Shown: piece by piece, positions 1 to 20,000 of the stretch
Position numbering within the stretch: the first letter of the stretch is position 1
How the letters are laid out: the number at the start of each line of letters is the position of its first letter
Source: an uncultured virus (IMG/VR IMGVR_UViG_3300044715_001089)
Lineage: Duplodnaviria > Heunggongvirae > Uroviricota > Caudoviricetes
IMG/VR virus record: IMGVR_UViG_3300044715_001089
DNA length: 20,000 nt
Strand: one strand, 5' to 3'
Translations under genes and position numbers: made by a program
The notes under the pieces: generated by a model
What the model was told of the DNA's origin: nothing
Database searches by the model: none
The model's input: the letters and a program-made list of their open reading frames with translations, nothing else

Positions 1-160
1 TATTGGCTTCAGGGGATTTAGGTTGAGCAAAGAACCAATTGCTATTGACTTCCTTAGAAGAGCAAGAAGCTTTGTGTCTCCAACCATTTTCATTAGCAGA
101 AATAATATTAAAGTCATCTAGCTTTTTAGAGCCTTTTGGTTTTCTACTAGTTTTTTTCAA
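1..160 (-). CDS. whiB: WhiB-family Fe-S transcription regulator, N-terminal part (runs off the window)
   Basis: Not in the ORF track. My translation from TTG at 160, with GGAG SD upstream, is MKKTSRKPKGSKKLDDFNIISANENGWRHKASCSSKEVNSNWFFAQPKSPEAN. W-R-x-x-A-x-C...(W)FF matches the WhiB N-terminal motif; the remaining Cys residues would lie outside the window. Confidence 0.75.
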   Translation of the reverse strand, partial: MKKTSRKPKGSKKLDDFNIISANENGWRHKASCSSKEVNSNWFFAQPKSPEAN

Positions 161-431
161 CAACTTCTCCAGATTTGATTAACTCAATTGATTGATTGAT
201 TTTTTTGTTTAATGATTCAAGGATTGCACTAGTTTCTTGTAGCGCATCCAATGTTGATTTGGAATCTTTACTTTGCATATACTCAACAACAGAAGAAAGA
301 TTTATGAGAACTTGTTTGGGCATCCAAATAATTTCTTTGAATAAAGAATAGATATCGTTATAATTATTCAGTATAACATCATGTTCATTGATGACTGAAT
401 TAATTATATCATCTAATTGTTCGGATTCCAT
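147..431 (-). CDS. hypothetical protein (helical)
   Basis: 94-aa ORF with ATG and AAAGG SD; overlaps the start of the whiB-like ORF. Confidence 0.7.
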   Translation of the reverse strand: MESEQLDDIINSVINEHDVILNNYNDIYSLFKEIIWMPKQVLINLSSVVEYMQSKDSKSTLDALQETSAILESLNKKINQSIELIKSGEVVEKN

Positions 432-449
432 AAGAACCTTTCGGTAAAG

Positions 450-526
450 TGCGGGTGACGGGATTTGAACCCGCGTGCCACCAACTACCCTTTCTACACT
501 TTATAAGAGTGAGGGGATACACCCGC
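450..526 (-). ncRNA. non-canonical tRNA-like RNA, anticodon TAT (Ile-like), rearranged D-arm
   Basis: Acceptor stem GCGGGTG/CACCCGC plus discriminator A; T-arm GCGGG-TTCAAAT-CCCGT; hairpin CACT-CTTATAA-AGTG; D-loop-like TAGTTGGT lies 3' of the anticodon arm. Confidence 0.75.
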
Positions 527-569
527 TTGATAAGCTGGGGTAGTATCGGTGGTTATTCGAAAGTCTAAT

Positions 570-857
570 TTAAATGATAGATGCTTTGTCATTGTATCTC
601 GGTAATGGTTGTTGTGCGGTTATAAAACAAAGAGCCTCTTTACCTCGTGGAGTAATAGTATACTGTTTGTTTTTGCAAATAGCAAATTGCTGATCAATTA
701 AATTGTTAAGCAAATCCTGAACATCATAAGAAGAATCAAACTTATTAGGATTAAATGTATAAATATCTTTTTGAGTTGAAGGTCTAGAATTTTTCATCTT
801 TAAATATTTTAATACTAGATGAATGCTAGAATCTCTTTTGATATTAATTATAGTCAT
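570..857 (-). CDS. putative winged-helix DNA-binding protein
   Basis: 95 aa; LLNNLIDQQF...YTITPRGKEAL resembles a wHTH recognition helix, wing and final helix. Confidence 0.55.
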   Translation of the reverse strand: MTIINIKRDSSIHLVLKYLKMKNSRPSTQKDIYTFNPNKFDSSYDVQDLLNNLIDQQFAICKNKQYTITPRGKEALCFITAQQPLPRYNDKASII

Positions 858-1101
858 CGTATTCTTCTTCTTCCTTAGGCATAAAAGATTTTCTGGTATA
901 GAATCGTTGTCTTAACCATGGATTAAACCTATGGTAAAGTCCACCCATAGTATTTTTATAAAGAACAAGTGCATCAATATGATCTGACTCACTGAGCTTT
1001 TTATAATATACTTCAAGAACTTTCATTCTCATACTCAAAGGAGGATGTTTAATGCTCTGCTTGTTTTGAAATGACATATTAGCAAATCCTAAATCCGCCA
1101 C
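844..1101 (-). CDS. hypothetical protein
   Basis: 85-aa ORF overlapping both neighbours; start uncertain. Confidence 0.55.
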   Translation of the reverse strand: MADLGFANMSFQNKQSIKHPPLSMRMKVLEVYYKKLSESDHIDALVLYKNTMGGLYHRFNPWLRQRFYTRKSFMPKEEEEYDDYN

Positions 1102-1561
1102 AATTTTGCAAGAATAGTTGGAACTCTACGAGAAGATCATAATCCATATGGTAATGAGTAGCAAAGTTAGCTACTTTTAAAGTACCTTGGCAAGAGTTAC
1201 ATTGTTTAGTAACACTCTGTTCTTGACCATTAGCATCTGCTTCTTTCCAAACACGAACACCTAAGCCTTCACAATACTTGCAATCATCCAATGGAAGAGA
1301 ATCCATGTGGGCTTTGTATTGTTCAATATATGCTTTTATAGTTCCATCTTCTAAATCTTTTTTTAAAAGTTTAGCAAGAGTTATAGAGTCTTTAGCACTT
1401 AAACCTGCGCCAGAATTATCATGGGGGCTTTCGCACTTAGAACAAATAGTAGGGTGGAGTTGGTCTAAACAATCCCACATAGGATGCCAGTACCATACGT
1501 TGGCACGAAAGTATTCACCAAGTTCGTTCTTTGGCTTATTGCCATAGACGTCCATACCCAT
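1079..1561 (-). CDS. phage protein with DnaJ-type zinc-finger motifs
   Basis: CKYCEGLG and CNSCQGT (CxxCxGxG-like) motifs; AGGAG SD. Confidence 0.75.
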   Translation of the reverse strand: MGMDVYGNKPKNELGEYFRANVWYWHPMWDCLDQLHPTICSKCESPHDNSGAGLSAKDSITLAKLLKKDLEDGTIKAYIEQYKAHMDSLPLDDCKYCEGLGVRVWKEADANGQEQSVTKQCNSCQGTLKVANFATHYHMDYDLLVEFQLFLQNCGGFRIC

Positions 1562-1576
1562 TTGGGTTCTCCTTAA

Positions 1577-1840
1577 TTAGGCGGTGTAAACATCACCGTT
1601 TTGTTGTATCTTTGCATCTTCATAAGGTGCTGCAATTCTACGATAAAGTTCAAGTTTTGCGCATTCTAATACGCCAATAGCTTCATTGATACTAGAATAG
1701 TTTTTACCATGACTTGAAATATAATGATCAACTATCTTGGTAATGAAATAGTTTAACTCACCTGGAGTTTGTATTGCATTATTTTTAAAAGAAATCTTTT
1801 CATCAAAAAAGCTTCTATCAGATTGTTCAATATATGGCAT
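1577..1840 (-). CDS. conserved phage protein, DUF6899-like
   Basis: Pattern MPYI...GELNY...[10 protein letters not shown]...PYEDAKI..NGDV recognised from memory. Confidence 0.7.
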
Positions 1841-2037
1841 TAGTTACCTTCTTGAAATGCGGACCAAACATCTACCTCATCGAGTGATAGATCTTCAGGT
1901 TTGATTTTTAATAAGAGTCTATTCTTAAGACTAACTACTCTAGTAGGATGTTTTTCAAAACCATTATTAACTAAGTAGTTCTGTAAAGCGTCGACAAGAA
2001 GATCTACATCTTCACGGTTTAAATTATATCTTGGCAT
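1840..2037 (-). CDS. hypothetical protein (65 aa, MPRYNL...)
   Basis: Start moved to ATG 2037, which has an AGGA SD; TAATG coupling to the downstream gene. Confidence 0.65.
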
Positions 2038-2038
2038 A

Positions 2039-2194
2039 TTAGTCTTCCTGTTTGGGATAATACCAATTATCAGTAGGGGCGTATGCAATTCGAGAAGCAA
2101 CATAAAATATAAGTATTGCTGCAAACTGCATAACTATAGACTCGGTTAATCCAATATAGAATAACCAAATATAGGTGAATAAAAGATTTATCAT
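2039..2194 (-). CDS. small hydrophobic/membrane protein (51 aa)
   Basis: MINLLFTYIWLFYIGL...; ATG lies 2 nt after the tRNA 3' end. The longer ORF-track start falls inside the tRNA. Confidence 0.45.
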   Translation of the reverse strand: MINLLFTYIWLFYIGLTESIVMQFAAILIFYVASRIAYAPTDNWYYPKQED

Positions 2195-2196
2195 AG

Positions 2197-2270
2197 TGGG
2201 CCTTCCCGGACTCGAACCGAGGACCAAGGCGTTATGAGCACCCTGCTCTAACCAACTGAGCTAAAGGCCC
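2197..2270 (-). tRNA. tRNA-Ile2 (CAT, lysidine type); elongator Met not excluded
   Basis: GGGCCTT/AAGGCCC acceptor, TAGCTCAGTTGGTTAGAGCA D-arm, GGGTG-CTCATAA-CGCCT anticodon arm, GGTTCGAGTCC T-arm; CCA not encoded. Confidence 0.9.
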
Positions 2271-2271
2271 G

Positions 2272-2386
2272 TAGGACAGTTGTGACCACCTTATCTGGGG
2301 AGAAAGGTGGATTGGTATATTCACTTTGTGGACGGGCCAGTCGTAAACGAGTGGGGATCCGTAACAATGGGGACTGTAAGCTCCCG
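2272..2386. ncRNA. candidate structured RNA just 5' of tRNA-Ile2
   Basis: GC-rich island with CCACCTT/AAGGTGG hairpin, ACGG..CCA.TCG/CGA.TGG..CCGT hairpin and closing ACAGTTGT/ACA(bulge)ACTGT stem. Confidence 0.4.
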
Positions 2387-2406
2387 AAATAAAATGCCTA
2401 GAGCAA

Positions 2407-2607
2407 TTAAACTCTTCCGGCAGTTACAAAATAACTACGAACTTCTGCAGTTAGAAACATAAGAGAAGGTTGATCGTACTTATCGTACTCAACTTCTGTC
2501 TCTAGTCTATCCCGAAGTTCTTCTGTAATCAGTTGAACTGCATCTGCATCGTCTTGAAATTCACCAGGAATATCCATGGTTATTTCAGCTGTAAATTTAA
2601 TTTTCAT
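2407..2607 (-). CDS. hypothetical acidic protein (66 aa, MKIKFTAE...)
   Basis: ATG 2607 with AAGG SD, directly after the csp stop. Confidence 0.65.
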   Translation of the reverse strand: MKIKFTAEITMDIPGEFQDDADAVQLITEELRDRLETEVEYDKYDQPSLMFLTAEVRSYFVTAGRV

Positions 2608-2617
2608 AACTACCTTA

Positions 2618-2818
2618 TTAGAGTGGGCGGACGTTCTTAGCTTCCATGCCTTTTTGGCCTTGACCAACTTCAAACTCTACTTCTTGACCGGTAGCCAAAG
2701 AACGGCGACCTGTACCTTCGATGTTTGAGAAGTGAACGAATAAATCGTCACCGTTTTCACGTGAAATAAAGCCGAAGCCTTTTTCATCATTGAAGAATTT
2801 TACTGTACCTTTGTTCAT
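2618..2818 (-). CDS. cspA: cold-shock protein (CSD)
   Basis: [16 protein letters not shown] (RNP1), DLFVHFS (RNP2), [12 protein letters not shown]. Confidence 0.97.
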
Positions 2819-2851
2819 TATATATCTTTCATTTGTTTCTAATATTTATTA

Positions 2852-2860
2852 AGTATAGCA
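2852..2860 (-). promoter_or_regulatory. extended -10 promoter (TG-C-TATACT) upstream of csp
   Basis: TGCTATACT about 34 nt upstream of the ATG; the same pattern occurs upstream of the rpf leader. Confidence 0.5.
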
Positions 2861-2870
2861 TAGATTAGAT

Positions 2871-3026
2871 CTACTGGGGGACTGGCTCTTCTTGAGCCAG
2901 AAGATAAAGCCTAATATCAAGAAGAAGATCAGTCATTTCATTGGTGGAAACAAGATCTCTACCTGATATATCTTTAATAGCTTTATCTATGAGATTAGTT
3001 GCTAGTTGTTTAGGAGTTGCTTCCAT
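2871..3026 (-). CDS. hypothetical protein (51 aa, MEATPKQLATNLIDKAIKDISGRDLVSTNEMTDLLLDIRL...)
   Basis: Below the ORF-track cutoff; GAGGG SD; open frame translated by hand. Confidence 0.65.
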   Translation of the reverse strand: MEATPKQLATNLIDKAIKDISGRDLVSTNEMTDLLLDIRLYLLAQEEPVPQ

Positions 3027-3086
3027 TGTGTTTACCCTCTAACTTTTGGATTTGTATTGTATATAGTACAGACACATCTTTAATAG

Positions 3087-3159
3087 TGCGCCCTCCGGGG
3101 TTCGAACCCGGGACACATGGATTAAAAGTCCACTGCTCTACCAACTGAGCTAAAGGCGC
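3087..3159 (-). tRNA. tRNA-Lys (TTT)
   Basis: GCGCCTT/AGGGCGC acceptor, GTGGA-CTTTTAA-TCCAT anticodon arm, GGTTCGAACC T-arm; no CCA. Confidence 0.95.
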
Positions 3160-3284
3160 TTGTTTTCAGTTGCTTTGCGAGCAGATTCAATCATCTCTTT
3201 AATTTCTTTATCTTCTTCATGGAACCCAATAAAAGTTAAGATGCCCCACAAAGAACCAATAGCAATGATTACATAAGCTATCAT
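3150..3284 (-). CDS. small single-TM protein (44 aa, MIAYVIIAIGSLWGILTFIGF...)
   Basis: TAATG coupling with the upstream gene; stop codon lies in the first 10 nt of tRNA-Lys. Confidence 0.5.
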   Translation of the reverse strand: MIAYVIIAIGSLWGILTFIGFHEEDKEIKEMIESARKATENKRL

Positions 3285-3472
3285 TATAAGTATGGTTGAT
3301 TCTTAGATGTAAGGTTTTTAAAATTCTTACGCTTTTTTATCTTATAGCCATTAGCTTTAAGTTCATCAACTATCTGTTCTGGTATACCATACCAAACAGT
3401 AATGCCATTACGAGTTAAAACATGAGCAATAATGTCTAGCTTATCTTTAACATGCATTTTAATGTAAGTCAT
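3284..3472 (-). CDS. hypothetical basic protein
   Basis: 62 aa, AAGGA SD, ATGA overlap with the upstream ORF. Confidence 0.65.
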   Translation of the reverse strand: MTYIKMHVKDKLDIIAHVLTRNGITVWYGIPEQIVDELKANGYKIKKRKNFKNLTSKNQPYL

Positions 3473-3603
3473 TCGTAATATCCTTGATTTCTAGTGGGAA
3501 CTCCATAAGGAGTCTGATGCATTTTATTGTATGATTTATGACGTTGTCTAGCTGTTCGTTTAAAACGAATACGGATAATAAGTTGTTTAATAGAATGAAT
3601 CAT
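3469..3603 (-). CDS. small basic protein (44 aa, MIHSIKQLIIRIRFKRTARQRH...)
   Basis: Translated by hand; AAGGA SD; ATGA coupling. Confidence 0.55.
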   Translation of the reverse strand: MIHSIKQLIIRIRFKRTARQRHKSYNKMHQTPYGVPTRNQGYYE

Positions 3604-3605
3604 AT

Positions 3606-3695
3606 TCAGTCCTTATATTTATAAGCATCATATATAATGCAAAGTATTGTTCCACCAACAATTGATATGCACATAGTCATAGCAAAAAAGTTCAT
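3606..3695 (-). CDS. possible 29-aa hydrophobic peptide (MNFFAMTMCISIVGGTILCIIYDAYKYKD)
   Basis: Fills the gap, has an AAGG SD and one TM-like stretch. Confidence 0.35.
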   Translation of the reverse strand: MNFFAMTMCISIVGGTILCIIYDAYKYKD

Positions 3696-3724
3696 AAAAA
3701 ATACTGCCTTTAAATTTAAATTAA

Positions 3725-3840
3725 TTGATGGTAGGTAACGGGGCGATATGGGGCCACTAGTATCGTTACTTTTAGTTAGCAATTCACACCGGCTTATTTC
3801 TGCGAAAATCGCTTAGTAGGAATTTACCAGCTACCATCAA
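3725..3840. ncRNA. structured RNA candidate A of a tandem pair
   Basis: Perfect 10-bp closing stem TTGATGGTAG/CTACCATCAA; inner GTAAC/GTTAC stem around GGC-GATATGGG-GCC. Confidence 0.6.
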
Positions 3841-3847
3841 ACTTATC

Positions 3848-3946
3848 TAGCTAGTAGTAGTTACGGGGAATATAGGCCCACGTGCTGTGTGTAACTATTA
3901 ATATCGTTCCGAATTCCAAATAGTAAATCGAACACGCTACTAGCTA
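3848..3946. ncRNA. structured RNA candidate B of a tandem pair
   Basis: Perfect 10-bp closing stem TAGCTAGTAG/CTACTAGCTA; inner TAGTTAC/GTAACTA stem around GGG-AATATAGG-CCC. Confidence 0.6.
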
Positions 3947-3951
3947 AAATC

Positions 3952-4248
3952 TTAAGAAGAAAAATCAACGTAAGTTACGTTGTCATTATTGTTGTGCAAA
4001 TTTTGAGGATCATAAACAAGAACTTTAGAGACAGCTTGTTTGTAGTTCCTCCATGCAGGGTGATTTAACTTTTCTTCAGGAATGTCATCGCCATATTCTC
4101 CCCGATGAATAAAAAGAAATCTTCCATCTGGGAACATGAAATCTATTCTATAACCATCAGCAGCCATAAAAGCCTCTAATGATTCTTCTAATGTTTTGTG
4201 TTCTAATGTCACTCCTTCGAGTGACCGTGTTCCAAATGTAATAGTCAT
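3952..4248 (-). CDS. hypothetical protein
   Basis: 98-aa ORF with ATGA overlap to the upstream gene. Confidence 0.7.
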   Translation of the reverse strand: MTITFGTRSLEGVTLEHKTLEESLEAFMAADGYRIDFMFPDGRFLFIHRGEYGDDIPEEKLNHPAWRNYKQAVSKVLVYDPQNLHNNNDNVTYVDFSS

Positions 4249-4457
4249 TTAATATACTTCCATTTATCTATTCCAGGGATAAGACCTAATGCAGATCCGT
4301 TATCCCAATCAACAAAGACTGTACCAATATCATCTATATAAGATATAGTTCCTTTGGTACCAGGTGTCATTGGGGTGAACTCATCAGTGCAATCAACAAG
4401 TTCTATCCTTCTACCAATAAGAGAAGACATCTGTGCTTTAATTATTTGACTGTCCAT
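4245..4457 (-). CDS. DUF4314-family protein
   Basis: GRRIELV...D...PGTKGTI..IDDIGTVFVDWDNGSALGLIPG.D signature. Confidence 0.85.
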   Translation of the reverse strand: MDSQIIKAQMSSLIGRRIELVDCTDEFTPMTPGTKGTISYIDDIGTVFVDWDNGSALGLIPGIDKWKYIK

Positions 4458-4460
4458 ATA

Positions 4461-5693
4461 TCAAATCTTAATGTTAGGTGTAAAAGTCACAGGGATAGAT
4501 CTTGGACCGACTACTGATTCGTAAGCTTCTTTATAAAGAACTTCTCCAGTAATTTTATAATCTGGCATTCTTTTTGCAACAACTTTCATACATTCCTGCA
4601 TTTGAGCTCGTGCTAAAGAAGCACCGAGACAGTAATGAATTCCACCACCATAAGACAGGGTAATGCCCTTTGTTGCTTTACGATCAAGAATAAATTCAGA
4701 TGCGTTTTCAAAAGCTAAGTCATCGTAATTATTAACACCCAATGCTGGGGAGATAATTGTTCCCTTAGGGAATAAGACTCCATTGTATTCAATGTCTTCT
4801 GAAGCAATTCTCATTACATATTTAAAAACAGAATCTAAGCGAGTAGACTCTTCTATTATATCTTCAACATTTAAATCATTGGCTAACATCGATATTAAAT
4901 CTGGTCTCTCAGATAGCATAACTGCTATAAGACCAAGCTGTGCTCTAGTCGTATCCATGCCTGCCATCAGAACTACTTGGATAAGAGATTGTATTTCTTG
5001 ATCTGATAATTTTTGACCATCAAATTCTGCGTCAATTAACATAGAAACAAGGTCATTGCCTTTGTTTTCTTTTTTGCTGATGATTAAATTATTAGTATAT
5101 TGATCTAATTCATTTTGAGTATTTAATATAACTTCGCTATGGTGTTCAAAGTTTCCACCAAATGTTTTGAAGGTATCATCAGCCCATTGACTAAACTTCT
5201 CCCAATCTGAATTGGGGACTCCTACTATCTTAGAGATAATGTATGATGGATACTTGTTGAATACATCTTTTTGCAAATCGCATTGACCGCTTTCGATGAC
5301 ATCATTAAGAACTTGATTGATAGCATCTTGCATGTCTGGTCGAAGAAGCTCAGCTGTCTTTGGTGAAAAAACTGGAGCAATTATCTTTCTGAGTCTTGAA
5401 TGATCTTCGCCTTCTAAGTTAATTATTAATTTTTTCCTACTCATCTTAATCTCTTCAGTAAAATGAGGATTAAGTTCGCTTAATAAATACAAACCATTGT
5501 GCCATCTCTTGTCTTTCAACATAGCAGCAGAATGCTTGTGGTCTAAAATCACATAAGAAAGTTTTGTTGTGCCAATCCAGTTTTGCTTATGAGCTTCTAA
5601 ACCAATTTTAAATTGATCATAAGTTGTTAAATCAGATTTAATAAGTTTAGGTGGTACATAAGGAAGATCTAGTTCAGATACTAGAATAGACAT
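4461..5693 (-). CDS. cytochrome P450 (soluble bacterial type)
   Basis: HSRLRK (C-helix), AGMDTT (I-helix), EESTR (ExxR), YGGGIHYCLG (heme Cys ligand); 410 aa; AAGGA SD. Confidence 0.96.
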   Translation of the reverse strand: MSILVSELDLPYVPPKLIKSDLTTYDQFKIGLEAHKQNWIGTTKLSYVILDHKHSAAMLKDKRWHNGLYLLSELNPHFTEEIKMSRKKLIINLEGEDHSRLRKIIAPVFSPKTAELLRPDMQDAINQVLNDVIESGQCDLQKDVFNKYPSYIISKIVGVPNSDWEKFSQWADDTFKTFGGNFEHHSEVILNTQNELDQYTNNLIISKKENKGNDLVSMLIDAEFDGQKLSDQEIQSLIQVVLMAGMDTTRAQLGLIAVMLSERPDLISMLANDLNVEDIIEESTRLDSVFKYVMRIASEDIEYNGVLFPKGTIISPALGVNNYDDLAFENASEFILDRKATKGITLSYGGGIHYCLGASLARAQMQECMKVVAKRMPDYKITGEVLYKEAYESVVGPRSIPVTFTPNIKI

Positions 5694-5711
5694 AAAATGT
5701 TTCCTTAAATA

Positions 5712-6185
5712 TTAATTGGAGTTAGAAAGATAAAGGTTAAGATCACCTTTATATTCATCGCAAATATAAGTGATAGCTCCAAAGATTACTGAAGCATACA
5801 AAGCAGCATCGGTTTCGCCAGAAGAACTATTTGAAAGATAACCTACGATATAAGGAATTGTTCTACCATTATCTAAGGCAGAACAAATAGTATCTCCATA
5901 TTCAATAAGAGAAGCTTTAGTAATTGTATTAGCTTGACCAGAGTTATTATAAACATGGTCAAGATAAGCTTCATACTTGTTGACAACTGGAGCTGGAGCA
6001 TAAGTTTGCACTGGGGCAGGCGGTGTGGTAACTACAGAATCTGATGTTTTACTCCCAGATGCTAAAAGAATACCAATGAGTAATGCAACAACTGCAATTA
6101 GTCCCATGATAATTCCCATTTGTTTCATACCTGCACCTGGCTTAGGAGCTTGAGGTGTTGGTGGGTCTAGTAAAATATCGTTCAT
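5712..6185 (-). CDS. membrane-anchored DUF732-like protein
   Basis: Start moved to ATG 6185 (AAGGA SD). TM helix, Pro/Thr linker, then YL...G..IC..L..G...AITYIC two-Cys domain typical of actinobacterial DUF732. Confidence 0.7.
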   Translation of the reverse strand: MNDILLDPPTPQAPKPGAGMKQMGIIMGLIAVVALLIGILLASGSKTSDSVVTTPPAPVQTYAPAPVVNKYEAYLDHVYNNSGQANTITKASLIEYGDTICSALDNGRTIPYIVGYLSNSSSGETDAALYASVIFGAITYICDEYKGDLNLYLSNSN

Positions 6186-6214
6186 TTTTTTCCTTATTAT
6201 AGTGTATTGCATAG

Positions 6215-6298
6215 TACCCGAGACCGGACTTGAACCGGTAAGAGGTTGCCCTCCGGGGGGTTTAAGCCCCCTGCGTCTGCCTATTCCGCCACTCGGGC
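6215..6298 (-). tRNA. tRNA-Leu (TAA)
   Basis: GCCCGAG/CTCGGGT acceptor, GGGGG-CTTAAAC-CCCCC anticodon arm, long variable arm GAGG-GCAA-CCTC, GGTTCAAGTCC T-arm; no CCA. Confidence 0.95.
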
Positions 6299-6303
6299 AG
6301 ATG

Positions 6304-6546
6304 TTAGACGAGGTTAGGTTCTAAGACTACGTCTTCGGTGTTTCCTGCATAAAGTATAACATCTTTCATTGACTTATACCAGTCAATAAGATATTCTACT
6401 TTTTCTCCATTAAATTCTCCACCTTCTAAATCTAATACAGATTGGTGTTGTGGAAGGATATTATGAAGGAATTCAAGTGCTGCAATCGTGTCCACGATGC
6501 GGGGGATATCGTCGGGATCTGATCCGACTAAAATGTTAATTGACAT
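6304..6546 (-). CDS. hypothetical acidic protein
   Basis: 80 aa, AGGAG SD. Confidence 0.75.
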   Translation of the reverse strand: MSINILVGSDPDDIPRIVDTIAALEFLHNILPQHQSVLDLEGGEFNGEKVEYLIDWYKSMKDVILYAGNTEDVVLEPNLV

Positions 6547-6720
6547 AAATGTCTCCTATTAATTATAGATTATTTCTTATGTAATCTAATAGACAATCTA
6601 TACAAAAGTATTTGTTAAACTTAATTGACTTTTCAACTTTAGTGGATTTTAATCCACATGCTGAACATGTGTTTTGTATAGATCTAATTTGTTTAATGTG
6701 AATAGATTTTCTATCTTTTT

Positions 6721-7116
6721 TCATAATACATTAAACCTGTTAATAATTTCATTCATATACAAAGTAGATATGGAATGAAATCTTTCGTTGTCTTGTATTA
6801 AGATAGAGTTGTAACCCAATATTACAGCATTACCATATATAACTTCATTAATATAATAAGTATTAGTGTAGTCTCTATATATAGAAGTTGCTAGGATATT
6901 AGATTCTTTAATTGATCTTTCATGGTCTTCATGAAAGATTAGACAATGGTTATTCTTTAATATTAATAAAGATAAGTTCTCTTCTGATAATCCAGCGTAA
7001 TTAAAAACATCATTCAATGAAGCTTTAATAACTTGTGGATAAGAATCAAAAGGTATTAGAATAGATTGAAAGAAATCATCATCAAAAGATTTATGAACAT
7101 CTTTCAAGGTCTTCAT
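6721..7116 (-). CDS. hypothetical protein, weak DUF3846-like
   Basis: LIFHED......N.LAT.IY........IYGNAVILG resembles a divergent DUF3846 pattern. Confidence 0.5.
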   Translation of the reverse strand: MKTLKDVHKSFDDDFFQSILIPFDSYPQVIKASLNDVFNYAGLSEENLSLLILKNNHCLIFHEDHERSIKESNILATSIYRDYTNTYYINEVIYGNAVILGYNSILIQDNERFHSISTLYMNEIINRFNVL

Positions 7117-8693
7117 CTATTGACGTCTTCCCACCAAGATTTTGGAGCAAGAAAGGATCCTACTGCACCTTGCAGGTAACACCTAATGATACCTGTAGCT
7201 TTAGCGTAGGTTCCATCTGTATTCTTTAATCTATAATAGTTTAAACGGCCAGTATAATCTACTGGAATAGTAAACGTTTGACCACTGTCGCAAGTCAATA
7301 GATAATGAGTTAAAACATCTTTGCCATAATAAACATCAAGATATGTAATCGTGAATACATCATGGAGGTAAGAGTTATAGACAGACGACATAGAGTCTAA
7401 CGAAACAAGCAATGGTTTTCCTACTGCATATCCAGTAACGGGAGGAAGGGTTGTAGTTACTGGGACAGTAGTAGTGGTCACCGGAACAGTAGTAGTAGTT
7501 GTTGTAGTAGGTAACGTTGTAGTTGTTGCATTTGGAATAGTAGTAGTAGTTACTACTGGAGGAACAACCGGTGTAGTAGTGGAATCAATCAAGGACTTCA
7601 TATTAATTCGCTTAGTTATAATTCCAGTGAAATCATCAACAGCAGGCGAAGAAGTAGATTGAAAGTCAGTAATAACTTTATCTACAGATTGGACACCAAA
7701 CTTGGAACGGTACACGGCTAAAGCTCCGGCAACAAATGGAGTTGCCATTGAGGTACCAGAAGCTGAACCATAAGATCCCATCAACTTAGAAGAGTTAATG
7801 GCATAGCCAGGAGCCGACAGTGTAGTAAACTGAGATACGTTAGAAAATGTAGTTACTTTATCTGTAGAAGTATAAGTAGCAGCTACGCTAACGGCGGTAG
7901 AGATACAAGCAGGAGCTGACATACCAGCAGAATAATTGTTTCCAGAAGCAATAACTGTAGCAATATTCTTTGACTTTAAATTGTTAATAGCTTGAGTAAC
8001 ATCAGGAAGATAAGAATCGCAAGTAGATCTAAAAACAGTGTTACCACCAAGTGACATATTAACTGAAGTAATGTTGTAAGTATCAGCTAAAGAGTAGACA
8101 TAGTTTAAAGCTTTAACCATATCATCATCATAGGCTGCACCATATACGTCAAAAATGTTGATAGCTATGATCTTTGCACCTGGGGCAATTCCATGAAACT
8201 GTGAGTTGCTACCAGCAATGATACCAGCAACGTGTGTCCCGTGATAATGCACTGGGACAGCTGCTCCTGGTCCAATCATCTGATTGGTACCATTAGGGCA
8301 ACGAGTAGCAAAGCAGGCTTCTAGAGCTATCTTATCGGCTAAGAAAGGATGTGCTTTTTCTACGCCGGTATCAATGACAACAACGTAAGATCCTTGCCCA
8401 GTATAACCAGAATCATAAGAATAGTCTGCACCTATCTTAGGAATAGCTGTGGACAAAGAAAGTTTAAATTTAACTTTAGAGTTAGCAGTAGCAACTTTAG
8501 ACTTAGTCTTTACAACTTTCTTATAAGAATGAGACTTAACTCTTTTGTTAGTCTTTTTCTTAGGTTTAGAATTGGGTTTAGTTATTTCTGAACCGCCCTT
8601 GTTTTGGGCAGCTTGGGCTGGAATAGCATTAGTAAGTGTAAACGTAGTTAACATAACTAATGCTGTTATGTATTTAGTTAATTTATTGTTCAT
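7113..8693 (-). CDS. secreted S8 (subtilisin-like) serine protease with Thr-rich linker
   Basis: Signal peptide (...AIPAQA), VVVIDTG (Asp), HGTHVAG (His), ASGNN (oxyanion Asn), SGTSMATP (Ser); start taken at ATG 8693. Confidence 0.93.
   Translation of the reverse strand: MNNKLTKYITALVMLTTFTLTNAIPAQAAQNKGGSEITKPNSKPKKKTNKRVKSHSYKKVVKTKSKVATANSKVKFKLSLSTAIPKIGADYSYDSGYTGQGSYVVVIDTGVEKAHPFLADKIALEACFATRCPNGTNQMIGPGAAVPVHYHGTHVAGIIAGSNSQFHGIAPGAKIIAINIFDVYGAAYDDDMVKALNYVYSLADTYNITSVNMSLGGNTVFRSTCDSYLPDVTQAINNLKSKNIATVIASGNNYSAGMSAPACISTAVSVAATYTSTDKVTTFSNVSQFTTLSAPGYAINSSKLMGSYGSASGTSMATPFVAGALAVYRSKFGVQSVDKVITDFQSTSSPAVDDFTGIITKRINMKSLIDSTTTPVVPPVVTTTTIPNATTTTLPTTTTTTTVPVTTTTVPVTTTLPPVTGYAVGKPLLVSLDSMSSVYNSYLHDVFTITYLDVYYGKDVLTHYLLTCDSGQTFTIPVDYTGRLNYYRLKNTDGTYAKATGIIRCYLQGAVGSFLAPKSWWEDVNR
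7451..7580. repeat. (GTA/GTT)n low-complexity tract encoding a Thr/Pro/Val linker
   Basis: Runs of gtagtagtagtt within the protease CDS. Confidence 0.8.
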
Positions 8694-8719
8694 AGAATAG
8701 TTTCCGTAGGTGGTATTGA

Positions 8720-10399
8720 CTACCAACGTTTTTTAGATTCAATCTTATTTTGAAGCCATTTAGGCTTAGGATTGTTTTCGTAATACTTAGATATGATTTG
8801 AGAAGCCATACCTTTAGTCATGTCAGCAGTAAGGGGTATACCTAAACGCTTTAACATTTTCTTTTGAGGATCAGTAGGTCCATCAGTTCTCCATTGAGCA
8901 GAAGAATCGATTAGAACTAAAGATGCTGCACGATTCTCTTGAATCCATTTGTCAGTGCCGGAAAATACTGATCTAAGATTATCAGCTCTACCAATAATCT
9001 TAACTGAAGTTTTATCATTATCTTTATAATGAAGCTCAGTATTCCAACGACCCAAAGCATCTAATGTTATATGCATGGACTCATTATTATTAAGACCTAG
9101 GTGGTAAGAGTTTTCACCGATCTCTGCCCATACATACTTAGAGTATTCTAAGATAGCAGGGTTTGGTGGTGGTGGCATAAACAAGTTAATGCGTTTGTAT
9201 GCACCTTGAATATCATCTGGATTAAGTACACGAATAGCTTCACCAGGACAATAGTCTTCTAGCTCTTCATACTTCTTAGCGACGTCTGTTAGGCTCTGTC
9301 CTTGTAAATCGAACTCTGGTGGCATTCCCAAAAGAGTAGGAAGGCCAATAGGCTTCTTCCCCCTCGTGGTGTCTGCAATATCGATAATCGTACAATGTTC
9401 TTTGCCTTCGAATAGACGGGTACCTCGACCAACAATCTGAGTATACAGAAGTGTTGATCTGGTTGGTTTAGCTAAGATAATTGTTTCCAATGAGGGTTCA
9501 TCAAAACCTTCGGTGAGAACACCTACATTGACAATTACTTTAAGTTTATTCGTAGAAAAATCCTGAAGGATCTTTTGACGTTCTTCGTGAGGAGTTGTCC
9601 CCACGATTACTTCGCATTCTACCGACGCTTGTCGAAAGGATAAGGCCAGGTTTTCGGCGTGTCGAACGCCGGATGCGAATACAATGGCTTTCGTAGCCAT
9701 TGCCAAATTGCGATAGGTAGCGACAACAAAAGCGTTGCGCTCAGGAGTATCCACTTTTTCTTCGAGTTGATCTTGAGCATATTCACCGTTTCTAATTTCG
9801 ACATCTGATATGTCTACATTTGTTTTAACTCTATATCCGATGAGGGGACTAAGCCAGCCATCTTCAATGAGATCTTGTATTGATTTATAGTAAACTATCT
9901 CATCGAAAACATCAATGAGTCTAACCGAATCCGACCTTTGCGGCGTTGCCGTAACTCCCAACAGAAAAGGAGGATTAAAGTAATCAACAATTCTTCTGTA
10001 AGAAGGAGCAGCAGCATGGTGGGCTTCGTCAATAACGATAGACTTAAAATAGTCATTAGGATATCCTTCAATACGGGGTGTGCCACTACGACCTAAGGTA
10101 GCTACAGAAGCTACCACTACGTCTACATGGCCAGCTTTACGATCAGCTTGCTCTATCTCTACAGTAAGTGTAGGGTTAGATGCCATGATCTTATTGCGGG
10201 CCTGCTCTAATAGCTCTGCACGATGTGCAAGAACGAGCATAGGTAGAGTGTTCTTGCGAATAACTGGTAGATGAGAAAACAAAACTGTTTTACCGGCACC
10301 AGTAGGGAGTACTACAAGTTGTTTACTAATTCCTTTTCCTTCATGGAATAGGATAGCATCAAGAGCTTCTTGCTGGTAGGGTCTAAGGGTAACGGTCAT
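8720..10399 (-). CDS. superfamily 2 DEAH helicase (Irc3/RadD-like)
   Basis: LRPYQ, LPTGAGKT, DEAHH, TAT, LTEGFD and QIVGRGTR motifs; C-terminal AQWR...T..Q segment. Confidence 0.93.
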   Translation of the reverse strand: MTVTLRPYQQEALDAILFHEGKGISKQLVVLPTGAGKTVLFSHLPVIRKNTLPMLVLAHRAELLEQARNKIMASNPTLTVEIEQADRKAGHVDVVVASVATLGRSGTPRIEGYPNDYFKSIVIDEAHHAAAPSYRRIVDYFNPPFLLGVTATPQRSDSVRLIDVFDEIVYYKSIQDLIEDGWLSPLIGYRVKTNVDISDVEIRNGEYAQDQLEEKVDTPERNAFVVATYRNLAMATKAIVFASGVRHAENLALSFRQASVECEVIVGTTPHEERQKILQDFSTNKLKVIVNVGVLTEGFDEPSLETIILAKPTRSTLLYTQIVGRGTRLFEGKEHCTIIDIADTTRGKKPIGLPTLLGMPPEFDLQGQSLTDVAKKYEELEDYCPGEAIRVLNPDDIQGAYKRINLFMPPPPNPAILEYSKYVWAEIGENSYHLGLNNNESMHITLDALGRWNTELHYKDNDKTSVKIIGRADNLRSVFSGTDKWIQENRAASLVLIDSSAQWRTDGPTDPQKKMLKRLGIPLTADMTKGMASQIISKYYENNPKPKWLQNKIESKKRW

Positions 10400-10487
10400 G
10401 TTTAAATTCCTTAAAAGAATTTGTTAGAATAATGGACAATAATTCTAATTGTAAAGTAGATTACCAAACAAGTTGGAATAATCATAA

Positions 10488-10697
10488 TTAGAATAAAGGT
10501 TCATAGAAGATTTCATCAACCATGAACTCATCCATTTTATCATATGGATTATCAAAAGAAACAACTTGATTAACCAAGTAACAATCTTCTTTAGTGACAA
10601 GATATTTATCTTGATTAGAAATAGAAGCTTTAGCTTTTGAATTTTTTGTATTATAAGTTTTACTTAAGCTACGTTTAGTTATATTTTTTATTAACAT
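10488..10697 (-). CDS. hypothetical protein
   Basis: 69-aa ORF with no clear SD. Confidence 0.45.
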   Translation of the reverse strand: MLIKNITKRSLSKTYNTKNSKAKASISNQDKYLVTKEDCYLVNQVVSFDNPYDKMDEFMVDEIFYEPLF

Positions 10698-10712
10698 ATA
10701 TTTATATAATTT

Positions 10713-11342
10713 CTAGATCTTGACAAGTATCTTGTCACCGATCATTGATGGGGGAAGTGTGTAGGGAAAATCCCTAAAAGAATAATAATTAATTAAAGTA
10801 TTAAAAGGAAATGGAGATTGTTTAATGTGTGACATGATATAAAACAACTCAGTAAGAGTACCACTTGCATCCAAAGATACAGCAGCTTCATCATCAAGCA
10901 TAGAAGCAATATTAAATTCATCATGTAACCAGATAACATTGTTATCAGAATCTACTTGATAGGGCATGATTACAAGACAAGATGAACTACGAGAAGCAAA
11001 GCTAAGAGTAAGACAATCTTCTTTCTTAGTAGCTTCACCAGTAGATTCATGAGACCTTAAGGTAACGTCACTAGACATCATGAATGAATGACCCTCTAAT
11101 GCGCTATAGGAATAGAGCATTTCGGCAAAGCAGGTGTACATGTCTTTCTTAGAAGTATAAGGACGAGCTTCTAGTGCAAACATAGGACTTGAATCATGGT
11201 CGTAAATTACAAGCATTGGGTTGTAAGAGTCAGGTCCGTTTTCTTTAACGCAAGCTTCAAAGGTCTTTTGAAGACTAGCGATTTCTACTTCAGGATTCTG
11301 ATGAATACCAAATTCATTTAGAAGATCAACATCAAAACTCAT
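10713..11342 (-). CDS. hypothetical protein
   Basis: 209 aa, GAGG SD, ATGA coupling. Confidence 0.8.
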   Translation of the reverse strand: MSFDVDLLNEFGIHQNPEVEIASLQKTFEACVKENGPDSYNPMLVIYDHDSSPMFALEARPYTSKKDMYTCFAEMLYSYSALEGHSFMMSSDVTLRSHESTGEATKKEDCLTLSFASRSSSCLVIMPYQVDSDNNVIWLHDEFNIASMLDDEAAVSLDASGTLTELFYIMSHIKQSPFPFNTLINYYSFRDFPYTLPPSMIGDKILVKI

Positions 11343-11686
11343 AGTTGAACCTCATTGATAACGCCAAATGTAGCGTAGGTAAGATAGGCAAAGATAGCAA
11401 GAGTAAATCCTGCAGGAACAAACATGCCCATGGATATAAATGCGTAGACTCCAAGAGCAGAGATTAAAGCCTCAGTTGCCCAATAGGAAATCAAAGATCC
11501 AACTTTAACTTCTGGTCTAGCAAAGAACTCTTTTGTTTTAGTTGCACTAATACGTGTAAGCCTTTTACTTTTAGTAAAGAGCGTATCTTGAGATACGTAC
11601 TGTGGTACATGATAAGCGATTTCAAGATCGTTCATCTTGAGTCTATCGAAGAACGATGCGTATGGGGTTGGTGTAATAATAGTCAT
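11339..11686 (-). CDS. hypothetical membrane protein (two C-terminal TM helices)
   Basis: AAGGA SD; hydrophobic C-terminal half. Confidence 0.75.
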   Translation of the reverse strand: MTIITPTPYASFFDRLKMNDLEIAYHVPQYVSQDTLFTKSKRLTRISATKTKEFFARPEVKVGSLISYWATEALISALGVYAFISMGMFVPAGFTLAIFAYLTYATFGVINEVQL

Positions 11687-11860
11687 AACTATTCCTTACT
11701 GTAAAGATAATATATTTTTGTTTTGTATATACTTAAAAGGATAAGTATATGGCTGTACGATCCACTAATAATCCGGTGCCGAAGAACTCCGTTTATTTTT
11801 TTTTTTGAGAATATTAAATAGTTTTTTCTTTGTATAAACTAAACATGATTAATTCAAATC

Positions 11861-12097
11861 TTATTCAGAAAACATTTCATCCCAACACTTCGGGTGAGTA
11901 CCTGAAATCATCCATTCACGAATGTCTGGAGCTGTATCAGGAAAAACATCTTGAGCATACTCTAGATTTTTAACCCATCGATCGTACTGATCTTGTGTCA
12001 TTAAAAAGAATACTTCATCATTACAATGAAGGCATATCTTTTGAACAAAACAAGGAGCTACTTCTTTAGTGAGTCTATAATAGATCACATTGGTCAT
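11861..12097 (-). CDS. small phage protein, putative metal-binding
   Basis: CLHC ... QDVFP...REWMISGTHPKCW.EMF pattern (CxxC plus HxxC). Confidence 0.7.
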   Translation of the reverse strand: MTNVIYYRLTKEVAPCFVQKICLHCNDEVFFLMTQDQYDRWVKNLEYAQDVFPDTAPDIREWMISGTHPKCWDEMFSE

Positions 12098-12121
12098 AAT
12101 GGTACCTTTTAAAAATAGAGT

Positions 12122-12189
12122 AAAAGCCAGCTGTCATATTTAGTGAGCCGAGCTGGCGTCGGTCATTCTCCTGCATATGACTAAGCAGG
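12122..12189 (-). promoter_or_regulatory. candidate attenuator/riboswitch-like leader: terminator with kissing-loop partner
   Basis: GCCAGCT/AGCTGGC stem followed by UUUU; upstream CCTGC/GCAGG hairpin; the two loops are complementary over 7 nt. Confidence 0.45.
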
Positions 12190-12319
12190 TCTTAAGACTT
12201 TAATCCTAGAGCACAAGAAAGGATTATTTCTTTGTACCCAATAAACACACACATTTAATCATAATACATCTAAGCATTATAAGTTCAATGAACTTGTACT
12301 CTAGGAAATCTTAATTGGG

Positions 12320-12664
12320 TTAGGCTGTAAGCATTACCCAAAGATCGATCATCTTTGTTTGTTCGTTGAGAACAGACGCTGAAGAGATACTGAGATTATC
12401 TTTTGCTGCGCGAGCAAACAATGATGCACGAAGGGTGCTCAGTTGCTTTTTGTCGGTGATGGGAATGTTTACGTGGAACCACTGGTTACGCTTACCTACA
12501 AGCTCGTTGTAGATTGCGGTAATCACTGGATTACGCTTACGGCCTTTGCCTGCACCGATTGGTGGCTCGCCTTGGATTGGTGTGAGCAGCTTGGTTGGCT
12601 CAGCCATCTTGAACCGCCCTGGGTTCTGATGTACTTGAGTCTCTGTACTTGTTATCATAGGCAT
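12320..12664 (-). CDS. hypothetical basic protein
   Basis: 114 aa, GAGG SD, GKGRKR basic patch. Confidence 0.75.
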   Translation of the reverse strand: MPMITSTETQVHQNPGRFKMAEPTKLLTPIQGEPPIGAGKGRKRNPVITAIYNELVGKRNQWFHVNIPITDKKQLSTLRASLFARAAKDNLSISSASVLNEQTKMIDLWVMLTA

Positions 12665-12721
12665 GATTTACCTCTTATTATATAGTGGTGATAGGAACTG
12701 AAATTGTTCATTGCTTTTTAT

Positions 12722-13477
12722 TCAATAAGGATTATTAGGTGGGGCAATGTAACTAGAATTTTTGAATGAAGATGATGGCTCTTGTCCAATAACTTCTATG
12801 TATCGGATCTGATGCCAGTGAGACAAGAAGATCTTAGTTGCATAGCGTCGAGCTTGAGCTTCTAGCCTGGAGTCTTCTGTGTCAGCACCTGAATCATCTC
12901 GTTGTTTGATTCTACGGTCAAGCTCTTTAGTATAGAGTTGACCGTAAAAGGAATCAGGAACAGTAGCAAAAGATTTGCCGATCTTCCAAGTAAGATTCTT
13001 TAAGAATGGGTTCCAAGATCCTGGTTGAGCAGTACTTGGATTAAGACCACAATAGCTCCATAAGTTATTAAAGTTAGGAGCTTTGTGAATATCTATCGTA
13101 GACAACAACGCAGCAGAGGCAGCTTGTCCGATACCAGGCTGTTGTAAAGCCCAGGTACCAGTCACAGTGGAGTGGTTATAGTCACTAAAGATGGGAGTAG
13201 TAGAATTCTCTAATCCTCTTAGATAATGAGAATATGATTTAAAAACAGATGAGTTCTTAGAATCATTGAGATCTAGCAACGAGATCCGTGTGTCTTCTAT
13301 GTCATAATAGAAAGATACAAGGTTTTCCATTTCTGTAGTATCAAAACCACGAGAAATAAAATTAAATTTGCGTGACATTATAGACACAACATCTACGCTC
13401 ATAAGGGTGTCTGATTCAATATCTAATTGGGCTAGATCTTGATTGTGAACATGGTCATAGTTAATTTGATTATTCAT
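12722..13477 (-). CDS. IS110-related Nop-domain protein lacking RuvC (TasA-like)
   Basis: PGIGQAASAALLSTIDI...LWSYCGLNP...WNPFLK.L.WKIGKSF...YG.LY...ARRYATKIFL matches the Transposase_20/Nop fold; no N-terminal DEDD domain. Confidence 0.7.
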   Translation of the reverse strand: MNNQINYDHVHNQDLAQLDIESDTLMSVDVVSIMSRKFNFISRGFDTTEMENLVSFYYDIEDTRISLLDLNDSKNSSVFKSYSHYLRGLENSTTPIFSDYNHSTVTGTWALQQPGIGQAASAALLSTIDIHKAPNFNNLWSYCGLNPSTAQPGSWNPFLKNLTWKIGKSFATVPDSFYGQLYTKELDRRIKQRDDSGADTEDSRLEAQARRYATKIFLSHWHQIRYIEVIGQEPSSSFKNSSYIAPPNNPY

Positions 13478-13739
13478 TAGGTGTTTCTTGAAGTTTAAAG
13501 TTATTATAGATGAATCTTACTAGTAGGGCAGCAAGATGTTCATCGTAGCCAGGAAAATCAGAATGACATGAGCAGTCGCTGCAGTCAGCATCTTCATACG
13601 AGCAATCGTCACAGCAGTCGCCGTCGTCATCGTCGTATTCATACTCTTCTACATTGGCATCGATAATGTATTGTAGTATGATTTCTTTTATTTTAGACTT
13701 AGAGTCTAGTTCTTCTGGTAGGTAGTTAGTTTTAGGCAT
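13470..13739 (-). CDS. hypothetical protein with Asp/Cys-rich cluster
   Basis: Start moved to ATG 13739 (AAGGA SD); contains DDDDGDCCDDCSYEDADCSDCSCH. Confidence 0.65.
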   Translation of the reverse strand: MPKTNYLPEELDSKSKIKEIILQYIIDANVEEYEYDDDDGDCCDDCSYEDADCSDCSCHSDFPGYDEHLAALLVRFIYNNFKLQETPNE

Positions 13740-13785
13740 AGGGATATCCTTATGATTAAGGGTAATGATTCTTGTGTTTTGCATT

Positions 13786-13807
13786 AAGGGGAATGGGTAT
13801 TCCCCTT
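13786..13807. terminator. hairpin after the transglycosylase gene
   Basis: AAGGGGAAT-GGGT-ATTCCCCTT; only a short U-tract on the minus strand. Confidence 0.45.
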
Positions 13808-13817
13808 TTACTGCAAA

Positions 13818-14693
13818 CTAGCGTACAGAAGTAGCTTTAACATTCCAGTTTCTAAGTCTGCCACTAGAGAAGTGGAGAATCCAACTGGCGAATAAAGCAT
13901 TGACTGCTGGTGTCATTAGATCGTCAGGGGCATAACCAAATTGTTCTCTTAATGTTTTAAACCATGAAGAGTTGATTTGGAGCAGACCTGAGTCGTATGA
14001 ACCGTTAGAGTTGAGGGTCCAGACTATATGCCCGTTTTCCCATTTAGCATTGACGGCTCCAGGATTACACCTAGATTCACGCCAAGCGATATAAGAAAAC
14101 ACTTTGTGTGGCAGGGCATACTTCTTAAAAGTATCTTCAAACTGTGGACAGTAAAATTCTTTACCTACAGGAAGTTTAACTTTAAGAACTGTGTCTTTTT
14201 TAGGTTTGAGGTAAGTATTATTTTTAATACAGCCCCAACCATTAAAGCCAACAGCTGGTCTAAAGAATGGTGTGTTATTAGTTCTGTCTTCGACAGTCAT
14301 AAACTCATTCTTTGTTTGGTAGCCAAACACTGCAATTCTGTTAGCCACTACGATCTGTTCAAGAACAGTCGCTTTGGAAGGATGAGATGCAAACTCTTTG
14401 CCACCATATCCTTGCCATGTGGATTTAGCTATGCCAAGTCCACCACCCCAGTTGCCACCGTCTTGCCAGTCCTGGCGAGTCTCGCATTGGGCTACTTTAG
14501 TCCAGTACTTAATAGAAGGTCCCATCTTAAATTCGACGGACTTCCACTTAGTAGGAGTACTGAGTAGGGTGGTACTTCGGGGCTCGGAAGAAAGCTCCGA
14601 GACGCCTCCAGTTGCTGCACCAGCAGCAGAGCTAACAACAACAGATGTTACTAGCATTGTTAATATTAATATTATCACTCGTAGTATGCGCAT
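13818..14693 (-). CDS. secreted dual lytic transglycosylase (Rpf-like domain + SLT domain)
   Basis: Signal peptide; WTKVAQCET..W.....GGGL.I..STW..YGG......AT..EQI.VA.RI (Rpf); IAWRESRCNP.AVN...DSGLLQIN..W...L..P..N (SLT); AAGGAG SD. Confidence 0.88.
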   Translation of the reverse strand: MRILRVIILILTMLVTSVVVSSAAGAATGGVSELSSEPRSTTLLSTPTKWKSVEFKMGPSIKYWTKVAQCETRQDWQDGGNWGGGLGIAKSTWQGYGGKEFASHPSKATVLEQIVVANRIAVFGYQTKNEFMTVEDRTNNTPFFRPAVGFNGWGCIKNNTYLKPKKDTVLKVKLPVGKEFYCPQFEDTFKKYALPHKVFSYIAWRESRCNPGAVNAKWENGHIVWTLNSNGSYDSGLLQINSSWFKTLREQFGYAPDDLMTPAVNALFASWILHFSSGRLRNWNVKATSVR

Positions 14694-14889
14694 TTTATTC
14701 GCTCCTTTTCGATTGGGTTTGAAATCTTAAAAACAGATTTCATTAGCATCGCGCAGGTTGCGAAATCGAATGTTCCGGACACAACGAATTGTCCGTTCAA
14801 CAAAAGACAGGTTTGCCTTCTCCGACTTCACAGTATAACTGTTACGTAAGGGATTGTTTCCCTGCCCGCTTGTCAACGGGCATGTATAT

Positions 14890-14898
14890 AGTATAACA
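14890..14898 (-). promoter_or_regulatory. extended -10 promoter (TG-T-TATACT) ahead of a ~190-nt structured leader
   Basis: TGTTATACT lies just upstream of the first leader hairpin. Confidence 0.5.
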
Positions 14899-14927
14899 CA
14901 TTGGATATGGGTGGTTCCAGTTGGTGT

Positions 14928-15086
14928 TCAGCTACATTCCTCCTTGTTAGGACTATTAGAAAGGTCTTGCCTAAGAAGACGAACTTCTTCGGTAAGTTGA
15001 TCAATTTTTTGAGCAACCAAGACTATTGACCTAGTGAGTAGATTTACATCAACAGGGTGCTGTTGAGTTCTATCTTTCTTAGCCAT
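14928..15086 (-). CDS. small coiled-coil protein (52 aa, MAKKDRTQQHPVDVNLL...KIDQLTEEVRLLRQDL...)
   Basis: Translated by hand; AAGGA SD; heptad pattern. Confidence 0.65.
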   Translation of the reverse strand: MAKKDRTQQHPVDVNLLTRSIVLVAQKIDQLTEEVRLLRQDLSNSPNKEECS

Positions 15087-15273
15087 AGTCTATTCCTTAA
15101 TAATAATCTTTTGAAAACAGGAAGCAATAGATAAAAAAAGGCCTCATATCTAACCATAACTTTAAAACAAAGAAGTAGATTTTTAGTTTACTTATTCGCT
15201 CTTAACAAAGCAAATGGTTAGCATGAAGCCGATTTATCGAGATTACTGCGCTGTTATCAATTGTTGATAACCT

Positions 15274-15498
15274 CTATATAGTACCCTCGTTATTTAAAAA
15301 GAGGGTGTTTTGTGAGGAATTAATTTTAAAAGTACCACGCTTAACTGACTCAAAGCGTGATGCATTTGAACGAATAAAAGTGTATACTGTTTGAATGGTA
15401 GTTTCTACTGCATCAGCAATCTGCTGAGGAGTAACTTCACTACCAATGTTCTGGTCAAGGTATTGTGTTATGAGTTGAGTTTTATTTCTCTTTTGCAT
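15274..15498 (-). CDS. winged-helix DNA-binding protein
   Basis: VTPQQIADAVETTIQTVYTFIR (HTH) followed by FESVKRGTFKI (wing); AAGGA SD. Confidence 0.7.
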   Translation of the reverse strand: MQKRNKTQLITQYLDQNIGSEVTPQQIADAVETTIQTVYTFIRSNASRFESVKRGTFKINSSQNTLFLNNEGTI

Positions 15499-15686
15499 TG
15501 TGGTTTCCTTTCCCGTTAACGGGGATTGTTTATGGATTTTTATTCATATAAAGGTATATAAATAATTGTGTTACATAGGAATAGTTTAGCAAATAAAGTT
15601 GATAAAATCAAGAACATCATTACAAATAATATAATATATATAGTGATGATGTCCTCGAAGGTATATAAAATCAATGGTCTAACAAA

Positions 15687-15971
15687 TTAATCTTGACGTG
15701 GAGCTATCTTAGAGACTTGCATGAGAGCTTGAAAGAAAGTTATGATGGTTTCATGAACTTTGAAGTTAGCGTCCATTAATGAAGAAAGACTAACAACAGT
15801 ATCTTCTGGAAGTGTGTAAAGATCTAATTCAAGAATATAATTTTGGATAGTGCTAACATTTTCAGACAGCACTGACATCATAGACATGAGCTCAGCGTGG
15901 TTAGCCAAGAAGAATTTCTCAATGTCTGCAGGGTCTTGTAAGTTATAACTTGAGATATCAATATCAGCCAT
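15687..15971 (-). CDS. hypothetical acidic helical protein
   Basis: Start moved to ATG 15971 (GAGG SD); the ORF-track start lies inside the RNA stem. Confidence 0.65.
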   Translation of the reverse strand: MADIDISSYNLQDPADIEKFFLANHAELMSMMSVLSENVSTIQNYILELDLYTLPEDTVVSLSSLMDANFKVHETIITFFQALMQVSKIAPRQD

Positions 15972-15992
15972 ATTAGTTGGTGCCTCTCGTTT

Positions 15993-16121
15993 AAAAAAAA
16001 CCATAGTCAACTCTGCCATCTCTAGGACAGTGGTGATGGGGCACTGGGAGATTTTAATCTGAGCTAAGGAGGGTAAGTGCTCAAAGATTATTTCCTAGAG
16101 ACAGCAGAGCTGACTACAGTT
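15993..16121 (-). ncRNA. candidate sRNA with 28-bp closing stem, two C-rich loops and U8 tail
   Basis: 16093-16120 pairs with 16000-16027 without interruption, using five G-U pairs that exist only on the minus strand; loops are ACUUACCCUCCUUA and CCCCAUCAC. Confidence 0.7.
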
Positions 16122-16143
16122 CGTTGTTTTTTATGGTAGCGGA

Positions 16144-16159
16144 TGTTTCACGTGGAACA
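16144..16159. promoter_or_regulatory. parS: parS-like palindrome
   Basis: TGTTTCACGTGGAACA, reverse complement TGTTCCACGTGAAACA, fits the chromosomal consensus TGTTNCACGTGAAACA; intergenic. Confidence 0.75.
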
Positions 16160-16202
16160 TTGTAAGTTGGTGTTAACCCTCGTACGCGTTCGCCCGCGTG
16201 AG

Positions 16203-16247
16203 AAAAAAAACCCCCAGAATACTAGCAACGTGCTAATACTCTGGGGG
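16203..16247 (-). terminator. Rho-independent terminator of the polymerase-like gene
   Basis: CCCCCAGAGTATTAGCA-CGT-TGCTAGTATTCTGGGGG followed by T8, about 12 nt after the stop codon. Confidence 0.9.
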
Positions 16248-16258
16248 TTCATAAACTG

Positions 16259-18802
16259 TTAAGCAGTTTTCTTTGCGTTGGTAAACACAATAGGGCTAAT
16301 CTTACCACGGAATCTTTGGTATTCAATGGCTTCATCAAAGGTATGATAACTGCCATCTTCATCGATGCCAATCCATTCAGATGTCTTGCTCTGCATTACT
16401 CGGACTGTGCCATCTTTGTTTCTAATGAAAGAAACTACGTTAGCCAATCCATAATATTGGAGTGCTCGTTCAAGGAACGGAAAGACATGTCGATTGAATA
16501 CGATTTGGTCACTTACTTTACCATTTGAAGTTGGGTGCTTCAAGCTGGCAGAATAGAGACCAAGTACTAGATCGTGTCGATCAGACTCATTGTCATGTAG
16601 TTCAATCTTATCAACGATTGATTGATACAGGAAGTCCCAGCTACTGCTGTCAAGATAACCACTAGATTCATTCATGTCTGATTGATTCAAGTTGTAAATA
16701 TCTTTACGGAATTGTTTTAAGATAGGAATAGCATTGAAGCTCAAGCGATAGCCAATCTTATGAATAACTTCATCAGGTTGACAGTTCTTTTGAGCCCATT
16801 CGGTAATCATCTTTACATACTCACGATATTTAGTTTTCGTGATCATATTAAGCTGAGTGATTTTACCTTCGTGCTTTTCTACAAATTGGCCTGGCTTGAG
16901 ATAGTAGTCAAACTTCTTAGCATCCCATAATGAACGGTCTACTGGAAGTCCAGAACTAATAACTTCATCAACCAATACTTTAGCTTCAAGCTCAATCGCT
17001 TCACGGTCAGCTGGTTCGTTTGTCTGAGTGCAACCGTCGATTGCATCTTCCAAACTACACAGTTGAAGTGGACGATGAGAATGGAACACAGAAGTATGTA
17101 GCATTACAGCATTGACGAAACCGCCAACGCCTCCACCTGTCATACTAGATCGGATATCATTAAAGACATCTTGTCTAGTATAGGTTTCAGTACGTTCAGC
17201 TTTAGGAGCAGTAGAAGAAGGAAGTCCTACATAGCTAACTTTCCCTGCGTGAATGGCGGTAGATAGGCGCATAGGCCAACCACGTCCAGAACACTCAGGA
17301 AACTTAACTTGAGTACCGTCACTGGTCAACCAAGTTGGAGACCATTGTCCTTCTACATATCTAAATACAGAGTACTCACCAAGACCATTTGGAGATCGAC
17401 GTGCAAAGACAACCTTTTCTTTATCATATTGTCCACCAACTGGAGTCCTATAGAATAAACCAAAGAAGTCGTCACCGTCGCAGCCACCATGGCTCTCATA
17501 CATCTCAATCCAATCGAGATCATTAACTACGTGTACACCAAGGTCATTGATGCGTTGAATAGTTCCTTCTTCGACTTCTACATCATAACCAGATAAGCGA
17601 GCCATAGACTCGCTAATAATCTGTTCAGATACAGAACAAGGGATTGGGATACGTTCTTGAAGGGGTTTAGCATGGCTAGTAGCAAGGGTCTGGAATAACC
17701 AAGGGGAATCAGTTACCTTCATCCCCATTGCTTTCCAGCGATAACCTTGATATTGAAACCGTGCATAAGACTCTTCATCTTCAAGGTTAGTATCATCACG
17801 GAAAGAACGTTGGTATACATTCTTCCAGTTCATCAAAAGCTTATTGTTGATGGCATCGTTGAAGAGTTTCTTATATTCCTCGTCTAGCCAATATTCCATA
17901 TCACTCTTGGTAAAGAGTTGTGGCATATTAATAAGAGTTTGATCGTCCGTACGGACTTTGGACTTAGGTCCTTGAGGCTCAGCAATGAGTTGATAGCCTT
18001 CAGAATATGAGATCTCTGTCTTGACATTTCCATGCCAAGTCAATACATCTACACCTTCAGGAAGTTTATCGGTAACAAAGCAGTTGCCTTTAAGCTGACC
18101 CATTGGTCCAGTAAGTCTAATATTAAATACTTTAGCATTATATAGATTACGGATGCAATCCATACGCATAGTAGGATTAAGATAGTACTCACCTGGATCC
18201 TCGTTTTCAGCGGGATCAAAGATAGGTAGGTTATCAATACCTTTATGGATCAATCGTGGATGGATAGCAAAGCCACCGTCTAAGAGTCGATCCCAAACTT
18301 CAGGATTTTGATAAAATTCTTGATAGTCTTCAGCATCTATAAGCCAATAGCCTTCTTCATCGCTATCGAAATAGCGACTAAAGTCGCCGGCTTCACAATA
18401 GCGTATTTTGATTTCATCAAGATCAAAGTGAGCATTGATTAAAGTAGGTCGATGGAGAGTCTTCAACCGCTTAGCAGTCTTGCCTCCACCGTGGACAGTA
18501 TAACCCATATCAGTAAAGATACTAAGCCATTCAGTATTGTTGCCAATTTGACAGATAACAATTTTGTTCTTGTCAACTAGAGCATACTGAATAGAAGGAT
18601 CATTAATGATTTGTTGAATTTGGGTAAATTCATGTTCGTTTTGTGGGATAGGCAAAGAGCCTACCCGATAGAATGATTCGCCAGAATATTGTAATGCCTG
18701 GCGAAGGTGAGATATATCGTAGAAACCTACTTGATATCCACCTGTAGAGCGAATAGGTCCATCAGCATAGCAGATAGTTCTTGTTTTGGGGTTAATGGCC
18801 AA
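16259..18802 (-). CDS. putative single-subunit two-barrel RNA polymerase (YonO/cellular RdRP-like), atypical active site
   Basis: 847 aa; motifs LLDGGFAI, FNIRL...LKG, HGGCDGDDFF, VFARRSPNGLGEY, VGGFVN and EDAIDG; AAGGAGG SD. Confidence 0.6.
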   Translation of the reverse strand: MAINPKTRTICYADGPIRSTGGYQVGFYDISHLRQALQYSGESFYRVGSLPIPQNEHEFTQIQQIINDPSIQYALVDKNKIVICQIGNNTEWLSIFTDMGYTVHGGGKTAKRLKTLHRPTLINAHFDLDEIKIRYCEAGDFSRYFDSDEEGYWLIDAEDYQEFYQNPEVWDRLLDGGFAIHPRLIHKGIDNLPIFDPAENEDPGEYYLNPTMRMDCIRNLYNAKVFNIRLTGPMGQLKGNCFVTDKLPEGVDVLTWHGNVKTEISYSEGYQLIAEPQGPKSKVRTDDQTLINMPQLFTKSDMEYWLDEEYKKLFNDAINNKLLMNWKNVYQRSFRDDTNLEDEESYARFQYQGYRWKAMGMKVTDSPWLFQTLATSHAKPLQERIPIPCSVSEQIISESMARLSGYDVEVEEGTIQRINDLGVHVVNDLDWIEMYESHGGCDGDDFFGLFYRTPVGGQYDKEKVVFARRSPNGLGEYSVFRYVEGQWSPTWLTSDGTQVKFPECSGRGWPMRLSTAIHAGKVSYVGLPSSTAPKAERTETYTRQDVFNDIRSSMTGGGVGGFVNAVMLHTSVFHSHRPLQLCSLEDAIDGCTQTNEPADREAIELEAKVLVDEVISSGLPVDRSLWDAKKFDYYLKPGQFVEKHEGKITQLNMITKTKYREYVKMITEWAQKNCQPDEVIHKIGYRLSFNAIPILKQFRKDIYNLNQSDMNESSGYLDSSSWDFLYQSIVDKIELHDNESDRHDLVLGLYSASLKHPTSNGKVSDQIVFNRHVFPFLERALQYYGLANVVSFIRNKDGTVRVMQSKTSEWIGIDEDGSYHTFDEAIEYQRFRGKISPIVFTNAKKTA

Positions 18803-18883
18803 AATCCCTCCTTAAGAGATTGTGTAATTATAATTATATTTTTGTATGTCTTTGCATAAACATAAAAAAGTATGATGGGGGGT

Positions 18884-18921
18884 GTAAGTGGGAGTATACA
18901 TTTCTGCATACTCCCACCTAC
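18884..18921 (-). terminator. 17-bp GAAA-tetraloop hairpin (terminator or processing signal)
   Basis: GTAGGTGGGAGTATGCA-GAAA-TGTATACTCCCACTTAC with G-U pairs on the minus strand; the U6 tract is displaced about 14 nt downstream. Confidence 0.6.
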
Positions 18922-18945
18922 GGTAGGGCTTAGTTAGATGATTGC

Positions 18946-20000
18946 TTATTCCCAGGAAATTGGAGCTTCACCAGCAACAGCCGAAGCTGGTGCAGATGCA
19001 GTCGTATTACCTGAGGTATTAGCTTGCAATGAGTTTGTCCAAAGATCAACTGGCATTACTTTGTCGTTAACGACAACAGAGAAACGTCCGCAGTTAGCTT
19101 TGGTTGCATACCACTGGTCTTGAAGTTCAATAACAGAAGGATCTTTCTCGTCGATAACTTTACCTTGAGAAGAACCAGACCAAACGCTTGACCAGTTCTG
19201 AGAAATGCGCATCAAAGCATTTGCATGCTCTTCAACGGCTTTAATTTTCTCAGGAGACCATGCTTCTACAACAGAGTTTGTAGTGATATCGTTCTTCATA
19301 GCTGCTGAAGTCTTACGAAGATCTACAATACGCTTGTAGTTAGCTGTAATGGCATCTACGAAATCAAGGAAACCTTGACCTGTCTTAGATTCTTCGCGCT
19401 TTGCACGGCTAACTTCAAAGCCTACAATTGCAGGACCAGTAAGGTTCTTTGGCATTTCCCAAACTTCTTTAACTTTAGCAGGCAAGTTCTTAGTACCGAG
19501 ACCACTTACTGCACCAAGTGACTTGAATGAGTCACGAAGTTCGTTGTAGCTATCGATATTAGAGCCAAACTGTTGCCAGAAGAAGGTCATACCTGAGTTG
19601 AAACGGAAGCCAAGGCTTTCGAGTGTAGGCATGAATTCTTCCAATGTAACTTGGTTTTGAGCTGAAGCATTAGACATTGCAAGAAGAAGTTCTTGAAGGC
19701 TAATAATTTCAGTTCCAATCATTACTTCTACGTCCATTTGAACGTTGTTAAAGATACCTGATACTAATGGCTTTGTGCCATTTGCAGAAGTGTGATCTTC
19801 AACGCTAAGACGCTGGAGATTTGCAGATTTTAAGGTAACGAAACCAGGAAGCATGTTGCCATTAAAGGAAGCCTGAAATGGAACACGACGGCCAAGGATT
19901 AAGTTAGCTGTTTTTGGTGTGGACTGCAGTATTTCGGGTGAATCTACTGCAATTCCAAGTGAACCTTCTGGGTCGAAGGACTTAACAAGTGTATTTAGAA
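18946..20000 (-). CDS. hypothetical protein, 5' end outside the window
   Basis: The frame stays open from 19854 to the window edge (...LNTLVKSFDPEGSLGIAVD...FNGNMLPGF); low-complexity tail ends GEAPISWE. Confidence 0.8.
   Translation of the reverse strand, partial: LNTLVKSFDPEGSLGIAVDSPEILQSTPKTANLILGRRVPFQASFNGNMLPGFVTLKSANLQRLSVEDHTSANGTKPLVSGIFNNVQMDVEVMIGTEIISLQELLLAMSNASAQNQVTLEEFMPTLESLGFRFNSGMTFFWQQFGSNIDSYNELRDSFKSLGAVSGLGTKNLPAKVKEVWEMPKNLTGPAIVGFEVSRAKREESKTGQGFLDFVDAITANYKRIVDLRKTSAAMKNDITTNSVVEAWSPEKIKAVEEHANALMRISQNWSSVWSGSSQGKVIDEKDPSVIELQDQWYATKANCGRFSVVVNDKVMPVDLWTNSLQANTSGNTTASAPASAVAGEAPISWE

What the first reader, a model, noticed from the sequence alone, without database searches (positions are those of the whole stretch)
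450..526. tRNA-like RNA with a topologically permuted D-arm and UAU anticodon
Seen on the minus strand: GCGGGTG-TA-TC-CCCT-[CACT-CTTATAA-AGTG]-TAGAA-AGGG-TAGTTGGT-GGCAC-[GCGGG-TTCAAAT-CCCGT]-CACCCGC-A. The acceptor stem, U8-A9, T-arm, 7-nt anticodon loop (C32, U33, A37, A38) and A73 are all canonical, but no D-hairpin precedes the anticodon arm. Instead CCCT (515-512) can pair with AGGG (491-488) around the anticodon hairpin. A D-loop copy (AGTTGGT, the same as in the neighbouring Ile2 and Lys tRNAs) then follows where the variable loop should be. Inference: the D-stem strands are swapped in order, which could preserve the L-shape and the D-loop GG/T-loop contact. It may be a rewired tRNA reading AUA without lysidine, or a decoy for anticodon nucleases or synthetases. 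The intact helices argue against simple decay.
Basis: partly seen in the sequence, partly recalled or inferred. Interest (0 to 1): 0.85.

Follow-up and report, generated by a model that had tools for sequence, protein, structure and literature searches.

The report
Naturally permuted isoleucine tRNA in phage
A 77-base phage gene looks like a working isoleucine tRNA whose inner segments are joined in a different order from the textbook cloverleaf, and the same rewired design recurs in many phages and some bacteria.

Summary
Window 450-526 (-) has a canonical acceptor stem, U8-A9, T-arm, anticodon loop (UAU) and A73. It has no D hairpin before the anticodon arm, and a D-loop-like AGTTGGT follows it. 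ARAGORN misses it; Rfam tRNA scores 35.2 bits.

It is not decay. Pattern scans and BLAST found a fixed-length family in viral, metagenome and bacterial contigs and in cultured phages of Streptomyces, Microbacterium and Rhodococcus. The helix around the anticodon hairpin covaries and is paired in 100% of cells.

Moving the segment "D-stem 5' strand + D-loop" back in front of the anticodon arm makes ARAGORN of 193 as canonical tRNAs, against 0 of 193 natively. The Levitt pair 15:48 covaries. Anticodons are only Ile (UAU, GAU, CAU) or Arg. Arg members carry A20 in 21 of 21 cases and Ile members carry U20 and A73.

Best reading: a functional tRNA-Ile(UAU) with a non-circularly permuted core. Charging and decoding are untested. 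Five literature searches found no description.

The parts
520..526 (-). Acceptor stem 5' strand (alignment cols 1-7), GCGGGTG
   Evidence: Pairs with 451-457. All 7 pairs show compensatory changes across homologues. The close relative G002 differs by two double compensatory changes.
518..519 (-). U8-A9 (cols 8-9)
   Evidence: Invariant in set A1, where these positions were not fixed by the search pattern.
514..517 (-). T + CCC (cols 10-13). It sits right after A9 but is the equivalent of D-stem 3' strand positions 22-25.
   Evidence: Cols 11-13 pair with cols 37-39 in 100% of cells. Pair types seen are CG, GC, UA and AU. T10 faces T40 as a conserved U.U, read here as 22.13.
512..513 (-). C14, T15 (position-26 equivalent, and 27 of a conserved U27.U43 mismatch)
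   Evidence: C14 is present in 36 of 36 and T15 in 34 of 36 sequences of A1, where these columns were free of the pattern.
497..511 (-). Anticodon hairpin: 4-bp stem (511-508 / 500-497) and 7-nt loop CTTATAA (507-501), anticodon TAT at 505-503
   Evidence: All 4 stem pairs covary. The loop has C32, U33, A37 and A38. Anticodons in the family are only NAU or Arg.
491..496 (-). T31, A32 (43 and 44 equivalents) and the GAAA linker (494-491), which joins the anticodon-stem 3' strand to the D-stem 5'-strand equivalent
   Evidence: T31 is invariant in A1. GAAA was fixed by most patterns. The divergent Pumpernickel copy, found by BLAST, has GAGAA here. The pairing inside this internal loop is unresolved.
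487..490 (-). GGG + T (cols 37-40): equivalent of D-stem 5' strand positions 10-13
   Evidence: Pairs with 516-514. It is followed directly by A14, as in a canonical D-arm.
478..486 (-). Displaced D-loop AGTTGGTGG (cols 41-49): A14, G15, U16, U17, G18, G19, U20 and two more bases
   Evidence: Col 42 (position 15) covaries with col 52 (position 48): A:T 107, G:C 40, other 15 of 162. Col 47 (position 20) is A in 21 of 21 Arg members and T in 138 of 141 Ile/CAU members.
475..477 (-). CA linker and C48 equivalent (col 52)
   Evidence: Levitt-pair partner of G15. Mutual information ranks 42:52 just behind the helix pairs.
458..474 (-). T-arm: stem 474-470 / 462-458 and loop TTCAAAT (469-463)
   Evidence: Canonical G53:C61, T54, T55, C56 and A58. 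4 of 5 stem pairs covary.
450..457 (-). Acceptor 3' strand (457-451) and discriminator A73 (450). No encoded CCA.
   Evidence: The discriminator is A in 141 of 141 Ile/CAU members. CCA is encoded in 39 of 162 family members but not here.
2196..2270 (-). Canonical tRNA(CAU), context. It has C4-G69 and C5-G68, as in tRNA-Ile2.
   Evidence: ARAGORN and Rfam at 64.1 bits; sequence. The Ile2 criterion is recalled, not tested.
3086..3159 (-). Canonical tRNA-Lys(UUU), context
6214..6298 (-). Canonical tRNA-Leu(UAA), context
   Evidence: 50 bits with RF00005.

Best explanation
Window 450-526 (-) encodes a functional elongator tRNA-Ile(UAU) whose core is a non-circular permutation of the canonical tRNA.

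**Layout.** The normal order is [10-21: D-stem 5' strand + D-loop] then [22-44: D-stem 3' strand, 26, anticodon arm, 44]. Here the two blocks are swapped:
- U8-A9 runs straight into the 22-25 strand, then the anticodon hairpin.
- A GAAA linker follows, then the 10-13 strand and the D-loop (A14 G15 U16 U17 G18 G19 U20).
- A CA linker then leads to C48 and the T-arm.

**Shown.**
- The 3-bp helix that encloses the anticodon hairpin is real.
- The stacked column still has 10 layers (4 D-stem, 26.44, 5 anticodon-stem), counted from the alignment.
- The 15:48 tertiary pair covaries.
- Acceptor stem and T-arm are canonical.

**Inferred.**
- The RNA folds into the usual L-shape. The three new junctions (9 to 22, 44 to 10, 21 to 48) join residues that lie in the same or adjacent layers of the canonical core. 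This rests on the recalled yeast tRNA-Phe tertiary map.
- It is cut out of a polycistronic transcript by RNase P and 3' processing, and it receives CCA.
- Host IleRS charges it through A73, the NAU anticodon, A37/A38 and U20.
- It reads AUA. AUA makes up 22% of Ile codons in this 37.5% GC phage. Reading AUA this way needs no lysidine, unlike the neighbouring tRNA(CAU).
- The design probably arose once, by partial tandem duplication and loss of the outer copies. It then spread among phages and some bacteria and diversified to Ile (UAU, GAU, CAU) and Arg anticodons.
For: **Family and secondary structure**
- There are 36 distinct 77-nt sequences from one viral scan (75 copies). An anticodon-free, D-loop-free pattern on bacterial and metagenome contigs gave 162 more distinct sequences (180 matches, 171 passing the helix filter).
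- On the 150 of these 163 (the window and the 162) that DNA alignment could take, 98.0% of cells are paired, against 61.1% when shuffled. The covariation score is 0.948 against 0.220, with 0 of 500 shuffles reaching it. Helix 11-13:37-39 is 100% paired.
- RNAalifold predicts exactly the same 19 pairs on its own.
- APC-corrected mutual information over 193 sequences ranks 13 helix pairs first. Next come 42:52, 13:37, 56:66, 7:70 and 23:47.

**Re-ordering test**
- ARAGORN of 193 natively and 193 of 193 after the block swap. The calls are Ile-tat 113, Ile-gat 38, cat 21 and Arg 21.
- Controls on the first 36: reversed block 0 of 36, loop-first order 14 of 36.

**Tertiary and identity signals**
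- The 15:48 pair is A:T in 107, G:C in 40 and other in 15 of 162.
- Position 20 is A in 21 of 21 Arg members, and T in 138 and C in 3 of 141 Ile/CAU members.
- The discriminator is A in 141 of 141 Ile/CAU members, and G 15, A 4, T 2 in Arg members.
- These match the bacterial identity sets in Table 1 of PMC9976931 (Arg: A20, C35, U/G36, A/G73; Ile: A73, U20, anticodon, A37, A38).
- CCA is encoded in 39 of 162, against about 1 in 64 expected by chance.

**Genomic role**
- Each of six virus genomes has one strong hit (85.9-97 bits), while canonical tRNAs score 28.4 bits or less.
- G003 has 37 canonical tRNAs but no Ile; its permuted copy is GAU. G004 has Arg ACG, CCU and UCG, and its permuted copy is UCU.
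- G000 and G002 have six A-ending-codon tRNAs plus the permuted UAU, and no canonical Ile(GAU) or Ile(UAU) tRNA.
- 17 of 23 distinct viral loci have canonical tRNAs within 1.5 kb on the same strand.
- In the 4 arrays that also hold a canonical Ile tRNA, its anticodon differs from the permuted one.
- Phage codon use: ATA is 22% of Ile and AGA is 33% of Arg.
Against: - No direct evidence of a mature RNA, aminoacylation or decoding. RNA-library contigs from 90-97% relatives cover 285-664 including the element, but contigs in an RNA library do not prove transcription or processing.
- Streptomyces phage Jay2Jay carries canonical Ile(GAU) and Ile(UAU) as well as a permuted GAU, so there the permuted copy is redundant.
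- The minor E. coli Ile determinants C4-G69, U12-A23 and C29-G41 are absent from the window's copy.
- The anticodon stem has only 4 Watson-Crick pairs plus a conserved U.U.
- The L-shape is inferred. No 3D model was computed.
- Several invariant positions (GAAA, T10, T40, GG, GTTC) were fixed by my search patterns, so their conservation is partly by construction.
- The patterns would miss permuted tRNAs of other amino acids that have different linkers.
- In the Chryseolinea clade the gene lies in an RNA-repair neighbourhood (RtcB, RlaP, Ro60). That could point to a non-decoding role.
Confidence: 0.72

Rival explanations
1. It is a tRNA mimic with a non-decoding role. It could be a decoy or sponge for anticodon nucleases, synthetases or modification enzymes, or a substrate or sensor of an RNA-repair system. 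On this reading it keeps tRNA-like surfaces but is not used on the ribosome.
For: - In three Chryseolinea-clade genomes it sits with a few canonical tRNAs beside RtcB, two RlaP nucleotidyltransferases, Band_7, a WYL regulator and, in G006, a Ro60/TROVE gene.
- In Streptomyces BE phages it lies directly downstream of an RlaP-like gene (23.1 bits against a cut-off of 23).
- It is redundant with canonical Ile tRNAs in Jay2Jay.
- All 5 bacterial carriers tested keep TilS, so none needs it to read AUA.
- Known tRNA mimics with altered topology exist, such as YrlA (10.1101/312249, passages read).
Against: - Identity elements for the cognate synthetase track the anticodon: A20 and G/A73 with Arg, U20 and A73 with Ile. 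That is expected for charging.
- Anticodons are non-redundant with the resident canonical set in 8 of 9 genomes or arrays examined.
- It has a free 7-bp acceptor end, and CCA is encoded in 39 of 162.
- No protein partner recurs in viral flanks: 0 RlaP or RtcB among the 53 ORFs scanned, of 112 found.
- A decoy for one nuclease would not need five Arg and three Ile anticodons.
Confidence: 0.17
2. It is a D-arm-lacking tRNA of the mitochondrial kind. On this reading the CCC/GGG pairing merely lengthens the anticodon arm and the GG-containing stretch is a floppy connector. The molecule works, if at all, as a flexible 'boomerang', not as a rebuilt L-shape.
For: The secondary structure alone (a three-way junction with a long anticodon arm and a 13-nt single strand) fits this. 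Rfam aligns it as a tRNA with the D-arm deleted. D-armless tRNAs are known to function (PMC7609411, passages read).
Against: - The connector has the exact D-loop consensus.
- Its second base covaries with the base before the T-stem, as the 15:48 Levitt pair does: 147 of 162 are A:T or G:C.
- Position 20 carries the ArgRS determinant only in Arg members.
- The block swap restores a full cloverleaf in 193 of 193.
- The number of stacked layers equals the canonical 10, counted from the alignment.
Confidence: 0.08
3. It is a decayed or rearranged tRNA pseudogene, or an assembly artefact, with no function.
For: ARAGORN does not call it. Its Rfam score is low: 35.2 bits here, 29.2-31.7 bits in four other virus genomes, and none of the 3 Chryseolinea-clade copies was listed at the gathering score. 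The single-sequence fold is only z -2.25.
Against: There are hundreds of independent assemblies with fixed length, no indels, 98% paired cells and compensatory changes in 18 of 19 pairs. It is kept in cultured phages of three actinobacterial host genera and in neighbourhoods that share several flanking genes in three bacterial genomes.
Confidence: 0.01

Closest known systems
Canonical bacterial and phage tRNA-Ile(UAU) and tRNA-Ile2(CAU)
   Same: It has a 7-bp acceptor stem, A73, a T-arm, a 7-nt anticodon loop with U33/A37/A38, D-loop sequence AGUUGGU, and the same decoding niche (AUA). Canonical Ile(UAU) genes sit in the same phages (Jay2Jay, Pumpernickel).
   Different: The D-stem 5' strand and D-loop lie after the anticodon arm instead of before it. 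The anticodon stem has 4 bp plus U.U. The variable loop is replaced by two linkers (GAAA and CA). ARAGORN does not detect it.
Non-circular permutations of ribozymes (hairpin/hammerhead variants; PMC10085705)
   Same: The same kind of change: an internal re-ordering of segments that cannot be reached by circular permutation, apparently keeping the 3D positions of conserved elements.
   Different: A different RNA class. In the passages I read, that paper stated that no non-circular permutations were known in natural RNAs, and mentioned tRNA only for circularly permuted genes.
Circularly permuted tRNA genes (Cyanidioschyzon merolae type)
   Same: The gene order of tRNA segments differs from the mature cloverleaf order.
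   Different: In those genes the 3' half precedes the 5' half, and processing through a circular intermediate restores a normal tRNA (as described). Here the acceptor ends are in normal order, and no single cut-and-join could restore the canonical order. The mature RNA must stay permuted.
YrlA (bacterial Y RNA with a tRNA-like domain; 10.1101/312249)
   Same: A tRNA-like L-shape built with altered connectivity, with D/T-loop tertiary contacts kept. It is encoded next to Ro60/RtcB RNA-repair genes, as the Chryseolinea-clade copies are.
   Different: YrlA has a closed loop in place of the acceptor end, no anticodon loop and a Ro60-binding stem. This RNA has a free acceptor end with a discriminator, sometimes an encoded CCA, and a real anticodon loop.
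D-arm-lacking mitochondrial tRNAs (e.g. mt-tRNA-Ser(AGY), nematode mt-tRNAs; PMC7609411)
   Same: No hairpin lies between position 9 and the anticodon stem.
   Different: Those tRNAs lose the D-loop and the G18/G19 elbow contacts. This family keeps the D-stem, the D-loop sequence and 15:48 covariation in a new order.

Membership tests
tRNA (Rfam RF00005 / canonical cloverleaf) | 7-bp acceptor stem with a discriminator base | tested here: met
   526-520 pairs with 457-451, followed by A450. All 7 pairs covary.
tRNA (Rfam RF00005 / canonical cloverleaf) | T-arm: 5-bp stem and a TTCRANY loop | tested here: met
   474-458 reads GCGGG-TTCAAAT-CCCGT.
tRNA (Rfam RF00005 / canonical cloverleaf) | Anticodon arm: 5-bp stem and a 7-nt loop with U33 | tested here: inconclusive
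   The 7-nt loop CTTATAA is present, but the stem has 4 Watson-Crick pairs plus a conserved U.U.
tRNA (Rfam RF00005 / canonical cloverleaf) | D hairpin (stem 10-13/22-25 closing the D-loop) between position 9 and the anticodon arm | tested here: not met
   Rfam aligns 4 nt in place of the 15-nt D-arm. The D-stem strands instead enclose the anticodon hairpin, and the D-loop follows it.
tRNA (Rfam RF00005 / canonical cloverleaf) | Score at or above the family's gathering threshold; call by a tRNA finder | tested here: inconclusive
   Rfam gives 35.2 bits against 29 for the window. Four other virus-genome copies score 29.2-31.7 bits. None of the 3 Chryseolinea-clade copies is listed. ARAGORN of 193.
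tRNA (functional definition) | Aminoacylated and used in decoding on the ribosome | not testable with these tools
   Only indirect evidence: identity elements track the anticodon and anticodons complement the resident tRNA sets.
Bacterial tRNA-Ile identity set (PMC9976931 Table 1) | A73, anticodon N34-A35-U36, A37, A38 | tested here: met
   A450; TAT at 505-503; A502 and A501. A73 is present in 141 of 141 Ile/CAU members.
Bacterial tRNA-Ile identity set (PMC9976931 Table 1) | D-loop determinants G16, U20, U21 | tested here: inconclusive
   The U20 equivalent (T480) is present, and is T in 138 of 141 members. Position 16 is T, not G. The position-21 equivalent is G here.
Bacterial tRNA-Ile identity set (PMC9976931 Table 1) | Minor E. 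coli stem determinants C4-G69, U12-A23, C29-G41 | tested here: not met
   The window has G4-C69, G12:C23 equivalents (G488:C516) and A29-U41 equivalents. These are minor determinants defined in E. coli.
Circularly permuted tRNA gene | The 3' half is encoded upstream of the 5' half, and the termini lie inside the mature sequence | tested here: not met
   The acceptor 5' and 3' strands are at the two ends in normal order. Only internal blocks are exchanged.
Non-circular permutation of a structured RNA | Exchanging two internal blocks restores the standard order of all conserved elements | tested here: met
   The order cols 1-9, 37-49, 10-32, 50-77 gives ARAGORN tRNA calls in 193 of 193, against 0 of 193 natively. 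Controls gave 0 of 36 and 14 of 36.
Non-circular permutation of a structured RNA | The 3D positions of conserved elements are retained | not testable with these tools
   Supported indirectly by 15:48 covariation and an equal number of stacked layers. No RNA 3D tool was available.
YrlA / Y RNA | Closed acceptor-like stem-loop, Ro60-binding stem formed by the 5' and 3' ends, no anticodon loop | tested here: not met
   It has a free acceptor end with a discriminator and a 7-nt anticodon loop. No Y RNA family was hit in Rfam.
D-arm-lacking (mitochondrial-type) tRNA | D-arm replaced by a short connector, with D-loop and elbow contacts lost | tested here: not met
   The D-loop consensus with GG is retained at 486-478, and 15:48 covaries.

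The most novel reading that the evidence does not exclude
This would be the first natural tRNA whose strand topology differs from the cloverleaf while it still folds into the L-shape, is charged and decodes. The reading has four parts:
- It is a non-circularly permuted tRNA core that arose once.
- It is now carried by many phages: crAss-like, Streptomyces, Microbacterium and Rhodococcus phages, and this freshwater phage.
- It is fixed in the chromosome of a Cytophagales clade.
- It has been retargeted between isoleucine and arginine by changing the anticodon, position 20 and the discriminator.

The rewired core may be kept because it escapes host factors that read canonical D-arm connectivity, such as tRNA-targeting nucleases, quality control or modification enzymes. 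Its association with RNA-repair loci hints at a role as a damage-resistant spare tRNA.
Probability: 0.55. Interest if true: 0.95.

Novelty: new variant of a known kind. Interest (0 to 1): 0.9.

Why it matters
The cloverleaf order of tRNA segments is treated as universal outside mitochondria. [quoted passage not shown]

If this family is charged and used, several things follow:
- The L-shape can be built with a different strand path. RNase P, the CCA-adding enzyme, IleRS/ArgRS, EF-Tu and the ribosome would all accept it.
- Standard tRNA finders systematically miss a class of tRNA genes. ARAGORN called 0 of 193. The gene is unannotated in nearly all GenBank phage records listed. Phage and bacterial decoding capacity for AUA, AGA and other codons is therefore under-counted.
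- It would be a natural scaffold for orthogonal tRNA engineering.

It can be tested directly, because cultured carriers exist: Streptomyces BE-cluster phages, Microbacterium phages, and Ohtaekwangia and Chryseolinea strains.

Tried and rejected
- **Close relatives by BLAST.** Megablast of window 1-3500 against GenBank phages found nothing. Blastn found only the canonical tRNAs. The 77-nt element alone was needed to find homologues.
- **Flanking ORFs.** PHROGs and Pfam gave no informative function for 147-431, 570-857 and 844-1101. The ORF 1079-1561 has a weak DnaJ zinc-finger hit below cut-off.
- **Single-sequence fold.** The MFE pairs 8-12 with 37-41. I rejected this because that register fails in homologues; RNAalifold and the pair counts support 11-13:37-39.
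12-15:36-39 is paired in only 85.4% of cells.
- **NAV anticodon pattern.** 4 stretches, 0 true members.
- **Weak R1 hits.** Those in G004 (27.9 bits) and G001 (28.4 bits) are not family members; the second is a canonical tRNA-Tyr.
- **Conserved protein partner.** I scanned 53 of the 112 flank ORFs, dropping the shorter and overlapping ones. Nothing recurs.
- **E. coli genomes.** No match with the Enterobacteriaceae-MAG copy as query.
- **Bacterial relatives.** R1 hit 1 of 151 genomes sampled from G005's order and 2 of 41 from its family. The strict filters lose weak matches, so this means 'not found in those searched'.
- **RNA evidence.** Three freshwater metatranscriptome runs held small shares (0.04-0.06). 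When laid, their contigs, from 90-97% relatives, cover 285-664 including the element. Contigs in RNA libraries cannot show transcription, ends or processing, so this is inconclusive.
- **Earlier findings of this scan.** Nothing by sequence, words or place.
- **Literature.** Five full-text searches and passages of six papers describe no such tRNA. Subscription journals are not covered.
Full report
**1. The observation**

The minus strand of window 450-526 reads GCGGGTG-TA-T-CCC-CT-CACT-CTTATAA-AGTG-TA-GAAA-GGG-T-AGTTGGTGG-CAC-GCGGG-TTCAAAT-CCCGT-CACCCGC-A.
- ARAGORN finds three ordinary tRNAs in the window: CAU at 2196-2270, Lys-UUU at 3086-3159 and Leu-UAA at 6214-6298. It does not find this element, even at relaxed settings on the whole contig.
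- Rfam's tRNA model does match 450-526 end to end, at 35.2 bits (gathering score 29). It does so only by deleting the D-arm (4 nt instead of 15) and inserting 18 nt in the variable region.
- The single-sequence fold is only modestly better than shuffles (-26.5 kcal/mol, z -2.25, 4 of 200 shuffles as good).

So the description is accurate, but on its own it could not tell a rewired tRNA from a broken one.

**2. Source**

The window is part of a 104,067-base IMG/VR virus record, estimated 49% complete and 37.5% GC.
- All listed ORFs of 250 aa or more lie on the minus strand. Several have phage-type functions: helicase, protease, transglycosylase and a transposase-like protein.
- The contig carries six canonical tRNAs: Gly-UCC, Asn-GUU, Arg-UCU, CAU, Lys-UUU and Leu-UAA.
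- A complete 210-kb relative (G002, with direct terminal repeats) has the same six tRNAs plus the same odd element. Its acceptor stem differs from the window's by two double, pair-preserving changes.

**3. A family, not a one-off**

I first searched for a D-loop motif placed abnormally close to a T-arm.
- That pattern gave five homologues among the eight matches with the right 8-nt spacing.
It gave 75 true copies and 36 distinct 77-nt sequences including the window. One further match (L123) was a false positive and I dropped it.
- A third pattern left the anticodon and most of the D-loop free.
- Of the 180 matches the script could score, 171 pass a four-helix filter and 162 are distinct. The 9 failures are mostly acceptor-stem failures. 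Only one, L405, has a mismatch in the enclosing helix.
- BLAST of the 77-mers against GenBank phages found the element in 45 + 45 Streptomyces phage records, with some overlap between the two searches. It also found it in Microbacterium phages A3Wally, Pumpernickel and Magritte, Rhodococcus phage Peregrin, the crAss-like phage cr130_1 and Bajarodcaudo virus 1.
- In the rows listed, the element is unannotated everywhere except in EGole, where it is labelled 'tRNA-Leu', and in Coruscant, where a CDS overlaps it.

**4. Secondary structure**

On the first 36 sequences the structure is acceptor (7 bp), helix cols 11-13:37-39, anticodon stem cols 16-19:27-30 and T-stem (5 bp).
- It is paired in 97.8% of cells. 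The enclosing helix is 100% paired, with compensatory changes at all three pairs.
- On 150 of the 163 sequences from the broader set (the limit of DNA alignment), 98.0% of cells are paired against 61.1% in shuffles. The covariation score is 0.948 against 0.220 (0 of 500 shuffles), and sliding the partners by 1-3 columns drops pairing to 36-45%.
- The pair types in the enclosing helix are 11:39 CG 119, AU 14, UA 14, GC 3; 12:38 CG 71, UA 50, GC 26, AU 2, UG 1; 13:37 CG 123, GC 23, AU 3, UA 1.
- The 100% figure for this larger set is helped by my filter, which required three pairs. Without the filter, 179 of 180 matches have all three.
- RNAalifold, given no structure, returns exactly these 19 pairs.
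- An APC-corrected mutual-information scan of all column pairs over 193 distinct sequences ranks 13 of these pairs first.

In window coordinates the enclosing helix is C516-C514 with G490-G488.

**5. The layout is a block swap of a normal tRNA**

Read against standard numbering, the elements map as follows:

| Alignment columns | Canonical equivalent |
|---|---|
| 8-9 | U8, A9 |
| 10-13 | the 22-25 strand |
| 14 | 26 |
| 15.31 | a conserved U27.U43 |
| 16-19:27-30 | 28-31:39-42 |
| 32 | 44 |
| 33-36 (GAAA) | a new linker |
| 37-40 | the 10-13 strand |
| 41-49 (AGTTGGTNR) | the D-loop, 14-21 |
| 50-51 (CA) | a second linker |
| 52 | position 48 |

The block [10-21] has therefore been moved from before the block [22-44] to after it.
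- I tested this in a script by re-joining alignment columns in the order 1-9, 37-49, 10-32, 50-77 and giving the result to ARAGORN. It called 0 of 36 natively and 36 of 36 after the swap. Two other re-orderings gave 0 of 36 and 14 of 36.
- On all 193 distinct sequences the result is 0 of 193 natively and 193 of 193 after the swap. The calls are Ile-tat 113, Ile-gat 38, cat 21 and Arg 21.
- Counting layers from the alignment, the stacked column has T40.T10, three Watson-Crick pairs, C14 opposite N32, U15.U31 and four Watson-Crick pairs. That makes ten layers. The canonical D-stem (4), 26.44 and anticodon stem (5) also make ten.

The following is inference from the recalled yeast tRNA-Phe tertiary map, not a computation. 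That map includes U8:A14:A21, G15:C48, A9 with 12:23, and 45 with 10:25. On it, the three new junctions (9 to 22, 44 to 10, 21 to 48) join residues in the same or adjacent layers of the core.

**6. Tertiary and identity signals in the displaced D-loop**

In the 162-sequence set, these positions were free of the search pattern.
- The second D-loop base (col 42, position 15) and the base before the T-stem (col 52, position 48) are A:T in 107, G:C in 40 and other in 15. This is the behaviour of the Levitt pair. It is the top-ranked non-helix pair by mutual information.
- The same switch occurs independently in BLAST-found members. Jay2Jay, Bajarodcaudo virus, cr130_1, A3Wally and Pumpernickel have A15/T48. 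Coruscant has G15/C48.
- Anticodons are TAT 91, GAT 33, CAT 17, TCT 9, ACG 4, CCT 4, CCG 3 and TCG 1. No other amino acid appears.
- Position 20 (col 47) is A in 21 of 21 Arg members, and T in 138 and C in 3 of 141 Ile/CAU members.
- The discriminator is A in 141 of 141 Ile/CAU members, and G 15, A 4, T 2 in Arg members.
- Table 1 and the text of PMC9976931, read as passages, give the bacterial identity sets. Arg is A20, C35, U/G36 and A/G73. Ile is A73, U20, the anticodon, A37 and A38, plus minor stem pairs.

The synthetase determinant in the D-loop therefore tracks the anticodon even though the loop sits in a new place. That is hard to explain unless these RNAs are charged.
- CCA follows the discriminator in 39 of 162.
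- Caveat: the patterns fixed C14, T15, C32, U33, A37, T31, GAAA, T40, A41, GG and GTTC. Permuted tRNAs with other linkers, or for other amino acids, could exist and be missed. Pumpernickel's copy (GAGAA linker, 7-nt second linker, 45 bits) shows such divergence.

**7. Genomic role**

A covariance model (R1) finds one strong hit in each of the six virus genomes searched (85.9-97 bits). Canonical tRNAs score 28.4 bits or less.

| Genome | Canonical tRNA set (ARAGORN) | Permuted copy |
|---|---|---|
| G003 | 37 tRNAs, none for Ile | GAU |
| G004 | 34 tRNAs, including Arg ACG, CCU, UCG | Arg UCU |
| G000 (this phage) and G002 | six A-ending-codon tRNAs, no canonical Ile(GAU) or Ile(UAU) tRNA | UAU |
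| Jay2Jay | includes Ile GAU and UAU | GAU (redundant) |

- Among 23 distinct viral loci with 1.5-kb flanks, 17 have canonical tRNAs on the same strand. Some have 8-17 tRNAs in 3 kb, with the element only a few bases from its neighbours.
- In the four arrays that also hold a canonical Ile tRNA, the anticodons differ.
- In this phage ATA is 22% of Ile codons, AGA 33% of Arg, TTA 29% of Leu and GGA 27% of Gly, counted over 31 long minus-strand ORFs. These figures match its tRNA set.
- The neighbouring tRNA(CAU) has C4-G69 and C5-G68, which I recall as the TilS signature of tRNA-Ile2. If so, the phage carries both a lysidine-dependent and a lysidine-independent reader of AUA.

**8. Bacterial copies**

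- In three genomes labelled Chryseolinea and Ohtaekwangia, the permuted Ile(UAU) sits among a few canonical tRNAs. In G005 it starts 4 nt after tRNA-Gln. In G006 and G007 it lies between tRNA-Lys and tRNA-Asn.
- Several flanking genes are shared at 72-80% identity, so it looks chromosomal and inherited.
- Those neighbours are RNA-repair genes: RtcB, two RlaP nucleotidyltransferases, Band_7, a WYL regulator and, in G006, a Ro60/TROVE protein.
- All five bacterial carriers tested keep TilS.
- R1 found the element in 1 of 151 genomes sampled from that order and 2 of 41 from the family, under strict filters. It is therefore confined to a narrow clade among those searched.
- The Achromobacter anxifer copy (Arg CCG) lies in an array where ARAGORN called 31 tRNAs.
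- None of the three Chryseolinea-clade copies was listed at Rfam's gathering score.

**9. Expression**

Three freshwater metatranscriptome runs held small shares of the region. When laid, contigs from 90-97% identical relatives cover 285-664, including the whole element. A separate, deeper contig carries a different family member. Contigs in RNA libraries do not prove transcription, ends or processing, so this remains open.

**10. Comparison with what is known**

Five full-text searches found no description of this layout.
- I read passages of the review of non-canonical tRNAs (PMC7609411, 0 occurrences of 'phage' or 'permut').
- I read passages of the novel-cloverleaf paper (PMC5389517).
- I read passages of the 4-bp anticodon stem survey (PMC13092985).
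- PMC10085705 stated that no non-circular permutations were known in natural RNAs before its ribozyme cases. In the passages I saw, it mentions tRNA only for circularly permuted genes.
- YrlA is the nearest topological relative. It is a circular-permutation-like tRNA mimic beside Ro60/RtcB, but it lacks a free acceptor end and an anticodon loop.

The library does not cover most subscription journals, so an existing description cannot be excluded.

**11. Verdict**

The element is a conserved, structured member of a large family that is best described as a non-circularly permuted tRNA. Here it is tRNA-Ile(UAU).
- I am nearly certain that the topology is real and under selection.
- That it is charged and decodes AUA is the best-supported reading, at about 0.7. 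The support is indirect: identity coupling, complementarity to the resident tRNA sets, canonical acceptor and T domains, and encoded CCA.
- A non-decoding mimic or repair-linked role is the main rival.

Noticed in passing
L487 (G005), L488 (G006), L489 (G007): about 8 kb either side of the permuted tRNA: In the Chryseolinea/Ohtaekwangia genomes the permuted tRNA and a few canonical tRNAs lie inside an RNA-repair neighbourhood. The tRNAs are Cys, Gln, Lys, Asn, Tyr, Arg and Pro. The neighbourhood holds RtcB, two RlaP nucleotidyltransferases, Band_7/SPFH, a WYL-WCX-PhyH protein, an AAA_33 kinase-like protein and, in G006, Ro60/TROVE. Weak extra tRNA-like hits (L489 13387-13458 at 33.7 bits; an ARAGORN 'tRNA-Pro' at L488 13217-13291) might be Y-RNA-like elements.
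   Followed up: partly
L273 1964-2485 (Streptomyces phage Jay2Jay) and L300 961-1482 (Coruscant): The gene immediately upstream of the permuted tRNA in BE-cluster Streptomyces phages is annotated 'nucleotidyltransferase'. Jay2Jay's copy, the only one scanned, hits Pfam RlaP (RNA repair pathway) at 23.1 bits, right at the cut-off of 23. This is a second, independent co-location with RlaP.
   Followed up: partly
L281 1501-1568 (-) = G004:C1:120311-120378: A 68-nt element has a paired acceptor stem, a canonical T-arm and an encoded CCA, but an unrecognisable 36-nt middle. ARAGORN does not call it and R1 gives 27.9 bits. It may be another non-canonical tRNA-like gene in a phage tRNA cluster.
   Followed up: no
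L288 (G004) c[8963,9056]; L491 (Achromobacter anxifer) 9904-9977 and 10333-10406: ARAGORN reports a 94-nt tRNA-Ile(tat) in G004. It also reports 'tRNA-???' calls with 2-nt or 4-nt anticodons in G004 and in the Achromobacter array where it called 31 tRNAs. These are further unusual tRNAs in the same arrays.
   Followed up: no
window 2196-2270 (-): The tRNA(CAU) that ARAGORN calls Met has C4-G69 and C5-G68 and looks like tRNA-Ile2 (a recalled criterion). If so, the phage has two different readers of AUA.
   Followed up: partly
window 1079-1561 (-), 1577-1840 (-), 12722-13477 (-): The neighbouring ORFs are a 160-aa protein with a DnaJ-type CXXCXGXG zinc-finger hit below cut-off, a DUF6899 protein that is also beside the element in G002, and a transposase-like protein matching PHROG 4285.
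   Followed up: no
window 480-520, run X1 record 2: A 206-nt metatranscriptome contig at depth 5.67 matches only the central 41 nt. It continues into a different acceptor stem and T-arm, so a second family member is present in that RNA library.
   Followed up: no
L179 2281-2778 (+) in G003: An ORF with an RF-1/PCRF (peptide chain release factor) domain lies 0.7 kb downstream of the permuted tRNA, inside the phage tRNA cluster.
   Followed up: no

Follow-up and report, generated by a model that had tools for sequence, protein, structure and literature searches.

The locus under study raises a simple question: do two adjacent, similarly folded segments located among the tRNA genes of an uncultured phage belong to a genuine family of structured RNAs, and what might such RNAs do? 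The window, that is, the whole stretch of 20,000 nt that was analysed, corresponded to positions 34589–54588 of a 104-kb IMG/VR virus record with 37% G + C and an estimated completeness of 49%. A 6.3-kb stretch around the two segments, here designated units A and B, was 100% identical in a 268-kb record, and the genomes of relatives were about 200–210 kb, one of them possessing direct terminal repeats. The sequencing runs containing the stretch were lake-water or freshwater metagenomes, all of the listed ones being DNA. Gene content included a P450, an S8 protease, a helicase, and an Rpf-like transglycosylase, and genes for portal and terminase lay in other parts of the genome; the carriers of the units are lake jumbo phages. 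The long ORFs and the tRNA genes of the window were on the minus strand, the latter being those for Met, Lys, and Leu plus a fourth detected by Rfam alone. Relatives were collected via the helicase, yielding 23 loci with 62% to 100% identity.

Organization of units A and B

The first-pass annotation had described units of 116 and 99 nt lying 7 nt apart, each with a perfect 10-bp stem, and both the coordinates and this anatomy matched those found here (Table 1). A shared motif, GGGSRATATRGGSCCAC, was located at 3741 and 3865 and had no other match in the window even when up to 3 mismatches were allowed; 0.14 matches were expected in the window, for a pattern that was itself derived from those two copies. 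In unit B, a TA following the closing stem lengthened the inner stem to 7 bp. The closing stems and the shared module of the earlier structure were retained, but it had been written on the plus strand, whereas G·U pairs favoured the minus strand; likewise, its closing and inner stems were correct, but a pseudoknot helix (P2) and the 7-bp inner stem of unit B had been missed.

Table 1 Coordinates and parts of units A and B, with the tRNA genes of the window
Feature	Position	Strand	Description
tRNA genes	450–526, 2196–2270, 3086–3159, 6214–6298	minus	
Unit A	3725–3840	minus	116 nt, A-type; 5′ to 3′ from 3840 down to 3725; R2 81.9 bits
A: P1 5′ strand UUGAUGGUAG	3831–3840	minus	perfect 10 bp with 3725–3734, P1 3′ strand CUACCAUCAA
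A: P2 5′ strand CUGGUA (pseudoknot)	3825–3830	minus	partner 3757–3762 (UACUAG)
A: variable arms	3770–3824	minus	2–3 small hairpins, conserved CAGAAAUAAGCC and GAAUUGCUAAC; A-rich linker ending in UAAAA
A: P3 5′ strand GUAACG	3764–3769	minus	partner 3735–3740 (CGUUAC), continuous with P1 3′ strand
A: P4 hairpin GGC-CCCAUAUC-GCC	3742–3755	minus	invariant U before hairpin at 3756
Unit B	3848–3946	minus	99 nt, B-type; 5′ to 3′ from 3946 down to 3848; R2 51.7 bits
B: P1 5′ strand UAGCUAGUAG	3937–3946	minus	partner 3848–3857, 10 nt, 100% complementary; compensatory variants in L155
B: P2 5′ strand CGUGUU	3931–3936	minus	partner 3881–3886 (AGCACG)
B: variable arm and linker	3898–3930	minus	site of insertion in near-identical strain L104
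B: P3 5′ strand UAGUUAC	3891–3897	minus	partner 3858–3864 (GUAACUA)
B: P4 hairpin GGG-CCUAUAUU-CCC	3866–3879	minus	U at 3880 before hairpin; same loop variant in L155 B
5′ flank UUAAGAUUU	3947–3955	minus	contains stop codon of upstream ORF; recurs before first unit in relatives with a different upstream gene

Homology between the units and distribution of the family

A single 10-bp closing stem is at chance level in the 104-kb genome, in which 28 perfect 10-bp inverted repeats with arms 40–150 nt apart were counted versus 22.1 ± 6.5 in shuffled sequences. Different evidence bears out the proposal that A and B are paralogous structured RNAs carrying compensatory changes. A covariance model (R1) built from 5 A-type sequences, with B excluded, recovered B at exactly 3848–3946 with 21.7 bits (E 0.0075 in 100 kb), compared with 12.3 bits for the highest-scoring background (non-family) match. 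Because the A-only model recovered B, homologs were present in relatives, and covariation was strong (see below), the finding goes beyond chance.

Model building followed by database searches, as the first-pass annotation had suggested, identified further homologs in related phages. The P4 motif was found at 12 places in the 23 helicase-fetched loci, every one on the gene-sense strand, and a second model, R2, gave 16 sense-strand members in 24 sources. When R2 was run on 22 whole records, matches were obtained in 8, with 1 to 3 each, and no new loci appeared. The exact P4 motif matched 9 stretches in IMG/VR, all from the same phage clade, and as a pattern it matched 62 stretches in metagenomes, where 7 loci were true members, and 28 stretches in bacterial and archaeal genomes, none of which was a true member by R2 (best score 17.5 bits). 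No match was found by blastn of 3400–4300 against 50,697 phage records, and a search of the window and two relatives against Rfam, at gathering thresholds and at E ≤ 10, gave nothing above noise. The family had been called an unrecognised one, in agreement with the lack of a meaningful match in Rfam 15. Units A and B are members of a previously undescribed pseudoknotted RNA family. Sequence counts are not counts of independent events here, because all members come from one phage clade.

Four types were distinguished: A-type members of 116–124 nt with three small extra arms; B-type members of 78–128 nt; T-type members of 87–97 nt situated immediately after tRNA-Thr(UGU); and more distant cousins in L043/L047 and L045, which kept P1, P2, and P3 and had an altered inner hairpin. 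The tandem order B then A was observed in five phages (L026, L028, L064, L104, and L155), and some relatives had an extra hairpin between B and A. In L104, the A unit scored the same as that of the window, and an arm insertion made the B unit 29 nt longer; the B unit of L027 lacked 44 nt, the A unit of L065 lacked the arms, and the unit of L038 was truncated. Rearrangement break points fell within units in some relatives. Judged by these sequences, the family appears to be fast-evolving and accessory in character.

Predicted fold and strand

Four helices were delineated by comparison. P1, the closing helix of 8–12 bp, is formed from the 5′ and 3′ ends and was variable in sequence except for the inner AG/CU pairs. 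P2, a covarying helix of 4–7 bp that was absent from the model, has its 5′ strand directly after the P1 5′ strand and pairs with the end of the 5′ bulge, just ahead of U-GG. P3, of 5–7 bp, has a 3′ strand continuous with P1, and P4 is a short hairpin whose loop is almost always CCCAUAUC, with CCUAUAUU in the B units of the window and of L155. Between the 5′ strands of P2 and P3 lie 0–3 variable arms and an A-rich linker. The strands thus follow the order P1-P2-[arms]-P3-P2′-P4-P3′-P1′ and, since P2 crosses P3, the fold is a pseudoknot; by comparison, each RNA of the family adopts a compact one. Positions that were invariant or almost so were the inner AG/CU of P1, C-G as the opening pair of P2, the U preceding P4, two G-C pairs within P4, and the A-rich linker. 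Pairing of the P4 loop with the bulge or the linker, sought by eye, was inconsistent across types.

In the 16-sequence alignment, 95.4% of 348 cells were paired, compared with 68.4% after shuffling and 27% to 53% with slid partners; the alignment was fitted to the model and hence favours the structure, and the slid controls and the raw sequences agreed with it. Changes on both sides were observed in 18 of the 23 modelled pairs, including 7 of 10 in P1 and 6 of 6 in P3. In raw sequences, P1 was UUGAUAACAG/CUGUUGUCAA in L027 versus UUGAUAGUGG/CCACUAUCAA in L028, with several differences, all of them compensated. P4 occurred as GGC/GCC, GGG/CCC, GGA/UCC, GGUC/GACC, and GGUU/AACC. P2 occurred as CUGGUA/UACUAG (A), CGUGUU/AGCACG (B), and CUAACAU/AUGUUAG (T), as CCUUG/UAAGG and CCCUG/UAGGG, and, in the cousins, as CGUGU/GCACG and CCAGUA/AUGCUGG. 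Its mean run, calculated with custom scripts, was 5.2–5.5 bp versus 0–2.4 for slid partners and 1.8 between groups, with six distinct 4-nt pairings.

Folding energies of single units did not separate the two strands. On the gene-sense strand, the modelled helices contained 10 G·U cells versus 2 A·C cells, both of the latter in the two most degenerate members. Based on this G·U excess and on the orientation of neighbouring genes and tRNAs, the units are most likely RNAs of the minus (gene-sense) strand.

Genomic setting

In all eight relative loci with a tRNA-Thr (L035–L039, L043, L045, and L047), the unit started 0–2 nt after the tRNA call, and in L043 it was located between two tRNAs, ending 3–4 nt before tRNA-Ile. 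The A and B units of the window and of the other phages were preceded not by a tRNA but, within 4–5 nt, by an ORF stop. Upstream, the window has a 98-aa ORF, and L028, L064, and L120 have one that is DnaJ-like; the 5′ flank UAAGAUUU was conserved despite these differences. Downstream genes were unrelated to one another (a 29-aa hydrophobic peptide, a lipoprotein, a homolog of the 95-aa ORF of the window, or a tRNA), and an ORF with a ribosome-binding site was found 10–30 nt past most units, P1 having no overlap with that site. Because the flanking genes vary and the L043 unit lies between tRNAs, the units are regarded as self-contained RNA genes and not as leaders.

In L040-type phages, a P3-P4 module without P1 and P2 was located directly after the last repeat of a TIGR array, approximately 0.9 kb downstream of tasA (see below); the R2 alignment of the 5′ half was spurious here, as it overlies TIGR repeats, and homology is limited to the P3-P4 module.

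A promoter and terminator scan of 2000–6500 gave nothing exceeding the shuffled expectation. A terminator-like hairpin was observed at 3982–3966 on the minus strand, within the end of the upstream ORF. A third stem-loop of the window, at 12215–12317, had no conserved counterpart by blastn.

Comparison with known RNA classes

The units are not tRNAs: no match to tRNA (RF00005) was found in 3500–4100 at E ≤ 10, and ARAGORN, run on 8 units with relaxed, intron, and mitochondrial settings, gave inconsistent calls, mostly on the opposite strand. The units resemble retrons in their a1/a2-like closing stem, which ends in AGC; RVT_1 (PF00078), sought for a retron msr/msd, was present in none of 5 related records, including the 3 that were at least 90% complete, and a retron identity was rejected. 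Nor was TROVE (Ro60) found in any of the 5 records, and together with the lack of an Rfam match this led to rejection of a Y RNA/YrlA identity. A phage-encoded CCA-adding enzyme was likewise not found in these 5 records, and that idea was abandoned.

A close resemblance was to the stable RNAs of phage T4 known as species 1 and species 2 (rnaC and rnaD), which, like the units, are tandem small RNAs on the tRNA strand of a phage tRNA region with tiny spacers. In T4, tRNA-Arg is followed after 1 nt by rnaD (119 nt) and, after another 6 nt, by rnaC (139 nt); here, B (99 nt) is followed after 7 nt by A (116 nt), and the location of the relatives' unit just after tRNA-Thr is akin to that of rnaD/rnaC. 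However, T4 rnaC ends in a hairpin with the T-arm-like loop UUCGAAU, whereas the present family possesses the P2/P3 pseudoknot and no T-loop. Homology was rejected, as R2 gave no match in the T4 locus (L069) and neither sequence nor fold was common to the two. By analogy, the two sets appear to be the same kind of thing and not homologous. We know of no function for the T4 species 1 and 2 RNAs.

Proposed mode of action and alternatives

The reading preferred here, tentatively and with somewhat less than even confidence, is drawn largely by analogy with T4 rnaC/rnaD: the units may be stable small RNAs excised from tRNA/mRNA precursors and acting in trans via the invariant loop and the junction. 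Units A and B would be independent genes of one family, read together with the genes and tRNAs around them on the minus strand. Transcribed within phage tRNA/mRNA precursors, they would be released by host nucleases that process tRNA ends, as suggested by the relatives in which a unit begins 0–2 nt past the tRNA-Thr call and by the lineage in which it stops 3–4 nt short of tRNA-Ile. They would accumulate as stable RNAs whose invariant loop and junction nucleotides are offered to a partner, either protein or RNA; the variable arms would evolve fast while loop and junction stay. RNase P is reported to cleave substrates other than tRNAs, among them pseudoknotted structures resembling tRNA and RNAs of phages (PMC11143913). 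Counted against this reading are that P1 plus P3 exceeds the 12-bp acceptor/T-arm stack measured by RNase P and that the units have neither T-loop nor CCA. The preferred reading is further weakened because A and B units, in the window and in the other phages that have them, follow an ORF and because L040-type phages have only the P3-P4 module. Another point against it is that 7- and 8-mers complementary to the loop occurred in small counts in the phage genome, always away from gene starts and outside tRNAs.

An unlikely explanation, although one that keeps some weight, is that the fold serves in cis as punctuation: it would be recognised by RNases, tRNA-processing or other, or block exonucleases, thereby setting and protecting the ends of the adjacent tRNA, mRNA, or tigRNA array, and the excised piece would have no role of its own. 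The location directly 3′ of tRNA-Thr in 8 of 8 loci, the ORF with a ribosome-binding site that begins shortly past most units, the L040 module at the 3′ end of a TIGR array, and the conserved 5′ flank UAAGAUUU are all consistent with it. So are the plant-mitochondrial t-elements named in the title of PMC1920247. Like the units, t-elements are structured non-tRNA elements at tRNA sites in polycistronic transcripts, where tRNA-processing enzymes could use them to generate RNA ends; they are tRNA-like, however, whereas relaxing the thresholds brought no consistent tRNA call for the units. Against this explanation, a pseudoknot combined with an invariant 8-nt loop exceeds what a nuclease stop or cleavage mark needs, the tandem B-A arrangement was retained in five phages, and the L043 unit lies between two tRNAs that need no added signal. 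Moreover, units were often gutted with their neighbours visibly unchanged.

It is improbable that the family is a new small self-cleaving ribozyme, which would cut at or near its own 5′ end and trim the trailer at the 3′ end of the tRNA or mRNA lying upstream; that a new class of catalytic RNA, located behind tRNA-Thr, ORFs, and a TIGR array, cuts polycistronic transcripts is, by analogy, just as improbable. Such an activity would suit a compact pseudoknot with invariant unpaired junction and loop nucleotides, covarying helices, and variable peripheral arms, and also the start 0–2 nt after the tRNA-Thr call. HDV has a 3–4-bp hairpin with a C-rich loop of 7–8 nt, and so does the present family. 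The strands of HDV follow the order a-b-c-c′-a′-d-d′-b′ (nested double pseudoknot, P1-P2-P3-P1′-P4-P2′), whereas those of the units follow a-b-c-b′-d-d′-c′-a′; with this difference and no meaningful Rfam match, an HDV-like fold was rejected. The difference in strand order also speaks against a ribozyme, as do the failure of every Rfam ribozyme family to give a meaningful match at E ≤ 10 and the fact that the A and B units are not adjacent to tRNAs. HDV-like theta ribozymes are, like the units, small pseudoknotted RNAs beside phage tRNA genes, their position next to viral tRNAs being described in PMC10879173 and counting in favour of catalysis. A ribozyme here would correspond in function to theta ribozymes while having a pseudoknot topology unrelated to theirs.

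TasA and TIGR arrays

The product of the ORF at 12722–13477 had been named as a Nop-domain protein and as a possible partner of the units. The protein proved to be genuine. Pfam and PHROGs labelled it as IS110-type Transposase_20 or transposase; a profile of 18 homologs searched against the PDB matched TIGR-TasR 9mty (E 3.8e-26), TasH (E 1.9e-20), and IS621 (E 0.003). The best Foldseek matches of its AF2 model (pLDDT 84) were TasR and TasH (TM 0.5–0.6), the top matches being all TasR, TasH, or IS110-family proteins. By the definitions given in PMC12045711, it is TasA, a solo Nop-domain protein. TasA proteins of relatives were only about 31% to 36% identical to it, and their genes adjoined canonical dual-repeat TIGR arrays with a period of 37 nt, an edge repeat AAUGAAUCA, a loop repeat AUUAGUAACA, and roughly 10–30 repeats per locus as counted with a loose repeat regex. 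Neither a dual-repeat array nor canonical stem-loop units were found in a scan of the 104-kb record, and tigRNA box C/D criteria gave only four isolated hits in that record, none of them in the window.

The partnership was not upheld: relatives' tasA had TIGR arrays of their own, and the distributions of the RNA and of tasA disagreed. In the window, the units lie 8.8 kb from tasA. In L035–L037, an intact T-type RNA had no tasA within 10 kb upstream; in G014 (80% complete), the cousin RNA was present and tasA was absent; and none of 74 other tasA loci (753 kb) contained the RNA. The RNA family does not track tasA. One link between the two is the L040 module following a TIGR array.

That the units are non-canonical guide, scaffold, or regulator RNAs of the array-less TasA is accordingly quite improbable. 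The TasA-type assignment by profile and Foldseek, the lack of a canonical array in the scanned 104-kb record, and the L040-type module directly 3′ of the last TIGR repeat would agree with it. In PMC12045711 and 10.64898/2026.09.09.750476, a tigRNA is described as possessing two unpaired spacers of about 9 nt, both of them flanked by box C (CNA) and box D (YG); the detection rule allows no more than 15 bp between the spacers, and in some clades a hairpin separates them. The latter source further describes stem-loop tigRNAs that are tandem and have variable closing stems conserved only at the inner end, and gives 6,685 arrays found by TIGRFinder from 20,096 tas loci, a count that also favours this explanation. 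The units resemble stem-loop tigRNAs in their tandem arrangement, in closing stems of variable sequence with conservation only beside the inner end, and in occurring in phages that encode a Nop-type Tas protein. However, the segments corresponding to the unpaired tigRNA spacers are paired within the units as helices P2 and P3. A stem-loop tigRNA identity was rejected, as no CNA-N9-YG intervals were seen beside P1 when the units were inspected by eye and neither co-occurrence with nor proximity to tas was found. The ordinary 37-nt dual-repeat arrays beside the relatives' TasA genes, the T-type and cousin loci without tasA, the absence of the RNA from the 74 other tasA loci, and the distance of the units from tasA in the window likewise weigh against this role.

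Remaining alternatives

A riboswitch or leader controlling the downstream ORF is very unlikely. The closing P1, the pseudoknot, and the conserved junctions are aptamer-like, an ORF starts close downstream, and tandem arrangement is known among aptamers. However, no conserved class of genes was found downstream, where unrelated genes or a tRNA occurred, P1 was clear of the ribosome-binding site, and some units lay directly behind or between tRNAs. It is scarcely credible that the units have no RNA function and are either an element of the DNA itself or a structure arisen by chance in a fast-changing spacer: 10-bp inverted repeats at chance frequency and rearrangement break points inside units might suggest so, but G·U pairs are in excess on one strand, four helices covary, one of them a pseudoknot, and the loop is invariant across phages whose helicases are only 62% to 80% identical.

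Implications

The TasA of the window has either lost or never had the TIGR array of its relatives, which makes this clade a natural comparison for array-less Tas binding. Small stable RNAs have been known from the T4 tRNA cluster for decades. In the same kind of place, uncultivated lake jumbo phages carry an unrelated, well-defined pseudoknotted family, and its four covarying helices and invariant loop therefore make it a clean target for experiments on self-cleavage, on processing by RNase P/Z, and on partner pull-down.

TasA protein and adjacent RNA structures

The TasA-type protein encoded in the window shared only about 31-36% identity with the TasA proteins of related phages. In these relatives, 37-nt dual-repeat TIGR arrays are located about 0.1-2 kb downstream of tasA, whereas no TIGR array was found in the whole 104-kb record that holds the window. 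In three loci of related phages, L040, L041 and L042, the last repeat of the array is a degenerate edge repeat, and the array end is directly followed by the A-rich linker and the P3-P4 module (inner helix and short hairpin), both characteristic of the small-RNA family that includes units A and B, with the loop CCCAUACC and with neither the closing helix P1 nor the pseudoknot helix P2.

The window stem-loop, located just downstream of a 114-aa ORF that itself comes after tasA, occupied a position roughly syntenic with that of the L040 module. Its 5' flank, UUAAGAUUU, was also that of unit B, and a motif of the A-type units, AGAAAUAA, recurred in it; no conserved counterpart was detected by blastn.

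Coordinates of features in the window, elsewhere in its genome and in loci of related phages
Feature	Location	Strand	Remarks
Fourth tRNA call	window 450-526	-	Rfam, 35.2 bits
Likely small hydrophobic ORF, 29 aa, MNFFAMTMCISIVGGTILCIIYDAYKYKD	window 3606-3696	-	
Phage-encoded cytochrome P450, 410 aa	window 4461-5693	-	Pfam, E 9e-25
Stem-loop, 103 nt, closing stem 14 bp	window 12215-12317	-	
TasA-type solo Nop-domain protein (TIGR-Tas systems)	window 12722-13477	-	
Tandem array, 12-nt unit TTCCCACCTTAC, 15.7 copies	G000:C1:97024-97211		own genome, outside window
TIGR array, about 10 units, then RNA-family module	L040 8417-8814		likewise in L041, L042
Third stem-closed hairpin, about 48 nt, between B and A units	L028 10146-10203		also L027, L064, L155
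Perfect 10-bp hairpin, GGCUUGUAGU...ACUACAAGCC	L028 10385-10415		also L027; immediately before tRNA-Ile(UAU)

Genes, tRNAs and hairpins around the paired units

The 29-aa ORF, which starts 28 nt past unit A, is likely a genuine small ORF; the listed 58-aa TTG ORF at 3606-3782, overlapping unit A, is probably not real. The cytochrome P450 gene adjoins that for a DUF4314 protein. The tRNA called by Rfam was not reported by ARAGORN, and tRNA-Ile(UAU), present in several relatives, was not seen in the window's phage. The third hairpin of the relatives, absent from the window, possesses a covarying stem of about 10 bp and a loop conserved around UGGGAC.

Two copies of the helicase/tRNA/RNA region in the 268-kb record

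In G001, the 268-kb record behind L026 and L029, the helicase/tRNA/RNA region is present as two diverged copies (about 208-230 kb and 1-17 kb), the helicases of which are 100% and 74% identical to that of the window. This record exceeds its relatives in length by about 60 kb, and it may be chimerically assembled or carry a large duplication.

Follow-up and report, generated by a model that had tools for sequence, protein, structure and literature searches.

Organisation of the locus

The window analysed in this study is a 20,000-nt stretch of DNA from an uncultured phage with a complete genome of 267,766 bp. Towards one end of this stretch, a gene of 847 codons, its intrinsic terminator, a structured element and a 94-aa ORF follow one another on the minus strand (Table 1). 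The 847-aa protein belongs to a family with at least 237 members in public data, the closest 120 listed sharing at least 49% identity, and it was without a match in Pfam, PHROGs, the PDB (sequence and profile searches) or, by tblastn, GenBank phages. An initial annotation of the window had labelled this gene polymerase-like; the protein-language-model features of its product do resemble those of RdRP (PF05183) clusters, but sequence searches did not bear the label out, the PF05183 profile finding nothing in the phage's own genome, and an RdRP/polymerase-like identity is treated here as a lead only.

Table 1. Positions of the genes and elements discussed in the text (window coordinates).
Feature	Position	Strand	Remarks
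94-aa ORF directly downstream of the RNA	15687..15971	-	SD GAGAGG; from the ORF list and gene order in relatives
U8 tract 3' of P1	15993..16000	-	Possible weak termination signal; partly enters the stem
Structured RNA core	15998..16122	-	P1 (16122-16093 with 16027-15998), hairpin 1, junction, hairpin 2; from RNAfold, covariance model and covariation
Hairpin 2	16028..16046	-	Loop CCCCAUCAC (16041-16033), second C-rich loop
Hairpin 1	16055..16090	-	14-nt loop ACUUACCCUCCUUA (16078-16065) bearing CCCUCCUUA, proposed seed against the SD of the 847-aa gene
A-rich single-stranded 5' leader	16123..16133	-	CAUAAAAAACA; from alignment rows, by eye
Candidate operator upstream of the RNA	16143..16160	-	18-bp near-palindrome ATGTTCCACGTGAAACAT; kept in the window clade and the 61-62% clades
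Intrinsic terminator of the 847-aa gene	16208..16250	-	20-bp stem with 8 G-C pairs, U tract; between the 847-aa gene and the RNA
847-aa gene, proposed target	16259..18802	-	TTG start; large uncultured protein family
Translation-initiation region (TIR) of the 847-aa gene	18803..18821	-	Small predicted hairpin AAUCUCUU-AAG-GAGGGAUU containing UAAGGAGGG

Structure and conservation of the RNA element

RNAfold predicts that the minus strand from 16122 to 15998 forms a 30-bp closing stem (P1) enclosing two hairpins, with a minimum free energy of -59.1 kcal/mol as compared to -27.9 ± 3.44 in 200 dinucleotide shuffles (z -9.07, no shuffle being as good), while the plus-strand fold of the same element is weaker (-48.4, z -3.66). 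The initial annotation had described a 28-bp stem with five G-U pairs on the minus strand, two inner hairpins and a U tract after the stem, and each of these was recovered: ACUGUAGUCAGCUCUGCUGUCUCUAGGA matches UCCUAGAGAUGGCAGAGUUGACUAUGGU along 28 bp without a break, a visual count giving five G-U pairs, and RNAfold extends this stem to 30 bp, both inner hairpins are reproduced exactly as described, and a run of eight U occupies positions 16000-15993. This U8 tract was not called as a terminator by the terminator scan, and the base of the stem is rich in A/U and G-U pairs. P1, at 30 bp in the window and 96% paired over 22 sequences, offers the approximately two or more turns of uninterrupted double-stranded RNA that characterise an RNase III substrate. 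The RNA measures approximately 130 nt in the window phage and 170-185 nt in its relatives.

Homologues of the RNA are present at 27 of 51 related loci, with one copy per genome. Among the 22 distinct homologues, the paired fraction of pair cells is 96.0%, as compared to 79.1% after shuffling and 36-45% after sliding of the partners, and compensatory changes occur at 30 of the 39 pairs, a figure reached by none of 500 shuffles. Additionally, G-U cells greatly outnumber A-C cells across the homologues (103 versus 10), indicating that the RNA strand is the minus strand and that pairing holds on one strand only, in agreement with the RNA-level selection on this strand proposed in the initial annotation. 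Covariance-model scores point the same way, ranging from 69.8 to 149.6 bits in sense and from 25.9 to 66.9 bits in antisense at the same places (92.5 and 37 bits, respectively, for the window RNA). Between the window phage and its relative L142, the RNA is 98.4% identical (two differences in 125 nt) and the flanks are 85.6-88.9% identical.

The RNA family is previously undescribed. Rfam cmscan of the whole window at gathering thresholds returned tRNAs only, and no relevant family was found at E<=10 over 15700-16500 or at E<=0.1 in L141, L160 and L164; the 6C and cuckoo-type families, against which the initial annotation had suggested a search, were without a match, as was C4. The best match to the hairpin, mir-4659, was rejected as spurious (23.7 bits, where the gathering score is 92). 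Furthermore, blastn with 401 nt of the RNA region found no match in GenBank phages, so that neither the region nor the neighbouring gene occurs in any GenBank phage searched, and a complete 209,701-bp genome from a clade without the RNA contained no match to it anywhere. A palindrome scan of viral contigs returned at least 128 stretches, and among the contigs listed, those beyond the known relatives look like chance matches. Scanning viral contigs with P0002 revealed no clades of 66-71% identity, and P0007 gave only more distant loci without the RNA. Inspection of a second conserved element of 170 nt revealed no co-varying complementarity to the RNA.

Complementarity of loop 1 to the SD of the 847-aa gene

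The loop of hairpin 1 carries CCCUCCUUA, the exact complement of UAAGGAGGG (18814-18806, minus strand), which is the SD of the adjacent 847-aa gene. The complementarity of this loop to the SD of the 'polymerase-like' gene, claimed in the initial annotation, therefore extends over 9 nt rather than 8. The SD, written TAAGGAGGG in the DNA, ends 3 nt upstream of the TTG start at 18802, and within the predicted TIR hairpin it occupies the apical loop and the 3' arm. None of 2000 shuffled TIRs reached the 9-nt Watson-Crick match observed in the window. In the complete 267,766-bp genome, TAAGGAGGG is found at five sites. One is the RBS of the 847-aa gene, a second is the RNA gene, where it stands on the opposite strand, and the remaining three fall within a coding (Y/F)FPP repeat; the SD of the 847-aa gene is thus the only sense-strand site for loop 1 outside the coding repeat. 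The 12-nt tandem array that holds these three copies was considered as a second target or sponge and was rejected, as it represents the C-terminal (Y/F)FPP x17 of a plus-strand ORF, and its G-rich reading is consequently antisense to the coding strand.

The pairing of loop 1 with the SD of the 847-aa gene was compared between clades. The 9-bp pairing of CCCUCCUUA with UAAGGAGGG is shared by the window clade and L142, and the corresponding partners are UACCCUCCA with UGGAGGGUA in L136 (9 bp), GCCCCUCC with GGAGGGGC in L143 (8 bp), CCCUCCC with GGGAGGG in L148 (7 bp), CCCCCUUAGG with CUUAAGGGGG in L160 (10 bp including G-U) and CCCCCUU with AAGGGGG in L162, L164, L166, L167 and L171 (7 bp). Loop and SD hence vary together by clade, as CCCUCC/GGAGGG, CCCUCCC/GGGAGGG and C6-8(UUA)/(U)AAGGGGG, and in the clades with a G5 SD every other ORF in the loci has an SD of the AGGAG type. 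Clades without the RNA have plain SDs at the 847-aa gene, e.g. UGGAGA or AAGGAG. Cognate pairing exceeded permuted pairing, the observed value being reached by 4 of 20000 permutations of 13 pairs and by 178 of 40320 permutations of eight lineage representatives, although these values overstate independence since the lineages are few and the independent co-changes number roughly four or five. Some non-cognate pairs equal the cognate scores, e.g. the L148 loop against the L136 TIR (10 nt). The Watson-Crick match is only 6 nt long in L134 and L141, where 128 and 209 of 2000 shuffles, respectively, reached it, and the pairing is weak in L151 (6 bp, two of them G-U). When loci of approximately 8.5 kb were scanned, the TIR of the 847-aa gene ranked top in 6 of 12 loci, second or third in four and sixth in L134, and fell outside the top six in L151. 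The element combines a conserved structure, an accessible seed and a complementarity to a target that is conserved or co-varies, features expected of a trans-acting base-pairing sRNA.

Additional loops

Two C-rich loops are present in the window clade, the 62% clades, L136 and L162/L163, and only one in L159/L160 and L164-L171. C-rich loops match any G-rich SD to some degree. For loop 2, no sense-strand complement was found at any gene start in the genomes G000, G001, G002 and G003. In the 61-62% clades, a third hairpin bears the loop UUUCCGAUU, which is complementary to AAUCGGAAA in the 5' UTR of the 847-aa gene. The match of loop 3 to AAUCGGAA(A) spans 8-9 nt in seven of the eight loci having hairpin 3, where it was reached by 1-10 of 2000 shuffles, and 6 nt in L136, where 52 of 2000 shuffles reached it. 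Neither hairpin 3 nor its target motif in the 5' UTR is present in the window clade.

Association with the downstream gene and expression signals

The RNA is followed by a homologue of the 94-aa ORF in 20 of 22 distinct relatives, and L160 and L162 have a small Zn-ribbon-like ORF in between. Throughout the clades, the RNA keeps with this downstream gene and not with its proposed target, from which it is separated by approximately 950 nt in L136. This association fits a role as a leader as well as a role in trans, and the RNA may constitute the 5' leader of the 94-aa ORF or of the next operon. L159/L160 and L164-L171 have no U tract, and there the 3' arm of P1 abuts the SD of the next gene.

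The search for a consensus promoter upstream of the RNA was negative in the window clade; promoter-like sites (9-10 of 12 positions matching) lie just upstream of it in L134, L141 and L162. CAUAUAAAACA, the counterpart in relatives of the A-rich leader, is located approximately 7 nt after the -10 hexamer, as judged by eye. CATA(C/T)AAAA was tried as a genome-wide phage promoter motif and was rejected, as it yielded few, scattered matches. Within the 267,766-bp genome, the exact core of the candidate operator ATGTTCCACGTGAAACAT is confined to this site; imperfect copies of the palindrome were discarded, all three of those inspected falling within coding genes. The sole indication of expression is a single metatranscriptome contig (approximately 89% identical), which could be DNA carry-over; it spans 15658-16192 without a break and includes both the RNA and the ORF. 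The metatranscriptome comprises contigs of relatives in one run, and gaps in their cover (16193-16947 and others) carry no evidential weight.

Proposed function and alternative explanations

Since its loops match the RBS of the 847-aa gene and change together with it, the RNA most likely switches off translation of this gene. We consider it probable that it acts as a gene-specific antisense repressor, in the manner of c4 of phages P1 and P7, of 6C and of the C-rich loops of RNAIII; repression as the effect, action in trans and the origin of the RNA, be it a separate molecule or an operon leader, are what we infer from these observations. According to this model, the locus would encode a structured regulatory RNA of an uncultured freshwater (lake-water) jumbo phage, in which a 30-bp stem built from the 5' and 3' ends of the RNA holds two or three hairpins that display short single-stranded loops. 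Loop 1 (CCCUCCUUA) would base-pair with the UAAGGAGGG SD region of the 847-aa mRNA, and in the 61-62% clades loop 3 (UUUCCGAUU) would pair with AAUCGGAAA, located a few nucleotides further 5' in that mRNA. The pairing of loop and SD would occlude the ribosome-binding site, so that translation of the 847-aa gene alone would be repressed, and the RNA-mRNA duplex may also become exposed to RNase III. The RNA could be either a separate molecule, as the U tract of the window clade suggests, or the 5' leader of the next operon, possibly freed by cleavage of the long stem. Such an RNA would single out a large, very conserved and wholly unannotated protein as one that needs a precise dose or timing in these phages. 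The co-varying pairs (CCCUCC/GGAGGG and C6/GGGGG) offer a natural test of orthogonal translational control, and the proposed target of the RNA is readable straight from comparative sequence.

The initial annotation had proposed a translational repressor possibly aimed at the 847-aa gene, a target that is supported by the co-variation of loop and SD across clades, and had also considered a mimic of the 16S 3' end or a silencer of strong-SD host mRNAs, for which the same comparison gives no support. A general anti-SD decoy of this kind, or a sponge titrating a protein that binds C-rich RNA, in either case lowering the translation of many strong-SD host or phage mRNAs, would be in keeping with the occurrence of two C-rich loops in each RNA of the window clade, the 62% clades and L162/L163, and with the presence in the window-clade loop of CCUCCUUA, which is identical to the usual 16S 3' tail. 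However, CCUCC is not conserved: in the clades of 53-57% protein identity the loop is C6-C8 without it, C6-C8 loops occurring in L159/L160, L162/L163 and L164-L171, L151 has CUUCCUUCC, and the AGGAG-type SDs that the other genes of those phages retain pair poorly with a C-run. Together with the restriction of the exact complement of the loop to a single gene in the full phage genome, this renders a general decoy improbable. A purely cis-acting 5' leader, in which the stem is an mRNA stabiliser, a T7-type RNase III site or a leaky attenuator and the loops bind something else, the fit to the 847-aa SD being incidental, is a somewhat more credible reading, albeit still an unlikely one. It accommodates the constant position of the RNA immediately before the homologous small ORF, or before an inserted one, even approximately 950 nt away from the 847-aa gene, the abutment of the 3' arm of P1 on the next SD without a U tract in L159/L160 and L164-L171, the promoter-like sites in L134, L141 and L162, and the single RNA-library contig that covers RNA and ORF. 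The perfect stem of 26-32 bp also suits RNase III, which requires a perfect stem of such length. Nevertheless, it leaves unexplained why loop 1 tracks the SD of another gene through GGAGGG, GGGAGGG and AAGGGGG as well as their flanks, why loop 3 matches AAUCGGAAA in the 5' UTR of that gene, and why the clades lacking the RNA have plain SDs. As roles as a leader and in trans are compatible, the leader reading is more a complement to antisense repression than an exclusive rival.

The TIR of the 847-aa gene is predicted to form a hairpin composed of an anti-SD arm, an AAG loop and an SD arm (AAUCUCUU/GAGGGAUU in the window clade, UAACCUU/GGGGUUA in the 53-57% clades), which probably sets an intrinsic limit on translation of the gene and would permit control in either direction. 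The RNA might accordingly activate or stabilise the 847-aa mRNA, e.g. by remodelling the SD hairpin. Known activators such as DsrA on rpoS and RNAIII on hla pair with the anti-SD side, whereas loop 1 is directed at the apical loop and the SD arm, and inspection of the alignment revealed no conserved segment of the RNA that complements the anti-SD arm; we thus regard activation as having little likelihood. The long, perfect arms, and an inner part CTCTAGAG that is both palindromic and conserved in sequence, could also represent an inverted repeat acting at the DNA level as a cruciform, an origin, or a packaging or recombination site. This is the least probable of the explanations, given the pairing on one strand only (103 G-U versus 10 A-C cells), the sense covariance-model scores of approximately twice the antisense values, the covarying stems and conserved loops of the inner hairpins, and the placement of the element in sense orientation between a terminator and a gene start.

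Antisense repression of the 847-aa gene may also be elaborated into a more specific scheme, which we put forward as speculative and, in its entirety, rather doubtful. In this scheme the RNA would be an excisable leader of the next operon: switching on of the operon, possibly via the 18-bp operator, would lead to cleavage of the 30-bp stem, and the multi-loop antisense RNA so released would lock the half-closed RBS hairpin of the 847-aa gene. This gene might encode a divergent two-barrel (RdRP/YonO-like) polymerase, and its SD would have drifted to a 'private' form (e.g. AAGGGGG) that co-evolves with the RNA. If true, this would provide naturally orthogonal riboregulator/SD pairs in uncultured freshwater jumbo phages.

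Comparison with known regulatory RNAs

To our knowledge, hardly any regulatory RNAs have been described from lytic and jumbo phages, and the textbook phage antisense RNAs (c4, sar and OOP) stem from temperate enterobacterial phages. In RNAIII of Staphylococcus aureus and related sRNAs, UCCC-containing or C-rich apical loops bind SDs, a single mRNA may engage two of the loops, and the duplexes formed are substrates of RNase III; these RNAs are, however, host-encoded with several targets, and there is no sequence or family relationship to the RNA described here. The RNase III processing stems of T7 early transcripts and of the lambda N leader resemble P1 as long double-stranded intergenic stems between the end of one gene and the RBS of the next, where cleavage would separate the flanking RNAs, but they are without functional loops aimed at another gene.

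The c4 RNA precedes its target within a shared operon transcript, from which processing by RNase P sets it free, whereas the order observed here is target, terminator and RNA, the RNA lying downstream of its proposed target. Additional differences are its size (130-185 nt, closed by a 30-bp stem, as compared to approximately 77 nt for c4), the absence of an Rfam C4 match in the searches above (gathering thresholds; E<=10 over 15700-16500), and the lytic-looking jumbo phages that carry it, which are without an antirepressor context. The c4 RNA of P1 and P7 is described as binding its target mRNA in the vicinity of the RBS (PMC12197685). The RNA described here resembles it as a phage-encoded, structured and presumably trans-acting RNA whose exposed loops match short sites around the RBS of one phage mRNA, and in both cases the loops vary in concert with their targets from one related phage to another.

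The 6C sRNA of Actinobacteria was without a cmscan match in the window region (E<=10) or in L141, L160 and L164 (E<=0.1). It represses panD through C-rich loops that pair with an AGGGGGG RBS, the pairing being loop-to-loop or loop-to-unpaired-region (PMC6486639), and the RNA described here similarly presents C-run hairpin loops to a G-rich RBS. More than one C-rich loop per molecule, as in that account of 6C, is found here in some clades only. While 6C is portrayed in the same text as chromosomal and multi-target (PMC6486639), the present RNA is phage-borne, has an apparently single target and is closed by a long stem.

Structure, strand and distribution of the RNA

The initial annotation had described a long stem with an anti-Shine-Dalgarno (anti-SD) loop, followed by a U tract, and all of these features were present on reading of the sequence. 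In the RNAfold prediction, a closing stem of 30 bp (P1) encloses hairpin 1 (14-nt loop ACUUACCCUCCUUA) and hairpin 2 (loop CCCCAUCAC), which are separated by a junction of 8 nt; the minimum free energy is -59.1 kcal/mol against -27.9 +/- 3.4 for shuffled sequences (z = -9.07; 0/200 shuffles as good), while the opposite strand folds more weakly (-48.4, z = -3.66). The position of the RNA and of its neighbours is listed below.

Features of the window that bear on the RNA element and its surroundings
Feature	Position	Strand	Remarks
RNA element	16122-15998	-	between the 847-aa ORF (16259-18802, TTG start) and a 94-aa ORF (ATG at 15971)
Intrinsic terminator	16250-16208	-	strong; 20-bp stem, 8 G-C pairs, U tract; parts the 847-aa gene from the RNA element
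18-bp near-perfect palindrome ATGTTCCACGTGAAACAT	16160-16143	-	one mismatch; just upstream of the RNA
9-mer TAAGGAGGG	18814-18806	-	3 nt upstream of the TTG of the 847-aa gene
Hairpin AAUCUCUU-AAG-GAGGGAUU	18821-18803	-	predicted fold, window clade; holds the ribosome binding site (RBS) of the 847-aa gene
Two lytic-transglycosylase domains (protein)	13818-14693	-	Pfam/PHROG
104-aa ORF	13470-13784	-	directly upstream of the 251-aa ORF; no Pfam or PHROG match
251-aa ORF	12722-13477	-	IS110/IS116/IS902 transposase C-terminal domain (Pfam PF02371, 7.2e-06; PHROG transposase, 1.5e-15)
DNA helicase	8720-10399	-	phrog_16, 2e-91
Protease-like protein	7113-8726	-	phrog_3677
tRNA genes	450-526, 2196-2270, 3086-3159, 6214-6298	-	ARAGORN: Met, Lys, Leu(taa)

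Relatives were gathered by searching first with the 847-aa protein and subsequently with its alignment. This yielded 51 loci (L-numbers), located on contigs of viral or metagenomic origin, with protein identities from 45 to 100%; clades are designated below by the identity of their 847-aa homologue to that of the window. A covariance model (R1), built from 17 homologues located by hand (alignment A3), scored 69.8-149.6 bits on the sense strand, with matches in the window as well as in 27 of the 51 loci, and 25.9-66.9 bits on the antisense strand at the same sites. Several loci without a match end short of the downstream region (L135, L146, L153, L154, L156-L158, L170 and L173). The model did not find the RNA in the 46-49% clades (L137-L140, L172, L174-L183) or in a further 49% clade (L190-L192), and it had no match at all in one genome of this last clade that is complete, at 209,701 bp, and bears terminal repeats. 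One copy per genome was present in the records G000 (the window phage), G001, G002 and G003.

When 22 distinct sequences were aligned to the covariance model, standard pairs made up 96.0% of 848 pair cells, compared with 79.1 +/- 0.9% in shuffles and 36-45% when the 3' partners were slid by 1-3 columns; compensatory changes occurred in 30 of 39 pairs, and 0/500 shuffles attained any of five measures. Fitting to the model biases this alignment toward the structure, and a MAFFT alignment independent of it agrees, RNAalifold returning 39 pairs with two-sided changes in 28. By class, the pair cells included 711 Watson-Crick, 103 G-U and only 10 A-C cells (A-C being G-U on the other strand), so selection acts on an RNA whose sense is that of the genes; this bears out the minus-strand, RNA-level selection proposed in the initial annotation. 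Between the window and L142, its closest distinct relative (91% protein identity), the 125-nt RNA core has two differences (98.4% identical), whereas identity is 88.2% in the 847-aa gene, 88.5% and 88.9% in the upstream and downstream spacers and 85.6% in the next ORF. Two inner hairpins are present in the window clade and three in all other clades. The RNA is a conserved, single-copy, sense-strand structure under purifying selection, and a real phage RNA family that was previously undescribed.

Co-variation of the loops with the start of the 847-aa gene

The SD of the adjoining, polymerase-like 847-aa gene had been named as a possible specific target on first reading, and comparative evidence supports it: the hairpin-1 loop and the translation-initiation region (TIR) of the 847-aa homologue vary in concert across clades. 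At the level of sequence, the loops complement the SD and the 5' UTR of a single adjacent gene, and loop and SD co-vary.

Pairing of loop 1 with the SD region of the 847-aa homologue
Loci	Loop 1	847 SD region	Pairs
Window clade, L142	CCCUCCUUA	UAAGGAGGG	9
L136	UACCCUCCA	UGGAGGGUA	9
L143	GCCCCUCC	GGAGGGGC	8
L141, L149	GUCCCUCC	GGAGGGGC	8, one G-U
L148	CCCUCCC	GGGAGGG	7
L152	CCCUCCA	UGGAGGG	7
L134	CCCUCC	GGAGGG	6
L160	CCCCCUUAGG	CUUAAGGGGG	10, one G-U
L162, L164, L166, L167, L171	CCCCCUU	AAGGGGG	7
L151	CUUCCU	AGGGGG	6, two G-U (weak)

In clades with AAGGGGGU at the 847 homologue, the remaining ORFs (approximately 7-9 per locus) have ordinary AGGAG-type SDs; the G-run is therefore private to the 847 gene and is mirrored by the C-run of the loop. 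In RNA-less clades, the RNA and the unusual 847 SD are absent together. By our own count there were roughly four or five independent loop/SD co-changes. In a permutation of TIRs and loops, the cognate sum was 93 against a mean of 74.9, a value attained by 4/20000 permutations of 13 distinct pairs and 178/40320 of eight lineage representatives; these figures are descriptive, because the sequences share kinship, and some non-cognate pairings score equal to cognate ones.

A scan of each approximately 8.5-kb locus with its loop placed the 847 TIR best in 6/12 and at rank 2-3 in 4/12, the poorest being L134 (rank 6) and L151 (beyond the top six); the 6-nt matches of L134, L141 and L149 were attained by 128-249 of 2000 shuffles. 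Across the 104-kb record (G000), the TIR was outranked by two copies of a self-paired hairpin and by a coding repeat. The 267,766-bp genome contains five copies of the 9-mer TAAGGAGGG: one at the 847 RBS, one in the RNA gene (other strand) and three in a tandem array that codes for the (Y/F)FPP x17 C-terminus of an opposite-strand ORF. This ORF (G000:C1 ~96862-97221, plus strand, outside the window) ends in about 17 tandem (Y/F)FPP units; the underlying DNA repeat is 12 nt long, varies in its proline codons and, read antisense, forms a row of SD-like motifs including the three copies of TAAGGAGGG.

In the ~62% clades, the hairpin-3 loop reads UUUCCGAUU or UUCCGAUU and is exactly complementary to AAUCGGAA(A). 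This motif precedes the SD by 6-7 nt, within the short stretch that separates the 847 homologue from the ORF before it. The complementarity covers 8-9 nt in seven of the eight loci with hairpin 3 (1-10/2000 shuffles by chance) and 6 nt in L136 (52/2000), and the 8-mer of this target occurs elsewhere in the ~62% clade records at chance frequency. The window clade has neither hairpin 3 nor the AAUCGGAA motif. A complement search of the genome records found no target for loop 2.

Proposed mode of action

The TIR is itself predicted to fold into a hairpin, for which the 53-57% clades have UAACCUU-AAG-GGGGUUA, three pairs differing on both sides from the window clade (pairs judged by eye). Such a hairpin would lock in cis the very SD to which the RNA loop is matched. 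The loop complements the apical AAG and the SD arm, not the anti-SD arm, which is the geometry of a loop-loop ("kissing") antisense contact in which the SD would stay occluded; chiefly for this reason, the effect is taken as repression rather than activation. Activation of the 847-aa gene could draw on the structured TIR, yet it is improbable, since the wrong arm is targeted. We consider it probable that the RNA is an antisense repressor of the 847-aa gene, the loops of which would pair with its mRNA and block ribosome binding. The RNA would either end at its U tract or be made as the leader of the next operon, from which RNase III cleavage of the 30-bp stem might release it, and its synthesis may be gated by the upstream palindrome.

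A role solely as a leader accounts for the position of the RNA but leaves the loop/SD co-variation unexplained, and we regard it as unlikely; leader and antisense roles are compatible and can both be true. The initial annotation had also envisaged a global 16S mimic, or general anti-SD RNA, which found no support and is about as improbable as activation, because CCUCC is not conserved but varies among clades. Least credible of all is an element acting as DNA, which the G-U asymmetry contradicts.

Transcription signals

Sigma-70-like sites (9-10/12 matches) lie 20-30 nt 5' of the model match in L134 (TTGACA-17-TAAACT), L141 (TTGACT-17-TACAAT) and L162 (TTGACT-17-TAAACT), and similar hexamers were seen by eye in other clades; such sites are no more frequent per region than in shuffles, so that their weight rests on conserved position. 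No consensus promoter was found upstream of the RNA in the window clade. In the 61-62% clades, the palindrome ATGTTCCACGTGGAACAT is perfect and directly adjoins the -35 hexamer; in the window clade, 20 nt separate it from P1, which it precedes. The exact core of the palindrome occurs once in the full genome, near matches lying within coding genes. It is a candidate operator for an unspecified regulator.

A U tract follows P1 in the window clade, the L141-type clade and L162/L163, while in L159/L160 and L164-L171 the 3' arm passes directly into the SD of the next gene. In L136, insertions put ~950 nt between the RNA and the 847-aa gene, the RNA still lying beside the downstream gene. One freshwater metatranscriptome contains contigs of a relative (~89-92% identical), of which a 540-nt contig spans 15658-16192 (RNA and next ORF) and ends just past the terminator; it is compatible with a leader transcript. 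Contigs, however, carry no end or strand information and may reflect DNA carry-over.

A second, highly conserved noncoding element of ~170 nt (TTAGGGAYTRAAGCAGAAAA...GAGGAGATWACGAACGAG...CATAGTCTTTG; L141:5585-5765, L134:5565-5735, L160:5580-5745, L164:5618-5785) sits between the terminator of the 847-aa gene and the RNA promoter in L134, L141, L148, L151, L152, L160, L162, L164 and L167. Among the RNA-bearing loci inspected, the window clade is the exception that lacks it; in L136, it was not found within the part examined. It has its own promoter-like site and some covariation (10/38 predicted pairs), with no Rfam match, and the window phage carries no copy of it in its 267,766-bp genome.

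Relation to known RNAs

The C-rich loops of Staphylococcus aureus RNAIII resemble those of the jumbo-phage RNA. The loops of c4 RNA of phages P1/P7 bind around the RBS with a specificity that co-varies among phages (PMC12197685), much as the present loops fit an RBS region and co-vary between phages. Similarly, 6C sRNA represses panD via C-rich loops on its AGGGGGG RBS (PMC6486639), a G-rich site like that fitted by the C-rich loop here. Searches of the window and relatives with the Rfam models, a check suggested in the initial annotation for 6C and cuckoo-type families, gave no match to the C4, 6C or cuckoo families. Unlike these, the RNA has a 30-bp closing stem, is located downstream of its target behind a terminator and belongs to a different phage group. 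No jumbo-phage RNA of like type was found in the open literature among the matches listed; one may exist in print. The proposed type, an antisense RNA occluding an RBS, is of an already known kind, and its architecture is unusual.

The 847-aa protein and neighbouring genes

The 847-aa protein represents a large and strongly conserved family that carries no annotation at all (at least 237 database proteins at E<=0.001, the best 120 of 237 being 49-92% identical) and the invariant residues of which include an HGGxDxDD motif. Searches of Pfam, PHROG, PDB and GenBank phages gave no match. By protein-language-model features, its nearest clusters carry PF05183 (RdRP; 26/30 named matches, score 0.91), with 165 features in common, fewer than the 170 usual for genuine members of the family, and the PF05183 profile has no match in the genome. 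YonO-type two-barrel polymerases are the known phage branch of the RdRP superfamily (PMC5467207). A polymerase-like identity, suggested by language-model features with which sequence methods disagree, is a lead, not a finding.

The window corresponds to bases 34589-54588 of a 104,067-bp IMG/VR record estimated at 49% complete, and a second record, of 267,766 bp and with a completeness rating of 100%, contains an identical region, so the virus is a jumbo phage. The DNA runs containing the region derive from lake-water metagenomes. Nearly all window ORFs are on the minus strand. The tRNA at 450-526 is weak and found by Rfam only (35.2 bits), and the Leu tRNA is not in the Rfam results. The 104-aa ORF may represent the N-terminal part of the transposase-like ORF, either split off or degenerate. 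Two identical copies of a G/C-rich hairpin, CCCTCACTTCCCCGTAAGGGGGGTGAGGG, lie ~640 nt apart (G000:C1 63996 and 64632, minus strand), each with the SD-like motif AAAGGAG after it. A CspA-like cold-shock protein, read from translation alone and possibly an RNA chaperone, is encoded at G001:C1 ~226212-226410 (locus L195).

Follow-up and report, generated by a model that had tools for sequence, protein, structure and literature searches.

A large, unnamed family of phage proteins that probably represents a very divergent two-barrel RNA polymerase

Two-barrel RNA polymerases (RNAPs), as represented by QDE-1, YonO and the cellular enzymes, are described as having eight invariant residues (Ruprich-Robert & Thuriaux 2010), namely an Asp, followed by Arg/Lys...Lys-Gly and by three Asp, together with an Arg-x-Pro. 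The Mg-binding DxDxD loop in barrel A is given as an invariant of the superfamily, with the canonical Arg-x-Pro 30-45 residues before it (R962/P964 in QDE-1, R446/P448 in Rpb1); in QDE-1 the latter is described as the reader of the ribose 2'-OH. This combination of loop and preceding gate is treated as universal, from bacterial RNAP to the RNAi polymerases, and a published census of viral RNAPs was filtered on an Arg-x-Pro-before-DxDxD pattern, according to the header of its Supplementary Data 4. Phage precedents include YonO, an RNAP of about 840 aa whose Asp triad is reported to be proven catalytic, and the paralogous two-barrel RNAPs of P23-45, of which gp96 is a virion RNAP fused to the tail tape and gp64 a non-virion RNAP.

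The 20,000 nt stretch of DNA analysed here (the window) comes from a large uncultured freshwater (lake) myovirus with a genome of approximately 200-270 kb, for which a WhiB-like gene hints at an actinobacterial host. Positions 16259-18802 of the minus strand form a single ORF of 847 aa with a TTG start, the product of which is termed P0001; its homologs align to it from residue 5 to approximately residue 845. The gene and its local signals are as follows.

16259..18802, minus strand: coding sequence of the polymerase-like protein P0001, 847 aa, TTG start (ORF; homolog alignment)
18807..18813, minus strand: Shine-Dalgarno sequence AAGGAGG, 4 nt before the TTG (read from sequence)
16208..16250, minus strand: intrinsic-terminator-like hairpin of 20 pairs (8 G-C) with a loop of 3 nt, then a T run (terminator scan)

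Both the very strong Shine-Dalgarno sequence and the dedicated terminator of the original prediction are thus present, the terminator-like stem starting 9 nt past the stop codon. However, a scan of 3.2 kb found terminator-like sites at a frequency no higher than in shuffled sequence (2, against 2.3 +/- 1.5), so the support for this terminator lies in the quality of the individual site and not in the count.

Searching for relatives of P0001 retrieved 275 cluster representatives at E <= 1e-3 and 164 at E <= 1e-10. The family is found in metagenomes only, and the suggestion that it constitutes an uncharacterised lineage holds, as every relative is either unnamed or annotated as 'hypothetical'. 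A word-indexed profile search with the family returned only close, nameless relatives, tblastn of P0001 against phage and plasmid collections gave no match, and none of the 30 pattern matches obtained by scanning cellular genomes with the single protein was confirmed. In one family member, an HhH DNA-binding domain is present at the C terminus (E = 6e-12).

All six motif strings that were originally proposed could be found in P0001, in the order given, and they are more than chance resemblances, as they coincide with the invariant positions of this family. In an alignment of 99 sequences, K111, G176, K238, D442, D444, D445, R469 and P471 are invariant, and D175, R112, K261, Q288, G439, G560 and D589 are conserved in at least 90%. 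Motif counts were taken from an hmmalign alignment of 153 sequences, of which 134 cover the acidic loop. The string containing this loop, HGGCDGDDFFGLF, spans residues 438-450, and that containing the Arg-x-Pro downstream of it, VVFARRSPNGLGEY, spans residues 464-477.

18467..18481, minus strand: K-x-x-K-R block, residues 108-112; K111 in 128/128, R112 in 124/128 (family alignments)
18263..18286, minus strand: LLDGGFAI, residues 173-180; D175 in 123/125, G176 in 125/125; candidate barrel-B Asp, like D709 of QDE-1 (hmmalign)
18086..18127, minus strand: FNIRLTGPMGQLKG, residues 226-239; R229 in 98/126, K238 in 126/126, G239 in 113/126; candidate R/K...KG phosphate-binding strand (hmmalign)
18020..18022, minus strand: K261, in 126/128; 23 residues past K238, family median 24 (hmmalign)
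17636..17653, minus strand: RIPIPC, residues 384-389; semi-conserved Arg-x-Pro before the loop (hmmalign)
17468..17491, minus strand: HGGCDGDD, residues 438-445; acidic loop D442-x-D444-D445 (hmmalign)
17372..17401, minus strand: RRSPNGLGEY, residues 468-477; invariant post-loop R469-x-P471 in 134/134, then G-E-Y (hmmalign)
17102..17128, minus strand: VGGFVNAVM, residues 559-567; G560 in 125/127, N564 in 112/127 (hmmalign)
17033..17050, minus strand: EDAIDG, residues 585-590; E585 in 116/129, D589 in 130/130 (hmmalign)

To judge by pattern, these conserved residues resemble the eight invariant positions of two-barrel RNAPs. The barrel-B set of QDE-1 (D709, R738 and K743) has candidate counterparts in D175, R229 and K238, in the same order and at the frequencies listed above, an equivalence of pattern and spacing without significant alignment. 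The family departs from the superfamily at two points. Instead of DxDxD or DxDGD, the loop reads CDGDD in P0001 and DxDD throughout the family; the three Asp residues, whose conservation among homologs had been named as a point to check, are present in all 134 loop-covering members at this other spacing, with eight of these having DxDDD, which also fits D-x-D-x-D. Furthermore, the invariant Arg-x-Pro follows the loop, at a median distance of 19 residues, in 134/134 members. The permuted motif order is therefore a fact of the sequence, but the rearranged barrel proposed alongside it is not required, because 64/134 members have an Arg-x-Pro and 23/134 a Lys-x-Pro about 57 residues before D442, roughly the canonical place; the remaining 47/134 have neither.

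None of the sequence or profile comparisons with known two-barrel enzymes reached significance; profile comparison had been put forward as a check in the original prediction. Pfam, PHROGs and phmmer searches of the PDB with P0001 gave nothing, nor did NCBIfam provide a match. The family profile recovered only noise from the PDB, with the QDE-1-type chains 7w82/7w84 at E of about 1, and these too vanished when a barrel-B sub-profile was used, the sole matches then being to a ribosomal protein and to a repeat protein of designed origin. The Pfam RdRP model PF05183 matched 0/59 family proteins at E <= 1 and 0/4 related records at E <= 10. Aligning the family with YonO, or with a profile of 35 YonO sequences, by hhalign gave a probability of 0.4% (1-2% in sub-domain runs), and hmmsearch --max between the family and YonO reached a best E of 0.025 in one direction and 0.83 in the other. 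The divergent second paralogs of the related genomes G004 and G006, tried as possible bridges, also have DxDD and lack a Pfam RdRP match. Among the feature neighbours in the ESM Atlas, PF05183 RdRP clusters rank fourth and fourteenth for the whole of P0001 (scores 0.89 and 0.88), and for residues 160-600 they occupy 6/7 of the rows shown when only named clusters are considered (0.86-0.88); scores below 0.9 fall in the range graded as leads.

This lack of significant similarity to any two-barrel protein, together with the departures from both DxDxD and the canonical motif order, is what would be expected of a nucleotidyl transferase or polymerase that depends on Mg2+ but has another fold, the two-barrel likeness then being convergent. 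A right-hand palm with an x-D-D like the motif C found in reverse transcriptases and in viral RdRPs is one example, and the loop does end in DD. This seems quite improbable, since the first Asp of DxDD is equally invariant, the named language-model neighbours are PF05183 clusters and not palm polymerases, and among 59 family proteins no Pfam reverse transcriptase, RdRP, PolA/B or primase-polymerase model had a match at E <= 1. Moreover, D175 and D442 are separated by 267 residues, which is long for the distance between palm motifs A and C.

The reading that we regard as probable is that P0001 is a very divergent DNA-dependent RNA polymerase, single-chain and non-virion, of the kind with two barrels (QDE-1, YonO and cellular RNAP), belonging to an unnamed lineage. 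The compact single-subunit polymerase originally proposed is partly supported, in that its motifs form the invariant core of the family, the chemistry they suggest is like that of two-barrel RNAPs and the genomic context fits; what did not emerge is a significant match to any known enzyme of this type. We infer the fold, residue roles, template, product and timing of P0001 from these patterns. D442, D444 and D445 would hold the catalytic Mg2+, with D175 assisting a second metal, while R229, K238 and K261 may keep the 3' end of the RNA and the phosphates of the NTP in place. R469-x-P471, just past the metal loop, could act as a Pro-Gate loop reading the ribose 2'-OH.

The window neighbours of P0001 are DNA-metabolism genes, and several of the genes around it are informative when compared with related phages.

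18946..20000, minus strand: 353-aa gene, upstream, running past the end of the window; two related phages have it in synteny with the polymerase (46% and 45% identity; synteny)
15687..16019, minus strand: 110-aa gene, downstream; synteny shared with these two phages as well (24% and 21%; synteny)
15274..15498, minus strand: 74-aa gene, downstream; syntenic in two related phages (49% and 49%; synteny)
8720..10399, minus strand: RadD/XPB-like SF2 helicase; the complete genome G001 has helicase and polymerase duplicated together (74% identity; homology)

This setting raises the question of whether a two-barrel enzyme might have another job, that of an RNA-dependent RNA polymerase, of an enzyme that is primase-like or synthesises DNA, or of a polymerase for repair or recombination in partnership with the RadD/XPB-like helicase. 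The DNA-metabolism neighbourhood, the duplication of polymerase and helicase as a block, and the absence of both PolA and PolB from all six related genomes would be in keeping with such a function; QDE-1 is described as using both DNA and RNA templates, and archaeal PolD, a two-barrel DNA polymerase, as having the same double-psi barrel core. However, a Pol III alpha of approximately 1,110 aa is encoded by 4/6 related genomes, including 3/3 of those at least 90% complete, so the replicase is accounted for. In addition, little else was found that could transcribe a genome of 200-270 kb: sigma70 region 2 was detected in 0/6 related genomes, and Pfam models of the beta' or beta core (RNA_pol_Rpb1_2, RNA_pol_Rpb2_6) gave no match at E <= 1 in G001, the one genome searched, with 14/14 controls recovered, although such models may overlook very divergent phage multisubunit RNAPs. 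The corresponding search with PF00940 carries no information on T7-type RNAPs, as its control was silent. The invariant Arg-x-Pro, as the reader of the ribose 2'-OH described in QDE-1, would also fit the use of NTPs. Another job is hence considered unlikely, and the genomic context fits a phage-encoded transcription enzyme.

Polymerase paralogs are common in these phages, with three in G001, two each in G002, G004, G006 and G007, and one in G005. One of the G001 paralogs is a giant of 2,071 aa, to which the family HMM aligns over residues 627-911, and its gene is placed between those for the tail sheath and the baseplate wedge. The signature GGFDLDD...RQPTGPxEF is kept in all three giant-type proteins in which the catalytic region was found (G001, G002 and G004). 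The presence of a paralog among structural genes could be taken to mean that these are not polymerases at all, but nucleases, phosphatases, or structural or host-takeover proteins with an acidic metal site. The sparse expression signal might be read in the same way: five metatranscriptome runs each had 5-7% of sampled words from the source sequence, and of the four that were mapped, three were blank and one yielded a single 173-nt contig, at positions 17058-17230 of the window, which is evidence for neither transcription nor habitat. Nevertheless, the invariant Asp triad, Lys/Arg residues and Arg-x-Pro across 134 sequences, the HhH fusion, the RdRP-type neighbours and the failure to find another RNAP are better explained by a polymerase, and a non-polymerase function appears very improbable. 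The PADLOC anti-phage defence models matched none of three polymerase paralogs compared with them.

A promoter-like array lies 6.5 kb upstream of P0001, extending over 4.8 kb and comprising about 19 units, each a hairpin plus a 22-nt promoter-like sequence. All 19 PWM matches of the ~22-nt motif fall within this one block, on the strand of P0001, and hairpins are more numerous there than expected (12, against 4.1 +/- 2.1), while sigma70-like sites show no excess. A related array is found at the syntenic position in G002. When two mismatches were allowed, the early motif gave 31/16 matches in G002 and 11/7 in G003, against 14/15 and 7/4 in the controls, the AT-rich background swamping the signal. 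The regions upstream of P0001 orthologs did not align into a common promoter. A second promoter class, TTACTATA, was considered and is unsupported, with 14 occurrences compared to a rough estimate of about 11 expected from composition.

If P0001 is the polymerase proposed, such a phage would have two or three of these enzymes, with the giant paralog of the tail module delivered together with the DNA. The giant would transcribe the array with its roughly 19 early promoter units, and the paralogs of approximately 845 aa, P0001 included, would transcribe later genes.

A more far-reaching version can be offered tentatively, and is less than probable in our estimation. The family could be a separate two-barrel lineage with a rebuilt active site, in which the loop, as DxDD, is one residue shorter and the Arg-x-Pro gate is supplied by the segment after the loop, either through an added hairpin or a permuted catalytic barrel. 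With the tail-delivered giant, the free paralog, the XPB/RadD-like helicase and the ~19-unit array, it would make up a full transcription system independent of the host. Censuses in the literature would be blind to this lineage because they filter on [RK]xP...DxDxD. Were this true, the example of a large and abundant phage family with its chemistry retained but both signatures altered would show how far an ancient active site can be remodelled, a blind spot would be added to RNAP surveys, and a compact polymerase (~95 kDa) with a long, well-defined candidate promoter would be available for study and possibly as a tool.

Among described systems, the QDE-1 or eukaryotic RDR-type cellular RdRPs (Pfam PF05183; PDB 2J7N and 7W82-type entries) are similar to P0001 in being single chains and in having the same kinds of barrel-B residue in the same N-to-C order (Asp, Arg...Lys, and another Lys after 23-24 residues), with an Asp triad next. 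The distance from K743 to K767 in QDE-1 is given as 24 residues, matching the family median, and is 23 between K238 and K261 of P0001; PF05183 also supplies the nearest named language-model clusters. By contrast, the loop of these enzymes is DxDGD and not DxDD, their Arg-x-Pro is placed about 43 residues before the loop and not about 19 after it, and P0001 is a phage protein, from a dsDNA virus, without significant sequence or profile similarity to them. YonO of the Bacillus phage SPbeta is likewise a single-chain phage DNA-dependent RNAP of almost the same length (839 aa, against 847 aa) and has the motif series DG, R..KG, RSP, acidic loop, G...N and ID in common with P0001. It differs in that its RSP stands 41 residues before DNDGD, whereas that of P0001 stands 24 residues after DGDD, in the low hhalign probability given above, and in that YonO relatives partly reach PF05183 while the P0001 family never does. 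A further comparison is with P23-45 (gp96 and gp64), along with phi14:2 of the crAss-like phages (gp66), for the case of a phage whose paralogous single-chain two-barrel RNAPs occur as a giant tail or virion form and a free form. This is paralleled here by the 2,071-aa paralog in the tail module, for which gene position suggests a virion location, and the ~845-aa paralogs elsewhere. The likeness is one of gene arrangement; those enzymes keep DxDxD, described as DFDID in crAss-like phages, whereas the P0001 family has DxDD.

The protein under study, P0001, is encoded by an uninterrupted ORF, and the original observation is confirmed: all six of the motif strings it had listed are found in the order proposed, and the SD and the hairpin followed by a T run are both present.

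window 16259-18802, minus strand: P0001 ORF (847 aa, TTG start, unbroken)
window 18807-18813: SD sequence AAGGAGG, 4 bases ahead of the TTG
window 16250-16208: hairpin of 20 pairs, then a T run, 9 bases past the stop
window 18888-18917, minus strand: 10-bp inverted repeat with a 10-nt loop and without a T run, between the upstream gene and the P0001 gene, absent from the terminator-scan calls

The source is a 104,067-base viral contig (G000; 49% complete according to CheckV) representing a tailed phage, with genes for a terminase, portal, major head protein, tail fibres, UvsX-like recombinase, SSB, UDG and WhiB-like regulator. A 100% identical copy of the P0001 gene lies on a genome of 267,766 bases rated 100% complete (G001). 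The WhiB-like gene (L005:16347-16751, G000 34344-34751, overlapping window 1-163; PHROG E 2e-16) hints at an actinobacterial host, given the range of that family. In the same contig two adjoining ORFs (L007:10667-11326 and L007:11364-12527, G000 78667-80530) match successive parts of the phrog_2 large terminase (profile 253-353 and 369-643), such that this gene may be split or interrupted.

No match to P0001 was found in Pfam, PHROGs, NCBIfam, PADLOC or the PDB sequences, nor in collections of phage and plasmid records. A search of 1.84 billion cluster representatives identified 275 relatives at E<=1e-3, of which all those with names are 'hypothetical', except for one MAG protein named for its C-terminal helix-hairpin-helix domain. 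In an alignment of 99 sequences, the invariant columns are K111, G176, K238, D442, D444, D445, R469 and P471. When 153 sequences were aligned to the family HMM, the acidic loop was covered in 134, every one of which has D-x-D-D (DxDDD in 8), retaining the Asp triad whose conservation among homologues had been at issue, and every one of which has R-x-P after the loop, at a median distance of 19 residues. Hence the motifs originally noted are exactly the conserved core of the family, and their unusual order is constant throughout it. In the same alignment D175 is kept in 123/125 sequences, R229 in 98/126, K238 in 126/126 and K261 in 126/128, with a median of 24 residues from K238 to K261.

A second R-x-P is found ahead of the loop in 64 of the 134 members, and K-x-P in a further 23, on a strand resembling 'RIPIPC' approximately 57 residues before D442. 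There are two readings of this arrangement: either the catalytic barrel is circularly permuted, or the barrel is ordinary, its canonical gate having decayed and a new, invariant gate having arisen on an insertion after the loop.

The complete genome G001 contains three members of the family: the P0001 gene, an 843-aa paralogue with 53% identity to it, and a giant distant paralogue with the DxDD...RxP signature.

L018:4821-11036 (G001 126821-133036), minus strand: giant, 2,071 aa

Residues 627-911 of the giant align to the family HMM, with KxxKR and N-x-R..KG farther upstream. Its gene is in the tail module, between tail sheath and baseplate wedge genes, and the flanking proteins are of 2,313 aa and approximately 3,800 aa, the latter with a peptidoglycan-hydrolase (endolysin-like) domain. 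Giant-type relatives occur in four of eight related records, including both of those at least 90% complete, and GGFDLDD...RQPTGPxEF is common to all three giant-type proteins in which the catalytic region was found. Other near-complete relatives, one of which (G004) has direct terminal repeats, carry two family members apiece, the second likewise with DxDD. The giant-type gene of G004 is seemingly split, a 340-aa ORF in another frame (family HMM 141-229, barrel-B-like) adjoining the GGFDLDD...RQPTGP ORF (L037, G004 18555-21911); a frameshift, a pair of subunits or a sequencing error could each explain this. Of 158 close relatives, 20 lie closer to P0001 and 66 to the 843-aa paralogue, with 72 ambiguous.

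The order of a 353-aa gene, the polymerase, a 110-aa gene and a 74-aa gene is kept in two related phages. Furthermore, a five-gene block is doubled in G001, its copies encoding polymerases (53% identity), p115 (37%), p209 (26%), RadD/XPB-like helicases (74%) and subtilases (48%).

window 7113-18802 and L019:1543-7999 (a stretch of G001): the two copies of the block

In the window copy, an insertion of approximately 4.5 kb separates the genes for the polymerase and the 115-aa protein.

Several other genes were noted in these genomes. ARAGORN detected phage tRNA genes for Met, Lys and Leu; Rfam agrees on two of them, with a further, weaker match at 450-526 (35 bits).

window 450-526, 2196-2270, 3086-3159 and 6214-6298, all minus strand: tRNA genes
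window 4461-5693, minus strand: full-length bacterial-type cytochrome P450 (Pfam E 9e-25; E 2e-46 to a solved monooxygenase)
window 12722-13477, minus strand: weak IS110-type 'transposase' match (Pfam E 7e-6, one sub-domain)

A counterpart with 34% identity to the IS110-type gene occupies the syntenic position in a related phage (G003), which suggests that this gene belongs to the phage and is not an insertion sequence. An adjacent AAA ATPase, ThiF-like E1 and JAB-domain protein (L005:7714-12167, G000 25711-30167) may form a ubiquitin-like conjugation set, and paralogous genes for 2OG-Fe(II) oxygenases lie in runs of four to five (L021:10806-14937, G001 149803-153937, and L008:15534-16923).

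In six related genomes, neither PolA nor PolB was found in any, while Pol III alpha was present in four, including all three that are near-complete; the replicase is therefore accounted for. Sigma70 region 2 was found in none of the six, and the Pfam beta' and beta cores were not found in G001, where controls matched in 14 of 14 cases, leaving no conventional transcription enzyme accounted for.

Phage-encoded polymerases typically use long, near-identical promoters, and an array of promoter-like units lies just outside the window, 5-10 kb past its right edge, approximately 6.5 kb upstream of the P0001 gene and on the same strand.

G000 59765-64587 (L006:6765-11587), minus strand: array of promoter-like units

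It consists of 14 exact and five degenerate copies of a motif of approximately 22 nt, TTATATATCTTTAAAT-n-TATAGTG, in one 4.8-kb block, within which all 19 PWM matches in the 104-kb contig fall. Across the whole of G001 the exact motif occurs 14 times in one orientation and never in the other (control pattern, 0). Downstream of each copy are the SD and start codon (ATG) of a very small ORF (42-113 aa), and a long hairpin precedes most copies: the block has 12 terminator-like sites where 4.1 +/- 2.1 would be expected, and the four hairpins folded have z-scores of -3.9 to -5.4. Sigma70-type matches are not enriched in the block (6 against 10.2 +/- 3.4). A diverged array with a related motif lies at the syntenic place in the related phage G002 (L011:1-3000); the motif is absent upstream of the P0001 gene itself.

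The original interpretation finds partial support. P0001 is probably a DNA-dependent RNA polymerase of the non-virion type, from a divergent lineage of two-barrel enzymes, and is among two or three paralogues in a phage with its own transcription system, a reading in which we infer fold, catalytic roles, template and timing. None of the papers searched combines DxDD with phage and RNA polymerase, and the P0001 family was absent from the results of other searches; a related family may sit in the 23-family alignments of the P23-45 paper. That paper's survey of viruses that have at least two RNAPs used the filter '[RK]xPx{20,100}DxDxD' (Supplementary Data 4), which, as worded there, would drop 126 of the 134 family sequences on the loop alone.

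The proposal of a two-barrel-type polymerase is favoured by motif pattern, spacing and a lead from the ESM Atlas, and has against it that all sequence and profile statistics are non-significant. The family profile gave no significant match to PDB chains, the QDE-1-type 7w82/7w84 appearing at E about 1 and no longer being among the matches of a barrel-B sub-profile. Pfam RdRP found nothing significant in 59 family proteins or four related phage records. The hhalign probability was 0.4% against both YonO alone and a 35-sequence YonO profile; sub-domain alignments paired the expected motifs, with a non-significant probability of 1-2%, and unfiltered hmmsearch between family and YonO was not significant in either direction. 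In the ESM Atlas, PF05183 clusters rank 4 and 14 for whole P0001, and PF05183 accounts for six of seven named clusters among the matches listed for residues 160-600, at scores of 0.86-0.88, a range graded by the Atlas itself as a lead; at that strength, these neighbours are the only independent pointer to two-barrel identity.

By the pattern of its sequence, the P0001 family does resemble a two-barrel polymerase. In Ruprich-Robert & Thuriaux (2010), the superfamily is defined by eight residues, in QDE-1 D709, R738, K743, R962, P964, D1007, D1009 and D1011. Cui et al. (2022) describe the QDE-1 Asp triad as binding cations A and B, with D709 aiding cation B, R738, K743 and K767 as holding phosphates, and the R-x-P 'Pro-Gate loop' as reading the 2'-OH and minor groove. 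Against QDE-1 as so described, the family order D175, R229, K238, K261, three Asp and R-x-P is similar in pattern, and the spacing from K743 to K767 is 24, equal to the family median from K238 to K261. YonO, as taken from the SPbeta record, has the same motif series as P0001, 'RSP' included.
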